From IMG/VR virus record IMGVR_UViG_3300022927_000007: 64,000 bases of DNA. One strand, 5' to 3'. Source of the stretch: an uncultured virus (IMG/VR IMGVR_UViG_3300022927_000007) (taxonomy: Duplodnaviria > Heunggongvirae > Uroviricota > Caudoviricetes). Below the pieces are notes generated by a model, which saw only the letters and a program-made list of their open reading frames with translations, had not been told where the DNA came from and did no database searches. Positions 1-64,000 of this stretch are shown piece after piece (the first letter of the stretch is position 1; each line of letters starts with the position of its first letter). The translations under genes were made by a program, and so were the position numbers.

Positions 1-165
1 CCTCTAATGTCAAGTGGTGTTGTGTTAGACCCAGCATCATTCGAGCCTGTCGTATCATTTATGACACGTTACGGATATGTTGAGCTATCAAACGTTGCTT
101 CTTCACTTGGTAATGCCGCTGACTACTTAGGTAGAATCAGTATTGCCAATGTAAGCTTCAGCTAA
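1..165 (+). CDS. gp23: Major capsid protein, C-terminal end (partial, T4 gp23-like)
   Basis: Frame 1 reads PLMSSGVVLDPASFEPVVSFMTRYGYVELSN...VSFS* (TAA 163-165). DPxSFxPxxxFxTRYG is the conserved gp23 C-terminal motif. A strong terminator follows. Confidence 0.88.
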   Translation, partial: PLMSSGVVLDPASFEPVVSFMTRYGYVELSNVASSLGNAADYLGRISIANVSFS

Positions 166-185
166 GTTTAAAACTTACTAAAACG

Positions 186-212
186 AAAAAAGGCCCTTCG
201 GGGCCTTTTTTT
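186..212 (+). terminator. Rho-independent terminator after the capsid gene
   Basis: AAAAA-AGGCCC-TTCG-GGGCCT-TTTTTT: perfect stem, UUCG loop, U-tract; the flanking A-tract suggests it is bidirectional. Confidence 0.92.
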
Positions 213-232
213 ATGACTTGAGTAAACTTTGA

Positions 233-238
233 TAAATA
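233..238 (+). promoter_or_regulatory. T4-type late promoter (TAAATA core)
   Basis: GATAAATA in the intergenic region; matches the core of the T4 gp55 late promoter TATAAATA and recurs upstream of most structural genes here. Confidence 0.7.
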
Positions 239-243
239 CTTGT

Positions 244-336
244 GTCGTAAATCGTGCTATCAAATAGATAGACTTATGCAGAATTGACCCACTGCGTAGA
301 CCTAGAACGTTTTATAAGGAGAAACAAATGGGACGT
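244..336 (+). ncRNA. Putative structured 5' leader of the 328..702 gene
   Basis: Hairpin TATGCAG/CTGCGTA (275-298). A second stem, ACGTTTTAT (307-315) with ATGGGACGT (328-336), buries the AUG and loops out the SD. Confidence 0.4.
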
Positions 337-702
337 CCATTAAATAAAAGAAACTTTGGTGTATTAGCAGACGGTACTAACTTAACAATTAACTGTAAAG
401 TTGGAGCAAACTCAGCTACAGAACAAGGTATGATCATTTCACAAAGATCACAAAATAAATTTAAAGTTGATGATTCAAAACTTGGATCAGGTAACGAAGG
501 TGTATGTACACTAGTTGCTAAAGCAAGCGGTTCATTAGCCGACAATGAAATGTCAATTAACGGCATCATTACAGCAGATGGTTCAAGTGTATGGGTTACT
601 AAAATTTACAACAGAACTTGTAGAGATGAAAACAATAATCGTTACAAGTGGACTGTTGAAGATGATTCAACAGTGTCATACATGGCACTAGTTGCCATCT
701 AA
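328..702 (+). CDS. Hypothetical protein, probably virion-associated
   Basis: 124 aa ORF with SD AAGGAG, downstream of a late promoter and adjacent to the capsid gene. Confidence 0.75.
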   Translation: MGRPLNKRNFGVLADGTNLTINCKVGANSATEQGMIISQRSQNKFKVDDSKLGSGNEGVCTLVAKASGSLADNEMSINGIITADGSSVWVTKIYNRTCRDENNNRYKWTVEDDSTVSYMALVAI

Positions 703-708
703 GGATTA

Positions 709-732
709 GTGTGGGGGAGAAATTCCCCACAC
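709..732 (+). other. Intergenic GC-rich hairpin without U-tract
   Basis: GTGTGGGGGA-GAAA-TTCCCCACAC; GNRA loop, no following poly-T on either strand. Confidence 0.6.
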
Positions 733-750
733 ACATACAAGGAATTTTAG

Positions 751-1716
751 ATGTCAAAGACTTTAAATGTAAACAGCGGAAATTACACAGTACGAGTACC
801 ACAGGGTAATCGAATTACTCTTGATACTGGCGCAGAATTAGGAGAAGTTAGAATAACAGGAGACCTAGTTGTTGACGGTAATACTGTAACTGTTAATTCT
901 GAAGATTTAAGTCTTAAAGATAATATTATTATACTTAATGCTGGAGAAGAAGGTTCTACAGGTATTACACTTGATCAGTCTGGTATACGAATTGAAAGAG
1001 GTACTAGTTCAAGTTATCCAGATGTATTTTTTGTATTTGATGAAAATACAACACATAATGATCCAATTTCACAAACTGTTAAAGGCGGAACTTTTACTTT
1101 TAAAGACGAAAACAACGCACTGATTGGTATTAGAACTAATAGCATTTCAACCGGTGGCGGCGATTTATACTTAATTAATTCAGGTACAGGAGTTCTTAGT
1201 GTTAGCGGAACAAACAATTATGAAGCACAAGTTACCGATGATGACGATGTACCTAATAAAAAATATGTAGACGATGCTATTACAACAGGTATTCAAACAA
1301 TTACAATTCAGAGTATTCAAAGAGGTGACTCTGCGCTTAATCTTTTTGATCAAAGTTTAGATCCAGGTGTTAGCGGATTTAAAGTTACAATTGACGGATA
1401 CGAAGTAGCATTATTTAGACAAGACAGCACAGAGATTGAACAACTTATTTTTAATGATGCAACAATTTCTACTACAGCAAGCGGCGACGATTTGACACTT
1501 AGTAGTAACGGATCACCTTTTGTAAAAATTGACAGTGTTTTAAGAATGCCTATACAGAGCGATGCAACTGTAATTGCTAGTAGTGCTAATGACATTGGAA
1601 TTTATGCAAAGAATCCCGGCTTTGGTAATTCAGGAGTATGGTATAAAAACAAAAACAACTATGAAGATGAATTGATAAGTACTAATAAATCATTGTTATA
1701 TAGTATGTTATTTTAA
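751..1716 (+). CDS. Virion structural/fibre-like protein
   Basis: 321 aa, beta-rich. Contains ITGDLVVDGNTVTVNS...DNIIILN and PNKKYVD motifs typical of phage fibre proteins; ends in hydrophobic SLLYSMLF. Confidence 0.7.
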   Translation: MSKTLNVNSGNYTVRVPQGNRITLDTGAELGEVRITGDLVVDGNTVTVNSEDLSLKDNIIILNAGEEGSTGITLDQSGIRIERGTSSSYPDVFFVFDENTTHNDPISQTVKGGTFTFKDENNALIGIRTNSISTGGGDLYLINSGTGVLSVSGTNNYEAQVTDDDDVPNKKYVDDAITTGIQTITIQSIQRGDSALNLFDQSLDPGVSGFKVTIDGYEVALFRQDSTEIEQLIFNDATISTTASGDDLTLSSNGSPFVKIDSVLRMPIQSDATVIASSANDIGIYAKNPGFGNSGVWYKNKNNYEDELISTNKSLLYSMLF

Positions 1717-1727
1717 AGGAAAAACAA

Positions 1728-2075
1728 ATGGCAATTACAAATAAAAAAATTACTTCTTCAGATACAACGTTGTTAACAGTTCCAGCAGGTAAAAGATATG
1801 CTATTACTACTATTATGGTTTGCAATTCACAACCTGCAGATACAGGCGGCGGCAATGATGCAACTTTTGATCTACATTTTATTCCAAGCGGCCAAACAAA
1901 AGGATATGCAGATCCAAACTCTAATCAAATATTAAATGATTTAAAAGTAGCAGGTGCTGATACATTTTCTTTTGATACAGAAAAGATTGTATTGGAAGAA
2001 GGAGACAGTATTGTAGCTATGGGACAAGCAGGTAAAGAATATTTACTTGCTACAGTTAGTTATTTGGAAGTATAA
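1728..2075 (+). CDS. Small beta-rich virion protein (adaptor-like family, copy 1)
   Basis: 115 aa; TLLTVPAGKRYAITTIMVCN...EKIVLEEGD. Visibly homologous to 11716..12045 and 22282..22608. Confidence 0.7.
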   Translation: MAITNKKITSSDTTLLTVPAGKRYAITTIMVCNSQPADTGGGNDATFDLHFIPSGQTKGYADPNSNQILNDLKVAGADTFSFDTEKIVLEEGDSIVAMGQAGKEYLLATVSYLEV

Positions 2076-2578
2076 TGCGATTTATTAAAGCACAAACAAC
2101 ATCTAGAGGAATTAATGCCGACACAAAAGGAGTAAACGTAGACTCTCTTGGTTTAATCACAATGAATACTAATTCAGCTGTGATTGTTCCTAAAGGAACG
2201 CAAAACGACAGACCGTTTATTCCAACAGAAGGTATGGTTAGATATAATACTGATACCGGAGACTTTGAAGTAAGACAAAATGCGGCATGGAAACCTATTA
2301 GATTTAGAGAACCTACTGTTATTCATCAACAAAATTTAGGAAACGGTGACGGAGTTGAAACATTATTTGGACCACTAGATTCAAACGATAGTTACTATCC
2401 TATACCGGTATCTGAAAATAACATTTTAGTAACTATTGAAAACGTTTTTCAGTTAGCAAACACTAACTATTCTCTTGTGCAAAATCCAGCAGGAAAAACT
2501 CCAGGAACATATCTATCATTTGGTTCAGCTGTCCCTACTGGTAAGGTTGTCCAAGTACTACATAACTTCGACAAGTAA
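2075..2578 (+). CDS. Virion protein with PxGTxxxRP...GMVRYNT fibre motif
   Basis: 167 aa, coupled to the previous gene (TAATG). The motif is shared with the 2614, 7989 and 22624 ORFs. Confidence 0.7.
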   Translation: MRFIKAQTTSRGINADTKGVNVDSLGLITMNTNSAVIVPKGTQNDRPFIPTEGMVRYNTDTGDFEVRQNAAWKPIRFREPTVIHQQNLGNGDGVETLFGPLDSNDSYYPIPVSENNILVTIENVFQLANTNYSLVQNPAGKTPGTYLSFGSAVPTGKVVQVLHNFDK

Positions 2579-2613
2579 AATAAATACAAGTAAGAAGTTA
2601 GAGAGGGAACCTA

Positions 2614-5600
2614 ATGGCACAAGTCGCTCGCATAGGCGGTCAATTACTACAAGATAACTTATTACGAGAACTTTCGGATCTTAAGTTTGACAATGACCTT
2701 TTAGTTGTAAAAAGAGATAATACTCTTGGTATTAATACAACTACAACTCCTAGAAACTTAACTATTAACGGTACATTACGTACATCATCAGGTACTAGTG
2801 AGCCTGATATTATTTTTGATAATAGTTTAAAAATTGGCGACCTTACTCTTGCTACTACCGGTATTAGTACATCAAGCGGAAACATTAATATTAAATCAAC
2901 ACATCCCGAAGGTTATATTGTTACTAACGGTATTGGTAGTTATAATTTTGCTGTTAAGGGCGACGGTCTTATAGCATTAGGAACTAATGATAGTGTTGGT
3001 TTAAGATCAGAAGTCTATGATGGCCAAACAGTTGCCTGGAATTATAACGGTAATTATGGTAATTATTGGTACCCTGGACCAAAGATTAGTGCAGATTCTC
3101 CTCCTAACGATGGCGATAGACTTTATGACGACGCAATAGCAAGAGCACAGGCAGGTACCTGGACTGCTGAAGAATTAGTTGCATTTGACTTTGATGGTGA
3201 TGGAGATATTCAAGTAGATGATGCTTTAAAAATTCTTACAATGAATACACAGTTCATTAACGGAACTGCATTTCCAGCATCAAGAACACTAGCAGATCAC
3301 CCAAATCCTGAAGCATTTAAAGCATATGTAAAAAAATATTATCCGCGAAGTGCTCCAAGAGAATTACAAATCCAATCAGGCGGAACTGTTACAGTAACAG
3401 GTAATTTACACGCTACTGGTGATATTACATACGGTGCAGAACAAATATTCGAAGGATATTCTTTATGGTATACTGTAAATAATCCAAATGCCTACGGAAC
3501 TGATGCTAATGATCATTTTGGTCAAACAGTAGCAGTTGCCGGTAACTTTGGTATTATCGGTGCACCAGATGAAGATTCAGCATCGTTTAGTAGTGAAGGT
3601 AAAGCGTATATCTATAATATCACTACTGGACAATTATTACATACTTTATCAAATCCTGATGCAGGAGCATCAAATACACAATTTGGTGATTCCGTGCATA
3701 TTAGCGGCAACTATGCAATCGTTGGTGCAAGTACATACGGAAATAATGAAGGTAGGGCATACATATTTGATGTAACTACTGGATCGTTATTACATACGTT
3801 ATCAAATCCAAATAACTACGGAACATCGCAAGATGACTATTTTGGACAATCAGTATCTATTAGTGGGACTTTTTGTGCTGTAGGTGCAAGATTTGAAGAT
3901 GAAGCAACAGGTAATAACTCGGGAATAATTTATGTATTTAATAATAGTACTGGTGTATTAGAAGAAACAATTAATAATCCTAACGTATACGGAACAAAAA
4001 CAAATGACTATTTTGGTACTGTTGTATCTATTGATGGAAATAATGTTGCGGCAAGTGCATTAGGAGAAGATACTGCTACTGATACAGAAGTTGGCGTTGT
4101 TTACATTTTTAATGCATCTACAGGAGCACTATCTAGAACTTTACAAAATCCAAATACATTTAGCACAAGTACCGATGATAGATTTGGTGAAGCAATATCT
4201 TTAAGTGGAAATAAAATTATTGTTGGTGCACCTGGTGAAGATGAGCCTAGCAATAGTAATGCAGGTAAGGCATATATTTTTAACGTAACTACGGGAGCAT
4301 TGCTATTAACATTAACAAACCCTAATGATTTTGGAACCAGTCAAGATGATCAGTTTGGATCAAGTGTAGATATTTCAGGAACATGGGCAATTGTTGGAAC
4401 TCCTGGAGAAGATACTGCTAGTTTTAACAGTAGTGGTATTGCATATGTGTTTAATACAAATACCGGACTAATGGTTTCGAAGGTTACTAATCCTAATCCC
4501 GGAACTGATCATAAATTTGCATTTAATGTAGGAATTAATGACGATGCTCATACAATTATTGGAGCACCTCTTGAAACTGTAGACGGATCAACTGAAGCTG
4601 GTCGAGTTTATATACACCAAGCAACAATCAGCGGTAATGAAAGTTCATTAATCATAGGCGACGATAGTACTGATACTGCATCGTTTTTTGCAGATTTTAA
4701 ATCTGATATTATTCCAGATCAAACAGATACGTTTACTATAGGTAATGTAGGTAAGAGATTTAAAATTGCAGTTGAAGAACTAACTGCTGACAGGGTTCAA
4801 GCTAACGGTATTGTTTATCAAGGAATTGAATTAACAAAAAATGTTGGTATTATTTTTGTTTCAACCAACAACGGTAATGATAATAACGAAGGAACAAACC
4901 CGGGCGGTCCGTTTGCAACAATTGCAAAGGCACTTAGTACTGCAACAACAGGCGATTTAATTTATGTTTATCCAGGTCAATACCAAGAAGCATTTCCCTT
5001 AACTGTTCCTAAAGGAGTTACTATCCAAGGAGCATCTTTAAGAAGTGTAGAAATATCACCTACGTCGGCTACACAAAGTAACGATGCATTTTTAGTTAAT
5101 AGTGATACTACGATTGAAAATATTACAATTAAAGATTTTTATTATAACAGTAGTAACGACACTGGATATGCTTTCCGTTTTGCTAATAATTTCTCAACAA
5201 CTATATTTGAACAAACTCCCGGAAGAAGTCCTTATATCAGAAATGTAACAGTTATTACAAAAGGTACAACAACAAGTCCGAGCGATCCAAGAGGATTTGC
5301 AAGCGGCGATGCAGGTAAAGGTGCATTAGTTGACGGAAGTGTTGTCTTACAAAATAGTAGATCTGCTAGTATACTTTTTCATAGTTGTACATTTATTACT
5401 CCAGGTGTTGATGCACTAACAGCAACAAACGGTGTAAGAATAGAATGGCTTAATAGTTTTACATATTTTGCTAATAGAGGACTTTATCTAACACAAGGTA
5501 CCGGAAGATTACTACCGGATAGTACTATTGAATATGGAGCAGAACTTAGAAGTATTTCAAGTGCATCTGTATACGGAAACAAAGGTATCGAAGCCGATGG

Positions 5601-7851
5601 CGAAAATTGTTTAGCATATCTAATTAACTATAATTTTGCATACATTGGCGCAGGTAAAGATGTTACTAACGATAATACATTTACTCTACAAGAAAATGAA
5701 GTTATTGAACTAAACAATGCAAAGGTGTATTATTCAAGCCAAGACCAACGAGGCAATTTTAGAGTTGGTGATAATTTCCTTGTTGATTTAGAAAATGAAA
5801 GAACTAGTTTTGATATTGAAAGCATTTTTGCTACAAATGTAACAGCAATCTTAAGAAACGGTAACGATATAATTACAATTCAACCAAGTCAAATTAATTT
5901 AGATAACATTGTTATTGCAGGAAATACAATTGAAGCTACTAGATCAAATTTAAATATTGACAGCGTTGGAGTAATAAATTTACAAGGTAACGTAACAGCA
6001 CCTTCTATGAATGTTTCAGGAAACTTAACAGTTGACGGTGCAATCAATAATATTGGTGATAGTCCTAATGATACTGTTGACTTTAATATGGCCATTACTC
6101 AAGATTTTCTTCCAGGAGATTCAGACGGATTAACATTAGGAAATGAAACAAAACGTTGGAAAGAATTGTATACTGACTTGTTGGCAACAGACAGTATTAA
6201 CATTACAACATCTGAAATTAGTACTAATGAAACTAATGCTGATTTAAATATTTTAGCAACTGGCACAGGCGCTGTCTTCATTGATAATTTAAAATTTGAA
6301 GATAATAAAATTATAGGTAAATTTGATCCTGAAGGAGAGTTCGTAGTAAATTCATCTACTGATCCAGGATTTCCTAGCATCTTTAATGGATTTGATTCAT
6401 TAAGATCGTTGCTACCAAAATGGACAACTATATTTGGTATACCAGTTCTTGGTACAGCAACAGCATCTTTAGATGCAGTAAAGCATGCCGCTAATATTTT
6501 AGCAAGTTATCTTGATAATAACTTTGACGGAGTTGTAGATAATAATGATCTTTATGCAGAGTTTTCAGATGGATTGTTTGCTATAGTAGTTTATGCAAAT
6601 GCTGCCGAAGAGTCTAGTTTAAGTACACAATTAGGAGCATTTAAAGTTAACAGAACATTTAGTGTTTTTGAAGATGAAATGAATAACTTCTTAGGAGACG
6701 GCGTCGGAAACCAACGAGATATTGCATCTGAAAAAATTCTAAAAGACTTATTAATTCCGAAAATATCTAGTTTACATATTCCGTTAAGTATTACACGACC
6801 GTCTACAGTTACTAACGCAATGGACGCGGCTCGAGGAGGCTTTCAAGCTGGCGGACAAGTTGGATATAATTATCCTCCCTTTGCATGGTACACTGATCCA
6901 ACAGGATTATCATACACAAACTTAGTATATGAATATTTGTATTTGTTAACAGCATCAGTAGCAGGAAGTTTAGAATGGCGTTCTGGAACAATTACTAGTT
7001 TATGGGATCCGTATAATGATGTATTATTGCAATTGCAAGACGTAGCTGGTAGAAATATTATTATTAATAACACTTATGGTTTTCCTATAACAAATAGTCC
7101 GTCAATTGATTACTGGACTGAAGTTACAAATGTATTAGGCGGAACAAAACGAGATGTAGAATTTTCTCCAACAGATTCTTTAAGAATAAATGCTATTAGT
7201 GATTTGTCTTTACCAAAAGGATCACCGGCTGAAAGACCGTCAGTACAAGGCGGAATTAGATATAATACCACTTATAATACATTTGAAGGTACTGAAATTT
7301 TAGGTGCAGTTTCTTTAGACGGTATTTATGATACTGATAGAAACACATATTTAGACCTAAGTAATAACCAATTTAACTTTGTTACTAACGGACAAACAAA
7401 TCACACGTTAAATGGTACACTACTTGAATCATCTGGATTTAGTAGTGATCATAAATTTAGTATAGACGGAAATGTTGTTAGTAATGATGTAGAAGGTGGA
7501 AATAGTATATTAAGATCAAACGGTACTGGTTTCACTAAAATACAAGAAGTTCACTTTAGAGATAGTGAGTTAGTTAATGCTAGTGCTGCCAATTTTATCT
7601 TTAATTTAACAAATACTAATAACAGAGCTTTTCTAAAAATTGATAATGTAAGCGGTATGGTTATCCCGCAAGGTACTACAGCAGAACGTCCTGGAATACC
7701 TGAAGTTGGACATACAAGATACAACTTAGATCTAGAATACGTAGAAACTTGGAACGGTTCTGACTGGATTAATGCGGCAGGTGAAGTTGAAAGTATTGAA
7801 GCATCTGATGTTGAAAATTTAGCTTATATATTCAACCTTATCCTAGACTAA
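2614..7851 (+). CDS. Large multidomain virion/fibre protein (7-bladed FG-GAP propeller, beta-helix-like region, extra inserts)
   Basis: 1745 aa. Seven FG...(I/V)GA(P/R) repeats; FVSTNNGNDNNEG...PFATIAKAL...GDLIYVYPGQY pectin-lyase-like start; two C-terminal PxG(S/T)xAERP...RYN motifs. Late promoter TAAATA at 2581-2586. Paralog of 7989..11705. Confidence 0.8.
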   Translation: MAQVARIGGQLLQDNLLRELSDLKFDNDLLVVKRDNTLGINTTTTPRNLTINGTLRTSSGTSEPDIIFDNSLKIGDLTLATTGISTSSGNINIKSTHPEGYIVTNGIGSYNFAVKGDGLIALGTNDSVGLRSEVYDGQTVAWNYNGNYGNYWYPGPKISADSPPNDGDRLYDDAIARAQAGTWTAEELVAFDFDGDGDIQVDDALKILTMNTQFINGTAFPASRTLADHPNPEAFKAYVKKYYPRSAPRELQIQSGGTVTVTGNLHATGDITYGAEQIFEGYSLWYTVNNPNAYGTDANDHFGQTVAVAGNFGIIGAPDEDSASFSSEGKAYIYNITTGQLLHTLSNPDAGASNTQFGDSVHISGNYAIVGASTYGNNEGRAYIFDVTTGSLLHTLSNPNNYGTSQDDYFGQSVSISGTFCAVGARFEDEATGNNSGIIYVFNNSTGVLEETINNPNVYGTKTNDYFGTVVSIDGNNVAASALGEDTATDTEVGVVYIFNASTGALSRTLQNPNTFSTSTDDRFGEAISLSGNKIIVGAPGEDEPSNSNAGKAYIFNVTTGALLLTLTNPNDFGTSQDDQFGSSVDISGTWAIVGTPGEDTASFNSSGIAYVFNTNTGLMVSKVTNPNPGTDHKFAFNVGINDDAHTIIGAPLETVDGSTEAGRVYIHQATISGNESSLIIGDDSTDTASFFADFKSDIIPDQTDTFTIGNVGKRFKIAVEELTADRVQANGIVYQGIELTKNVGIIFVSTNNGNDNNEGTNPGGPFATIAKALSTATTGDLIYVYPGQYQEAFPLTVPKGVTIQGASLRSVEISPTSATQSNDAFLVNSDTTIENITIKDFYYNSSNDTGYAFRFANNFSTTIFEQTPGRSPYIRNVTVITKGTTTSPSDPRGFASGDAGKGALVDGSVVLQNSRSASILFHSCTFITPGVDALTATNGVRIEWLNSFTYFANRGLYLTQGTGRLLPDSTIEYGAELRSISSASVYGNKGIEADGENCLAYLINYNFAYIGAGKDVTNDNTFTLQENEVIELNNAKVYYSSQDQRGNFRVGDNFLVDLENERTSFDIESIFATNVTAILRNGNDIITIQPSQINLDNIVIAGNTIEATRSNLNIDSVGVINLQGNVTAPSMNVSGNLTVDGAINNIGDSPNDTVDFNMAITQDFLPGDSDGLTLGNETKRWKELYTDLLATDSINITTSEISTNETNADLNILATGTGAVFIDNLKFEDNKIIGKFDPEGEFVVNSSTDPGFPSIFNGFDSLRSLLPKWTTIFGIPVLGTATASLDAVKHAANILASYLDNNFDGVVDNNDLYAEFSDGLFAIVVYANAAEESSLSTQLGAFKVNRTFSVFEDEMNNFLGDGVGNQRDIASEKILKDLLIPKISSLHIPLSITRPSTVTNAMDAARGGFQAGGQVGYNYPPFAWYTDPTGLSYTNLVYEYLYLLTASVAGSLEWRSGTITSLWDPYNDVLLQLQDVAGRNIIINNTYGFPITNSPSIDYWTEVTNVLGGTKRDVEFSPTDSLRINAISDLSLPKGSPAERPSVQGGIRYNTTYNTFEGTEILGAVSLDGIYDTDRNTYLDLSNNQFNFVTNGQTNHTLNGTLLESSGFSSDHKFSIDGNVVSNDVEGGNSILRSNGTGFTKIQEVHFRDSELVNASAANFIFNLTNTNNRAFLKIDNVSGMVIPQGTTAERPGIPEVGHTRYNLDLEYVETWNGSDWINAAGEVESIEASDVENLAYIFNLILD

Positions 7852-7865
7852 TTTCCCAAATCAGA

Positions 7866-8022
7866 TAAATAATATTAATGCAACGAAGGGCAGACCAGGC
7901 CGTTGCTGACAAACTGTGGTTAGCCGGCAAAGAGCGAAAGCTGAAAATTTAGGCTAGAGGGACAGGATCCCCGTATTAAGGAGAGAAGATGGCAATTGGT
8001 CGCATATCGGGTCCTCTCTTAA
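7866..8022 (+). ncRNA. Late promoter plus putative structured cis-regulatory RNA leader
   Basis: TAAATA at 7866-7871, then a GC-rich ~110 nt leader with stems GCAACG/CGTTGC, TTAGCC/GGCTAG enclosing AGC-GAAA-GCT, and GGGA/TCCC. The SD region TTAAGGAGAG can pair with CTCTCTTAA (8014-8022) inside the CDS. Confidence 0.5.
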
Positions 8023-11000
8023 AGGATAACTTACTCCGCAATGGAGCGAATTTAGCCTTCGAGACAGACCTTTTATACTTAGATGTAACAAACCGTCGGA
8101 TCGGTGTAAAAACTACAAATCCTCAATACGCATTAGACGTTGCAGGCATTGCCCGTGTAACAGATCTAGAAATTACAAATAACGTTTTTAATATTGGTAA
8201 TGTTACAATTAATGGTGACACTGCTACTATTTCAACTTCTGCACAAGAATTTGCAATCGCAACAGCTGATAATACTATTGTAGGCAATAGAGTAGTAGTC
8301 GGCGACTTAGAAATTAATAATAACTTTTTAGAAAACACAAATACTAACAGTGATTTGTTTATTCGTGCAAACGGTACCGGAACCGTAAACATTGTAGGTA
8401 ATACTGTAATTACTGGTAATTTACATGCTACAGGCAATATTAGTGCCGACGGCAACATTGTTATCGGCGACGACGACACTGATAACATTTATATTAACGC
8501 AGACATTGCAAGTAACATTTTACCTGATATTGACGATACTTATAATATTGGATCAGCGAGTAAGCGTTGGGCAACTGGATTTTTTGGTAACGTTACAACA
8601 AATACATTAACAACAAATGATTTGGATTTTGGTAACATTGACCTAATTAGTATTCCAGGAAATATCATTTATGTTGCTACTAACGGCGGTGATAATCAAA
8701 CAGGCACACACCCACAAGATCCTGTACTAACTATTACAAAGGCATTAGAACTTGCTAGTTTAGGTGATACTGTTTACATTTATCCAGGACAATATCAAGA
8801 AGCATTTCCATTAACAGTACCGTTAGGAGTTACAGTAAAAGGACATAGTATACGTTCAGTAGAAATTACTCCAACAAGTGGAACACAAAGTAATGATGCT
8901 TTTTTATTAAACGGTGACACAACAGTTGAAGACATAACTGTTAAAGATTTTTATTACAATAGTGGTGCAAATACAGGATACGCTTTCCGTTTTGCAAATA
9001 ATTTTAGAACATATGAAAGATCACCATACGTAAAAAACGTTAGTGTAATCACAAAAGGAACTACAACATCTAATGATGATCCAAGAGGATTTGCAAGTGG
9101 TGATGCAGGCCGAGGCGCATTAGTCGACGGCAGTATTGCTAATGCAGATTCTAAAGAAGCGTCGATATTATTCCATAGTGTAACATTTATTACACCCGGT
9201 GTTGGTGGTTTAAAAATTACTAACGGCGGTAGAGTCGAATGGTTAAGTTCATTCACATACTTTGCAGATAAAGGAATTGAAATTGTTGACGGCGTAGCAG
9301 GTCTAAAAGGCGACGGCAAAACAAAAATTAAATATTCCGGATTTAGCGGATCAGCAGTAGCACCTGGTCAAACTATTACACTTAAAGATGCAAACGGTAC
9401 AACACTTGCATCATCAACAATTGAAAGTGTAGACACTGATACTGTAATAATTGATGGTAAGCCAAGCGGCTATATTCTACCATTAAGTAGAGCTAAGAAA
9501 ACAGTTACAGCAGTTGGAAACGCACAAGCAGTAACATCTGCTCCTGTAAAATACGGAACAGGCATTGGTTTATTTGATGGTACAGATGATAGATTTACAA
9601 TTACTACACAGTCTGACTTTGGTTTTGGCACTGGAGATTTTAGTGTAGAAGGATGGATTTATATTAGCGACGATCTTGGTACTGAATCAATTTTTGATTT
9701 TAGAGCAGGATCAGCAACTGATGATGCATTACACTTTTATACAGTTGACAGAGCACCTAAAGTTGACATTGGCAACACTACTTTAATTGCACCGGCTATT
9801 ACATTAATCAACACTACGTTTTATCATATTATGGTAACACGAGTTGGTACAACTTTAAGATTATTTGTTGACGGACTATTACAAGGTTCTGCAACTGTTA
9901 GTACAAATTTAGGAACAACAAAACCATTAATAATTGGTAACGCATATGATGGATTAACTGGACATGCTGGACGTATAGACGACTTCCGTATAAGAAAAGG
10001 CATAGGAGAAAATGCAAACTTTCCAGCGCCAACGGCGGCAACTGTAGTTGATCAATATACAGTATTAAAGTTAAACTTTGATAGTAATAACGGATCACAA
10101 ATTATTACAGACGACGACACTTTCATTCAAACTATTGAATTTAGTGGCGGTGGCACAGCAACAGCATTAACATTAATTGATCAAAGCGATTTTGGTGGCG
10201 AACTAAGATCTATTTCTAGTGCATGTATTTACGGCAACTATGGAATATATGGTGATGGTCCAGGTAGTATAGTATATGCCATTGGTCAAAATTTAGCATA
10301 TATAGGATCAGGTAAAGAAGTTACTAATGATCCAACAGAAGTTATACAGGATAACGAAGTAGTTGCACTTAATGATGCAAAAATTTACTTTAGTACAGTT
10401 GATCACAAAGGTGATTTTAGAGTTGGTGACTTATTTAGAATTAATCAACAAACTGGCGAAGTATCATTTACTAATGCAGAATTCTTATTTAACAACAACC
10501 AAGGTATTACTTTCACTGACGGCGTTAACACAACTATTATTGATGGTACAAAAATTGAAACTGGTAATATAAGAATTACAGGAAACACTATTTACAGTAC
10601 TAGTGGTGATGTTAATATTAATACTACAACTGGTGAAATTAATTTAATTGATAATGTTAATATTACTGGTAACTTAGATGTTGCAGGAAATATTACTATT
10701 GGTGGAAATATTACACTTGGCGACGAAAATACTGATGTAATTAATATTAATGCACAAATTGACAGTGATATTATTCCGGCAGCCGATGTTACTTATAAAT
10801 TAGGTAATAACGGTCTTGCATGGTCAGAAGCACACGTTGGAAAAGCAATTATTGACGATATTACAATTGACAACGATACAATTAGTTCTACTGGTAGTAA
10901 TGGTAATATTAATATTATTCCTAATGGAGCGGGTAGTGTTATAATTGACCAACTTCAATTAAACGGTAATGCTATATCAAATTTAAGTGGTGATATTATT

Positions 11001-11705
11001 TTAGATCCAAGTAGTGAATCAGTAAAAATTACTAGCACTGGAGCACTGGTACTACCAAAAGGTACTACAGCAGAACGTCCATTATCTCCTGTAACAGGTA
11101 TGATTCGTTATAATACTGACGCAAATGTATTTGAAGCATACGACGGAGGCTGGATTAACTTAGGCGGCGTTTACTCAGATGATAGACAGACATATATTAC
11201 TGCTGAATTAACACCGGGCGCAAACGACGATACTATACGTTTTTATGCTAACGGAAGTATAGTAGCAGATGTAACTACTGAACGCTTTGATGTACAACGA
11301 TTAGAAGTAGATGATATTGCAATTTCTGGAAATATTTTAGAAACAATTACTACAAATGCTGATCTAAATTTAAGAGCAAACGGAACTGGATTAGTAACCA
11401 TAGAGAACTTTAGTTTCAACGGAAATCAGATAACTAATACTATAGATGGTGCTGTTACTACACTTAAACAAAACGGTTCGGGATATTTTAAAGTTGAAGG
11501 CACAGGCGGATTTGTTATTCCAGTTGGTAATAACGCTAATAGACACCCAACACCAGAAACAGGTATGATGAGGTACAACAGTGTTGAAGACAGAGTTGAA
11601 ATTTATGATATTTCGAATAACTGGGTGTCAGTAGCAGGTGCAACAGGTGCTGTTACATTTAATGATGCAGAGGAGATTGCAATTAAACTTGCATTGACAA
11701 TATAG
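7989..11705 (+). CDS. Large virion/fibre protein with beta-helix-like region and LamG/ConA-like lectin domain
   Basis: 1238 aa. FGFGTGDFSVEGWIY...HIMVTRVGTTLRLFVDG...IDDFRI is LamG-like. Paralog of 2614..7851; ends IAIKLALTI. Confidence 0.8.
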   Translation: MAIGRISGPLLKDNLLRNGANLAFETDLLYLDVTNRRIGVKTTNPQYALDVAGIARVTDLEITNNVFNIGNVTINGDTATISTSAQEFAIATADNTIVGNRVVVGDLEINNNFLENTNTNSDLFIRANGTGTVNIVGNTVITGNLHATGNISADGNIVIGDDDTDNIYINADIASNILPDIDDTYNIGSASKRWATGFFGNVTTNTLTTNDLDFGNIDLISIPGNIIYVATNGGDNQTGTHPQDPVLTITKALELASLGDTVYIYPGQYQEAFPLTVPLGVTVKGHSIRSVEITPTSGTQSNDAFLLNGDTTVEDITVKDFYYNSGANTGYAFRFANNFRTYERSPYVKNVSVITKGTTTSNDDPRGFASGDAGRGALVDGSIANADSKEASILFHSVTFITPGVGGLKITNGGRVEWLSSFTYFADKGIEIVDGVAGLKGDGKTKIKYSGFSGSAVAPGQTITLKDANGTTLASSTIESVDTDTVIIDGKPSGYILPLSRAKKTVTAVGNAQAVTSAPVKYGTGIGLFDGTDDRFTITTQSDFGFGTGDFSVEGWIYISDDLGTESIFDFRAGSATDDALHFYTVDRAPKVDIGNTTLIAPAITLINTTFYHIMVTRVGTTLRLFVDGLLQGSATVSTNLGTTKPLIIGNAYDGLTGHAGRIDDFRIRKGIGENANFPAPTAATVVDQYTVLKLNFDSNNGSQIITDDDTFIQTIEFSGGGTATALTLIDQSDFGGELRSISSACIYGNYGIYGDGPGSIVYAIGQNLAYIGSGKEVTNDPTEVIQDNEVVALNDAKIYFSTVDHKGDFRVGDLFRINQQTGEVSFTNAEFLFNNNQGITFTDGVNTTIIDGTKIETGNIRITGNTIYSTSGDVNINTTTGEINLIDNVNITGNLDVAGNITIGGNITLGDENTDVININAQIDSDIIPAADVTYKLGNNGLAWSEAHVGKAIIDDITIDNDTISSTGSNGNINIIPNGAGSVIIDQLQLNGNAISNLSGDIILDPSSESVKITSTGALVLPKGTTAERPLSPVTGMIRYNTDANVFEAYDGGWINLGGVYSDDRQTYITAELTPGANDDTIRFYANGSIVADVTTERFDVQRLEVDDIAISGNILETITTNADLNLRANGTGLVTIENFSFNGNQITNTIDGAVTTLKQNGSGYFKVEGTGGFVIPVGNNANRHPTPETGMMRYNSVEDRVEIYDISNNWVSVAGATGAVTFNDAEEIAIKLALTI

Positions 11706-11715
11706 GAAAAGAATA

Positions 11716-12045
11716 ATGGCAACTAATTTTAAAAACGTAATTGGAAAAGATATAGGTACACAGCGAGTCGCAGTATATACAGTTCCGCCCGCTACAAGTA
11801 CAACAGTAATTGGTATGAACCTAGCTAATCTTACAGAGAGTATGGTAAACTGTACAATTGAAATTGGAGACGAAGCAAGTTCAATTGGAGTAATGGTTAA
11901 AAACATGCCTATTCCTCCAGGATCTAGTTTAAAACCAATTGGAAAAGGTGAAAAAATTATTCTTGATGCTAATAATGTATTATATGTAACATCAGATTCA
12001 ACAGCATCAATTGATGTAATTTTAAGTATAGTGGAGATTGTATAA
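11716..12045 (+). CDS. Small beta-rich virion protein (adaptor-like family, copy 2)
   Basis: 109 aa; VYTVPPATSTTVIGMNLAN...EKIILDANN. Confidence 0.7.
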   Translation: MATNFKNVIGKDIGTQRVAVYTVPPATSTTVIGMNLANLTESMVNCTIEIGDEASSIGVMVKNMPIPPGSSLKPIGKGEKIILDANNVLYVTSDSTASIDVILSIVEIV

Positions 12046-12407
12046 TGAGTGACGGAAACTTTATGGGCCAAAGCATTGGCGAAATGGTAAATCAAACAGA
12101 TGCAAGATATTTTTATGGTCTTCGCAGAACAGATGACGGTGAATTATATGTTGTAAAAATTGATCAACTTAAAAGCAACGATAGTGTTCAAATAAACGCA
12201 GAAGGTGATCCGACTCATAATTATGAAGACTTTGTACAAGGCGAAGATTTCTTTGAAGGAAGAAATGTTAACCATGAAAGACTTTATGCTAATCTAAATT
12301 ATGAGCAATTTAGATGGGATAATAGAAACATTAATTACTACATTGACGAAAGTGGTAATCTTGTAGCTAGAATTAACGAAGGTTATGAATACCCAACTGG
12401 AGTATAA
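12045..12407 (+). CDS. Hypothetical protein
   Basis: 120 aa ORF coupled (TAATG) to the previous gene. Confidence 0.7.
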   Translation: MSDGNFMGQSIGEMVNQTDARYFYGLRRTDDGELYVVKIDQLKSNDSVQINAEGDPTHNYEDFVQGEDFFEGRNVNHERLYANLNYEQFRWDNRNINYYIDESGNLVARINEGYEYPTGV

Positions 12408-12430
12408 TAAATACGTAAAAGGTAGAGAAA

Positions 12431-15400
12431 ATGGCAGAATTTAAACTTAGTAGAATTAGATTTAACTGGAAGGGTGAATGGACCGGAGGGGTTGATTACA
12501 TTGCTGACGATATGATTTCATATAAAGGTGCAACATATGTTGCATTGAGAACTCATACATCTGCAACGTTTTATAACGACTTAGCAGGTACAGACCTTAC
12601 ACCAGCAAAACCAAAATGGAAAAAACAGTCCGAAGGTAAAGTTTGGACTGGAGATTGGGCTGTTAGCACAATCTATGCTATTGGTAATATTGTAAAATAC
12701 GGTGCTAGTATTTACGAATGTACAGAAGAACATACATCTGCCGCTACGTTTATTTCGGGTACAGACGGTCTAGTTGCTGATATTGGTAAATGGAAATTAG
12801 TTGCTGTTTCATCAGCTGATTGGAAATATAACTGGACGCCAAATACACTTTATAGAACAAACGATCTTGTACGTTATAATGGTAAAGTTTATAAGGCAGT
12901 TAATCAGCACGTTTCTGCGGCAACATCAACATTGGGATTGGAAGCAAATCAATTAGATTGGGCAATCCTAGCAGATAGTGATACCTGGAGAGCAAATTGG
13001 TCAATTGGTACACGCTATCGTGTTAACGATATTGTTAAGTACGGTGGTATTGTTTACAAGTGTATCGTTGGACATACTTCAGCAGATAATGCTGTATTTG
13101 GTCTTGAAGAAGATCAATCAAAATGGGAAATTGCAATCGACGGAATTGAATATGTTACAGCAACAGTTACAGATGATGACGATGTTGAAACTATTACAGG
13201 ATTGTGGCAACAAGATTATAGATATAAAAAGAATGATATTGTAAGACGAGGCGGAAATTTGATGAGATGTCTAGTTGGACATACATCAGGTGAAGGATCA
13301 AACGCATTTAATATTGATTATGGTTCTTCGTATTGGGCTACATTTTTACCTGGTTCAGAATACGAAAAGGTATGGGCACAAAACGTTTACTATCAACCTG
13401 GTGATACTGTACTATATGGTGGTTACATTTATAAAGCAGTATCATTTAATACAGATTCAATACCGAGTTTAAGTCCGTTAGACTGGAACTTAACTTTTGA
13501 AGGTTATAAATTTAGATACGATTGGAACAATCCAGGTGCCGTTGACGATAGTGCATTAGTTGATTATAAAACAGGTGATGTTGTAAGATTGTCGGGAAGT
13601 CTTTACATTGCTATCCAAGACAATACAAATTTACAACCTGATTTATATCCTACACATTGGGAAAAGATTTACGAAGGCAGACAGTTTAGAGACACTTGGG
13701 AAGATGATACAGAATATTTTCAAGGCGATATTGTTACATGGCAAGGTACATCATACATTGCGTTAGGATACCATCGATCAACTGAGTCAGCTTCTAGACC
13801 CGATTTAGATATTAATCAACCAGATCAAAATTATTGGAAAATAATGATTCTTGGAACACAAACTAATAAGTTAGCTAGAAGAGGCGACTTAAAAACATTT
13901 GAAGACCAAGATTCAACAGCAATTGATACACAGAGATTAGCAATTGGAACAACTGGTCAAGCATTAAGATCTACAAATGGATTGCCTGCATGGGATAGTT
14001 TAGATTTACAAGAAAAATTATATTATGTTTCTCGTAACGGAGTTGATGATCGTCAACAAGGCGGAACACTCAACGCTCCTTTTAGAACTGTTAGATTTGC
14101 AATGAATTGGTTGCTTGAAGACGAAACAAACAGAGTAGGCGATGGCGCCACAGTAAAAGTAATGGCTGGCGAATTTGCAGAAGTTCTACCTATTAGTATT
14201 CCATCTAAAGTTGCACTAGTTGGTTCAGAATTAAGAACAACAACAATTAGAGCAGCCACACCTCAGGATGTTGTGTTAGATGAGAAATTAGCAGACGGAA
14301 CACAAGAACAATTAACTATTCCTGACAGTAATATTAGAAACAACATGTTTTATGTTAGAAACGGTTGCGGAATTAGAACTCTTACATTAAAAGGATTAGA
14401 AGGAGTTATAATTGGTCCAAACGATTTTGGAACAAGTCGTCCGACTGCTGGCGCATATGTATCGCTAGATCCGGGCACAGGTCCAGATGATTCGAGTGTG
14501 TGGGTAACAAATAAATCAACCTACATACAAGGTGTTACTGCTATTGGAACAGGATGTGTCGGATTAAAAGTTGATGGTTCATTACATAATGGCGGAAACA
14601 AATCAATTGTTGCTAACGACTTTACGCAAGTACTAAGTGATGGCATTGGATATTGGGCAACTAATCTAGGTCGTTCAGAACTAGTTAGTGTGTTTACATA
14701 TTATGCACATATTGGATATTTGTCAGAAAATGGCGGAATTTTACGTGCAACTAATGGTAACAATTCATACGGTACATTTGGTAGTGTTGCTGAAGGATTT
14801 GATAATAATGAAACACCACAGACTGTTTCTGTAAATAACCAAAACGGTGAAGCAAGTGTCGATGAAGTATTCACAAACGGATCAAACATTTTAGCACTAG
14901 CTTATAAAAACACTGGACAATCATATACAGGTGCAGTAGCAAGTACAACACAGGCAACCGGTACTGACCTTAATATGAAATATGACGAAATTAGAGTTAG
15001 TGCAGTGTCTAGAATTGATTTAGCTATTCCAGATGATAGTACAACTGTTGGTGGCGCTGGATTTAAAACTTTTACTAATAACTCTCAAGGTGGAGATTTA
15101 AGTAGTATTACTTTAGCGGCATCAGAAGTTAGAACAGCGGCACAGCTAGTAGGAATGAGAATTTTATTAACTGACGGTCCAGGTGCAGGTCAATATGGAT
15201 ATATTGACGGTTACAACCCAGATACAAAAGTAGCAACAGTGTTTAAAGAAAGTACTGGAACTCCAGGATGGGATAATATTGTTCCTGGAAAAATTAATGT
15301 AACCTCGTTTACTGCAACTACAAAATATGAATATGAACCAAGAGTAACTATTAGTTCTCCTACATTTAATAAAACTAACAATAGTATACAAACAGGCGGA

Positions 15401-17359
15401 CACGATATCGGTTACAGTGAAGAATTAGGTTTATGGTATTATGCTCCAACAGGTGGCGATGATTGGTATGTTTCATCAGATGCATCAGTTTGGACTCAAA
15501 GGTCGATTCCAGCATATAATTTAAGTTATACTTCTTTTTCAAAATCAGGGCCTTTACTATTAGGCTTAGCAGATGCATCAGATAAATTAGTATTTTCAAA
15601 TGATGGAATTAACTTTGATCATTCGACACTACCTTCTGCAACAACTTGGAAAAAAGTAGCAGTCGGCGGTCCAGATAATGATACAATTATTTGTATTGCT
15701 ACAGGTGACGGTAATGCATATGTAAATTCTATTGTACAAGATGCAGGATCAACTACTGTTCCTGGCGCAGGATGGTCTACCAACGTAACTGGCGCAAGTA
15801 ATACTACTTGGGTAGGTTTAGCATATGGAGCAGGTAAATGGATTGCACTAGCACAAGATGGTTCAACTGTAATATCAACAGATAACGGTGCAAACTGGAC
15901 AACAGGTGCAGCCGTATCAACAGACGGTATTGAACTATATAGCGGTTTAGTATATGGTAACAATTGTTGGGTTGCAACTATGGACAATTCGGATAGAGTT
16001 ATTCATAGTGATACTGGAACTGTTTGGAATGATGCACAAATTGTTGGCGACTCAGGAAGAGAAGATTGGACTGTAGGATACTCAAATGGTGTATTTTTAG
16101 CATTAAGCGATACAGGTACAACTGCTAGTTCTGAAGATGCTCAAAATTGGACTATTAGAACTGCAAACGGTGCAATGACAAGTGTCGCAGGCGGCGTAAG
16201 AAATAGTTTGCCTACATTCGTTGCTATTAGTGAAACAATAGGAACAGGAAACGTTTACACAGGCGGTAGAACAGCATTTGCTCGTGCAGAAGTTGCAAAC
16301 GGAAAATTAAGCCTAATTAAAATTTACGATCCAGGTTCAGGCTATGTAACTGCACCAACAGTAACAATTGAAGATCCTGAAGAATATAGTGAACCATATT
16401 TTACTGTTGATATTAACGACGGAGTACTTCCACAACCTGCATTCTACAATAGAGGAACAGGATATCAAAGTGCTATTGTTACAATTACAGGTGACGGTTT
16501 TGGTGAAGAATTACAAATCGGTAACACAATGATTGTTAGTGGTGTAGGCGTAACTCCTGGACCAGGAGCAAACGTAAGATTTGCAGGTAATCCAATAGTT
16601 TATAGACTAGTAAAAGTAACATCAGAATCTGGTGTTGCTCCTAACAAACAAATTACGTTCCAAATTAGTCCAGTATTATCTAGATCAACAGCACCAGTAC
16701 ATAATACTGTAGCAACCATTCGTGAAAGATATTCACAAGTACGTCTAACAGGACACGATTTCTTAGACATCGGTACAGGTAACTTTGCAGATACTAATTA
16801 TCCTTCGCTTTACGTGCAAGGACAAACAGCCGCAAATGACACAGTACAATCAAACGAAGTTGTTGAGTCAAACGGTGGACGAGTATTTTATACTAGTAGT
16901 GACCAAGATGGTAACTATAGAGTTGGTGAATTGTTTAGAGTTTCACAGGCACAGGGCGGCGTTACACTAAATGCTGACTTCTTTGACTTAGAAGGTTTAG
17001 ATGAACTAAGACTAGGCGGAATTAGAGTTGGTGGAACACAGGCTGTAATTAGAGAATTTAGTACAGATAATACGTTTGTTGCGAACTCGGATAATATTAT
17101 TCCAACACAACGAGCATTAACATCGTATATCGAAAATAGATTTAACGGTGGTGGATCTAACTTGTTTACTAACACACTTGTAGCAGGTCAGTTAAAGTTT
17201 GAAGATAGAACATGGTCCAACACAGCAGGATCAAATAATCCAGAAGCTATGGCAACAGTAGCGCCACAAATGATTATTAACGGTCCATTAGGCGGCGGGT
17301 TGCAAGCCTTAACGATGTTTCTAGGAGCTCGAATTGATCGAGACGACTTTAACGGATAA
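12431..17359 (+). CDS. Large virion protein with N-terminal Trp-rich CBM5/12-like repeats, beta-helix-like region and a BNR-like propeller insert
   Basis: 1642 aa. Repeats W..xTxYxxNDxVxYGGxxYxCxxxHTS; SxD(G/A)xxW Asp-box-like repeats at about 15400-16250. Late promoter at 12408-12413. Paralog of 17396..22249. Confidence 0.8.
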   Translation: MAEFKLSRIRFNWKGEWTGGVDYIADDMISYKGATYVALRTHTSATFYNDLAGTDLTPAKPKWKKQSEGKVWTGDWAVSTIYAIGNIVKYGASIYECTEEHTSAATFISGTDGLVADIGKWKLVAVSSADWKYNWTPNTLYRTNDLVRYNGKVYKAVNQHVSAATSTLGLEANQLDWAILADSDTWRANWSIGTRYRVNDIVKYGGIVYKCIVGHTSADNAVFGLEEDQSKWEIAIDGIEYVTATVTDDDDVETITGLWQQDYRYKKNDIVRRGGNLMRCLVGHTSGEGSNAFNIDYGSSYWATFLPGSEYEKVWAQNVYYQPGDTVLYGGYIYKAVSFNTDSIPSLSPLDWNLTFEGYKFRYDWNNPGAVDDSALVDYKTGDVVRLSGSLYIAIQDNTNLQPDLYPTHWEKIYEGRQFRDTWEDDTEYFQGDIVTWQGTSYIALGYHRSTESASRPDLDINQPDQNYWKIMILGTQTNKLARRGDLKTFEDQDSTAIDTQRLAIGTTGQALRSTNGLPAWDSLDLQEKLYYVSRNGVDDRQQGGTLNAPFRTVRFAMNWLLEDETNRVGDGATVKVMAGEFAEVLPISIPSKVALVGSELRTTTIRAATPQDVVLDEKLADGTQEQLTIPDSNIRNNMFYVRNGCGIRTLTLKGLEGVIIGPNDFGTSRPTAGAYVSLDPGTGPDDSSVWVTNKSTYIQGVTAIGTGCVGLKVDGSLHNGGNKSIVANDFTQVLSDGIGYWATNLGRSELVSVFTYYAHIGYLSENGGILRATNGNNSYGTFGSVAEGFDNNETPQTVSVNNQNGEASVDEVFTNGSNILALAYKNTGQSYTGAVASTTQATGTDLNMKYDEIRVSAVSRIDLAIPDDSTTVGGAGFKTFTNNSQGGDLSSITLAASEVRTAAQLVGMRILLTDGPGAGQYGYIDGYNPDTKVATVFKESTGTPGWDNIVPGKINVTSFTATTKYEYEPRVTISSPTFNKTNNSIQTGGHDIGYSEELGLWYYAPTGGDDWYVSSDASVWTQRSIPAYNLSYTSFSKSGPLLLGLADASDKLVFSNDGINFDHSTLPSATTWKKVAVGGPDNDTIICIATGDGNAYVNSIVQDAGSTTVPGAGWSTNVTGASNTTWVGLAYGAGKWIALAQDGSTVISTDNGANWTTGAAVSTDGIELYSGLVYGNNCWVATMDNSDRVIHSDTGTVWNDAQIVGDSGREDWTVGYSNGVFLALSDTGTTASSEDAQNWTIRTANGAMTSVAGGVRNSLPTFVAISETIGTGNVYTGGRTAFARAEVANGKLSLIKIYDPGSGYVTAPTVTIEDPEEYSEPYFTVDINDGVLPQPAFYNRGTGYQSAIVTITGDGFGEELQIGNTMIVSGVGVTPGPGANVRFAGNPIVYRLVKVTSESGVAPNKQITFQISPVLSRSTAPVHNTVATIRERYSQVRLTGHDFLDIGTGNFADTNYPSLYVQGQTAANDTVQSNEVVESNGGRVFYTSSDQDGNYRVGELFRVSQAQGGVTLNADFFDLEGLDELRLGGIRVGGTQAVIREFSTDNTFVANSDNIIPTQRALTSYIENRFNGGGSNLFTNTLVAGQLKFEDRTWSNTAGSNNPEAMATVAPQMIINGPLGGGLQALTMFLGARIDRDDFNG

Positions 17360-17395
17360 TGATAAATATGTATAATACCAAGAACGGAGCAAACA

Positions 17396-20300
17396 ATGGC
17401 AGAATTTAAACTCGGTAGAATTAGATTTATATGGAAAGATGCATGGGTAACTGGCACTACATATCTAAAAGACGATGTTATTAGATATGGTGGTAGAACC
17501 TATGTAGCAGTACAAGGTCATACTGCAAGTGCTAATTTCTACAATGACGAAGATCACTGGAATAAGTTTAGTGACGGTACTGACTGGAAGTCAGACTGGA
17601 CAACAACTACATTCTACAAAATTAACGATATCGTAAGATATGGTGGTATTATTTACATTTGTAATACCGGTCATACAGCACAAGCTGTACTTGAAGATGA
17701 TCAATCAAAATGGGATCAGTTTGCTACCTCAATTGACTGGAAAGACAATTGGACAGCTTCTACAGTTTACAAAGCAAACGACTTGGTAAAATATGGTGGA
17801 AACATTTATTTGTGTAACACTGGTCACACTGCCGCGGCCACAAATGCTTTAGGACTAGAAGCTGACATTTTAAAATGGGATATTTTCTCAGAAGGCCAAG
17901 ACTGGAAGCAAAATTGGGCTGTAGCAACACGCTATAAAGTTAACGACATTGTTAAATACGGCGGAACTTTATACATTGCAAATACAGGTCATACATCTGC
18001 TTCTACAGAGGCTTTAGGACTAGAAGACGATCAAAATAAATGGGACTATCTAAATAAAGGTTTTGATTATAAAGGTGAGTGGACTAACTCAACACGCTAT
18101 AAAGTTAATGATGTTGTTCTTTGGGGTGCTACACTTTACATTGCAACAGGATCACATACTTCTGTTACTACAAATCCAGATTCACAGCTAGGTACACTAC
18201 AAGCTGACATTGCTAATTGGGACAAATTTGTTCCAGGTATGGAATTTGAAAACTCATGGTCAGGATATGAAAGATATCAACCAGGCGACTTCGTAACCTA
18301 CGGTGGTAACCAATATGTTGCTAATGATAACGTTTTTGCAGAAGTTCCGGCGAGCAGTTCAAAATGGGATTTAGTTACAACAGGCTTTAATCTTAAAGGC
18401 GAGTGGAGTGATGATTCTACTAACCAAGATTACAGAATTGGCGATGTTGTAAGATTAGGTGGATATACATATCTATGTATCGCAGACCACCAAGGCTTCC
18501 GTCCACCAAACGCTACATACTGGGCAAGATTGTCTCAAGGTATTGAATGGAAAGATACTTGGACAGATGCTACATTATACGATGCGGGCGACGCAGTACG
18601 CGAAGGATTAATTAGTTATATTTGTATTCTAGCACATACATCTGCCGCTGGTAATAAACCGTCAGCAGATTCGCTAGGAACATATTGGAAAAACGTTGCA
18701 AGTGGCGCTGAAGAAAGTGCGCTAACAACAGAAGGTGACATCCTTTACTACAGTGGTTCAGGCCCAGCTAGATTACCAATTGGTTCTGAAGGACAAGTGC
18801 TAAGTGTAAGTACACAAGGTTTACCAGAATGGAAAGATTTTGCTACTACACCTGATGTATACTATGTTGCTACTAACGGAATAAACAATCCTTATCCAAC
18901 AAATGGTGGGACATTAGATCGTCCTTGGAAAACAATTCGTTATGCGGCAGAAGAAGTTGAAAAAGGACCAAAAAATCCAAACGCAGTTTACTTGTTAGAA
19001 ATAAACAGAACTTTTATTGCATACGAAACTGCTAAATGGGCTAAGAGACAAATTATTACACAAACTGCTCCATTCTTTATTGGATTTAGTTTTGACGAAG
19101 CTAAGTTTCAAAGACTAGCAGGATTTGTTGTTGATGCTGTTACTATTGATTTAAGAAAAGGTGGCAACGTAAATATTCGCAGAGTTGCGCAAGCAATGAA
19201 AGATAATGATGGTACTGATTGGTTTGATACTGGATCAGAAACACAAAACGTTGCGGCTCTTAATTTTGTTATTGACTTAGTTGAAGATGTTATCAATAGT
19301 GCAACACCTCCTGCAGACTACCAAGACTTAGATGGAGTTGCGGCAGGCGATAGGTATCTTCAAATTAAAGATTCTACAAAAACACCAGAAGCAGGAGTAT
19401 TAGCAAATATTACATCGGCGATTGGAATAGTTACTAACTCAATTACACTTGGTGGAGGATATACATTACCTACACAAGTAAAATCACATGCTGTAATTTT
19501 TGTTAAAACAGGAACATATGCAGAAGTACTTCCAATTAGAGTACCTGCATTAACTGCAATTGTTGGAGACGAATTACGTTCAACTAGAGTTGAACCAGCA
19601 GGTTCAGTAACAGCCGCTGGCGATGCAACATATAGTTTAGCAGGTGTGCTACATATGAAGAGTATACTTAGTGATATTGTTGAAGGTACAACTGTTACTC
19701 CTCAAACAGGTAACGCAGTTTCTCAAAATGATAGCAATCCGCTTAGTACTTCAGCAGTAGGAACTATATTGTCAGATTTAGCACAAGAGCTATATGACAA
19801 AATTGATTATGAGATTAATGGTGCAAGTGGTGATTCATCTGCTCCTGCGTTTAGAGGAAGAAACGAAAGAGTTGACGATCAAGATAAATTTGCGGCAGCT
19901 AGATTATTAATGCTTAATAAAGATTTTATTGCACGTGATGTAACAAAATATATTGAAGTAAACTATCCAGCATATTCTTTTGATACTGTAGCTTGTGAAA
20001 AGGATGTAAAGCATTATATTGATGCATTTATTTACGATTTAATTCACGGTGTAAGTGAAGGTAGCAACTATGCTACACTAATGGCAGGATTATTTTATGG
20101 CAATAGTGTAAACGGTTCTACTTTAGAAAATATGTACTTACTAAGAGATGGTACAGGTATTAGAAACCAAACACTAGGTGGACTAAATGGCACATTGAGT
20201 GCGGCAAATGCATACGGATCTAAGCGTCCAAGTGCAGGCGCTTATACTTCACTTGATCCAGGTTGGGGACCAGATGATGATCGTGTATGGATTACAACAC

Positions 20301-22249
20301 GTTCACCATATGTACAAGGTGTTACTAACTTTGGAACAGCATGTATTGGTATTAAAGTTGACGGTAATTTGCACAACGGTGGTAATGATTCTATTGTTGC
20401 TAACGATTATACACAAGTACTAAGTGATGGTATTGGTGCATGGGTTACTAACTTAGGTCGTGCAGAACTTGTATCAGTATTCTGTTATTATAATCATATT
20501 GGTTATCTAGCAGAGAATGGCGGCAAGATTCGTGGAACAAACGGCAACTGTTCGTATGGTGACAAAGGCGCAGTATCAGAGTTTATTGACGTAACTGAAA
20601 TTCCAACAACTGGCGGAGTTAATAATAGAAAACTTGAAGCACAAATTGGTCGAGCGTTAACTGACGGTAGTAAGATTATCCATTTTGAGTATACAAACGC
20701 AGGTAATAATTATACATCTGCAACTTATCAAATTAGCGGTAATGGATACGGTGCAGTAGTTGCTAGTTCTAATGTAGTTAATGGCGGCATCTTTGAAGTT
20801 AGAGGCCGTAACCCAGACGACGGATCAACATATAACGTAAGTGATGTTAATAACGACGGATTGTTAAATGACGTTGATTCACTTGGCGGTAGAGGTTATG
20901 AAACTAGCTCAAACACAGCGCAGGCAGGCGGCCTAACTACTATTACTTTGTCAAACACTGAAACAGCAAATAACACCAAATACATTGGTATGAGAATTGT
21001 TATTACAGCTGGAGTTGGTTCTGGACAATACGGTGTTATTACATCATATAACTCAGGTACTAAAGTTGCTAACATTGTTAAAGATTCAGACGGTACACCA
21101 GGATGGGATACTTGGCATCCAACAAATGCAATTGCTTCAACATTAGATGCTACAACAGCATACACTATTGAACCAAGAGTAGTAGTAATTGGCGGTGGCG
21201 GCACTGGAGCACAAGTTAGAGCACAAGTTGCAGATAATAGAATCTCACAGTTCTATATTGTAAATCCAGGAAGCGGATATAGTTCATCAGACCCAACGTT
21301 AAAGTTGACAATTACTGATCCTAATGAAACTTCTGAAGCACCATATGAAATTAGAGTAGGTAACGGTGTATTAGCACAACCTACATGGACTGAACGAGGA
21401 ATTGATTTTGAAACAGCAGGCGCAACAGTTGACGGCGACGGTTATGGAGACATTTACCAATCAGCTAACTTTATGAATGTGTATGGTTTAACTGAGATTC
21501 CAACTGAAGGTGCAAACTTACAAATTGAAGGCGATAGTAGATACTTTAAAGTTGTATTTGTTAGAGAACTTTTAGGTAACCCAGGAAACTATACTGCAAA
21601 CCTACAAGTAAGTCCAGACTTAGGAGTTGAACTTGCTCCAGAGCATGGCACTAACATTACAATTAGAAGAAGATACTCTCAAGTACGTCTAACAGGACAT
21701 GATTTCTTAGATATTGGTACAGGTAACATATCAAGTACTAACTATCCAGGAACACCAGTTTATGCAAATGATCCAAAAGACGAAGTTACAGAACAAGGCG
21801 GCGGACGAGTGTTCTACACAAGTACAGACCAAGATGGTAACTTCCGAGTTGGACGTTTGTTTAACGTTGAACAGTCAACAGGATCTGCAAGTTTGAATAC
21901 CAGTGCATTCAGTTTAGCAGGTCTACAAGAATTGTCACTAGGAGCAGTAGGCTTAGGACAGGGCGGAGCAGTTATTAATGAATTTAGTACAGATGGTACA
22001 TTTAGTGCTAATTCAGATAATGTTGTTCCAACACAAAGAGCAATTATTACATACATCAATGCACAAATTGGTGGAGGAAGTAGTTCTCTGAACGTTAACG
22101 CGGTTACAGCAGGTAAAATAAATATTACAGGTAATACAATAAGTACAACTGATAATAGTCCAATCACTGTAACTACCGGGATGAATTTCAATGGTGGAAT
22201 AAGTGGTAGCCCAGTTGCATTAGCGTACTACTTGACAAGTAAAACTTAA
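17396..22249 (+). CDS. Large virion protein with CBM5/12-like repeats, helical inserts and beta-helix-like region
   Basis: 1617 aa. Same N-terminus (MAEFKLxRIRFxWK) and C-terminal block (YSQVRLTGHDFLDIGTGN...GGRVFYTSxDQDGN) as 12431..17359. Late promoter at 17363-17368. Confidence 0.8.
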   Translation: MAEFKLGRIRFIWKDAWVTGTTYLKDDVIRYGGRTYVAVQGHTASANFYNDEDHWNKFSDGTDWKSDWTTTTFYKINDIVRYGGIIYICNTGHTAQAVLEDDQSKWDQFATSIDWKDNWTASTVYKANDLVKYGGNIYLCNTGHTAAATNALGLEADILKWDIFSEGQDWKQNWAVATRYKVNDIVKYGGTLYIANTGHTSASTEALGLEDDQNKWDYLNKGFDYKGEWTNSTRYKVNDVVLWGATLYIATGSHTSVTTNPDSQLGTLQADIANWDKFVPGMEFENSWSGYERYQPGDFVTYGGNQYVANDNVFAEVPASSSKWDLVTTGFNLKGEWSDDSTNQDYRIGDVVRLGGYTYLCIADHQGFRPPNATYWARLSQGIEWKDTWTDATLYDAGDAVREGLISYICILAHTSAAGNKPSADSLGTYWKNVASGAEESALTTEGDILYYSGSGPARLPIGSEGQVLSVSTQGLPEWKDFATTPDVYYVATNGINNPYPTNGGTLDRPWKTIRYAAEEVEKGPKNPNAVYLLEINRTFIAYETAKWAKRQIITQTAPFFIGFSFDEAKFQRLAGFVVDAVTIDLRKGGNVNIRRVAQAMKDNDGTDWFDTGSETQNVAALNFVIDLVEDVINSATPPADYQDLDGVAAGDRYLQIKDSTKTPEAGVLANITSAIGIVTNSITLGGGYTLPTQVKSHAVIFVKTGTYAEVLPIRVPALTAIVGDELRSTRVEPAGSVTAAGDATYSLAGVLHMKSILSDIVEGTTVTPQTGNAVSQNDSNPLSTSAVGTILSDLAQELYDKIDYEINGASGDSSAPAFRGRNERVDDQDKFAAARLLMLNKDFIARDVTKYIEVNYPAYSFDTVACEKDVKHYIDAFIYDLIHGVSEGSNYATLMAGLFYGNSVNGSTLENMYLLRDGTGIRNQTLGGLNGTLSAANAYGSKRPSAGAYTSLDPGWGPDDDRVWITTRSPYVQGVTNFGTACIGIKVDGNLHNGGNDSIVANDYTQVLSDGIGAWVTNLGRAELVSVFCYYNHIGYLAENGGKIRGTNGNCSYGDKGAVSEFIDVTEIPTTGGVNNRKLEAQIGRALTDGSKIIHFEYTNAGNNYTSATYQISGNGYGAVVASSNVVNGGIFEVRGRNPDDGSTYNVSDVNNDGLLNDVDSLGGRGYETSSNTAQAGGLTTITLSNTETANNTKYIGMRIVITAGVGSGQYGVITSYNSGTKVANIVKDSDGTPGWDTWHPTNAIASTLDATTAYTIEPRVVVIGGGGTGAQVRAQVADNRISQFYIVNPGSGYSSSDPTLKLTITDPNETSEAPYEIRVGNGVLAQPTWTERGIDFETAGATVDGDGYGDIYQSANFMNVYGLTEIPTEGANLQIEGDSRYFKVVFVRELLGNPGNYTANLQVSPDLGVELAPEHGTNITIRRRYSQVRLTGHDFLDIGTGNISSTNYPGTPVYANDPKDEVTEQGGGRVFYTSTDQDGNFRVGRLFNVEQSTGSASLNTSAFSLAGLQELSLGAVGLGQGGAVINEFSTDGTFSANSDNVVPTQRAIITYINAQIGGGSSSLNVNAVTAGKINITGNTISTTDNSPITVTTGMNFNGGISGSPVALAYYLTSKT

Positions 22250-22281
22250 TGGCTAAATACTAACGATAGGAGTAATATAAA

Positions 22282-22608
22282 ATGGCATCAGGAATTTTAG
22301 GAATTAGTGATCTTACAGCAAATACGGATACAACAACGTATACTGTTCCTGCCGATACTTATAGCGTTGTGACTGTTTCTTTTTGTAATAGAAGTTCAAG
22401 CACAGTTCAAATAAGATTAGCAGTAGCAACCAGTGCAACACCAGGTGGCGGTGAGTATCTAGAATATGATACATCAATCGGACCAAACGGCGTTCTTGAA
22501 AGAACAGGTATTGTATTGGACACAGGCAAATTGCTTGTTACAAGATCATCCGGCGCTAACTGCAATGCAGTAGTAATGGGAATTGAAACAGCCGTACCAG
22601 CGGCGTAA
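22282..22608 (+). CDS. Small beta-rich virion protein (adaptor-like family, copy 3)
   Basis: 108 aa; TTYTVPADTYSVVTVSFCN...TGIVLDTG. Promoter TAAATA at 22254-22259, SD AGGAG. Confidence 0.7.
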   Translation: MASGILGISDLTANTDTTTYTVPADTYSVVTVSFCNRSSSTVQIRLAVATSATPGGGEYLEYDTSIGPNGVLERTGIVLDTGKLLVTRSSGANCNAVVMGIETAVPAA

Positions 22609-22623
22609 GGAAGGTATAAGAAG

Positions 22624-23073
22624 ATGGGTAGAAGAATTTCAGTAGGTTCACCAGGTCTAACAATTCCTTTCGGAACTACGGCACAGAGAACACAAGATGC
22701 AGGAGCAGGTTCAATCCGTTTCAATACTGAGTTGAATAACTTAGAATTGTATAACGGTACAGCATGGCTTCCAGTAGGTGTTCTTAACGCTACTACAGTT
22801 ACAACAGCGTATAACGCGGCATCAGGACAACAATTGTTCTGTGATACCAACGGCGGACCATTTACGATTACGTTACCAGGATCACCGGCAGTAGGCGATG
22901 TTGTTAGATTTTTTGATTTAAGAAAAACATTTGACAGCAATGCACTAACACTTGGTAGAAACGGAAAATTAATTCAAGGTGATGCGGCTGATTTGACTGT
23001 AAACTCCGAAGGAGCGGCATTTGAAGTGGTATTTTCAGGCGACACATACGGCTGGCGTATTTACACTGTATAA
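22624..23073 (+). CDS. Fibre connector-like protein (T4 gp9/gp10-type beta-sandwich)
   Basis: 149 aa. PFGTTAQR..GSIRFNT motif, then CDTNGGPFTITLPGSPAVGDVVRFFD...LTLGRNG...GW, a pattern seen in gp9/gp10-like connector domains. Confidence 0.55.
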   Translation: MGRRISVGSPGLTIPFGTTAQRTQDAGAGSIRFNTELNNLELYNGTAWLPVGVLNATTVTTAYNAASGQQLFCDTNGGPFTITLPGSPAVGDVVRFFDLRKTFDSNALTLGRNGKLIQGDAADLTVNSEGAAFEVVFSGDTYGWRIYTV

Positions 23074-23094
23074 GACTTAAGAGGAACAACATAA

Positions 23095-23934
23095 ATGGCA
23101 AGTTATGCAAGTTACAAAAAGATAACATCAGAAGGAATTCCAGCTGGAGTTATTACAAGGGACAAGTTAGCTCCCGGTGCAGGGGCTTGTCGAAAAGTTC
23201 AATGGATCTATAACGAACGTGGCATGCGTTGCCACCAGTGTGCTAGAGAAAGTGGATGTTGTGAGCAAGCAAACGGAAAATGCTGTTATTGGTGTGTTCC
23301 AAATAATGTTTATAAAGTAACCTTTGAAATTTGGTCCGGTGGCGGCGGAGGCCCAGGACATACTTGTTGTAATAACTGTTCGTTTGCTATTGGTGGCTTC
23401 GGCGGAAACTACGCAATTAAAACAATTGACACTAATCCAGGATGCCAATATAGTGTCTGTGCAGGTGGTAGTTGGCCTTGTGGCAAATCACACACATGTA
23501 CAGCAGGTATGGGTTGTAAATCATATGTTAACGGACATAATTTAAGTAATTTTTGTACAGACGGCGGCTGTGGCGGCTGGATGTGTAATGGCGATGCTTG
23601 GGGTCAGCGACATGCTGTAACAAGTTGTGGTAACTGTAACATTTGCGGAATTTTTGGATCAGACTTTGGATTTACCGGTACTGCTGGTATTAAAGCAGGT
23701 ACTACTACTTGTAGATGTCATGGACAAACAAGTTGGTCAGGTGCTGCCGCAGGTATTGGAATGCACGTAGCAACAGCAACTAACGAAGCATGGTGTGCTT
23801 GCGGATGTCATATTAATTGGCCTGCAGGTGGCGGAACTCCTGGAACATCTAGTTATTGTGATAACTGGGCAAAATGTTGTGCAGGTGGATCAGGCCAAGG
23901 CGGATCAGGAATTGTAAAGATTACTTATGTGTAA
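23095..23934 (+). CDS. Cys/Gly-rich putative fibre-tip/adhesin protein, paralog 1
   Basis: 279 aa, 30 Cys counted by hand. The WCVP..VxKVTFEIWSGGGGG...GGxGGNY...GGSGIVKITY scaffold matches phage Gly-rich adhesin domains. Confidence 0.7.
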   Translation: MASYASYKKITSEGIPAGVITRDKLAPGAGACRKVQWIYNERGMRCHQCARESGCCEQANGKCCYWCVPNNVYKVTFEIWSGGGGGPGHTCCNNCSFAIGGFGGNYAIKTIDTNPGCQYSVCAGGSWPCGKSHTCTAGMGCKSYVNGHNLSNFCTDGGCGGWMCNGDAWGQRHAVTSCGNCNICGIFGSDFGFTGTAGIKAGTTTCRCHGQTSWSGAAAGIGMHVATATNEAWCACGCHINWPAGGGTPGTSSYCDNWAKCCAGGSGQGGSGIVKITYV

Positions 23935-23946
23935 GGAAAAAGAATA

Positions 23947-24783
23947 ATGGCTACATACGCAAGTTATAAAACACTAACAACAGACAACTTCCAAGATAAT
24001 AGTGTCGGCGCAGAAAAATTAGGTCCAGGAGCAGGAAATAAGTACCATACTTTTTGGGTATTTAACGAACGCGGCATGGCATGCCAACACTGTGCTGATG
24101 CCGGTGATTGTTGCGAACAAGCAAATGGTAAATGTTGCTATTGGTCTGTACCTTCGGGCGCATCAAAAGTAGTATTTGAAATTTGGTCAGGTGGTGGCGC
24201 AGGTGCTGGTAGCACATGCTGTAACTATTGTATGCATTCAGCATGTGGCTCAGGCGGCAACTATGCTGTAAGATCAATTAGTACATGCCCTGGATGTCAG
24301 TACACAATTTGTGCTGGAGGAACATGGCCGTGTTCTAAGTCACATACTTGTACGGCTGGCATGGGTTGTAAATCATATGTTAACGGACATAATTTAAGTA
24401 ACTTTTGTACAACAGGTGGTTGTCCGGGCTGGATGTGTAATGGAGATGCTTGGGGTCCACGTCATACACAAACATGTGCTAACTGTAACGTTTGTGGTAT
24501 ATTTGGAGCAGATTTTGGAATTATGGGATCAACAGGAGTGTCAGGCGGACATGGCGGATGTCAGTGTAAATCAGGCGACTGGGGACAAACAGGTGTTGCT
24601 CCATTTGTAGGAAAAATGTTTGCAGGATCAAACGCAGAAGCATGGTGTAATTGTGCATGTTATACTAACTGGCCAGCAGGCGGTGGCCAAACAGCTCAAT
24701 CTAGTTATTGCGGTAACTGGGCAAAATGTTGTGCCGGTGGAAATATGGGCGGATCGGGCTTAGTAAGAGTAACATATGCATAA
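23947..24783 (+). CDS. Cys/Gly-rich putative fibre-tip/adhesin protein, paralog 2
   Basis: 278 aa, colinear with paralog 1 with conserved Cys spacing. Confidence 0.7.
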   Translation: MATYASYKTLTTDNFQDNSVGAEKLGPGAGNKYHTFWVFNERGMACQHCADAGDCCEQANGKCCYWSVPSGASKVVFEIWSGGGAGAGSTCCNYCMHSACGSGGNYAVRSISTCPGCQYTICAGGTWPCSKSHTCTAGMGCKSYVNGHNLSNFCTTGGCPGWMCNGDAWGPRHTQTCANCNVCGIFGADFGIMGSTGVSGGHGGCQCKSGDWGQTGVAPFVGKMFAGSNAEAWCNCACYTNWPAGGGQTAQSSYCGNWAKCCAGGNMGGSGLVRVTYA

Positions 24784-24795
24784 GGAAAGAAATTA

Positions 24796-25632
24796 ATGGC
24801 TACATACGCAAGTTATAAAAAAGTTAATACAGACAGTATTGTTAATAGTGCAGTGCAAAACTCAGATATTGCTCACGGAAACGGCAATAACATGGGAGTG
24901 CAGTGGATATACAATGAGCGCGGAATGGCATGCCATAGTTGTGCTAGACAAAGTGGATGTTGTGAGCAAGCAAACGGCAAATGTTGTTATTGGTGCGTTC
25001 CAGACGGAGCATCAACTGTAACATTTGAAATTTGGTCAGGCGGCGGTGGCGGCCCAGGTAGCACATGCTGTAACTATTGTATGTTTACAATCGGCGGCGC
25101 CGGAGGCAATTACGCTTCTAAAACAGTAAGTACAAGTCCAGGATGTCAGTACACAGTATGTGCGGGCGGTAGTTGGCCTTGTGGTAAATCACATACTTGT
25201 ACAGCAGGTATGGGATGTAAGTCATATGTTAACGGACACAATTTAAGTAATTTTTGTACAACAGGTGGTTGCGGAGGATGGATGTGTAATGGAGATGCTT
25301 GGGGACCAAGACACTCACATACATGTTCTAACTGTAACGTTTGTGGTATATTTGGAGCAGACTTTGGAATGATGGGTACATCAGGAACAGAACCAGGACA
25401 TGGTTACTGTCACTGTGTGTACACTTATTCATTCTCAGGATCAGCACCTTTATTTGGTAAAATGCAAGTAGGTGTAACTAATGAAGCATGGTGCTCATGT
25501 GGTTGTCACATTGACTGGCCAGCAGGCGGCGGACAAGCTGGTGTAAGCTCGTACTGTAATAACTGGGCAAAATGTTGTGCAGGTGGATCAGGCCAAGGCG
25601 GATCAGGTGTTGTTAGAATAACATTTATGTAA
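24796..25632 (+). CDS. Cys/Gly-rich putative fibre-tip/adhesin protein, paralog 3
   Basis: 278 aa, colinear with paralogs 1 and 2. Confidence 0.7.
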   Translation: MATYASYKKVNTDSIVNSAVQNSDIAHGNGNNMGVQWIYNERGMACHSCARQSGCCEQANGKCCYWCVPDGASTVTFEIWSGGGGGPGSTCCNYCMFTIGGAGGNYASKTVSTSPGCQYTVCAGGSWPCGKSHTCTAGMGCKSYVNGHNLSNFCTTGGCGGWMCNGDAWGPRHSHTCSNCNVCGIFGADFGMMGTSGTEPGHGYCHCVYTYSFSGSAPLFGKMQVGVTNEAWCSCGCHIDWPAGGGQAGVSSYCNNWAKCCAGGSGQGGSGVVRITFM

Positions 25633-25665
25633 AACAATGATAAATACTTTTAGGAGTTATATAAA

Positions 25666-26454
25666 ATGAGAACAATTAGAAAAGAATTTACATACCCAGT
25701 GTGGGACGAATGGAGAAAGAATAGTTTTACACAAGGTAAGACCGGAACGTTTACATATGTCGGTCCTGAATTCTTAACTTTCGAAGTTAATAATGATACA
25801 TCATCAGAGGATTACGGTAAAGAATCAGGATGGTGCTTATGGTTAAAAAGAGACTTAGAAAGACCAGCGGCCCAAGACATTACAAGAGTAACAGTTGATT
25901 GCAAAGAAAATCCACTATTGTGTGAAATTGGTAATGATTGTGGACGTGAAGACTTAATTGAGTTTAGACGTGCAAGAGAGTGGGAAGTATTATGGGACGC
26001 ACCAGATGGATTTCCTGATGTAGAACATACATTAGAGTTAGAGCCACGTGATGTGTATAACGATGCTGACATTACATATAACTTTGAAACAGAAACATTT
26101 AATCTTGGTGTAAGAGATTGGGCCGCAACAGGTTCTAAGATGGACCTAACATGGCAACAAGTTAGAGACTTACGTGATCAAATGTTACATGAAACAGATG
26201 CTAAAGTAGGTCAAACAGACGCACCAGAATCAATTCAAACTGCATGGTTAGATTTTAGACAAAAATTGCGTGATCTTCCTGCATTACTTCAAGGTAGAGG
26301 ATTTGAACCTTGGCAAGCAGTTATGATGTTTCCTAATATGCCTAAGGATATGAGAGATCCGGAAGAAGCATCTGATCCTAATGATCCATACAGAGATGGC
26401 GCATATGCTATTGATGTTAAAGTAGCGGCACAAAAAGTAGCTGGCAAAAAATAA
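25666..26454 (+). CDS. Tail fibre assembly chaperone-like protein
   Basis: C-terminal WQQVRDLRDQMLHETD...DAP...AWLDFRQKLRDLP matches the phage tail assembly chaperone pattern (R..R..LL..TD....D.P....W..YRQ.LRDLP). It lies directly after the three Cys-rich genes and has its own TAAATA at 25641-25646. Confidence 0.7.
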   Translation: MRTIRKEFTYPVWDEWRKNSFTQGKTGTFTYVGPEFLTFEVNNDTSSEDYGKESGWCLWLKRDLERPAAQDITRVTVDCKENPLLCEIGNDCGREDLIEFRRAREWEVLWDAPDGFPDVEHTLELEPRDVYNDADITYNFETETFNLGVRDWAATGSKMDLTWQQVRDLRDQMLHETDAKVGQTDAPESIQTAWLDFRQKLRDLPALLQGRGFEPWQAVMMFPNMPKDMRDPEEASDPNDPYRDGAYAIDVKVAAQKVAGKK

Positions 26455-26475
26455 TAATTAATAAAATTTAAAAAT

Positions 26476-26504
26476 AAAAACCCTTGCAATGCAGGGGTTT
26501 TTTT
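26476..26504 (+). terminator. Rho-independent terminator
   Basis: AAAAACCCTTGC-AAT-GCAGGGGTTTTTTT. Confidence 0.85.
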
Positions 26505-26539
26505 ATGCCACATCCGCCATTCATAATTTGTTTGTAAAG

Positions 26540-26545
26540 TAAATA
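26540..26545 (+). promoter_or_regulatory. Late-type promoter heading the enzyme operon
   Basis: GTAAATA just after the terminator and 24 nt before the TTG start (SD AGGAG). Confidence 0.55.
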
Positions 26546-26569
26546 TTTCTATACAATAGGAGTAATACT

Positions 26570-27610
26570 TTGTCACGAAAAAAAGCATATTTTATGAACG
26601 GTGGTGCAGGTAGAGTTGTTTGTTCAATTCCTGCATTTGAAAAACTATACGAAGAAGATCAAGACTTTATTATTGTTTGTGAAGGAGGAATGGACTTTTA
26701 TAAAGGACATCCACATCTACACGAACTAGCGTATGACCATTGGCATAAAAATTTATTTAGAGACTATATCAAAGATAGAGATTGTATTACACCTGAACCA
26801 TACAGAGTATGGGAATATTATAATCAAAAATGTAGTTTAGCACAAGCATTTGATATTGCAATTAATAATAAAGGATTGCGAGAAGTAGGCGATCCAAAAA
26901 TTTATATGAATAAACACGAACTAGTTCAAGGATATAAAGTAGTTGAAGAAGTAAAGGCTGTTACAGGAAAAGACAAAGTAGTAGTGTTTCAGCCCTTTGG
27001 CCGCACAGCAGAAAATATGGGAGACTTTATTGTTGACGGAACATCAAGAAGTTTTCACTTAAATGACGTAGTTAGAATTGTTAAAGAATTACGTGAAGAT
27101 TATGCTGTAATTATAATGAGTGAATTTCCTATTAAAATTGAAGAGAATCCAACTGTACCTATTGCTGTTCCACAAATTCCAGATGTAAGAGTTTGGTCAA
27201 GTATTATTCAAATTGCTGATCATTTTATTGGTTGTGATAGTTTAGGACAACATATGGCAAAGGCATTAGGTACAACATGCACCAGTGTTATTGGAAGTAC
27301 ATATCCTATTAATATTTCATATCCAAATTCGCCAGATTTTGATATTATTGATCTAGGTGAAGGAAAACGTAAGTTTAGTCCTATTAGACTTACAATGGAA
27401 GAGGAAATTGAACGATTTAATGATGAAGTTATGGAACTAGACGACGATAACTTTAAAGCAATTATTACTAGTGTACGCAAACGATTAGGTAAACCGAGAA
27501 GTTATTCAGGAGATTATATTCCACAAGAACAAGGAGATGTGTGTCCAACTCATGGAGTAGTACACTCTAATAAACAACCAGCTCAAATTTTAGGAAGGAC
27601 TGGCCAGTAA
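26570..27610 (+). CDS. Glycosyltransferase, GT9 (heptosyltransferase)-like
   Basis: 346 aa, TTG start. N-terminal GGAGRVVCSIPA and C-terminal FIGCDSLGQHMAKALG..IGST resemble the GT9 motifs (xGDxxxxxP; DSGxxHxAxAxG). Confidence 0.7.
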   Translation: MSRKKAYFMNGGAGRVVCSIPAFEKLYEEDQDFIIVCEGGMDFYKGHPHLHELAYDHWHKNLFRDYIKDRDCITPEPYRVWEYYNQKCSLAQAFDIAINNKGLREVGDPKIYMNKHELVQGYKVVEEVKAVTGKDKVVVFQPFGRTAENMGDFIVDGTSRSFHLNDVVRIVKELREDYAVIIMSEFPIKIEENPTVPIAVPQIPDVRVWSSIIQIADHFIGCDSLGQHMAKALGTTCTSVIGSTYPINISYPNSPDFDIIDLGEGKRKFSPIRLTMEEEIERFNDEVMELDDDNFKAIITSVRKRLGKPRSYSGDYIPQEQGDVCPTHGVVHSNKQPAQILGRTGQ

Positions 27611-28236
27611 TGTCAGATAGTCCAAGCAGATTAGATAAATCTTCCCCAGAAGCGTTTCTTAATGATTTGTTTGATAGTAGCTTTCGTCCGCAAATCGCTG
27701 CCGCACAGACTTTAGAAACATGGGTAATTACAGGTAATCATTATCCTACTTGGAAAAAGTTTTTACCGTTATTTGAAGAAGGTGTATACGACAACAGTCA
27801 TAAAGATTATGGTAACGGATATTTACACTATAAAACAGATATGGCGTATCCAATTGATTTAGATCCAACATTGGACTTTCATAGATTTATTAAAATTTGT
27901 TGTGCAGAATTACCTATTAAAGTTAACAAATTTAAAAAGGCGTGGGGAGTAGATTATGCACCCGGAGCATACAGTGGATTACATTGTCACACTCCAGGCA
28001 AGCAATTAACAGCAGTTTTGTTTTTAACAAATACTCAAACTAGCCAAGAATACCCGTTAGCAGGATCTTTAACTACACTACAACCTTTAGAATATTCAAC
28101 TAATTACTTACAACACGTACCAAAAGCAGGTGATTGTGTTATTATGGATGGCAGAGTATATCACGGGACTTATCCTACGTTAAATCAACGCAAAGTATTC
28201 GTATGCGATTTTGACTATGAGACATCAATATGTTAG
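27610..28236 (+). CDS. 2OG-Fe(II) oxygenase-like (DSBH) protein
   Basis: GAYSGLHCH...LTAVLFL...GDCVIMDGRVYHGTYP...RKVFV (HxH...H...R). Confidence 0.65.
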   Translation: MSDSPSRLDKSSPEAFLNDLFDSSFRPQIAAAQTLETWVITGNHYPTWKKFLPLFEEGVYDNSHKDYGNGYLHYKTDMAYPIDLDPTLDFHRFIKICCAELPIKVNKFKKAWGVDYAPGAYSGLHCHTPGKQLTAVLFLTNTQTSQEYPLAGSLTTLQPLEYSTNYLQHVPKAGDCVIMDGRVYHGTYPTLNQRKVFVCDFDYETSIC

Positions 28237-28820
28237 AAGAGTTATATCAAGGCAATAAAGACTTTTGGTTTTTAAGTTCACAAGGACAAATTGCAGACTA
28301 TTGGATTAAAAAATCTAAGTTTGCAAACTATGAAAAGTTTTTACCTTTATTTGATGACAACTTAGGTTTGCAAGAACATACAGACCACGGCGGCGCAATA
28401 CTACGTTACAATCCAGAAATGAAATATGCATACCAAGTCGATTCGCAACAAGAATATATTAATTTTATAAAGCAAACACTTGCTCCATATAGATTTAAAA
28501 GTATTGAATTTGAAAAATGTTGGTGGATACGTTATCCTGAAGGTACGTATAGCGGAATGCACACACATTTACCATTAAGAAAATTAACTAGTGTAATGTT
28601 TTTGAACACTATAGATTTACATGACGATAAACCTTTAGCAGGTAAACTAAAATGTATTACGCAAAATCCAGTAACTGGAGAATTAGTAAGCGATCTTGTA
28701 AAGTGTATTGCTGGAGATGTTATTATTATGGACGGCAAGGTATTTCACGGAGTATATCCTACCTTACAAGAACGTAAAGCGTTTGTTTGTGACTTTATTT
28801 ACGAAGTAGAGTTTGATTAA
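28230..28820 (+). CDS. 2OG-Fe(II) oxygenase-like protein, tandem paralog of the previous gene
   Basis: GTYSGMHTH...LTSVMFL...GDVIIMDGKVFHGVYPTLQERKAFVCDF, colinear with 27610..28236. Confidence 0.65.
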   Translation: MLEELYQGNKDFWFLSSQGQIADYWIKKSKFANYEKFLPLFDDNLGLQEHTDHGGAILRYNPEMKYAYQVDSQQEYINFIKQTLAPYRFKSIEFEKCWWIRYPEGTYSGMHTHLPLRKLTSVMFLNTIDLHDDKPLAGKLKCITQNPVTGELVSDLVKCIAGDVIIMDGKVFHGVYPTLQERKAFVCDFIYEVEFD

Positions 28821-29554
28821 TGCATACAGTATATTGGTCACCAGTTATAAATGTACCAGATAACCAAGAATTTGTATCTGAATTAAAGTACTACGAACCT
28901 AATACAGTATATAAAGACTTAAATGCTAGAGAATTTTTTGGTTTAGGCGCAAGTTTATGTCCTGCAATTGTTGACGAAACTAAAAATACTTTTACTGCAA
29001 AAAGTCCTATTGATTTTCATATTAAATTAGATTATGAAAGACAAGAGTTAGTTTCTAAGTATGATGTTGAACCTAACTTTTTAATGAATTATATTGGACA
29101 GCCAAATCCTGAAGGTGTTTATCAATTAGATCATCCTTGTTTTCTATTTTTTAGTGAAAAACCGTTAACAATGACACAGCTTCCTCCATATTATAGCGAA
29201 AGTCAGTTTTCAAGAGACACAATGGGTATAGCAGGTACATATAATATAGCAAGTTGGATTAGACCAGTACGTCCTGCATTTAAATTTAAAAAAAATGTTA
29301 GAGAACTTGACATAAAACAAGGAGATACGTTGTGTTACTTTAAATTTAACACAACAGAGAAAGTTAGATTAGTTAGATTTGATAGTGCTAAATTATTTGA
29401 ATCTAAAACCGGGCCTGTAATGCAGTGTTTAGGATTTAAAAATCTTAAAGCAAAGAGATTTTTGCCAACACCGTTAGCAGAATGTTATGAAGCATTTGAA
29501 AATGCAAGATATAGAAGTAAAGTTTTAAAACTTATAAAGGAAAATAAAGTATGA
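28820..29554 (+). CDS. Hypothetical protein
   Basis: 244 aa ORF, translationally coupled on both sides; no confident motif. Confidence 0.7.
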   Translation: MHTVYWSPVINVPDNQEFVSELKYYEPNTVYKDLNAREFFGLGASLCPAIVDETKNTFTAKSPIDFHIKLDYERQELVSKYDVEPNFLMNYIGQPNPEGVYQLDHPCFLFFSEKPLTMTQLPPYYSESQFSRDTMGIAGTYNIASWIRPVRPAFKFKKNVRELDIKQGDTLCYFKFNTTEKVRLVRFDSAKLFESKTGPVMQCLGFKNLKAKRFLPTPLAECYEAFENARYRSKVLKLIKENKV

Positions 29555-31380
29555 CACAGTGGATTGGAGCAATTACAAGAGGTCACAACGGTGGCGCAGT
29601 TTTATTAAAAGACGGTGAAATTGTTTTTGCTATCGAAGAAGAAAGATTAACACGTAAAAAATACGATGGCGGCCCACTAGCCGCAATGACTAAGTTTTTA
29701 GATTACACTGATAAATTAGATTATCTAGTCGTTGCTCATACACAACCGTTAGAAGAATCAAGTAGAATTGACTTTAGCGGTGGAGACATGTATACTGGTC
29801 TTGCAAGAAAGTTAGGACTTATTGATAGATCAGATAATGCATATACTCCTGACGGACATCATAATCATAGACAAGTAATTGATATGAGTTATGTACATCA
29901 TAAACTACATGCGGCATGTGCATTTTATAGAAGTGGGTTTGAATCAGCAGTTGCAGTAGTAGTTGACGGTGCCGGCACCTTTATTCCTATGAATATTTCT
30001 ACGGGAACATTTAATGATGAGTTTATGACTTGGGAATGTGAAAGTATTTTTAATTGTTCTTATCCTGATGCTATTAAAACATTATATAAACATCAGGGCG
30101 GAAACGGTCCTTATCCTGGAACTAGGGTTCAATATATTCCTTCAGAAAGAGAAGGGGAAGAAGGATTCCATGAACTTGTGCTAGATGATAGTGCAGGTAT
30201 TACAAAGGCCTACGAAGCAGTAACACAGTATTGTGGATTTCAGCCAATTGAAGCTGGCAAAACAATGGGTCTTGCTCCTTATGGCAAACCTAATGATAAG
30301 ATTCCTCCAATTTATACAGATGGAAATGGCGGCAAATGGCGTACTAGTGATAGAAGTGTAATTATTCCTACATATCCTAATGCGGCTGTAGTAAATGAAG
30401 GAAAATATGAATATCTTGAAACTTCTCAAGACGTAGTTAACAGTAGAGTTGATCTTACAACATTAGAAAACCGTAGAGATATGGCATATGCTGTACAAGA
30501 AGGTTCACAGCAAGAAGTTTTAAATCTTATTTTTAAGGCAGTTGAAATGAGCGGTAACAAAAATGTTGTACTAAGTGGTGGCTATGCACTTAATTGTGTT
30601 GCTAATTATTGGTATCTTGACAAATTAAATAAAGAAGGTATTAATTTATATGTAGAGCCTGTTAGTAGTGATGCTGGAACAGCAATTGGTGCCGCATTAT
30701 TAGTTTATCATCAAACTACTAAAGATAAAAAAGTACGTCCGTATACAGAAACAATTTATGAAGGATTTCCTTATTGTCATTCAGATAAAGAAATTGAAGA
30801 AGTTGCAAACAAATACGGTGCTGTAGTTGTTGACGCTGACAATAAAAAAGTAGTTGAGTTAATTAGAGACAGAAAAATTGTTACAATGTTCCAAGGACGA
30901 TCAGAAAATGGTCCAAGAGCACTCGGTAACAGAAGTATTCTATATGATCCAACAGACCTAAATGGAAAAGATCATGTAAATCGCATTAAGCGTCGCGAAT
31001 ATTTCCGCCCATTTGCAGGAACTATTCTTGCTGAACATGCACATGAATGGTTTGATATGCGCGGTTTGGAACAGTCGCCTCATATGATGTATGCAATGAA
31101 TTGCCAACCCGGTGTTGCTGAAAAAATTCCAAGTATTATTCACGTTGACGGAACTTGTCGTATTCAAACAGTGACTCAAGAACAAAATAAACATTATTAT
31201 GAAATAATTAAAGAATTTTACGAACAAACAGGTGTGCCAATTATCTTTAATACTAGCTTTAACTTAGGAGGCGAGCCTTTAGTTGAAACATTAGACGATG
31301 CAGTACGCACACTTTATAGTAGCGAAATGGAATATTGTTATTTGCCTGAATATGGTAAATTAATTGAAATGAAAAACTGA
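29551..31380 (+). CDS. Carbamoyltransferase (NodU/CmcH/TobZ family)
   Basis: 609 aa: EEERLTRKK, HHKLHAA.AFY, VVDGAG, GKTMGLAPYG, SGGYALNC, DAGTAIGAA, GPRALGNRSIL, KRREYFRPFA, HVDGTCRIQTV, NTSFN. Confidence 0.93.
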   Translation: MTQWIGAITRGHNGGAVLLKDGEIVFAIEEERLTRKKYDGGPLAAMTKFLDYTDKLDYLVVAHTQPLEESSRIDFSGGDMYTGLARKLGLIDRSDNAYTPDGHHNHRQVIDMSYVHHKLHAACAFYRSGFESAVAVVVDGAGTFIPMNISTGTFNDEFMTWECESIFNCSYPDAIKTLYKHQGGNGPYPGTRVQYIPSEREGEEGFHELVLDDSAGITKAYEAVTQYCGFQPIEAGKTMGLAPYGKPNDKIPPIYTDGNGGKWRTSDRSVIIPTYPNAAVVNEGKYEYLETSQDVVNSRVDLTTLENRRDMAYAVQEGSQQEVLNLIFKAVEMSGNKNVVLSGGYALNCVANYWYLDKLNKEGINLYVEPVSSDAGTAIGAALLVYHQTTKDKKVRPYTETIYEGFPYCHSDKEIEEVANKYGAVVVDADNKKVVELIRDRKIVTMFQGRSENGPRALGNRSILYDPTDLNGKDHVNRIKRREYFRPFAGTILAEHAHEWFDMRGLEQSPHMMYAMNCQPGVAEKIPSIIHVDGTCRIQTVTQEQNKHYYEIIKEFYEQTGVPIIFNTSFNLGGEPLVETLDDAVRTLYSSEMEYCYLPEYGKLIEMKN

Positions 31381-31991
31381 TGCATGTTAATTTATTTTCT
31401 ATACCAGTTTATAAAACATCTCTTTCTAACCATGATGCTATTCGAGAAGATTTTAAAGACGTACTCGAAGATGATTCTCACTTTTTTAAAATTCCAACTT
31501 GGTATAGTAATGTAGATACTACTTTTGGTAATAGAGAAGCAGATAAATTACCATGGCAAAAGTTTATACAATCAGCAGTTATTGGATTAAATGATTATAT
31601 TGAAATCTTTAATCTAGATCTACCAAAAGAATACAGAGTAGAGTGCTGGTTGAATAGATATTCTTCAAATCAATATCAGGAAATTCATAATCATGCTGGA
31701 GAAAGTGTTATTAGTTGTGCATACATGATGTACACTCCGCCAGATAGCGGAAATTTTGTATTTTATAAGAATCAATACGATTATTTTCACCAAGCTGGAC
31801 TTCCTAGGCTAAGTTCAGAACCTTTTAAATTTAATAATAGGGTAACTCCTCCCTTAAAAGAGGGAGAAATTATCTATTTTCCTAGTAACTTAGAACATTA
31901 CGTTTCGGAAAACAAATCTAACAAAGTTCGTGCTACAATTAGTGCAAACTTTATTATAAAAGAAAAATTAATCGGAGACGATCATGGATAA
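31380..31991 (+). CDS. Putative 2OG-Fe(II) oxygenase (TIGR02466-like)
   Basis: LFSIPVY, WLN, HNH, ISCAY, EGEIIYFPSNLEHYV, RATISAN. Confidence 0.75.
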   Translation: MHVNLFSIPVYKTSLSNHDAIREDFKDVLEDDSHFFKIPTWYSNVDTTFGNREADKLPWQKFIQSAVIGLNDYIEIFNLDLPKEYRVECWLNRYSSNQYQEIHNHAGESVISCAYMMYTPPDSGNFVFYKNQYDYFHQAGLPRLSSEPFKFNNRVTPPLKEGEIIYFPSNLEHYVSENKSNKVRATISANFIIKEKLIGDDHG

Positions 31992-32685
31992 AAAAATTAT
32001 CGACGAAGAAAAAATTTTTGCTATCAATCCAAATTATGATGCACAGCTAGTTCATTACGGTGACGTAAAAGTATTAATAGTAGACGACTTCTATGAAAAT
32101 CCATATGATGTTAGACAGCTTGCTTTAGATATACCTGCATCTACAAATAGACGTATACGTGGCAATAATCCAGCACATCGTATTAATGCGTTTTATGAAT
32201 TATCTAGTATGTCATGGATATATGATCAATTAGCAAGACAGTATTTTCCAGAAGTAATGACTGCTTATCCTCCACAATATATGGAGCATAGTTTTATGAA
32301 TGCAACATTTATGGTAAATGTTATGCAAACTAACAATTTACCTCCTGTTTGTCCTCATATGGATAATACTAGTGGAATGAATCTTGCATCTACAATCTAT
32401 TTAAACACAGCAAATGAGTGTAATGGCGGAACAAGTTTTTATTCTTTTGGGGGGAAAACATATTATGACGACCCTAGTGTAACACACACATTAGATGTAC
32501 AAGGAAAAATTCCAGTAACTCGTTATATTTCAGATAGTATTGGCGACTGGAAGCTGTTAGGCATTGCACAAATGAAATTTAATAGAATGGTATTGTACAA
32601 TCAGGCAGTTTTGCATAGTGCGTATGTAAAACCGCAGATGTTTACTAATGATTTATATAGATTAAATCAACAATTTTTTATTTAG
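31984..32685 (+). CDS. 2OG-Fe(II) oxygenase-like protein (DUF6445-like)
   Basis: IVDDFYENP, PHMD, IYLN...GGTSFY, FNRMVLY...LHS, RLNQ. Confidence 0.65.
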   Translation: MDKKIIDEEKIFAINPNYDAQLVHYGDVKVLIVDDFYENPYDVRQLALDIPASTNRRIRGNNPAHRINAFYELSSMSWIYDQLARQYFPEVMTAYPPQYMEHSFMNATFMVNVMQTNNLPPVCPHMDNTSGMNLASTIYLNTANECNGGTSFYSFGGKTYYDDPSVTHTLDVQGKIPVTRYISDSIGDWKLLGIAQMKFNRMVLYNQAVLHSAYVKPQMFTNDLYRLNQQFFI

Positions 32686-32693
32686 GAGAGACT

Positions 32694-33269
32694 ATGGAAG
32701 GTAATTTTGATGGAATCGAAGAATATCCAAACGCTTTTCCAATTGACTGGTGTAGACAAGTAATTAAACGATTCGAAGAAATGTCTTCAAAGCAAATAAC
32801 TACTTTACAAAGTAGTATAAAGAATCAAGATGAACGCATATACATGGATTGGGCTAATCATAATTCGATGTATCATGCTGATGAAGATTTATGCTTGTTC
32901 TTTTATACACAATTAAATAAAATATATGAAGAAAAGTATAGAAAAAAATATGAAAGTTTAGGTCATGTTATGCAACATAGTCCTAAAGGGATGAGTGTTC
33001 AAAAAACTAAACCTCATCAAGGTTATCATATGTGGCATTGTGAAAATGCTGATATTAGTACAGGTTCGAGAGTGCTTGCATATACCGTTTACTTAAATGC
33101 TGTAGAAGAAGGCGGTGAAACTGAATTCTTATACCAAGGAGTTAAATGTAAACCTGAGCCTGGAAAACTTTGTATTTTTCCTACATCGTTTACGCATCCA
33201 CATCGAGGTAATCCTATCTACAAAGGTGTTAAGTATATTATAACAGGTTGGTACACATTCGACCAATAG
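32694..33269 (+). CDS. 2OG-Fe(II) oxygenase, prolyl-4-hydroxylase-like
   Basis: GYHMWHCE...YLNAVEEGGETEF...FP..FTHPHRG..KYIITGW. Confidence 0.85.
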   Translation: MEGNFDGIEEYPNAFPIDWCRQVIKRFEEMSSKQITTLQSSIKNQDERIYMDWANHNSMYHADEDLCLFFYTQLNKIYEEKYRKKYESLGHVMQHSPKGMSVQKTKPHQGYHMWHCENADISTGSRVLAYTVYLNAVEEGGETEFLYQGVKCKPEPGKLCIFPTSFTHPHRGNPIYKGVKYIITGWYTFDQ

Positions 33270-33276
33270 GATAAAA

Positions 33277-34755
33277 ATGAAAATAGCAGTAGTAGGTGGC
33301 GGCACAGCAGGATTTGTAGCTGCCTTAACATTAAAAACTAGTTTTCCTTCTTACGTTGTTGATGTAATACGTTCAACAAAGATAGGAACAATCGGTGTTG
33401 GCGAAGGTTCTACCGAACACTGGACTGCATTTATGGAACATGTTGGCATATCAGCAGGAGAAATGCTTAAAGAAGTTGACGGAACATTTAAAACAGGTAT
33501 CATGTTTGAAGATTGGGGAGAAAAACCTTACCTTCAAAATGTACACGAACCTTTTGTACCTAAACATTTAGGAATGCCAATGGCATATGCTAAACTTATT
33601 GGTGAAAATGTTGATCCTCGCGACTTAACAGGTGATTACCTTTGGCGTAATCATACTCCATTCAGTAAATTTATTGAAGAACGTCCTAACGATACCGGAG
33701 TTAGTCAATACCATTTTAATACTAGTAAACTTAATAACTATCTCACTAATTTTGCATTAAACAAAGGATGCCAAATCATTGATGATGAAATTATAAAAGT
33801 AAATGTTATCGAAAACAATCAGATTGACACAATTGAAGGCGAAAAACAGACATACGACTATGACTTTTACATTGATTGTACAGGATTTAGAAGATTGCTT
33901 ATAGAGCCTGTGGGCGGTAAGTGGCAAAGTTACAGCAAATATCTAAAAATGAAAGAAGCAATAGTTTTTCCAACAGAATATACTAATGCTATTGATCCGC
34001 GCGGCGACGAAATACCTATTTGGACTTTGGCAAAAGCAATGAATGCAGGCTGGATGTTTCGCATACCGGTTTGGGACCGTAAAGGCAACGGTTATATTTT
34101 TGATAGTGATTTTATTACAGCCGAAGAAGCACAAGAAGAAGTTGAAAAATATTTAGGACATGGTATCGATGTAGCAAAACATATTAAGTTTGAAGCAGGA
34201 GCAATTGATAAACCTTGGATTGGCAATGTATGTGCAATAGGCCTTAGTGCAAACTTTGTAGAACCTTTAGAAGCCAGTAGTATTGGAACTAGTATTAATC
34301 AAAGTATGTTATTAGCACAGCGTATCGTCAATTACAATAATCAAACAATTAATAGATATAATGTAGAAGTAAACGCAATAATGGAAAATATTAGAGACTT
34401 TATTGCACTACATTATATTACACCAAGACGTGATACTCCTTTTTGGAGAGCTGTTGCAGAAACTCCTTTACCTTCTACCCTTGAAGAAAATTTAAAAATG
34501 TGGAAATACAGAATGCCCATTGAAGATGATTTAACTTCTCATACAAAAAAAATTCTGTTTAATGAATATAATTTTGCAATTGTAATGCATGGATTAGGGT
34601 TATTTGATACTAATAGTATTTTAAAACAATACAATACATTACCACCTGACGCACAAGAATTTGTTAATCGTCAATGCCAGCAAAAAATTCAATTTGATCA
34701 AATTAAATCTATTCCGCATAAGATAATGTTAGACTTATTGCGGAGATTAGTATGA
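33277..34755 (+). CDS. Flavin-dependent (tryptophan-type) halogenase-like protein
   Basis: VVGGGTAG, IGVGEGS, catalytic-Lys context GTFKTGIMF, IDCTGF, GWMFRIP (WxWxIP variant), FVEPLEASS. Confidence 0.88.
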   Translation: MKIAVVGGGTAGFVAALTLKTSFPSYVVDVIRSTKIGTIGVGEGSTEHWTAFMEHVGISAGEMLKEVDGTFKTGIMFEDWGEKPYLQNVHEPFVPKHLGMPMAYAKLIGENVDPRDLTGDYLWRNHTPFSKFIEERPNDTGVSQYHFNTSKLNNYLTNFALNKGCQIIDDEIIKVNVIENNQIDTIEGEKQTYDYDFYIDCTGFRRLLIEPVGGKWQSYSKYLKMKEAIVFPTEYTNAIDPRGDEIPIWTLAKAMNAGWMFRIPVWDRKGNGYIFDSDFITAEEAQEEVEKYLGHGIDVAKHIKFEAGAIDKPWIGNVCAIGLSANFVEPLEASSIGTSINQSMLLAQRIVNYNNQTINRYNVEVNAIMENIRDFIALHYITPRRDTPFWRAVAETPLPSTLEENLKMWKYRMPIEDDLTSHTKKILFNEYNFAIVMHGLGLFDTNSILKQYNTLPPDAQEFVNRQCQQKIQFDQIKSIPHKIMLDLLRRLV

Positions 34756-35612
34756 GAATATTTGCGTTCGGGTGTAGTCTAACCCAATACTTTTATCCAA
34801 CCTGGGCAGATATTCTAATTCATCAATATAAATCTAAAGGTTATCAAGGAAGTAACTGGGCTAGAAGTGGAGCGGGCAATCAATATATTAATATGAGATT
34901 GTGGGAAGCAAACACTGTTCATAAATTTAATAAAGATGATATTATATTATTACAGTGGAGCAGTATGTTTCGTGAAGATAGATATCATATGGGTCATGGT
35001 TGGTGGACACCAGGTAACTTTAGCGGGTTAACTTTAGATAACGAAGGCATGGTGCTTAATAATTTTTATTACAAAACTAAATGGCAATGGGCTGATATGA
35101 TTCATTGTGTTATGCGAGACTGTGCTACTATAAGTTCAACACATAAAGCATTGTCTAGTATTGGGTGTAAAGTAGTATCAACAGCATTTAGAGAACCAGT
35201 AGAAGGTTGGGAAGAACTATCGCCTGAGTTTAATAAAACTAATTCTAAATTAGAGTTAGAGGATGTTAGGGCAGTACTAGAATCATATAAAGACGACATA
35301 CAAACATCTTGCCCACCAATACTAAATGCATTAAACTTTGGAACTGATCAAGCATTTGCAGATACCAGACCTAAGAGTGTTCCTGATAGAACAGCAGACT
35401 CGCAACATATGCTACTGCCAGAACTTCATCCTTTAACACACGAAGCCGCAGAGTTTGTTGACACACATGTTGAATCACTTACTTCCGAGACAAAAGAATT
35501 TGTAGATTTTTGGAAACAACAGTATATAGATAAAGATCTTATCTACTTAGAAGATTTAAAATGGTTTAATTCTGATAAGATAGGTTGGTCAGATGATAGA
35601 TGGAGACCTTAA
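34752..35612 (+). CDS. SGNH/GDSL-like hydrolase or acyltransferase
   Basis: FGCSLT, NWARSGAGN, LQWS..RED and a late xxHP motif. Confidence 0.55.
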   Translation: MRIFAFGCSLTQYFYPTWADILIHQYKSKGYQGSNWARSGAGNQYINMRLWEANTVHKFNKDDIILLQWSSMFREDRYHMGHGWWTPGNFSGLTLDNEGMVLNNFYYKTKWQWADMIHCVMRDCATISSTHKALSSIGCKVVSTAFREPVEGWEELSPEFNKTNSKLELEDVRAVLESYKDDIQTSCPPILNALNFGTDQAFADTRPKSVPDRTADSQHMLLPELHPLTHEAAEFVDTHVESLTSETKEFVDFWKQQYIDKDLIYLEDLKWFNSDKIGWSDDRWRP

Positions 35613-35615
35613 TAA

Positions 35616-36179
35616 ATGAGTACACCGGTAATTGGATTAGACCGAGACGGAACTATCAACGAAGATATTGGTACATATGTAACTAAACCTGAACAATTTA
35701 AACCTATTCCAGGAAGTTTAGAAGCAATAAAAATGATTCGAGACAAAGGATATGATGTTGTTATTTTAACAAATCAAGCCGGCATTATGAAAGGTATTTG
35801 TGATGCAGTTGATGTTGATGTAGTGCATAACTATATGTTACAGTTATTAGGCGAAGTTGGTTGTAAAAATATTAATGGATTATATTATTCAACTACTAAT
35901 TTAAAAGATGACATTTATGCAAAACCCAATATAGGAATGTTTAAACGTGCCGCTGCCGAAGTTGGAGTAGATTGGAAAAACGGTGTATACGTTGGTGACA
36001 AAATTACAGATCTTAAAGCCGCAGTTAAAGCTAAAGCTCGCCCAGTATTGTTGCGTACTGGACACGGAAAAGAAACCATTGAAAAATTAGATTCTTTTGC
36101 TAATAAAGACCTTAAAAAACAAACAGAAGTGTTTGATAATCTTTATCAATTTGCTCATAGCTTAGTTGATCTACGATAA
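35616..36179 (+). CDS. gmhB: D,D-heptose 1,7-bisphosphate phosphatase (HAD)
   Basis: LDRDGTIN, TNQAGI, KPNIGM, VGDKITD, LRTGHG. Confidence 0.88.
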   Translation: MSTPVIGLDRDGTINEDIGTYVTKPEQFKPIPGSLEAIKMIRDKGYDVVILTNQAGIMKGICDAVDVDVVHNYMLQLLGEVGCKNINGLYYSTTNLKDDIYAKPNIGMFKRAAAEVGVDWKNGVYVGDKITDLKAAVKAKARPVLLRTGHGKETIEKLDSFANKDLKKQTEVFDNLYQFAHSLVDLR

Positions 36180-36234
36180 AATTATAGTGCTACATATATT
36201 TTCAAAACGATAAATACAATATGGAGCATGTGAA

Positions 36235-36747
36235 ATGAATAAAACATTAAACGGTCTATTCTCAAAAGGGCTAAACAACACTATTTTACTACCCCAGCAG
36301 AGTAGTTTTAGTTACAAAGGAAATTGGATTGGAGTTCATAACAACAGTGTAATGGACAAATGGCACGTTGGCGACTTTAGTAGCGCCATTTACCAAATCA
36401 CTGTAGAATTTGATTCAAATGAAAAAGAAATTATGCAACTTTCTGTTGTTGCTAGACCCGATAGAGCAGTTGCATCTATCTTTGGGCGTTCTAGCATTAA
36501 CCAAGAATTAGTAAGTATAAATGTAACTGTAGACGAAAGTATTTGTAAAGTCATGGTGTCTCCAACATCAAGAACATGGACAGGAGCGAAATTAATTTAC
36601 CATGCAACTTATGCAAGGACAATACATCAACTTACTCCTCCTGCTATTGTCGCAGATGTATCCTCAGAGGAAGCATCTGGAATAAATACTTTTGATGCAA
36701 CAACAACGTATTTTGATAATACAAATATAACATTTGATAAGGTGTAA
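36235..36747 (+). CDS. Virion/baseplate-associated protein
   Basis: 170 aa with promoter TAAATA at 36211-36216 and SD GGAG. C-terminal TFDATTTYFDNTNITFD repeat, directly before a gp9/gp10-like gene. Confidence 0.6.
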   Translation: MNKTLNGLFSKGLNNTILLPQQSSFSYKGNWIGVHNNSVMDKWHVGDFSSAIYQITVEFDSNEKEIMQLSVVARPDRAVASIFGRSSINQELVSINVTVDESICKVMVSPTSRTWTGAKLIYHATYARTIHQLTPPAIVADVSSEEASGINTFDATTTYFDNTNITFDKV

Positions 36748-36750
36748 GGA

Positions 36751-38238
36751 ATGGCAAAATCAACAATTAATATAGGTACAGCGGCAAACGACGGTACTGG
36801 CGACAGTTTAAGATCTGGCGCAACTAAAGTTAATGCAAACATTGACGAAGTGTACGGCGCACTAGGCGACGGCACAAACTTAAAAGATATTGTAAACTCA
36901 AACTTAGAGCTTGATGTTCCTAACGACGACACAAAAATTAATAAAATTGCATTTCATGTTGCTACAACTAACCAACTAAACCAAGTTAGTCCTTCAACTT
37001 ATCACGGTGCATTGATGCACAATCACCAAACTGGTACTGTACATGTTGCACACGCAGGAGCTTGGCATAAATTATTAATGGATACAAGTGGCGGAGCAAT
37101 TACAAATTACACTAGTCCTTTAGCTTCAGTTGCATATATTGGTAATATTAATAGCTTAACTGATGTAGACACAGTCTCGCAACCACCACAAACTGGAAAT
37201 GTTTTGAAATGGGATGGCGGCAAATGGGCACCAGGTACTGACGTTTCATCAGGTGGCGCTGGTCTAGATGCTGATACATTGGACGGGTTTGACAGTGCAT
37301 ACTTTACAAATTATAATAACTTAAACAATAAACCTACTATTCCTTCAGCACTAACTGATTTAGGTATCGAAGACGGTAGTGCCGAACAAGTATTAACTAC
37401 TGATGGTGCAGGCGGATTTACATTTACAACAGTTAGTTCAGGTAGTGTACAAAATTTATTTGAAACTGTTGCGTCCGATGTTGGAAATACTACAGCAAAT
37501 AGTGCTACAGATACACTTACTATTGCAGGCGGAACAAATATTGCAACTGCAATTGTAGGAGATACTTTAACAATTAATTATGTTGGCTCGCCAAATTCAG
37601 GTGAAGCAAACCAAAATGCATTTAGTAATGTACAAGCTGACACAGGTCTTGCTGAAGCAGATAACACTACAGATACACTTACTATTGCAGGCGGAACAAA
37701 TATTACAACAACTGTATCTGGAGATACAGTTACAATTGATTATTCCGGAACTAATAGTCTAGATAGCTTAACTGATGTTGTAATTACAACACCGGCTAAC
37801 GGTTCGGTTATGGCATACAACGGAACAAATTGGATTGATGTTCCCCAAACAATTGATAGAATGGCATACGGTGCTATTACAACTTTAACAGTTACAGCAG
37901 ATAGTAGTAACGGATATAAATTTGATCAATATGGAGCAACAGAAGATCCAGTTATTTACGCATTGTCAGGATGTACTATTGCATTTGATCTAAATAATTC
38001 TTCATTAGCAAGTCATCCATTCCAAATTGAAACAAGTGGCGGCAGTGCATATGACACAGGATTAGTACATGTTGCAACTGATGGTACAGAATCAATAGGA
38101 TCAGATGCACAAGGAAAAACAAGCGGAACATTATATTGGAAGATTCCGGCTAATATTAGCGGAAACTATGCATACCAATGTACAGTACATTCAGCTATGA
38201 GAGGAACAATTACAATTAAGCAATTGAGCGCAATTTAA
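36751..38238 (+). CDS. Baseplate/fibre protein with T4 gp9/gp10-like N-terminus and cupredoxin-like C-terminus
   Basis: INIGTAANDGTGDSLRSGATKVNANIDEVY is the gp9/gp10 N-terminal motif. C-terminal SHPFQI...YQCTVHSAMRGTITI. Confidence 0.75.
   Translation: MAKSTINIGTAANDGTGDSLRSGATKVNANIDEVYGALGDGTNLKDIVNSNLELDVPNDDTKINKIAFHVATTNQLNQVSPSTYHGALMHNHQTGTVHVAHAGAWHKLLMDTSGGAITNYTSPLASVAYIGNINSLTDVDTVSQPPQTGNVLKWDGGKWAPGTDVSSGGAGLDADTLDGFDSAYFTNYNNLNNKPTIPSALTDLGIEDGSAEQVLTTDGAGGFTFTTVSSGSVQNLFETVASDVGNTTANSATDTLTIAGGTNIATAIVGDTLTINYVGSPNSGEANQNAFSNVQADTGLAEADNTTDTLTIAGGTNITTTVSGDTVTIDYSGTNSLDSLTDVVITTPANGSVMAYNGTNWIDVPQTIDRMAYGAITTLTVTADSSNGYKFDQYGATEDPVIYALSGCTIAFDLNNSSLASHPFQIETSGGSAYDTGLVHVATDGTESIGSDAQGKTSGTLYWKIPANISGNYAYQCTVHSAMRGTITIKQLSAI
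37505..37704 (+). repeat. 38-bp exact direct repeat inside the gp9/gp10-like gene
   Basis: CTACAGATACACTTACTATTGCAGGCGGAACAAATATT at 37505-37542 and 37667-37704 (162 nt period, TDTLTIAGGTNI). Confidence 0.9.
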
Positions 38239-38246
38239 GGTAAGTT

Positions 38247-38807
38247 ATGGCAGTAATAAACGATAAATTTCAAGCACAGAATGGATTTGAAAGTCCAAAC
38301 TTTAGTGTCGATAGCACTGGAAAAATAACAGCACCGGTCATTAACGTTCAAAGTATTTTGTTGAACGGGACACCATTTGTGGCATATGTGCCGCCAGAAG
38401 AAGTACCTGGTGGTGGAGATGACGACGGCCCTGTAATTACAAATGTGTTTGAGTCCTTAGCCGTAACAGGAGGAACTCTTAGAGTTTCGTATTTAGGTCA
38501 GCAAGCAATTAATGTAGTTAACGGTGTAATAAAAATTAACAGCGTAGGATTACTACCAGGATCAATTGATCATGTTGATATTGGTTATATTGAACCTGTA
38601 CAGGTAAAAGCATATACTATTGATATGACAACAGCACCTGATAGTTCAGCAAGTAATATTAACTTTAATGGCGCAAAGTTAAATGGAGATTTGGATATTG
38701 TAGATAATGTTGTTTTAAGTAGACAACCTACACAATCAGGACACGCAACAAGTAAAGGATATGTAGACGCAACAGCAACAGCTCTTGCGGTAGCATTTGG
38801 AGCATAA
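38247..38807 (+). CDS. Virion protein
   Basis: 186 aa; PTQSGHATSKGYVD fibre motif and hydrophobic C-terminus ATALAVAFGA. Confidence 0.7.
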   Translation: MAVINDKFQAQNGFESPNFSVDSTGKITAPVINVQSILLNGTPFVAYVPPEEVPGGGDDDGPVITNVFESLAVTGGTLRVSYLGQQAINVVNGVIKINSVGLLPGSIDHVDIGYIEPVQVKAYTIDMTTAPDSSASNINFNGAKLNGDLDIVDNVVLSRQPTQSGHATSKGYVDATATALAVAFGA

Positions 38808-38810
38808 AGA

Positions 38811-41800
38811 ATGGCAAAGAAAAAGATTTATAATTACAAGTTTTATCCAGGATTGGGTCTAGACGACAACACCTATCCAAATGCATGGTCACTTTTAACA
38901 CAGAATAAAGAATTTATTAAGGCCGAAGTTGCGGCATGGATCCAAGCACAAGTAGGACAGGGTGCTACAGGATTTGTTGGTTACACATATAATAAAGAAA
39001 AATGTGAAAGAGACACAGGATTTAACGTTGATGCTTACGCATTTGATTTAAGATATACTGGAAATTCTGAAACATATAGAATTGCAAATACATATTTTGA
39101 AAAAGAAGTTGCACAGGTTGACGGAGATAGAGTAGCAGAAGTTAAAGCAAAAGAATTTACACGTGATTTAATTATCAATCATGTGTTTAGTAATTCTCCA
39201 CAATCAACACCGTATCAAGGCAATGTTGCACAAGTAATTGATTTATCAAAGACTGCCGAACCGGCAGCTGGCACAGTTATTCAAACATTAATTGGACTTG
39301 TTGTTAATGTATTAACATCAGGATTAAGTGCATTACCAACATTCCAACGTAAAGGTTTAGGACATATTAGATTCCAAGGCAATTATGATTCAAGTGATTT
39401 GTTAATTGTAACGAACACAACGAAAACAGAAGTCATTTATAACTTTACAGATGTAACCAAAGGCGGCATAGTTACACGTAAAAATGATGTTACTCCTAGA
39501 GATAGTAGCGGATATACTGAAAAGTTTGATTCAACTGATGCAAATTATAATGCAGACGGCGATTTTCCAAAGTATTTACAGACTACCGACTCGGTAACTA
39601 TTTTAGATCTTACGTTTAATACATCGTCTATGAGCGAAAGTGACGAACTTCAAATCTTTATTGATAGTCCAGAACAACGAACAAGACCATATGACTTTGG
39701 TACAGATGCCATTGAACGTATGCGTATTGCTCCTCCGTTATCAATGCTTGACGCTGACTTTGAATACGGCTTACAGCCTACAAAGTGGTCAGCTATTGGC
39801 ATGATGAGAGGGTATCCAAGTGTATATGAACTTCCAGGCACAGATACACAAGTACAAAAGGTACAAACAGACGCTTCTGCAGGAACAGAAGGAATTGGAT
39901 CAAGTAAAATTACAGTTACAACAATTGGTGCACACGGTTTTATACCTGGCACACCAATTACAATTAAAGCACTAGAAGACGGTGTTGCTGGCGCGGCAAG
40001 AGCTGAAGGCTCGTTTATTATTATTGAAGTTCCAACAAATACCACATTTACTTTTTATGCAAAAGCAAAAGTTGGTACAACTGACGGTGAAATTCTTTCT
40101 ACAACATATACTCAATTAAGACAAGGTGCGTTTTATACTGGTGCTAGTATTGGACAGCCTGCATTTGATGTGTTTAGTAATGGTACAGCAGGTACTATGT
40201 CACTAAGTTTAACTGCTCAACCAGGCGAAAATAGACTTGCATTTACAGGCGACGTACCAGAAGTTGGCGCTCCAATTAATGACCCGGCATTTCCTGTAGG
40301 TACACAGGTTACAGCTATTTCAAGTACACCTAACGGGTTAGCACTACCTTTACAATTAACGGCTGATGTTGCCCCAGGTAATACAGATATTCAAGTTGCT
40401 ACTACTGTGGGAATTGTTCCAGGACTAGCGGCAAATAACGGAAGTAATGATGCTATCTTTGTTAACAATATTGTAGGTAATACAATTAGTATGAGTGGAA
40501 GTTTTACCACAGCAATTACTAGAAACACAGAAACATACACAGGTGTTTCAGGATCAATTGCTTCTCCAGTAGGTAACAACGGACAGTTTAATATTACTAG
40601 AACCGGAGTTGACTATAGCATAGCTAGTATTGCACAAGCAGGTAGCGGATATGTTGCAGGTGACGTTGTATTAGTTACAGGTGACAACTTAGGTGGACAA
40701 ACACCAGCAAATGATGCTACTATTGTAATTACTACTGTTAACGGTACGGGTGGTATTACTGGTGCAAGTATTAGCGGAACAGCACTAAGCGGAAGCATTT
40801 CTTACTTAGCAGTAACATCTACATATAACAATGCTGCCGGCGATTTTGGTACAACAAATTTTGATATTTCATACGAATCAGGCGGCTTTACAACAGTAGA
40901 TATTAATTCACCAAACGATACATCAGGATTTGCTATTAATGATAGGATCCGTATTGTAGGTAGTCAGCTCTTAGGCGGATCTGGACAAGACGGTAATCAA
41001 GCATCAGGCGGCAACGACTTTGTAGGTAAAATTACATCTGTTGGCGGCGGTGGCTCTATTACTACTGTAGAAGCAGATAACGTAGCTTGGAGTCAAGGTA
41101 CGCCTCCTAGTCAAATTAGAAGTTATCAGTTCGGTGGAGTTGGTTTATCGTTTACTGGGGGATCAGGTTCTAATGTTGAATTTACTATTAACGTTGATGG
41201 TACATCATATGGTATACAGTTTTCACAAGCAGGAACAGGATATAATACAGCTGATACATTAGTATGTTTAGGGTCCGATTTAGGCGGCGCAACTCCTGCT
41301 AATGATTTGTATTTAAGAGTTGTTGCAGTAGATGGTGTTGGCGGAATTCTTGATGTAAGATTAGAAGGTGCTGATGAATCTTCAATCCCGACAGCATTTA
41401 ATGGCGGCACATTTACATCTAAAACATTATCAAATGTAACAGGATCAGGCGCAGTATTCGACATTACAAATGACGGTATAAATTATAGCGCAACTATTGA
41501 TACAGCTGGTATAGACTATCATTTAGATCAAACATTTACAGTAGCCGGAACAGAATTAGGTGGAACAACTCCAGCTAACGATGCTACTATAACTGTTGCT
41601 ACTGTAAGTGGAACTGATGGATCTATTACAGGCGTAACTATTGCAGGCAGTGCTCCTGCACTACCAACATCATTTAGCGGTGTTGCAGGTACTAATCAAG
41701 CACATGCTGGTGCAGGCGGCACATTAAATATTACTAGAACAGCAGGAACATATACGATTGCAATTAATGCATCGGGATCAGCTTATCAAATTGGTAACAA

Positions 41801-44756
41801 AATTACTATTGAAGGAACAGCACTTGGAGGTATTTCACCTACAAATGATGCTACTGTATTAGTAACAAACGTTGACGGCAGTGGCGGATTAAACACTGTT
41901 ACTATTGAAGGAACAGGCGCTGGTGGCGGCAGTTTAAATTTAGTTAACGGTGTTACACTTACTGACTTTAGTACTCAAACAATTACTTCAGGATCTGCAG
42001 TCGACTTTGAAGCACTTGCAACTATTGAAATTACATGGCCGTATGCACACGGTATTGTTCCAGGTGATACATTTATTGTTGACGTTGCATCTGATGATGG
42101 AGGAACTAATAATCACTCGTTAGCATCAGGTTCGTTTATTGCAATTAATATTCCGACCACTAAGAAACTTAGATACAATGCTAGAGCCCCAGGAAATATT
42201 TTAGAAGCCACAGCCGGCGATAGTACTGTTGATAAGATTCAAGGTAACATTTATATGCGTCCAGACAGTTTCTTTATTCACAGACCATATGACGGCGGCG
42301 TGCAGTTAGGCACAGGTGGTCCACAACACGGTGCGCAAGCAATTCGTCAGAGTAAAAAATATATTAGATATCAGTCAGGTAAAGGTATTATGTACACAAC
42401 TGGTGCATTGTTTGCTCCAAGTTATGATGTACGTACTGTAACATCAACAGGCACAGAACTAGGAAATACTATTACTATCGTTACTGACGACAATGATCAC
42501 GGCGCACAAGTTGGTGGTAAAATTAGACTTATTGGAGTTGAAACAGCTGGGTATAACGGCGAATATATAGTGACACAAATTGTAGATGAGCGCACACTAC
42601 GCTGTCAGAATTTAAGAAGACTAGGAAGTACAACAGCCACACTTGGATTTGCCGCACAGATGAGTGTAGTTAGTTGGCATGGTGCAACAGTACGATCCGG
42701 CATCTTTGACGATCAAAACGGAATTTACTGGGAATTTGACGGTAAAAATGTAAGTGTAGCCCAAAGAACAAGTACAAAACAATTAGCTGGAACAGTAAGT
42801 GCTACACCGGATAATAACGTTCTTTACGGTACTAATACAAGATTTAGAGATCAGTTAAAAGCTGGTGATAGAATTGTATTAAAAGGTATGACACACGTTG
42901 TTGCTAACGTTGACTCAAACTCACAAATTACTGTAACACCAGACTATAGAGGTGTTAGCTCAATAGGTGCAGCCAAAATTAACTTAATTACAGATAAAAA
43001 AGTTCTACAAGAAGAATGGAACTTAGACAGACTAGACGGCACAGGGCCAAGTGGATACAATATGGATGTTAGATACATGCAGATGATTGGTATTCAATAC
43101 AGTTGGTATGGTGCTGGTTTTATTGACTGGATGCTACGTGGTGCTGATGGTAACTTTGTATTCTGTCACAGAATGCGTAACTCAAACGTAAACACAGAAG
43201 CATTTATGCGTTCAGGTAACTTGCCTGTGCGTTATGAAGTTACTAACGAAGGTGCAACTACTGCACTAGCGGAAAGCATGGATACTACTCAAGATTATAT
43301 TCCGTTAGTAGAATCGAAGTTCTTCCCAAACAACGGTACAGTGTATATTGATAACGAAATTATTACATATTCATCAATTGATCATACTGCTAAACGACTT
43401 CTAAACTGTACACGTGGGACATTCTTAAGTAATTTCCAAGCTGGAGCCAATAGACAATATCAAGCTGGTCCAGCAAGTAATCATGAGATTAGAACAGGAG
43501 TTGTATTAATTAGTAATACAATTACTCCGCTTATTAGTCACTGGGGTTCTGCGTTTATTACAGATGGCGGATTCGACGAAGATCGTGGTTATATCTTCTC
43601 ATACACAGAAACAGGACTGGCAGTGACAACAACAAGACAAACAGCGTTCTTGCTACGTCTAGCACCTAGTGTTTCAAATGCTATTGTTGGAGATTTAGGA
43701 GATAGAGAACTACTAAACAGAGCGCAGTTACTTATGCAAGGTCTAGAAATTACCTCAGACGGACTTGATCCAACCAACTCTAACGCACCAATTTACGGTG
43801 GTATTGTTATTGAAGGTATTCTTAATCCACAAAACTACCCACTCAATCCAAACGATATTGGTTGGACAGGATTGTCAGGACTAGCACAAGGTGGACAGCC
43901 AAGTTTTGCTCAGGTTGCTTCGGGCGGTAGTGTTAACTGGAACAGTGGTGATACTGCTACATATACTACAGCGGCAGTTATGCCAAAAGTTACAACGTCA
44001 GCGCAGTTAATGCCATGGTGGGCTTTTAGAACAAATAGAAACTATGCATACTTTGACCAAGTATCTTGGGAACAAGCTAACTTATCTACAGGTGATCTTG
44101 TAAATGCAGATGGCGGCGGCAACGAATACTTCCCAGCAGGAACTACAATTCAACAAATTGTAGACCAGACTATTTACGGAAGATATTTAGTTTACTTTAC
44201 ACGTAACTCAAATAATAACAGTGGCAACGGTGCTATACAAACATTTGAAAAAGGTGGCGATCTAGATAACGCTTCTTATGCATTCTTTACTAAAGCTGTT
44301 TGGGACGCATCAGGTGCAAGAGCAGGCACAGCATTAGGCGACGCGGCAGGAGATCCAACTAACCAACCTGATATTACTATGCCTTCAGGTACAGCGGTTA
44401 ACAGTATTCAAGGTCCGTTAACTTTTGGTGTTACAGGATCAGGAGGTATTGAATACTTTAAAGTTAACTTTAATAACTCGTTTAATGGTACAGTTAGTCC
44501 AGGAGATTTGTTTAACTTTACATTCCAACAGCCTCCGTATGCACAACCAGGAGAAACAGTATTCTCGTTCATTGCGCAACCTGGAGAAAGAGCTACATTA
44601 GATTTAGGACAGTTGAAAGAACTTACAAATACTACATTAGGTGGTAGAGGTACGTTCCCGAACGGACCAGACGTATTGGCACTAAACGTTTATAAAACGT
44701 CAGGTGAACCTGTAAATGCTAATATTATTATTAAATGGGGTGAAGCACAGGCTTAA
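38811..44756 (+). CDS. Very large virion structural/fibre protein
   Basis: 1981 aa, Gly/Thr-rich. Five repeats of GxxYxxxDxxxxxGxxLGGxxPxND at about 40580-41920; RYQSGKG and MIGIQYSWYGAG blocks typical of aquatic phage structural proteins. Confidence 0.8.
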   Translation: MAKKKIYNYKFYPGLGLDDNTYPNAWSLLTQNKEFIKAEVAAWIQAQVGQGATGFVGYTYNKEKCERDTGFNVDAYAFDLRYTGNSETYRIANTYFEKEVAQVDGDRVAEVKAKEFTRDLIINHVFSNSPQSTPYQGNVAQVIDLSKTAEPAAGTVIQTLIGLVVNVLTSGLSALPTFQRKGLGHIRFQGNYDSSDLLIVTNTTKTEVIYNFTDVTKGGIVTRKNDVTPRDSSGYTEKFDSTDANYNADGDFPKYLQTTDSVTILDLTFNTSSMSESDELQIFIDSPEQRTRPYDFGTDAIERMRIAPPLSMLDADFEYGLQPTKWSAIGMMRGYPSVYELPGTDTQVQKVQTDASAGTEGIGSSKITVTTIGAHGFIPGTPITIKALEDGVAGAARAEGSFIIIEVPTNTTFTFYAKAKVGTTDGEILSTTYTQLRQGAFYTGASIGQPAFDVFSNGTAGTMSLSLTAQPGENRLAFTGDVPEVGAPINDPAFPVGTQVTAISSTPNGLALPLQLTADVAPGNTDIQVATTVGIVPGLAANNGSNDAIFVNNIVGNTISMSGSFTTAITRNTETYTGVSGSIASPVGNNGQFNITRTGVDYSIASIAQAGSGYVAGDVVLVTGDNLGGQTPANDATIVITTVNGTGGITGASISGTALSGSISYLAVTSTYNNAAGDFGTTNFDISYESGGFTTVDINSPNDTSGFAINDRIRIVGSQLLGGSGQDGNQASGGNDFVGKITSVGGGGSITTVEADNVAWSQGTPPSQIRSYQFGGVGLSFTGGSGSNVEFTINVDGTSYGIQFSQAGTGYNTADTLVCLGSDLGGATPANDLYLRVVAVDGVGGILDVRLEGADESSIPTAFNGGTFTSKTLSNVTGSGAVFDITNDGINYSATIDTAGIDYHLDQTFTVAGTELGGTTPANDATITVATVSGTDGSITGVTIAGSAPALPTSFSGVAGTNQAHAGAGGTLNITRTAGTYTIAINASGSAYQIGNKITIEGTALGGISPTNDATVLVTNVDGSGGLNTVTIEGTGAGGGSLNLVNGVTLTDFSTQTITSGSAVDFEALATIEITWPYAHGIVPGDTFIVDVASDDGGTNNHSLASGSFIAINIPTTKKLRYNARAPGNILEATAGDSTVDKIQGNIYMRPDSFFIHRPYDGGVQLGTGGPQHGAQAIRQSKKYIRYQSGKGIMYTTGALFAPSYDVRTVTSTGTELGNTITIVTDDNDHGAQVGGKIRLIGVETAGYNGEYIVTQIVDERTLRCQNLRRLGSTTATLGFAAQMSVVSWHGATVRSGIFDDQNGIYWEFDGKNVSVAQRTSTKQLAGTVSATPDNNVLYGTNTRFRDQLKAGDRIVLKGMTHVVANVDSNSQITVTPDYRGVSSIGAAKINLITDKKVLQEEWNLDRLDGTGPSGYNMDVRYMQMIGIQYSWYGAGFIDWMLRGADGNFVFCHRMRNSNVNTEAFMRSGNLPVRYEVTNEGATTALAESMDTTQDYIPLVESKFFPNNGTVYIDNEIITYSSIDHTAKRLLNCTRGTFLSNFQAGANRQYQAGPASNHEIRTGVVLISNTITPLISHWGSAFITDGGFDEDRGYIFSYTETGLAVTTTRQTAFLLRLAPSVSNAIVGDLGDRELLNRAQLLMQGLEITSDGLDPTNSNAPIYGGIVIEGILNPQNYPLNPNDIGWTGLSGLAQGGQPSFAQVASGGSVNWNSGDTATYTTAAVMPKVTTSAQLMPWWAFRTNRNYAYFDQVSWEQANLSTGDLVNADGGGNEYFPAGTTIQQIVDQTIYGRYLVYFTRNSNNNSGNGAIQTFEKGGDLDNASYAFFTKAVWDASGARAGTALGDAAGDPTNQPDITMPSGTAVNSIQGPLTFGVTGSGGIEYFKVNFNNSFNGTVSPGDLFNFTFQQPPYAQPGETVFSFIAQPGERATLDLGQLKELTNTTLGGRGTFPNGPDVLALNVYKTSGEPVNANIIIKWGEAQA

Positions 44757-45172
44757 CAGCCCGTACTTTCATCGGAAAGAATCTCAGGTATTGCCTGAGA
44801 TTTTTTTTGACTATCTCCTGGCATAATTCTATAATTATCTTCTACACTGTCAGGAGTACTTACCTCTGTAATACTACTACCTGCTTCCATACATACTACT
44901 TGATGAGGTTGAAGAGGAGGATTATGCCAAGTCATTCCTTCAGTAAGTTCTTGCGATTTAAATTCAGCAGTTTCAGTATCGATCCATTTTAACAAAAATC
45001 TTCCGTTGTTTACAAACCATGTTTCGTCTTTTTCTTTATGAAAATGCATACTAAATTTTGCCCCAACGCGATCAAACACCATAATCTTACCACAGTACTT
45101 GTCATTAGTTGCCCAGATTAGTTCATATCCCCAACCTTTATCTACTTTGCCTTCAAGTCTAGTTGGCTCCAT
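44753..45172 (-). CDS. Cupin (mannose-6-phosphate isomerase-like)
   Basis: KGWGYE, SMHFHKEKDETW, PPLQPHQ, EVST.D..DNYR; this cupin type commonly accompanies nucleotide-heptose genes. Confidence 0.75.
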   Translation of the reverse strand: MEPTRLEGKVDKGWGYELIWATNDKYCGKIMVFDRVGAKFSMHFHKEKDETWFVNNGRFLLKWIDTETAEFKSQELTEGMTWHNPPLQPHQVVCMEAGSSITEVSTPDSVEDNYRIMPGDSQKKSQAIPEILSDESTGC

Positions 45173-45995
45173 TTAAATATTCCTCCACAGTAATCCAATG
45201 TCTAATTGGAATTGTATTATGTAATCTTGCATTATCTGCACATGTATATTCTTGATATTGTCCTTTAAGTTTATCAGGCATATCAATATATTCAATAGTT
45301 GCATTATGTTTTTCAGCAACTAATTGAGCAACTTTTTCTACACTAATTGCGTTACCAGTTCCAACATTATAGATACCGCTAACATCTTGTTCCATCATTT
45401 GTTCGTGTATACGCACTATATCATATACACAGACACAATCACGTTTATACTGATCACTGTTTTTAAAAAGTTTAATAACACCGTCTTGTTCTGCTTGACG
45501 CTGAAACTTGCTTACAAGACTCATTTGATCACCTTTATGACCTTCTCCAGGACCGTATACGTTAAAATAACGGAAGCTCTGTACATTCATTTGAAATGAG
45601 TCTGGTTGATAAATTCCATGATCAACTAGAAATTTATCAACTAAGTATTTGCTCCAAGCATAAGGTGTTTGCGGATATTTTGGCGCATCTTCATTAAAAT
45701 CGGTATATGGACCATACACACTTGCACTACTTGCTAGTTGAATATTTGTGCCGTAATTATCACAAACTTGCAATAGCCTTAGCGTAAACTCGTAATTATG
45801 AGCCCAAACTTTTTCAATATCTCTTTCTGTCGTATCTGAAATTGCACCAGTATGAATTACCCAATCATATTGATCTACTGCCGGAACAACGTTTTCAACA
45901 TATTCAAAACCTTCAACCTCGTGCCCTTTATGCAACATATAATTTGCAATGTGACTTCCAATAAAGCCTTTATGTCCTGTTACTAAAATTTTCAT
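45159..45995 (-). CDS. hldD: ADP-L-glycero-D-manno-heptose 6-epimerase
   Basis: VTGHKGFIG, HTGAISDTTE, ASSASVYG, YAWSK, RYFNVYGPGEGHKG, KGQYQEYTCAD. Confidence 0.88.
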   Translation of the reverse strand: MKILVTGHKGFIGSHIANYMLHKGHEVEGFEYVENVVPAVDQYDWVIHTGAISDTTERDIEKVWAHNYEFTLRLLQVCDNYGTNIQLASSASVYGPYTDFNEDAPKYPQTPYAWSKYLVDKFLVDHGIYQPDSFQMNVQSFRYFNVYGPGEGHKGDQMSLVSKFQRQAEQDGVIKLFKNSDQYKRDCVCVYDIVRIHEQMMEQDVSGIYNVGTGNAISVEKVAQLVAEKHNATIEYIDMPDKLKGQYQEYTCADNARLHNTIPIRHWITVEEYLNGAN

Positions 45996-47241
45996 GTATT
46001 CTCTCTACTATATTTGTGGTTGACTTTCCTTTAACTGTAGGAAAAATTTCTACATTATAATCTTGATGACCAACTACAGTCTCTATTATATAGTCTCCGC
46101 CCTTAATAATCAAGTCTGGATTGACTATTTTGAGCAAATTTTCTGGGGTATCTTCTGTAAATACCTTTACTTCATCTACCCAAGGAAGCACTTCAAGTTG
46201 TTCAATACGTGTAGCAATATCGTTAATTGGTCTATTAGAACCTTTTAATCTTTGAACACTAGCATCACTATTAACACCAACTACTAATTTATCACCTCTA
46301 CTTTTTGCATATTTTAACAATTCTAAGTGTCCGGCGTGTAGTACATCAAACACTCCATTTGTAAATATTACTTTTCTTTTAATATCACGCATTGTTACAA
46401 CATGCACTCCACGATGTTCAACAGATCTTGCACTTGCATAGCATGCAAGTTCGCATGCTTTAAAAATATCCATACCTTCGTTAATTCCATATGCAATTAC
46501 TGCCAATGCAGTATCACCAGCACCAGTAACATCAGCAACTTCTTTAACAGGTTCTTTAAAATGCCTGTAGGTTAAATCGTTACATAGTACATGCATTCCG
46601 TTTGCACCGTCTGTGACTACGAGATATTTCCAGTTATGATTTTTAAGATGTACAATAGCTAATTCTTTTTTAAATTCACCAAACCATTCAGTATATTCTT
46701 TCATATTAGGTTTTACTAAAAATGCACCATCATAAAAATCAGGTGATTGTTTAGGATCAACAATTACTTTACATCCTTTAGATACTAAGGTTTGTACAGT
46801 ATTTTTTCTAATTACACCTTTATCATAATCGCTTATTACAACAACATCGTCTTTATTAATTTCTTTTAATAATTTTTCAAATGCAGTATTATTAGAATAT
46901 TTTTCTTCTCTGTCCCATCGTACTATCTGTTGTCCATTTTGTCCTACTACTCTATTTTTACTAGTGGTTACATTTGCATCCATTACTACATTAAAATCAA
47001 TATTTGTATTTTTATCAAAACATTCGACGAGCTGATATCCTTCTTTATCTGTAGATATGGCACCGTATAAACTAATTTCACCAACTAAACTAGAAATATT
47101 TAATGCAACATTGCCAGCGCCTCCTGGTTTTAATTCTTGATGTGTTTCGAGCAATACTGGTACAGGTGCTTCCGGACTAATCCTAGATGCTTCTCCGATA
47201 ATCCATCGATCTAACATTACATCGCCATAAACTTTGATCAT
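45970..47241 (-). CDS. hldE: Bifunctional heptose-7-phosphate kinase / heptose-1-phosphate adenylyltransferase
   Basis: GDVMLD, RISPEAPVPV, GGAGNVA, SDYDKG, DVTGAGDT (PfkB) fused to FTNGVFDVLHAGH, NSDASVQRLKG, KGGDY, STT. Confidence 0.93.
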   Translation of the reverse strand: MIKVYGDVMLDRWIIGEASRISPEAPVPVLLETHQELKPGGAGNVALNISSLVGEISLYGAISTDKEGYQLVECFDKNTNIDFNVVMDANVTTSKNRVVGQNGQQIVRWDREEKYSNNTAFEKLLKEINKDDVVVISDYDKGVIRKNTVQTLVSKGCKVIVDPKQSPDFYDGAFLVKPNMKEYTEWFGEFKKELAIVHLKNHNWKYLVVTDGANGMHVLCNDLTYRHFKEPVKEVADVTGAGDTALAVIAYGINEGMDIFKACELACYASARSVEHRGVHVVTMRDIKRKVIFTNGVFDVLHAGHLELLKYAKSRGDKLVVGVNSDASVQRLKGSNRPINDIATRIEQLEVLPWVDEVKVFTEDTPENLLKIVNPDLIIKGGDYIIETVVGHQDYNVEIFPTVKGKSTTNIVERIHENFSNRT

Positions 47242-48716
47242 TACATTCCTCTTATATATTTTGTGTTATCGGGTAAATTTTCTGACTTCATATGATGTTG
47301 TTGAACATGGTATAGATATGCACTATCACTTAACACTACATCATTATTATAGTTCAATTCTTTACGTGCAACTATATCTGTTAATGCGCCAGTACCAGTT
47401 AAAACAAAACTCCATAGTGGCCATCCGGCACTTCCTTCTTGTCTTGGAAATAGTGTAGCATTAGGAACTCTGTGTTTGCATATTTCGTGAATGGAGTTTA
47501 CAAAATCAGTTTTTGTTGCACCGCTATCAATATGTTTCCAAAATTCTGTATCATTTCTGCCGCAGGTATAATGTGCTACAAGAAAATCTTTCATTGTATC
47601 GTACAAGTGTCCATTAACTTTATTGTAGTTTTCTACTTGTGCATCATTACATGTTTCTTGGACATGTGATCCTAAACAACCAAATATAAAATGTTTTAAT
47701 TGGAAAATAGTTGTATGAATACTAGTTGCTTCTAACGGTTCAGCAAACGCCGCACACAAGCCAATTGACAATACGTTTTTAATCCACAACTTTTCTTGAC
47801 GGCCACTATCAAACTTTAATAATCTAATTGGATCAACTTTGCGTCCAATTGTTTGCTCTAGTTCAGCATGTGCTTGATCAGGGGTAACAAAGTCATCACA
47901 AAATACATATCCGCATCCTCTCCGATTCTTTGTCGGAATCTGCCAACACCATCCATTGTTCTGCGCCCATGCATTAGTAACAGGTTCAATAATTTCATCA
48001 TCTTCATACGGTAATAAAAATGGTAAGGCACTATTTACAGGCAAGTTTTCTTTATAACTTTTCCATTTTCCACCTACTGCTTTCATTAGCACTTGATTAA
48101 ATCCACTAGCATCAATAAACATATCTCCAATTACAGATTGACCATTAGATAAATTTAGTTTTTCAATGTATCCTGACTCACTGTTAAGTATAACATCATT
48201 TACTTCACTGTCAATATGTTCAGCATTACTAATCTTTTTAAAGTATTGTCCTACTTTGTGAGCATCAAAATGATAAGCGTGATTTCCTGCTGGCTCTACA
48301 AAACTGTTTTTATTATGATGTATTTTATAACCTAATTCTGTTGAAATATGTAATAAGTTATTATCTCGGTAACCTAGTGCATGCTGAAAAATAAGATCAG
48401 ACCGATCATTTGATGTTGGGCTACCGTCAATTGGACCTATGTAAAACTTACTAGGATCTTTGTTCCACCCAATATGTTTAATACCTAGTTTAATAGTAGC
48501 ATCACATTCTTTAATAAAATCTTGTTCATTACATCCAAGATCCCACATCTCATTTTGTACAATGTTAGTTAGTGATCCAGTTGATCCTTCACCAGCACCG
48601 ATAATACCTATCTTAGAGCTTTCAATTACAGTAACTTTATGTTCAGAACGTATTTTTGAAATCATTAGCGCGGCTAGCCAGCCGGCAGTGCCTCCACCGA
48701 CAATAACTATTTTCAT
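47241..48716 (-). CDS. Flavin-dependent halogenase-like protein
   Basis: IVGGGTAG, IGAGEGS, DATIKLGI, GWCWQIP, FAEPLEATS. Confidence 0.88.
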   Translation of the reverse strand: MKIVIVGGGTAGWLAALMISKIRSEHKVTVIESSKIGIIGAGEGSTGSLTNIVQNEMWDLGCNEQDFIKECDATIKLGIKHIGWNKDPSKFYIGPIDGSPTSNDRSDLIFQHALGYRDNNLLHISTELGYKIHHNKNSFVEPAGNHAYHFDAHKVGQYFKKISNAEHIDSEVNDVILNSESGYIEKLNLSNGQSVIGDMFIDASGFNQVLMKAVGGKWKSYKENLPVNSALPFLLPYEDDEIIEPVTNAWAQNNGWCWQIPTKNRRGCGYVFCDDFVTPDQAHAELEQTIGRKVDPIRLLKFDSGRQEKLWIKNVLSIGLCAAFAEPLEATSIHTTIFQLKHFIFGCLGSHVQETCNDAQVENYNKVNGHLYDTMKDFLVAHYTCGRNDTEFWKHIDSGATKTDFVNSIHEICKHRVPNATLFPRQEGSAGWPLWSFVLTGTGALTDIVARKELNYNNDVVLSDSAYLYHVQQHHMKSENLPDNTKYIRGM

Positions 48717-50224
48717 ACCAGCGATCCTCTATCGCCCCTAGCCTGGGCTAACTGAAACCAATCTAGTCCTAAGTTAGTTGATTTGATAGCATCTGTATGC
48801 TTTAAACTAGTGTGCATTCTAATCTCTTCTGCTTTTTGAAAATCATGTAACAAAAAATCAATCTCCTGTGGTGGCATATAGTTTAAATCTACGTTTACAG
48901 GATAACCCATTTGTATTAACCATAAGTGCCAATTAGGCGGATGGAATAATGTTCTTGATTGGACAGGAGTGTAAAATTTACGTTGTGGATCTTTTAACCA
49001 ATCCTCATACCATAGATGTTTTTCTGATTTTACATGTGTTTCTTTTACATAATTCCAGAATGGCGTATCCCATTCTGTGTCAGCATAATGACTGTTTACA
49101 AAATCAACAGCGTCATTATACCAAACTTCCATTTCTCTATTGTAGGTTTCTATATTAGTATCATTATAAGCGTATTGAGGGATCATATCCATTAGTTTCT
49201 CAACACCCGTAGTCATACTAGCAAGTCCAGTTGATTCTAGCGGTTCGATAAATCCACCACTTAATCCAATCGAAACAACGTTGCCCTCCCAAAAGTTTTT
49301 ACTGTAGTAAGGTACCCAATCAATTAATTTTAAATCTTCTGGTTTGATTCGATTATTCCAATGCTCACAGAAATAGCGTTTTGCCTCTTCTACGTCTGTA
49401 ATATCCTTGTTAAATACTAGTCCTGAACCAATACGTGATTGTACTGGAATTTTCCAAATCCATCCATGATCAACAGCAGGACATTTTACATATGGTACAC
49501 ATTCTTTTTCAAAATCATCATATGGAATGTGTCCAGCAACAGCGGCATTAGTAAACAATCTACCTTCACCTAGCAGTTCTACCCTGTCTGCTTCTTTAAG
49601 TATACTTGCAAATCCTGTACAATCAATAAAAAAATCACTATGATGAACAACACCATTTTTAAGTTCTACGCTGGTTACATTATTTCCGTCTTTGTTTACT
49701 TTAACAACATCACTTTTAATTACAGTTACATTATTTTGACAAATTCTTTGTAATTCAGTTACTAATTTACCTGCATCAATATGATACGCTAAGGTTTCAA
49801 ATGCTCCCCACATATCTAATTTATTCATCATGTTAACTTCGTATGTAGGTACAGATGTAGTTTTGAAATCTAAATTTTGGTGTTGCGCCCAAAGATCATA
49901 CGCTGTACATCCTTGAGTGAAATAACTTCTATTCAAGTAAAAAGGATGCCACACATTGTTTTCTGGCTTCCGCCATCCAGGAAATTCAATTCCTGATTTA
50001 TAAGTTGCATCAATATTAGCAAACCATTGGGGTAGATTAATTCCGCACTTTCTTAAAAAATGCGGAAAAGTTAAAACGGTTGCTTCACCAACGCCAATAG
50101 GATTACCTACTTCTTTGTCAATTACTGTAACAGGTAAATCCCAAAAGTTATTTTGAATATAAGTAGCCGCAAGCCATGCCGCTGATCCACCACCTACTAT
50201 AGTAATGTTTTTAATTTTCTTCAT
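48713..50224 (-). CDS. Flavin-dependent halogenase-like protein
   Basis: IVGGGSAA, IGVGEAT, DATYKSGIEF, GWIWKIP, FIEPLESTG. Confidence 0.9.
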   Translation of the reverse strand: MKKIKNITIVGGGSAAWLAATYIQNNFWDLPVTVIDKEVGNPIGVGEATVLTFPHFLRKCGINLPQWFANIDATYKSGIEFPGWRKPENNVWHPFYLNRSYFTQGCTAYDLWAQHQNLDFKTTSVPTYEVNMMNKLDMWGAFETLAYHIDAGKLVTELQRICQNNVTVIKSDVVKVNKDGNNVTSVELKNGVVHHSDFFIDCTGFASILKEADRVELLGEGRLFTNAAVAGHIPYDDFEKECVPYVKCPAVDHGWIWKIPVQSRIGSGLVFNKDITDVEEAKRYFCEHWNNRIKPEDLKLIDWVPYYSKNFWEGNVVSIGLSGGFIEPLESTGLASMTTGVEKLMDMIPQYAYNDTNIETYNREMEVWYNDAVDFVNSHYADTEWDTPFWNYVKETHVKSEKHLWYEDWLKDPQRKFYTPVQSRTLFHPPNWHLWLIQMGYPVNVDLNYMPPQEIDFLLHDFQKAEEIRMHTSLKHTDAIKSTNLGLDWFQLAQARGDRGSLV

Positions 50225-50660
50225 TTTCTAAAAATCCTATTAAATCAAAAACTGTTTTTAATTTTGTTTGATTTGATTTATTTTGCAAAGTGCTACGTAA
50301 TCCCATATGTAAAGGCATAGGCCACTTTCCAAAACTAACCCATGCATATCCATCGTGTTCGGCATTAAGTACAGGTAAAAATTCTTCTTTTATAACTACT
50401 AGATACGTATGAAAGCTAAATTTTTCGTCAGTACTAACAAATGTTTCAAGGGGAATAGTTTTGATTATATTAGGTAATCCACCTACTTCTTCGTGAATTT
50501 CTCGTTGCAAAGCAGGCCAAGGGAGTTCATCCTTACCGTTAGTGCCGCCAACAAGTCCCCAAACATTTTTTTGTTTGCTTTGTGTGCGGTGTAATAATAA
50601 GAATCGTTTCGTACTTAGCGAATAAATTAATGCTCCGCTACAAATTATCTCATGGTTCAT
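50211..50660 (-). CDS. NUDIX hydrolase
   Basis: WGLVGGTNGKDELPWPALQREIHEEVG Nudix box; LNAEHDGYAW. Confidence 0.85.
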   Translation of the reverse strand: MNHEIICSGALIYSLSTKRFLLLHRTQSKQKNVWGLVGGTNGKDELPWPALQREIHEEVGGLPNIIKTIPLETFVSTDEKFSFHTYLVVIKEEFLPVLNAEHDGYAWVSFGKWPMPLHMGLRSTLQNKSNQTKLKTVFDLIGFLENEEN

Positions 50661-50673
50661 ATAACTAGTTATC

Positions 50674-52209
50674 TTAGAATGCTAGTCGCCATGTTCCTTT
50701 TCGGTATAATCCTTCGAACGATAAAATCCAATCAGATCCGGTCCATCTGTACTGAATTCCAGTGTTAAGATTAGTAACATACTTTGTAGTTGTACCTGGG
50801 TCTGCACTAGCATCAAATACGATATGCCATTGATATCCATCCCATTCTACAATGTCGTTTTCGTTTGCTACAAAATCTGTACCGTCTGCATTTTTCCAAG
50901 CATCTGGACCATCATACGGGTCTCTACTACTTCCGTCATTTGGATCTTGGCCAAATGTCATTAATCCGCCAACATTTTCACTGTTATTTAGATTGCCAAG
51001 TAATAGTACTCTTGCTCCAGCATCTGTTGGATCTACATCTGGATTATATTTTTCAGGATCGATAATTAAATCTACACTTCCAGTATTGTTTCTTCCGCTA
51101 ACAGTTGGAAAATCAGTATTTGTAGGTATAGTGTCTGGGTCCCATTGCACTAATAATTGTGTATCATCAAGAGAGTTTAATGTGACAACACCATTTACGC
51201 TATTAGTAACTGATTCTCCTTCGATTGTAACTCGTTGTACTTGTAATTGTGTAAGTCCGTTTTGAAAGCCAGGTCCTTCTGGAGCTCCTTCTAAGAATTT
51301 AGGCCAAGATACTCCACCGAGTCTACCTTTATATATTAGTTGTGCAATTCCGTTGAGTACTTGCATATCAAAACTACCCCAACTAGATGCCATTACGTTT
51401 CCTGTAAGACTGCTAGTATCAAACGGACCATTGCCAGCCGGGGTAAAGTTATTAGGATCTGTACCTCTCATTGCAGGACGATTTGTATCAGTCCATGCAA
51501 GTAATTCTGGTTGTGATGTACCTAACGAAATACTTCCTCTTGATTCGTCAAATATACTCATTACGACATCAGTAATAACACCGAGCTTTTTAACTTTAAC
51601 TGGCATATTAATATAGATAGGTGTTGTAAATCCTAATTGCGCTACATCAATATCACTTTCTGTACCAATTGGAATTGATCTACTACTAAAACTCATAGAT
51701 GTAAGTTCAACACTAGTTAAACTACTCCAGTCAATATAGTTGTCTGTAGTTTGTATTTCTAAACTAGGATTAAACAGCATTAATATCTGTTCAAGTATTT
51801 GTAATTTTTGATCTGTATTAGTTGACCATATATCTACATTTATGTTAAGTGTATATGGACTTGGCATAATACGTTCGACTGTATAATTTTTTCCTTGAGT
51901 GTTTAAGTACTCTTTATTTTCGACATCATAAGCACGTTCACGAATATTAACTTTATTAGTATATGTAGAATCAGCTGTCCTTGATCTGTCTTGTTCAAGT
52001 CCAGTAATATATACACCAATACGAGGTGCACTCGGAACTTTATTTTCGGAATTGTCTCTAAGAATATGTCCTACTTGACGTGTAATATCTCCATATAAAA
52101 CAGGTACTTGTACTATTTTACCGTCGCCGTCTTTATACGAAAAGTTACTAAACAACCTTACTAATTGTGTAACATATCTTCTTATTTGACCATCATAGAA
52201 ATGTTGCAT
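50674..52209 (-). CDS. gp15: Tail sheath stabiliser/terminator (T4 gp15-like) with C-terminal extension
   Basis: HFYDGQIRRY...FSNF...VPVLYG, PSPYTL, QILEQILMLFNP. Confidence 0.8.
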   Translation of the reverse strand: MQHFYDGQIRRYVTQLVRLFSNFSYKDGDGKIVQVPVLYGDITRQVGHILRDNSENKVPSAPRIGVYITGLEQDRSRTADSTYTNKVNIRERAYDVENKEYLNTQGKNYTVERIMPSPYTLNINVDIWSTNTDQKLQILEQILMLFNPSLEIQTTDNYIDWSSLTSVELTSMSFSSRSIPIGTESDIDVAQLGFTTPIYINMPVKVKKLGVITDVVMSIFDESRGSISLGTSQPELLAWTDTNRPAMRGTDPNNFTPAGNGPFDTSSLTGNVMASSWGSFDMQVLNGIAQLIYKGRLGGVSWPKFLEGAPEGPGFQNGLTQLQVQRVTIEGESVTNSVNGVVTLNSLDDTQLLVQWDPDTIPTNTDFPTVSGRNNTGSVDLIIDPEKYNPDVDPTDAGARVLLLGNLNNSENVGGLMTFGQDPNDGSSRDPYDGPDAWKNADGTDFVANENDIVEWDGYQWHIVFDASADPGTTTKYVTNLNTGIQYRWTGSDWILSFEGLYRKGTWRLAF

Positions 52210-53372
52210 TAATTATCCGCCTTTGGTCTAAGTGCTTTCGAAATACTTTGTCTTTCAACAGTCTCTTCGCCGCCAATAGTATCAGTATTAGTGTTATTAA
52301 TAAAGCTACCTTTTTGTGTTTTCTTAGTATCAGTATTACTCAGCGTCATACGTACTTTATCTTCCATTTTAACCCACATTGATCCATTGTATCTAAACAA
52401 TCTATTTGGAAACATATCAACTCTTAAGAAATAGTCGCCTTCAACACTAGTTGTAGGGAAACTGATTCCGCTACCAAATGCTTCACCATTGGGTGCAATT
52501 CCGTCTCCAATCAAATATCCCTGATATCCATTTCTATCAGGTGTTTGATTAACTCTACTTGCATCTAAATTTCCACTAGCAATACTAGCATCAATGTCAT
52601 TTTGATCAGCTCTAACTACTTCTGGAATATTATTTTCATCAACTTGTAATGTAAAGAAACTTGTAGTATCATAACCTGACATATCTGCATCTGCTTCAGC
52701 TTGCGAAATAATTGCATTATTAATTTGCATTTCTTTTTCGTAAGTTGATAATACATCACGTAATGTTTGTGAACTACCTTCTTCAGTTGGCAAGTCAAGA
52801 ATTTCTTTAAACTCTTGACTATCCATAATCTGTTTCATTTTAACACGATACAAATGCGGATACCAAGTAGGACTAAATCCTTCGCTTGCACGATTAACAT
52901 CTTCTACAACATAAAATCTTTTTAATGCTACACTATAATCATTTAATGCAAATTCGTCTTTTAGATGCGGCAATTCAATTACATCTCCTGCCATAATTTT
53001 TCGACCCAGTGCCTTAACACTGTAATTAATAGGTATTGTCATAAAAACAATATCGTTTTGTAAGAACAATCCAAATTGACTCATGTCAAAATCTACATCA
53101 CTTACGTTGTAGATTCCTCTCATAGTATAAATGTTTGGATCGTATTTTCTATCTCTGTTTTCCATAAACAACATATCTTGTATGTTAGTTTCTTTAACAG
53201 CATCATAACGAGGTTGATCAGCAGTTGCATCTACTTCCTCTGGGTTCTTAGGACCTAAGTATTTGTGAACAAATACGTCGGTACCTCCGACAGTAAACAT
53301 CTCTGTTATAGTCTTATCTAAGAAATCGTAATCTTTCCCTCTTTCGGGTTTATATAAACTGAGTCTTGGCAT
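52209..53372 (-). CDS. gp14: Neck protein (T4 gp14-like)
   Basis: Likely start is MPRLSLY at 53372, 8 nt after TAAATA. EMFTVGGTDVFVH, SQFGLFL, GDVIELP; positioned between gp13 and gp15. Confidence 0.6.
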   Translation of the reverse strand: MPRLSLYKPERGKDYDFLDKTITEMFTVGGTDVFVHKYLGPKNPEEVDATADQPRYDAVKETNIQDMLFMENRDRKYDPNIYTMRGIYNVSDVDFDMSQFGLFLQNDIVFMTIPINYSVKALGRKIMAGDVIELPHLKDEFALNDYSVALKRFYVVEDVNRASEGFSPTWYPHLYRVKMKQIMDSQEFKEILDLPTEEGSSQTLRDVLSTYEKEMQINNAIISQAEADADMSGYDTTSFFTLQVDENNIPEVVRADQNDIDASIASGNLDASRVNQTPDRNGYQGYLIGDGIAPNGEAFGSGISFPTTSVEGDYFLRVDMFPNRLFRYNGSMWVKMEDKVRMTLSNTDTKKTQKGSFINNTNTDTIGGEETVERQSISKALRPKADN

Positions 53373-53380
53373 AGTAATGT

Positions 53381-53400
53381 TATTTATCGTTGCATAAATA
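53381..53400. promoter_or_regulatory. Back-to-back divergent late promoters
   Basis: TATTTA (53381-53386; TAAATA on the - strand) and TAAATA (53395-53400; + strand), 8 nt apart, between gp14 and gp13. Confidence 0.7.
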
Positions 53401-53421
53401 GTATAGCGGAGATGAAAGAAC

Positions 53422-54183
53422 ATGGCTAATAATATTAACACAAAAAGACAAGAAGTTTACAAGTATGTAGAACTTAATCTAGGCGGCGGCATGATTGACG
53501 TTGAATTAGATCCGGATCACTACGAAACAGCATTAAATACAGCACTTGCAAAATTTAGACAGCGTTCTGATAACAGTGTTGAAGAATCGTATTTTTTCTT
53601 GCCAACAGTTATTGATCAAAATGATTATATATTACCAGACGAAGTTATGGAAGTTAGACAAATTTTCCGCAGATCAATAGGGTCAAGAACAGGCGGTGGC
53701 GATGGCGGAACATTGTTCGAACCATTCAATATGGCTTACACAAATACCTATTTGCTAAGTTCTTCTAATATGGGCGGTCTTGCTACGTATGCAATGTTTG
53801 CAGGATACCAAGAACTAGTAGGACGCATGTTTGGATCATTCATTGAATTTAAATGGAATAGATCTAACAAAAAACTTACAATTCTACAACGATCAAGAGC
53901 AGAAGAAGAGTTACTACTATATGTGTATAACTATAGACCCGACTTTGAACTGCTAGACGACTATCTAGCAAGCCAGTGGATTAAAGATTACACACTTGCA
54001 AAATGCAAATATATGCTAGGCGAAGCACGTAGTAAATTTGCTACCATTGCAGGACCACAAGGTGGTAGTAGTCTTAATGGTGATGCCCTTAAAGCAGAAG
54101 CCGCTGCCGAGTTAGAAAAGTTAGAAAACGATGTAGCAATGGCTGTACCAGGCGGCACAGGATACGGATTCACAATCGGCTAA
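53422..54183 (+). CDS. gp13: Neck protein (T4 gp13-like)
   Basis: YVELNLGGGMIDVELDPDHY, WIKDYTLAKCKYMLGEARSKF..IAGPQGG..LNG. Confidence 0.85.
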   Translation: MANNINTKRQEVYKYVELNLGGGMIDVELDPDHYETALNTALAKFRQRSDNSVEESYFFLPTVIDQNDYILPDEVMEVRQIFRRSIGSRTGGGDGGTLFEPFNMAYTNTYLLSSSNMGGLATYAMFAGYQELVGRMFGSFIEFKWNRSNKKLTILQRSRAEEELLLYVYNYRPDFELLDDYLASQWIKDYTLAKCKYMLGEARSKFATIAGPQGGSSLNGDALKAEAAAELEKLENDVAMAVPGGTGYGFTIG

Positions 54184-54191
54184 CATAAAGG

Positions 54192-54220
54192 TTGACACTT
54201 TATAAATTATTATGTATAAT
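54192..54220 (+). promoter_or_regulatory. Consensus sigma70 promoter
   Basis: TTGACA (54192-54197), 17 nt spacer, TATAAT (54215-54220), upstream of dNMP kinase. Confidence 0.85.
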
Positions 54221-54245
54221 ATATGTAAATTTGTAAGGATTCGTC

Positions 54246-54872
54246 ATGATTATAGGTATTTGTGGATTAATTGGTAGTGGTAAAGGTACCGTTGCTGATA
54301 TTCTTGTAGAAGAACACAATTTCCAAAAGATTAGTTTCGCAGATAAACTTAAAGATGCTGTATCACTTTTGTTTGATTGGGATAGAGACATGCTTGAAGG
54401 CGACACTGCTGAAAGCAGATATTGGCGAGAACAACCGGATAATTTCTGGTCAAAAGAAACTGGCCGCACAATTACACCTAGATTAGTACTACAAGAATTT
54501 GGCACAGATTGTATGAGAAATGGATTCTATGACGGAGTTTGGGTTAGTTTTTTTAAAAAAACAGTATTAGATAATCCTAAAACTAATTTTGTAGTACCAG
54601 ACTGTCGTTTTGAAAACGAAGCAAGTATGATCAAAGAGCTTGGCGGAAATGTTTGGTGTGTAAAACGTGGACCTGATCCTTTATGGTTTAGACAATACAT
54701 TGATTTAGATATACAACCAACAGACGTACATATGTCAGAATGGGCTTGGGCCAAAGTTCCATTTGATTTTAATATCTATAACGAAGGTACTCTTGACGAT
54801 CTTAAAAGTCAGGTACAAGGTCGCCTTGCTTCCACCTTACGCCTTGCTTCTGTAGTACCCTCTGACAGTTAG
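54246..54872 (+). CDS. Deoxynucleoside monophosphate kinase (T4 gp1-like)
   Basis: IIGICGLIGSGKGT, SFADKLK, TPRLVLQEFGTD, DCRFENE, HMSE. Confidence 0.9.
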   Translation: MIIGICGLIGSGKGTVADILVEEHNFQKISFADKLKDAVSLLFDWDRDMLEGDTAESRYWREQPDNFWSKETGRTITPRLVLQEFGTDCMRNGFYDGVWVSFFKKTVLDNPKTNFVVPDCRFENEASMIKELGGNVWCVKRGPDPLWFRQYIDLDIQPTDVHMSEWAWAKVPFDFNIYNEGTLDDLKSQVQGRLASTLRLASVVPSDS

Positions 54873-55140
54873 CACATATTGTTTTTAAGTTACTGTGCAA
54901 CGTGTTAGATAAATCACCATCTATATGGTATACATTAAATTGTTCTTTATGTAGTGATTTGAATCCGCATTTTTCGCATTGCTCTTTTTGACGATATCCG
55001 TTCTGATACCATTTAGGAATACCCCATTTTTTCTGTCCGTGATGTAAACAAGTATCACACGATTTCCTATAATAAGTTTTACCGTCTTTTTTATAGTTTA
55101 CGGCCGCCGGCCTGTATCCACATTTACACAAAGGTCTCAT
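54802..55140 (-). CDS. Small Zn-finger/HNH-like protein
   Basis: Start MRPLCKCG at 55140. CxC, CxxC, CEKCGF, YHIDGDLSN...NLKTICANCQR. Overlaps the kinase 3' end convergently. Confidence 0.75.
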   Translation of the reverse strand: MRPLCKCGYRPAAVNYKKDGKTYYRKSCDTCLHHGQKKWGIPKWYQNGYRQKEQCEKCGFKSLHKEQFNVYHIDGDLSNTLHSNLKTICANCQRVLQKQGVRWKQGDLVPDF

Positions 55141-55208
55141 AATACTATTTACCATACCTTTACACCACCTTTTATTCGGTGTTTCTCCATACTTTTTTAA
55201 TCAAATCA

Positions 55209-55216
55209 TATAAATA
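55209..55216 (+). promoter_or_regulatory. T4 late promoter, exact consensus
   Basis: TATAAATA upstream of the tail sheath gene. Confidence 0.8.
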
Positions 55217-55255
55217 CTTTTAACAGTTGTTTTATTTTAACAGGAGAACTACAAA

Positions 55256-58200
55256 ATGGCATTAATATCACCAGGTGTACAAGTCAGTGTAATCGATGAA
55301 AGTTTTTACACACCAGCAGAACCAGGTACTACTCCAATGTTGTTTGTTGCGTCTAAACAGGACAAAGCAAACGCGGCAGGAACAGGTACAGCAAGAGGTA
55401 CAACAAAAGCGAACGCAGGCGTTCCATTCTTAATTACCTCACAAAGAGATTTAGCAGATACGTTTGGAGATCCAATCTTTCAAACTGATGCAAACAATAA
55501 CCCAGTAAACGGTGGGGAACTTAACGAGTATGGTCTACAAGCGGCTTACTCATATTTAGGAGTTTCAAACAGAGCGTTTGTTGTAAGAGCAGATGTTGAC
55601 TTAGGTGAACTAGAGCCAAGCGCAAGTGCGCCAGCGGCAGCTCCGGCAAACGGAACATATTGGTTTGATACTTCCCTAACAAAGTACGGAATTTTTGAAT
55701 GGAATTCAAATGCTGTGACTGTTACTGGTGGACAGTCATTTACAAATAAGATTCCATTGGTAATTACTTCTAACACTAATCTAGTTGGCGGATCAAATAC
55801 AGGACTTCCAAAAGCTAGTGTAGGACAAGTAGGCGACTATGCAGTAGTAACAACAACTACTACTAACAAAGTATACTACAAGAATTCCTCAGGAACATGG
55901 GTTAAAGTAGGAACAGCTGATTGGGTTGCAAGTCATCCAACTATTAAGGGAACAGCAACTAACCCAACACTAGTAAATGGTGAAACTATCATTATTAATG
56001 GTACAACTACTGCCGTTACTGGCGTAAATGTTACACAAATGGCAGCTGATATTAACGGCGCAGGCATTACTGGCGTAACAGCTGGAGTTGTCGATAGTAA
56101 GCTATACATTTACAGTGATGGTAGTTCTATTACTGACGGTGGAAGTGATGTTGACGGAGCAATTGAAATTGCCGCAGGTTCATCAGGTACACTACTAGCA
56201 GACTTAGGTTTGACAGCTGGAACATATTACGCACCGCAACTAATTATTGCACCGCACACTAACGTTCCAGGATTTAAATCATCTGATACACAGCCTAGAC
56301 CAACAGGTTCAGTTTGGTTTAAAATGACTGAAGCTAATTTAGGTGCTCAGATGAAAGTTAAAGTTTATAACTCAACAACTAAACTTTGGGCAGACAAAGC
56401 GGCTCCTGTGTATAAAACACACCAGGAAGCACTTTACAATTTAGATAAAACAGGCGGCGGAATTAACCTAGCACTAGGTACAGTTTATGTCCAGTCTCAT
56501 ACTACAGAAGCAGAAAATGAAGAATTAGACTTTACAATTTTTGCTAGATCAACTTCAGGAGCAACAAAGATTGTTTCAAGTCCTGTTACTGCAAGTAGTC
56601 TTACAGCAGGAACATACGGCTTTACAATGGCAGAAAGCGATCCAAACAAAGCAGCCATCCAAGGCGGCAAGGCAATTAGCATTACTGTTGCAGGAGCAAT
56701 TACTGATGCAGATGAAATTGCTGGCGCAATTAATTCAGCAGGATTTGAAAACATTGTAGCAAGCGTAGATGCTTCTAACAGAGTTGTAATTGAACACAAC
56801 GATGGAGGCGAAATCCGTATTGCAGATACAAATAGCGCACTAGGCGACATTGGCTTTGCGGCTTACAACTATTCAACTAAAGCAGGAACAGCAAACTTGT
56901 ATGCGGCTCCAGCAGGCGATAGTGTTTATGATTTCCATGCTTCAAATTGGAGAATCCTAACACAAACTGCCGGACCAGATGCACCAACAGCACTAACAAC
57001 TGATGGAGCATTGTGGTACAATTCAATTGTTGATGAAGTTGACATTATGGTACATAACGGTACCATTTGGAAGGGATATGCAAATGTTTATCCAGATGCT
57101 GATCCAACAGGACCAATTGTTTCTGCAACTGAACCTACTCAACAGACAGATGGATCATCTCCATTAGTAACTGGCGATTTATGGATTAGTACAGCAGATT
57201 TAGAGAACTATCCACAAGTACACAAGTACAATGCAGATTTACAAAAATGGATTGCATTAGACGAAGGTGATCAAACTACAGAAGATGGTATTTTGTTTGC
57301 TGATGCACGTTTTGGTACAAGCGGCGGTACAGCTACAGAAGCACCAAGTGGAACTATTCCTGAACTATTAGTAAGTGATTATCTAGACACAGATGCACCA
57401 GATCCTGCATTATATCCAAAAGGTATGTTGCTATGGAATCTACGCAGAAGTGGATTTAATGTTAAGAAATTTGTACGTAATTATGTAGATACTACAGCTA
57501 AAAACGTTCGTCAAGGTGATGTAAGTATGGCATTGTACTATCCACATCGTTGGGTAACAGAGTCAGCTAACCAACCAAATGGTGCAGGTAGCTTTGGACG
57601 TAAAGCACAGCGTAAAGTTGTTATCCAAGCACTACAAGCAATGGTTAACAGCAACCAAGATATCCGCGATGACGAATCAAGACTATTCAACGTTATGGCA
57701 ACTCCAGGTTATCCAGAACTAATTGGTGAAATGGTAAGCCTAAATTACGATAGAGGTTTAACAGCATTTATCGTTGGCGATAGTCCAATGAGACTAGCAT
57801 CCGATGCTACAACACTAAATGACTGGGGTAACAACGTTGCACTAGCAGTTGAAGATAACGATGATGGTGCAGTAAGCAGAGACGAATATTTAGGTATGTT
57901 CTATCCTAGCTTGTTTACTAGTGATAATGCTGGTAACAACATTATTGTTCCACCAAGTCACGGTATTATTAGAACACTTGCACTAAGTGATCAAGTTAGC
58001 TATCCATGGTTTGCACCAGCAGGTACAAGACGTGGTGGTATTACTAACGCAACAGCCGCAGGATACATTGATGCAGAAGGCGAATTTAAGTCAATTGCAC
58101 TAAACGAAGGTCAGCGCGATACACTATATTCACTTAATATTAACCCAATTACATTCCTAACAGGAGCAGGACTTGTTAACTACGGTCAAAAGACTCGTGC

Positions 58201-58537
58201 AAGAAATGCAAGTGCGTTGGATAGAATTAACGTAGCACGTTTAGTAATTTACTTACGTTCACAACTTAAGAAACTTGCTAAGCCATACATTTTTGAGCCT
58301 AACGATAAAATCACACGCGATGAAATCAAGGCGCAAGTAGATAGCTTGATGCTAGAGTTAGTATCACAAAGAGCATTGTATGACTTCCTAGTTGTATGTG
58401 ATGAATCTAACAATACTCCAAGTAGAATTGATAGAAATGAATTGTACGTAGACATTGCTATTGAACCAGTTAAAGCAGTTGAATTTATTTACATTCCGTT
58501 AAGACTGAAAAACACTGGTGAAATTTCAGGGCTATAA
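55256..58537 (+). CDS. gp18: Tail sheath protein
   Basis: MALISPGVQVSVIDES, PWFAPAGTRRG, LYSLNINPI, GQKT, DRINVARL, FEPND, VVCDESNNTP..IDRNEL, P.KAVEFIYI. Confidence 0.95.
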   Translation: MALISPGVQVSVIDESFYTPAEPGTTPMLFVASKQDKANAAGTGTARGTTKANAGVPFLITSQRDLADTFGDPIFQTDANNNPVNGGELNEYGLQAAYSYLGVSNRAFVVRADVDLGELEPSASAPAAAPANGTYWFDTSLTKYGIFEWNSNAVTVTGGQSFTNKIPLVITSNTNLVGGSNTGLPKASVGQVGDYAVVTTTTTNKVYYKNSSGTWVKVGTADWVASHPTIKGTATNPTLVNGETIIINGTTTAVTGVNVTQMAADINGAGITGVTAGVVDSKLYIYSDGSSITDGGSDVDGAIEIAAGSSGTLLADLGLTAGTYYAPQLIIAPHTNVPGFKSSDTQPRPTGSVWFKMTEANLGAQMKVKVYNSTTKLWADKAAPVYKTHQEALYNLDKTGGGINLALGTVYVQSHTTEAENEELDFTIFARSTSGATKIVSSPVTASSLTAGTYGFTMAESDPNKAAIQGGKAISITVAGAITDADEIAGAINSAGFENIVASVDASNRVVIEHNDGGEIRIADTNSALGDIGFAAYNYSTKAGTANLYAAPAGDSVYDFHASNWRILTQTAGPDAPTALTTDGALWYNSIVDEVDIMVHNGTIWKGYANVYPDADPTGPIVSATEPTQQTDGSSPLVTGDLWISTADLENYPQVHKYNADLQKWIALDEGDQTTEDGILFADARFGTSGGTATEAPSGTIPELLVSDYLDTDAPDPALYPKGMLLWNLRRSGFNVKKFVRNYVDTTAKNVRQGDVSMALYYPHRWVTESANQPNGAGSFGRKAQRKVVIQALQAMVNSNQDIRDDESRLFNVMATPGYPELIGEMVSLNYDRGLTAFIVGDSPMRLASDATTLNDWGNNVALAVEDNDDGAVSRDEYLGMFYPSLFTSDNAGNNIIVPPSHGIIRTLALSDQVSYPWFAPAGTRRGGITNATAAGYIDAEGEFKSIALNEGQRDTLYSLNINPITFLTGAGLVNYGQKTRARNASALDRINVARLVIYLRSQLKKLAKPYIFEPNDKITRDEIKAQVDSLMLELVSQRALYDFLVVCDESNNTPSRIDRNELYVDIAIEPVKAVEFIYIPLRLKNTGEISGL

Positions 58538-58567
58538 TCGGATAAATAAAAGTAACAGGAGCATATA

Positions 58568-59197
58568 ATGGCAATATCAACACTTTCAAAATTAACAGTA
58601 CCATTAGATAGTAACGCAAGTGCATCTAATCAGGGACTATTGATGCCCAAATTACAATATCGTTTTAGAGTATCACTAGAAAACTTTGGGGTATCAAGTC
58701 CGTCAACCGAACTAACAAAACAAGTTATGGACGTAACAAGACCTAATGTTAGTTTTGAACAAATGACAGTTGACATTTACAACTCAAAAGTATTTTTAGC
58801 AGGTAAGCATACTTGGGAACCAATTACACTAAACTTGCGTGAAGATGTATCCAACAATGTACAAAAACTTGTTGGTGAACAACTTCAGAAACAATTTGAC
58901 TTCTTTGAGCAGTCAAGTGCGGCAAGTGGTGCAGACTACAAGTTTGTTACTAGAATTGAAATTTTAGATGGCGGTAACGGAGCGAACGCGGCAAGCGTAC
59001 TAGAAACATTTGAATTATACGGATGTTATTTAGAAAGCGCAAACTACAATAGCTTAAATTATGCAACTTCAGAAGTTGTTACTGTTGCCCTTTCTATACG
59101 TTACGATAATGCAATCCAATCACCACAAGGTACTGGTATTGGTACAGCAATTGGACGTACAATTAACACTGCTATTACAGGCGGCGGCGCTAGTTAA
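58568..59197 (+). CDS. gp19: Tail tube protein
   Basis: Follows the sheath. PKLQYRFRV, AGKHTWEPITL, ELYGCY, LNYATSE, IRYD. Promoter TAAATA at 58543-58548. Confidence 0.85.
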   Translation: MAISTLSKLTVPLDSNASASNQGLLMPKLQYRFRVSLENFGVSSPSTELTKQVMDVTRPNVSFEQMTVDIYNSKVFLAGKHTWEPITLNLREDVSNNVQKLVGEQLQKQFDFFEQSSAASGADYKFVTRIEILDGGNGANAASVLETFELYGCYLESANYNSLNYATSEVVTVALSIRYDNAIQSPQGTGIGTAIGRTINTAITGGGAS

Positions 59198-59218
59198 TTT
59201 TAAAAAAATAATAAAATT

Positions 59219-59242
59219 AGGGACTTTATTGTCCCTTTTTTT
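59219..59242 (+). terminator. Rho-independent terminator after the tail tube gene
   Basis: AGGGAC-TTTATT-GTCCCT-TTTTTT. Confidence 0.8.
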
Positions 59243-59288
59243 ATGACCGAATTATCTACACACTTAATTAAAAAGGCTAAATATTTGC

Positions 59289-60476
59289 ATGAGTTTCTTA
59301 AACGGTTTTTTAGATAATGTAGCATCGGGTGCTTTAAATCCTAAAGGTAATCTTGCGGATTTTGCCCACGCGGCTAGAACGTTTGTTGATGACAATCACA
59401 GACTTGCTCCTAAAGTTAAATTTCTTTATCACGTGTCTTTTAGTATTAATCCTCAAGCGGCAGCAATTATACCTCAGTTTGATCAACGACACAAAGACGA
59501 AATTTCTTTGTTAGTAAAAACAGCACAATTACCTGGATTTAATATCCAAACAGATGTAAAACATCAGTACAATAGAAAAAAAGTAATACAAAAAAGAATT
59601 GATTATACTCCTGTAGGAATTACTTTCCATGACGACAATCTTGGTATTTCTACAGCATTATGGGAAGCATATTATAGGTATTATTATAGAGATGGCAATT
59701 ATGCAAAAGTTGGACCTGCCGGAGGAGTTGAGCCATTAAACAGACATTATGATAATAGTTCATTATTTAACGAAAAGCAATATAGGTATGGATTTGATAA
59801 CGATAGTTTAACTCCGTTCTTTAATCACATTACAATCTATCAAATGTCAAGGAAGCGTTATACTGCATTTACATTAGTAAATCCCTTAATAGCATCTTGG
59901 ACACATGATACAATGGATTACAGTGATCAAGGTACTGGTGTAGAAAGTTCTATGCAGATTGAATATGAAACAGTTCACTACAGTAGAGGTCCTGTTAAAA
60001 ATGGCCAACCAGCAGGATTTGCTATAAACCATTACGATAAAATGCCAAGTCCTAATAGTTTATCAGGCGGCGGCGCCGCTAGTTTATTGGGAGTAGGAGG
60101 CGTACTTGCTGGAGGAATGGGAGTACTTGACGATATTACCGGAGGTAACGTTAGTTTCGGAACTGTACTTAAAGCCGCGAATGCGATTGGAAACGGAAAA
60201 TCATTAAATGCAAAAGGTATTGGACAAGAACTACTAGGTAGTGCAGTCGGCGCACTTGGACGTAGTCAAGGAATTGACGTAAGTGGAGTAGCAGGTGTTT
60301 CATTCCCAAGTGGAGGAATAGGACAACTAGGAACATTAGCAACAGCCGCCGCAGTAAGTTTAGGAGCAAAAGCAACAAGCAGTAGTAATCCATCAGGCGG
60401 AATACTTTCAGCGTTTGCAAATAAGACTCGATTACCTAACGCAAAGGCTGGACCAGGAGATGAATACGATGAGTGA
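59289..60476 (+). CDS. Tail tube-like baseplate/tube initiator protein (gp54/gp48-like)
   Basis: LVKTAQLPGF, QYNRK, YTPVGITFHDD, TLVNPLI, MDYS, IEYE tube-fold pattern; Gly-rich C-terminus. Confidence 0.6.
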   Translation: MSFLNGFLDNVASGALNPKGNLADFAHAARTFVDDNHRLAPKVKFLYHVSFSINPQAAAIIPQFDQRHKDEISLLVKTAQLPGFNIQTDVKHQYNRKKVIQKRIDYTPVGITFHDDNLGISTALWEAYYRYYYRDGNYAKVGPAGGVEPLNRHYDNSSLFNEKQYRYGFDNDSLTPFFNHITIYQMSRKRYTAFTLVNPLIASWTHDTMDYSDQGTGVESSMQIEYETVHYSRGPVKNGQPAGFAINHYDKMPSPNSLSGGGAASLLGVGGVLAGGMGVLDDITGGNVSFGTVLKAANAIGNGKSLNAKGIGQELLGSAVGALGRSQGIDVSGVAGVSFPSGGIGQLGTLATAAAVSLGAKATSSSNPSGGILSAFANKTRLPNAKAGPGDEYDE

Positions 60477-60855
60477 TACCGGATCAATTAGAGGAAATTT
60501 ACCTCCTAAGAAGGTAACTGACAGTGCAGATAACACTAAAAAATATTTTAATACATACTATGCTAAACAGCTATCATATCCTGCAAACGAAGTAGATGCA
60601 GTAATTGGATTTTTAGAACAAAAAGGGTTTGACCCCGCGGCGGCAGCGTCAACTGGCGCAATACTACTTCAACAAGCAAAACTTGATAACATTAAAGTGT
60701 TTGAATTATTAGATACATTATCTGGTTTTGATAAGCTACAGCTAAGTGCTACTGTTGCTCAAGTATTAAATTTTAATAGAGAAAAAACAAGTTCTATTGG
60801 ATTTAAAACTGATAATCAATATAATTATCTAGAAGCTAGAAACATTTTAGGTTAG
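60469..60855 (+). CDS. Hypothetical protein
   Basis: Likely start MSDTGS at 60469 (SD AGGAG at 60455-60459), overlapping the upstream stop. Confidence 0.65.
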   Translation: MSDTGSIRGNLPPKKVTDSADNTKKYFNTYYAKQLSYPANEVDAVIGFLEQKGFDPAAAASTGAILLQQAKLDNIKVFELLDTLSGFDKLQLSATVAQVLNFNREKTSSIGFKTDNQYNYLEARNILG

Positions 60856-60859
60856 TGTT

Positions 60860-61294
60860 ATGGCTAAGTTTGCTCAAGGCAAATATACTCTTAAAAATCC
60901 TGAAAAATATGTAGGAGGCAAAACACCAACATATAGAAGTGGATGGGAATTTGCTTTTATGAAATTCTGCGACGAAAATCCTAGCATACAAACTTGGGCA
61001 AGTGAAGCGATAAAAATACCTTATCGCAATCCATTTACAGGTAAAGCTACTATATACGTTCCAGACTTTTTTATACAATACAAAACTAAAAAAGGTAAAA
61101 ATATGGTTGAACTAATCGAAGTTAAACCTGATAATCAAACTATGATGGAAAAGGCAGGAAACAGTAAACATAATCAAGCACATGCAATATTAAATATGGC
61201 AAAATGGGAAGCCGCAAGAGCATATTGTAAATCAAAAGGAATAACATTTAGAGTTATCACAGAAAAAGATATGTTCCATCAAGGAAAACGATAA
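60860..61294 (+). CDS. gp4: Head completion nuclease (T4 gp4-like, TnsA-type fold)
   Basis: NPEKYVG, YRSGWE, WASE, IPY, YVPDF, IEVKP, KWEAA, FRVITE. Confidence 0.88.
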   Translation: MAKFAQGKYTLKNPEKYVGGKTPTYRSGWEFAFMKFCDENPSIQTWASEAIKIPYRNPFTGKATIYVPDFFIQYKTKKGKNMVELIEVKPDNQTMMEKAGNSKHNQAHAILNMAKWEAARAYCKSKGITFRVITEKDMFHQGKR

Positions 61295-61323
61295 ATAATA
61301 GTAGCAGTTAATGTGAGTATATA

Positions 61324-61812
61324 ATGACCAAAAAATTAGAAGAACTTCTTGACTTGCCTGATAGTAAAGAACTAATCAAGCAAGAACAAAAGAAAGAAAA
61401 AAAAGAAGTAGTTGAGCAACAAAATAACACGATGCGTGATATCGCAGAGTTTGATAAAATTGCTAGTGCATTGCCCGCAGTAAAAGGGCTAGGTGAAATG
61501 GCTGATAAAGAGCTTAACGAAATCGCTGACAAAGCAATGGAAGCATATGATGATCTAATGGACTTAGGTATGAATGTTGAAAGTCGATATGCTAGTAGAG
61601 TATTTGAAGTAGCAGGCGGCATGCTTAAAACATCGCTTGATGCTAAAGTTGCTAAGTTAGATAAAAAACTAAAAATGATTGACCTGCAACTTAAAAAAGA
61701 AAAAATGGACAAAGAAGGCGGAACTGGTGATGACGGCGTTATTTCTGGTGAAGGCTATATTATAACAGATCGTAATAGTTTACTTGAAAAACTTAAGAAT
61801 ATGGATAAATAA
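61324..61812 (+). CDS. Probable terminase small subunit (gp16-like)
   Basis: Helical; SRVFEVAGGMLK followed by a coiled coil and DRNSLL. Near gp17; TAAATA at 61292-61297. Confidence 0.55.
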   Translation: MTKKLEELLDLPDSKELIKQEQKKEKKEVVEQQNNTMRDIAEFDKIASALPAVKGLGEMADKELNEIADKAMEAYDDLMDLGMNVESRYASRVFEVAGGMLKTSLDAKVAKLDKKLKMIDLQLKKEKMDKEGGTGDDGVISGEGYIITDRNSLLEKLKNMDK

Positions 61813-61829
61813 TTTATAAGGACGGAAAC

Positions 61830-62390
61830 ATGTTTGAAAAATATCTAGCAGAAGCAAAAAAGATTTACGAGTTTAAAGTTGGAGTTGCAGGAGAATTACC
61901 TGACGGGTTTGCCGATTCAATTGAGACCGCGTTAAAGCGTTACAGTGTAGCGTCAATGAGCGCCGGAAAGAAAACACCAATTCAAGAACGTCCGCTAGAT
62001 TTTCCACAGTTATCTAATTGTGAAGTTACATATTACGAAGTTGCATTAAACTATCCTACTACACCACAGGTATTAGAGGAATACATTCCAATGTGTTGCG
62101 GTATTGACAGAGCTAATGTAATTGTACGTAATGTAAACGACCCAATTGACAGCTATCAAGAAACAGGCGATGGTAGTCCATATGTATCTAAACTAGAAAC
62201 ATTAGAAATGGAACAAGCCGATCCAAAGGCACAAAATACTGTTGGTACAAACAGAGTAATGGATTTACTCAAAGAACTAGAAACTGCAAGAAAGGAACAA
62301 GAATATGATCCTATTGCAGAAGTAAAATCAGGAAATCAAAAAGATATTAGTGATAAAGAAAATTCAGTGTCACCGATAGGGAGCAAATAA
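61830..62390 (+). CDS. Hypothetical protein
   Basis: 186 aa; TAAATA at 61806-61811 and SD AAGGA. Confidence 0.7.
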   Translation: MFEKYLAEAKKIYEFKVGVAGELPDGFADSIETALKRYSVASMSAGKKTPIQERPLDFPQLSNCEVTYYEVALNYPTTPQVLEEYIPMCCGIDRANVIVRNVNDPIDSYQETGDGSPYVSKLETLEMEQADPKAQNTVGTNRVMDLLKELETARKEQEYDPIAEVKSGNQKDISDKENSVSPIGSK

Positions 62391-62391
62391 T

Positions 62392-63279
62392 ATGGATATG
62401 AAAAAAATCTTACAAAATATGGACGCGGCAGCCGTCGGCAACAAACCTTTCAAAGGTGACGAAAATTATAACGATATGAAAAAGATCTTAGAAGGGTTGA
62501 ACAAAGTAAATCAACAACCAACTAAGCAAGTTATTAATGAATCAGCATCAATGAATATTAGCATGACAGCAGATGACGCAAGTCAAGTTGGTGAACTAAT
62601 GGCATTAATGCGTAATGCAGGTATGAATCCGCAACCAGTAGGAAATGCATTTATAGATAATCCAAACATCCCAGGACGTGACGATGTACCAGGAGACCAA
62701 GATCTAAAAGCAGGAGCACTTGGCTCTGCTGTAGGAGCAGGCTTAGGTGCAATGGCAGGCGGACCAATTGGCGCGGCAGTAGGCGGCGGCATTGGTTCAG
62801 CACTAACAAGCGATGATCATGACGATCCAAATATTCCAGGAAAAGATGATGTACCGGGTGACCAAGATCTACAAGCAGGAATGGGTGGATCATTAGCAGG
62901 CGGATTATTAGGCGGAGCGGCTGGACAAGTAGCAGGCGCACCAGCAAGTGCCGCATTAGGTGCCGCAGGAACAGCATTAGGAACAGCAGTTGGCGGACCA
63001 GTTGGCGGAGCAATTGGTGGCGCGGCAGGCAGAGCAATTCCAGCACTAGCAGGCTCAGTGGTTGGTTCAAAAATTGGTGACAAACTAACAGGCGAAGATT
63101 ACGAAAACGAGCCAGACGAAGATTATAGACCAGCTTCAGATATGGTTAGAGGCGGTAACGATATTAATAAGTCTAAAAAATCATATCCACCAGTAGCAGG
63201 CGGAGATAATCCAATGGCAATAAAAGATAAAATTAAAGAAGAGTTATCAGCACTTTACAAACAATTTCAAAATAAGTAA
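62392..63279 (+). CDS. Glycine-zipper protein with internal duplication
   Basis: Two D(N/D)PNIPG(R/K)DDVPGDQDL(K/Q)AG units, each followed by GxxxG runs. Confidence 0.75.
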   Translation: MDMKKILQNMDAAAVGNKPFKGDENYNDMKKILEGLNKVNQQPTKQVINESASMNISMTADDASQVGELMALMRNAGMNPQPVGNAFIDNPNIPGRDDVPGDQDLKAGALGSAVGAGLGAMAGGPIGAAVGGGIGSALTSDDHDDPNIPGKDDVPGDQDLQAGMGGSLAGGLLGGAAGQVAGAPASAALGAAGTALGTAVGGPVGGAIGGAAGRAIPALAGSVVGSKIGDKLTGEDYENEPDEDYRPASDMVRGGNDINKSKKSYPPVAGGDNPMAIKDKIKEELSALYKQFQNK

Positions 63280-63304
63280 TAATAAACTCTACTACTACTA
63301 ACTC

Positions 63305-63331
63305 AATACCCGCTTCGGCGGGTATTTTTTT
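63305..63331 (+). terminator. Rho-independent terminator
   Basis: AATACCCGC-TTCG-GCGGGTATT-TTTTT. Confidence 0.92.
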
Positions 63332-63345
63332 GGTTAAATAGTATT

Positions 63346-64000
63346 ATGGCATCATCATTAGACGGCGTCTTAATTAAGAAGGCGAATAAAAAAGAAACAT
63401 TCACTGACACACAGATTGAAGATCTTGCAAAGTGTATGGATCCAACAAACGGTTATATGCACTTTGCTAAAAAGTTTGCATTCATTCAGCACCCCGTAAA
63501 AGGAAAACTGTTGTTTGCACCGTTTGACTATCAAGAACGTCTACTAAAAAGTTATCATGATTTTCGATTTAATATTAACATGTTGCCTAGACAAACGGGC
63601 AAAACAACGTGTGCCGCAGTATATCTAGCATGGTATGCAATGTTCCACCCAGATCAAACAATACTAATTGCCGCACACAAGTATACAGGTGCACAAGAAA
63701 TTATGCAACGTATTCGATATGTTTATGAATGCTGTCCGGATTATATTAGAGCAGGTGTTACAAGTTATAACAAAGGTAGCATTGAGTTTGAAAATGGAAG
63801 TAGAATTGTTAGTGCAACAACAACTGAAAATACTGGCCGTGGTATGAGTATCTCGTTGCTATATTGTGATGAGTTTGCATTTGTTGGTCCTAATATTGCT
63901 ACTGAGTTTTGGACTGCTATTTCACCTACACTAGCAACAGGTGGTCGCGCTATTATTACAAGTACACCAAACAGTGATGAAGATACATTTGCAATGATTT
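63346..64000 (+). CDS. gp17: Terminase large subunit (5' part, runs off the window)
   Basis: Manual translation: MASSLDGVLIKK...DYQERLL...MLPRQTGKTT (Walker A)...FENGSRI...GRGMSISLLYCDEFAFV (Walker B)...IITSTPN. Confidence 0.95.
   Translation, partial: MASSLDGVLIKKANKKETFTDTQIEDLAKCMDPTNGYMHFAKKFAFIQHPVKGKLLFAPFDYQERLLKSYHDFRFNINMLPRQTGKTTCAAVYLAWYAMFHPDQTILIAAHKYTGAQEIMQRIRYVYECCPDYIRAGVTSYNKGSIEFENGSRIVSATTTENTGRGMSISLLYCDEFAFVGPNIATEFWTAISPTLATGGRAIITSTPNSDEDTFAMI

Follow-up and report, generated by a model that had tools for sequence, protein, structure and literature searches.

A conserved leader RNA predicted to pair with the first codons of a giant baseplate gene in aquatic T4-like phages

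The gene for a 1238-aa gp7-like baseplate wedge/fibre protein of an uncultured T4-like phage is preceded by a folded leader of about 110 nt that carries a late promoter, and comparison with homologous leaders confirms it as a conserved RNA with a common predicted structure (Table 1). The fold combines the stems P1, P2, P2a and P3 with two pseudoknots, PK-A and PK-B, the second of which would join the loop of the first hairpin to codons 3-5 of the gene itself. The leader most probably acts as a translation-limiting operator that encloses the ribosome-binding site (RBS) and pairs with the first codons, a reading with an estimated probability of about 0.6.

Table 1. Positions of the leader, its predicted helices and the neighbouring genes in the window
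Feature	Position	Strand	Basis or remark
Gap between the 1745-aa and 1238-aa genes	7852-7988		137 nt, GC 0.45
Leader with late promoter and constrained codons	7864-8021	+	conserved, predicted structured RNA
T4-type late-promoter core GATAAATA	7864-7871	+	start of gap
Predicted transcript start	~7877	+	assumed T4 late-promoter spacing
P1 hairpin	7880-7885/7901-7906	+	5' end of leader
P1 outer stem	7880-7884(5)/7901(2)-7906		
P1 inner stem, 3 bp (possible)	7889-7891/7899-7901		
P1 loop L1	7892-7898		
PK-B 5' strand, L1 loop GACCAG	7893-7898	+	complementary to codons 3-5
PK-A 5' strand UGU	7915-7917	+	within J1/2
P2	7920-7925/7952-7957	+	encloses P2a
PK-A 3' strand GCA	7927-7929	+	in P2 internal loop
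P2a hairpin AGC-GAAA-GCU	7933-7942	+	within P2
P3 hairpin GGGA-CAGGA-UCCC	7959-7962/7968-7971 (7959-7971)	+	right before SD
SD (AAGGAGAG), spacer, AUG (7989-7991)	7978-7991	+	direct reading
PK-B 3' strand, codons 3-5 UUGGUC	7996-8001	+	pairs with L1 (predicted)
Codons 8-11 GGU CCU CUC UUA	8010-8021	+	leader-linked synonymous constraint
1745-aa gp7-like wedge/fibre gene	2614-7851		upstream neighbour
Regulated gene, 1238-aa gp7-like baseplate wedge/fibre protein	7989-11705	+	PHROG, domain and cyanophage matches
Carbamoyltransferase, tryptophan-halogenase-like (three) and heptose kinase/adenylyltransferase-like genes, jointly	29551-31380, 33277-34755, 47241-48716 (-), 48713-50224 (-), 45970-47241 (-)		
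Tail sheath gene	55256-58537		1093 aa

The locus and its transcript

The window, that is, the whole 64,000-nt stretch of DNA analysed, is part of a 167.5-kb virus record (IMG/VR IMGVR_UViG_3300022927_000007). The phage is a T4-like myovirus, with genes for baseplate wedge, tail fibre, sheath and tube present. The 1238-aa protein matches the baseplate wedge subunit phrog_13163 (E 6e-183) as well as cyanophage gp7, and it contains a Laminin_G_3 domain. The first-pass annotation, made from the letters of the window, had drawn attention to the GC-rich 137-nt gap in front of this gene and to the late promoter with which it opens. Both observations hold, with a GC content of 0.45 in the gap against 0.37 for the whole window, and the other window gaps with a late-promoter core are AT-rich (GC 0.18-0.33).

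Transcription presumably starts about 6 nt past GATAAATA, a position that we infer from the spacing of T4 late promoters. In 84 of 84 distinct leaders collected with a DNA pattern, TAAATA is followed by 6 nt and then by P1, and a late promoter fixed at this distance implies that the stems should be part of the transcript. Elsewhere in the window TAAATA is found 11-45 nt ahead of start codons, so that the leader represents an exceptional insertion of about 95 nt between late promoter and RBS. Near-identical contigs over the region occur in four salt-marsh metatranscriptome runs. One RNA-library contig breaks at 7888-7908, with depth going from 3.2 to 9.2, a weak hint of a transcript start. RNA-library contigs also cross the gap, and such libraries can contain DNA, so that start, strand and level cannot be read from them. 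In one of the RNA libraries (run X2) a contig joins the conserved P2-3'/P3 segment (from window position 7952) to a different P2a sequence, which points to a second leader variant, from a related phage, in that sample.

The tail and baseplate genes of the window are interspersed with genes for a carbamoyltransferase, three tryptophan-halogenase-like proteins and a heptose kinase/adenylyltransferase-like protein, a set that may serve to modify glycans or metabolites as auxiliary genes. At 1093 aa the tail sheath is exceptionally long. Among cultured phages its best matches come from jumbo phages (Pseudomonas PA5oct, 40%; Agrobacterium Atu_ph07, 47.5%; part of length), and since its identity to any cultured phage is at most 40-48%, the phage appears to belong to a lineage without a close cultured member.

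Distribution and link to one gene family

A protein scan of viral contigs returned 38 orthologues with upstream DNA, corresponding to 21 distinct leaders (that of the window included) with obvious compensatory changes. A core DNA pattern located the leader in at least 119 viral contigs, which yielded 84 distinct leaders, all of them in front of the peptide start M/V-A-x-G-R-I-x-G-x-L-L. The covariance model R1, built from a structure-blind alignment of 33 leaders, recovers all 84 pattern-derived leaders. In the window it identifies one site, at 7876-7991 with 94 bits (E 1e-19), and the whole 167.5-kb record has one copy; a second window match in cmsearch, at 54565-54625 (E 4.5), is noise. An RNA-blind metagenome search with an alignment of the N-terminal 110 residues found at least 601 relatives among 636 candidate stretches, of which the best 80 were kept. 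R1 matches 78 of these 80 best protein-anchored loci, one of the 78 being cut at its 5' end, and the two loci without a match have only 9 and 5 nt of upstream DNA. The metagenome loci and the viral protein-anchored set together form the set of 98 leaders used below.

The leader is linked exclusively to the family of the 1238-aa gene. The motif is found at 0 of 22 loci of the upstream paralogue. The adjacent giant baseplate/fibre genes (2614-7851 and 7989-11705; loci L427-L541) have a conserved N-terminal domain of about 55 residues in common (MAxGRISGPLLK...DLLYLDV). Many related contigs have a leaderless paralogue directly upstream of the leader-bearing gene, and loci L450 and L257 lie 2.1 kb apart on one contig. 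Codon choice in codons 4-10 differs sharply between the leaderless and the leader-bearing paralogues.

Searches of 50,697 phage records with blastn and tblastn returned no cultured phage with the leader or with a match to the full N-terminal domain. A loose DNA pattern produced mostly chance matches. Of 47 pattern matches in the genome_contigs collection 2 are real, both in one 'Candidatus Neomarinimicrobiota' MAG. The contigs concerned (L306, 335 kb; L341, 153 kb) each have a full-scoring copy of the leader (130.9 bits); they are probably phage contigs binned with the bacterium, and as an indication of the host they are at most a hint.

Stems of the leader

Conservation and covariation among homologues show the predicted stems and both pseudoknots. 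P1, P2, the P2a hairpin and P3 had all been listed in the first-pass annotation; they are found exactly where it had placed them, and each is supported by covariation. The homologous leaders are conserved, and every stem contains compensatory changes. Folding of the single sequence is uninformative by comparison: the minimum free energy of the window leader is -39.2 kcal/mol against -40.9 +/- 4.1 kcal/mol for shuffled sequences (z = +0.43), and a fold at least as stable is reached by 134 of 200 shuffles. Energy alone therefore gives no more than chance, whereas the comparative evidence does exceed it. The MAFFT alignment of 33 leaders, made blind to structure, has 92.2% of its cells paired, compared with 85.4% in shuffles, and 9 of 19 pairs are compensatory. 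For the 84 pattern-derived leaders the values are 95.9% against 82.1%, with 13 of 19 pairs compensatory. In the 98 protein-anchored leaders (83 distinct) 17 of 19 stem pairs change on both sides and 97.2% of cells pair, compared with 75.9% for shuffled and at most 50.2% for slid partners, in an alignment that was fitted to a covariance model and so leans towards structure. G.U pairs together with compensatory changes indicate that the element acts as RNA of the + strand.

The P1 hairpin is present in every leader despite its unconserved sequence; in the protein-anchored leaders its outer pairs are compensatory in 5 of 5 cases and 95.6% of cells are paired. P2 is paired in 98.6% of cells, with 4 of 6 pairs compensatory, and is closed by U.G in 67 of 83 leaders. 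The P2 pair 7923/7954 is non-canonical in 14 of the 84 pattern-anchored leaders (columns 83/135 of alignment A3). By eye these 14 have A opposite C (UAACC with GGCUA) where the other leaders have A-U or G-C, and the mismatch could be either tolerated or a protonated A.C wobble. All 4 pairs of P2a are compensatory. Its length varies, its loops, as read by eye from the leader listing, are mostly GNRA, and leaders of the 49-nt core class have a short loop instead.

P3 is paired in 100% of cells, and 4 of its 4 pairs covary. It provides the clearest case of covariation, as a divergent clade has the whole of P3 swapped for CCGUG/CACGG or CGGUG/CACCG. The P3 loop, which does not vary in the marine clade, is also a different one there. 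Members of the divergent clade (L386, L410, L397, L484 and others) have P3 in the form CCGUG-AAA-CACGG, P2 as UAAACC/GGUUA and the spacer AGAGC; judged only by the series of their record names, they may derive from non-marine waters. Many unpaired bases of the leader are likewise invariant, including positions fixed by no search pattern (A73, C74, A90, G138 and C144 of alignment A3), and more than 20 of the invariant bases lie in junctions.

The pseudoknot PK-A

PK-A was missed in the first-pass annotation; by comparison of the leaders it is a conserved predicted pairing. In the helix of 3 bp, 249 of 249 cells contain canonical pairs. At 7915-7929, 63 leaders have U-A, 15 have C-G and 5 have A-U, the middle pair is G7916-C7928, and pair 7917-7927 is U.G in 75 leaders and C-G in 8. 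The helix was found in an all-against-all scan of alignment columns, and multiple testing applies because it was picked from many column pairs; no other non-helix pair in that scan had three Watson-Crick types at 100%. Since PK-A brackets the 5' strand of P2, the two would form an H-type pseudoknot with G7918/G7919 as its first loop. Two targeted scans of viral contigs turned up no variant of either G.

The pseudoknot PK-B and the first codons

PK-B, the other pairing missed on first inspection, is conserved and covaries, and it would tie the leader to the coding region. In the window the predicted pairing of L1 GACCAG with UUGGUC amounts to -6.4 kcal/mol. Among 153 distinct leaders the L1 tetramer is GACC in 108, GGCC in 21, GUCC in 7, GACU in 5 and GAUC in 2, and in 143 of the 153 it is fully complementary to the codon 4-5 tetramer of the same gene. 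Four further leaders scored as "none" (L041, L232, L236 and L266) reflect an incomplete extraction of P1, the full P1 containing GACC. The codons on the other side are strictly kept: of 131 leader-bearing genes, 130 have GGT for Gly4 and 130 have CGN for Arg5. In the window as a whole, 60% of Arg codons are AGA and 39% of Gly codons are GGT, and Arg17 and Arg37 do use AGR (22 of 131 and 14 of 128 genes).

Coding variants were sought in viral contigs regardless of leader and L1. Most matches are same-peptide paralogues that have a short late leader only and freely use AGA, and 11 distinct variants bear the leader. Seven of them have GGA-CGN (GGAC), and all 7 have GUCC in L1, so that GACC:GGUC becomes GUCC:GGAC. 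Three AGA-Arg5 variants, together with a leader collected earlier (L388), have no GNCC in L1, both sides of the pairing being lost in these 4. The variant L523 (GGGC) has no clear partner in L1. In MAFFT alignment A9 (51 leaders), for which the references L479 and L491 were extended 4 nt upstream so that MAFFT aligned L1, the second PK-B pair is A-U in 40 leaders, U-A in 7, C-G in 1, G.U in 1 and other in 2, and the PK-B score of this alignment is reached by 0 of 500 shuffles.

Other partners for L1 fare less well. The UGGU of J1/2 is complementary to L1 in 93.7% of cells; this pairing does not covary and is broken in the GUCC variants as well as in eight GCGGU variants. As J1/2 stays CUGUGGU in the GUCC variants, the partner of L1 is to be sought in the coding region and not in J1/2. 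One leader (L402) has GUAGU in J1/2 with no compensating change. The second GGUC of the gene, in codons 8-9, is also rejected as the partner, since at that place the GUCC variants carry GGGC or GGUC instead of GGAC.

The Shine-Dalgarno region and codons 8-11

It had further been proposed that the SD region can pair over 9 bp with the codons at 8014-8022 (7976-7985/8014-8022). This pairing is present in the window (-9.6 kcal/mol) but is specific to the clade of this phage and not general. The codons CCT-CTC-TTA occur in 11 of 84 leaders only, and in an RNAduplex shuffle test the SD pairing beats shuffles (p <= 0.05) in only 15 of 84, a weak test because shuffled pyrimidine tracts still pair with the purine-rich SD. 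What is general is complementarity between SD AGGAG and the CUCUU of codons 10-11. It extends to 94.1% of cells, compared with 92.3% for shuffled and at most 63.7% for slid partners, and is carried mostly by invariant bases. Covariation is slight, and the pairing of the SD with codons 10-11 is for this reason graded as probable only. The partner of codons 8-11 is thus probably the SD and spacer, the best common partner being SD AGGAG.

Two other arrangements were rejected. The register that pairs spacer AAGAG with CUCUU forms in only 76.7% of cells. The 5' strand of P3, AGAGGGAC, shows by eye a complementarity of 8 bp with a bulge to codons 8-10 in the marine clade; it is impossible in the divergent clade, where the same codons are kept. 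Folds in which pseudoknots were not modelled give intermediate mean unpaired probabilities of 0.50 for the SD and 0.32 for the AUG.

Codon counts in same-peptide paralogues show a synonymous constraint on codons 4-11, read here as a sign of RNA pairing, only where the leader is present. Gly8 is GGT in 125 of 131 leader-bearing genes and in 2 of 72 leaderless paralogues, and Pro9 is CCG in 103 of 123 against 10 of 72. For Leu10 the codon CTC is found in 112 of 130 leader-bearing genes and in 0 of 17 leaderless paralogues, and TTA encodes Leu11 in 109 of 131 and 17 of 17, respectively. The four leaders without PK-B are also without CUCUU, as read by eye from the listings.

Proposed mechanism

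Late transcripts would begin just past the promoter core, so that the RNA would open with P1. A compact domain would comprise P1, the H-type pseudoknot of PK-A and P2, the capping hairpin P2a, and P3 placed before the SD. The loop of P1 would reach about 100 nt downstream to pair with codons 3-5, and the purine-rich SD and spacer probably pair with the pyrimidine-rich codons 10-11. Both long-range pairings would enclose SD and AUG in a knotted fold, and their enclosure would limit 30S binding. The outcome would be low or timed translation of one giant baseplate/fibre protein, compared with neighbours that have short unstructured late leaders. By analogy with other structured leaders, a fold that encloses the RBS should restrain initiation, and we infer a repressive direction on this basis, although pairing in the coding region could in principle aid rather than hinder translation.

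As the leader pairs with the first codons, it most likely sets the amount of baseplate protein that is made. An element confined to a single gene, next to paralogues that share the N-terminal domain and have no leader, suggests dosage control, in which the leader would set the dosage of one among several proteins competing for one docking site.

Alternative explanations

The first-pass annotation had described the element as a riboswitch-like or protein-binding leader that controls translation of a structural protein. The part that stands is a conserved + strand 5' leader of the 1238-aa gene with a covarying pairing of L1 and codons 3-5; the riboswitch part loses weight, as the motif is confined to one gene family. 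Both gp32, which acts on the pseudoknot of its own leader, and ribosomal proteins, which act on theirs, are autogenous operator-binding proteins. By the same principle, the product of the 1238-aa gene or an assembly partner could lock or open the RBS-enclosing fold. The restriction of the motif to one gene family, as in ribosomal-protein leaders and the T4 gene 32 operator described in passages of PMC3014915, agrees with this, and so do the many invariant unpaired bases, including those outside the search-pattern positions. Paralogues with the same N-terminal domain lack the leader, however, and the divergent clade has another P3 loop than the invariant one of the marine clade, so a protein-dependent autogenous operator is kept as an unlikely but serious reading. 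It is rather doubtful that the leader is a new class of switch, in which the knotted core (P1, PK-A/P2, P2a and P3) would sense a phage protein or a host metabolite and toggle L1 on codons 3-5. If it were a true switch, the phage would pick, for each virion, the amount of one of several paralogous fibre/wedge proteins with a common baseplate-docking N-terminus, and the composition of the virion, perhaps also the host range, would be controlled at the RNA level. A riboswitch proper, whose core binds a small molecule reporting the state of the host and whose expression platform is the L1:codon pairing, is distinctly improbable. The aptamer-like pseudoknot, the mostly GNRA-capped P2a, the more than 20 invariant junction bases and the position in the 5' UTR would suit it, and L1 can in principle pair with either UGGU in J1/2 or GGUC in the coding region. 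The motif nevertheless goes with one family of structural genes (84 of 84 and 78 of 80 loci) and with no metabolic or transport genes, no Rfam riboswitch model matches, and of the two alternative pairings of L1 only that with the coding region is supported, the one with J1/2 being without covariation and not following the GUCC variants.

The location of P1 at the predicted 5' end in all leaders, and the length of the mRNA (3.7 kb), would also fit an element of mRNA stability or processing that blocks 5'-end-dependent decay or guides cleavage by an RNase and does not act on initiation directly. A plain hairpin would suffice for that role, which leaves the covarying pairing of codons 3-5 and the synonymous constraint up to about +33 unexplained, and this explanation is given slightly less credence still. 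Small pseudoknotted ribozymes are common in phage DNA, yet no ribozyme family matches the leader even at E <= 10. An upstream ORF is suggested by an ATG at 7878 that opens a frame of 24 codons in the window, but this ATG is missing in 52 of 142 leaders, its frame relative to the core varies (50/25/15), and the frames are 1 to 38 codons long, on which grounds the ORF is rejected. The G.U pairs and compensatory changes, which point to + strand RNA, speak against an upstream ORF and a DNA-level site alike. A self-cleaving ribozyme, or the absence of any RNA element, is accordingly very remote.

A translation-limiting operator that takes in the RBS and the first codons thus remains the preferred reading. 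The leader is widespread, its spread being given by at least 119 viral contigs and, in metagenomes, at least 601 relatives of the gene, in aquatic T4-like phages without a cultured close relative. Its loop-to-codon pairing visibly overrides codon usage, and the constraints can be followed at the level of base pairs. It opens to experiment the question of how the dosage of a giant, low-copy structural protein is set in a large phage, and the questions of whether leader pairing shapes synonymous sites at the start of phage genes and whether the fold is responsive to a factor. For the annotation of genomes it is a clean case on which to base a new RNA-family model.

Comparison with known systems

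The first-pass annotation could assign the leader to no Rfam family, in agreement with a search of Rfam 15 (4227 models, including riboswitches, ribozymes, Alpha_RBS and GP20-a/b) that gave 0 matches over the whole window at gathering thresholds. At E <= 10 the stretch 7700-8200 has one chance match, to NCRUPAR_1 on the minus strand, which scores 20.7 bits where the threshold is 50. Translational operators with a structured, pseudoknotted RNA are textbook knowledge for T4 gene 32 and for ribosomal-protein operons; to our knowledge, few have been characterised for phage virion genes. In the leader of the E. coli alpha operon (rpsM), the operator of S4, a nested pseudoknot with the RBS and first codons controls initiation. 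The predicted fold described here resembles it in taking in the RBS and first codons, and differs in its helices and in the organism, with no match to Alpha_RBS (RF00140) or to any other Rfam family. In phage MS2, long-range pairing in the leader of the maturation protein has been proposed to limit synthesis kinetically.

A literature search found no description of this leader, although it may be included among the 8,495 unnamed IMG/VR candidates of Fremin, Bhatt and Kyrpides 2023 (PMC10690425), in the searched text of which the leader core string does not occur. Two marine Caudovirales candidates of that catalogue, DNAVirus_1536 and DNAVirus_4451 (84 and 87 nt, 353 and 174 sequences), are recorded 16 and 9 times, respectively, at no more than 25 bp upstream of Laminin_G_3 genes, and both are flagged as terminator-like (PMC10690425). 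Neither is described in main-text sections 2.4 and 2.5 or in the searched passages of that paper; by habitat, size and downstream domain only, one or the other could be part of the leader motif. GP20-a and GP20-b (RF02991 and RF03003) are candidate cis-regulatory leaders before a phage virion gene, as given in passages of PMC10690425. The present leader differs from them in gene and hosts, and here Rfam gives no match.

An architectural analogy is offered by the leader pseudoknot of T4/T2 gene 32, according to passages of PMC3014915 possibly the only viral pseudoknot in autoregulation of translation. Both are mRNA leaders of T4-type phages with an H-type pseudoknot near the 5' end, and the likeness is one of architecture only, there being no sequence similarity between them. 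In contrast to gene 32, the downstream gene here encodes a baseplate wedge protein and not an ssDNA-binding protein, the transcript comes from a late promoter, and the extra stems P1, P2a and P3 are present. The tract between knot and SD is the GC-rich P3 instead of an A/U-rich sequence, and where gene 32 has an A/U-rich tract coated cooperatively by its own product, the present leader would make direct contact with codons 3-5. Hairpins of the T4 genes e, soc, 49 and I-TevI place the SD and/or AUG of these late genes in an RNA helix that lowers 30S binding, as described in passages of PMC3014915. Compared with those hairpins, it is codons 3-5 that are predicted to pair here, with L1, while the complementarity of the SD to CUCUU (94.1%) barely covaries. 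In these four genes the structure contains the late promoter, and late transcripts therefore escape the helix. In the present family, by contrast, 84 of 84 leaders have the promoter before the entire fold, and late transcripts would therefore carry the fold.
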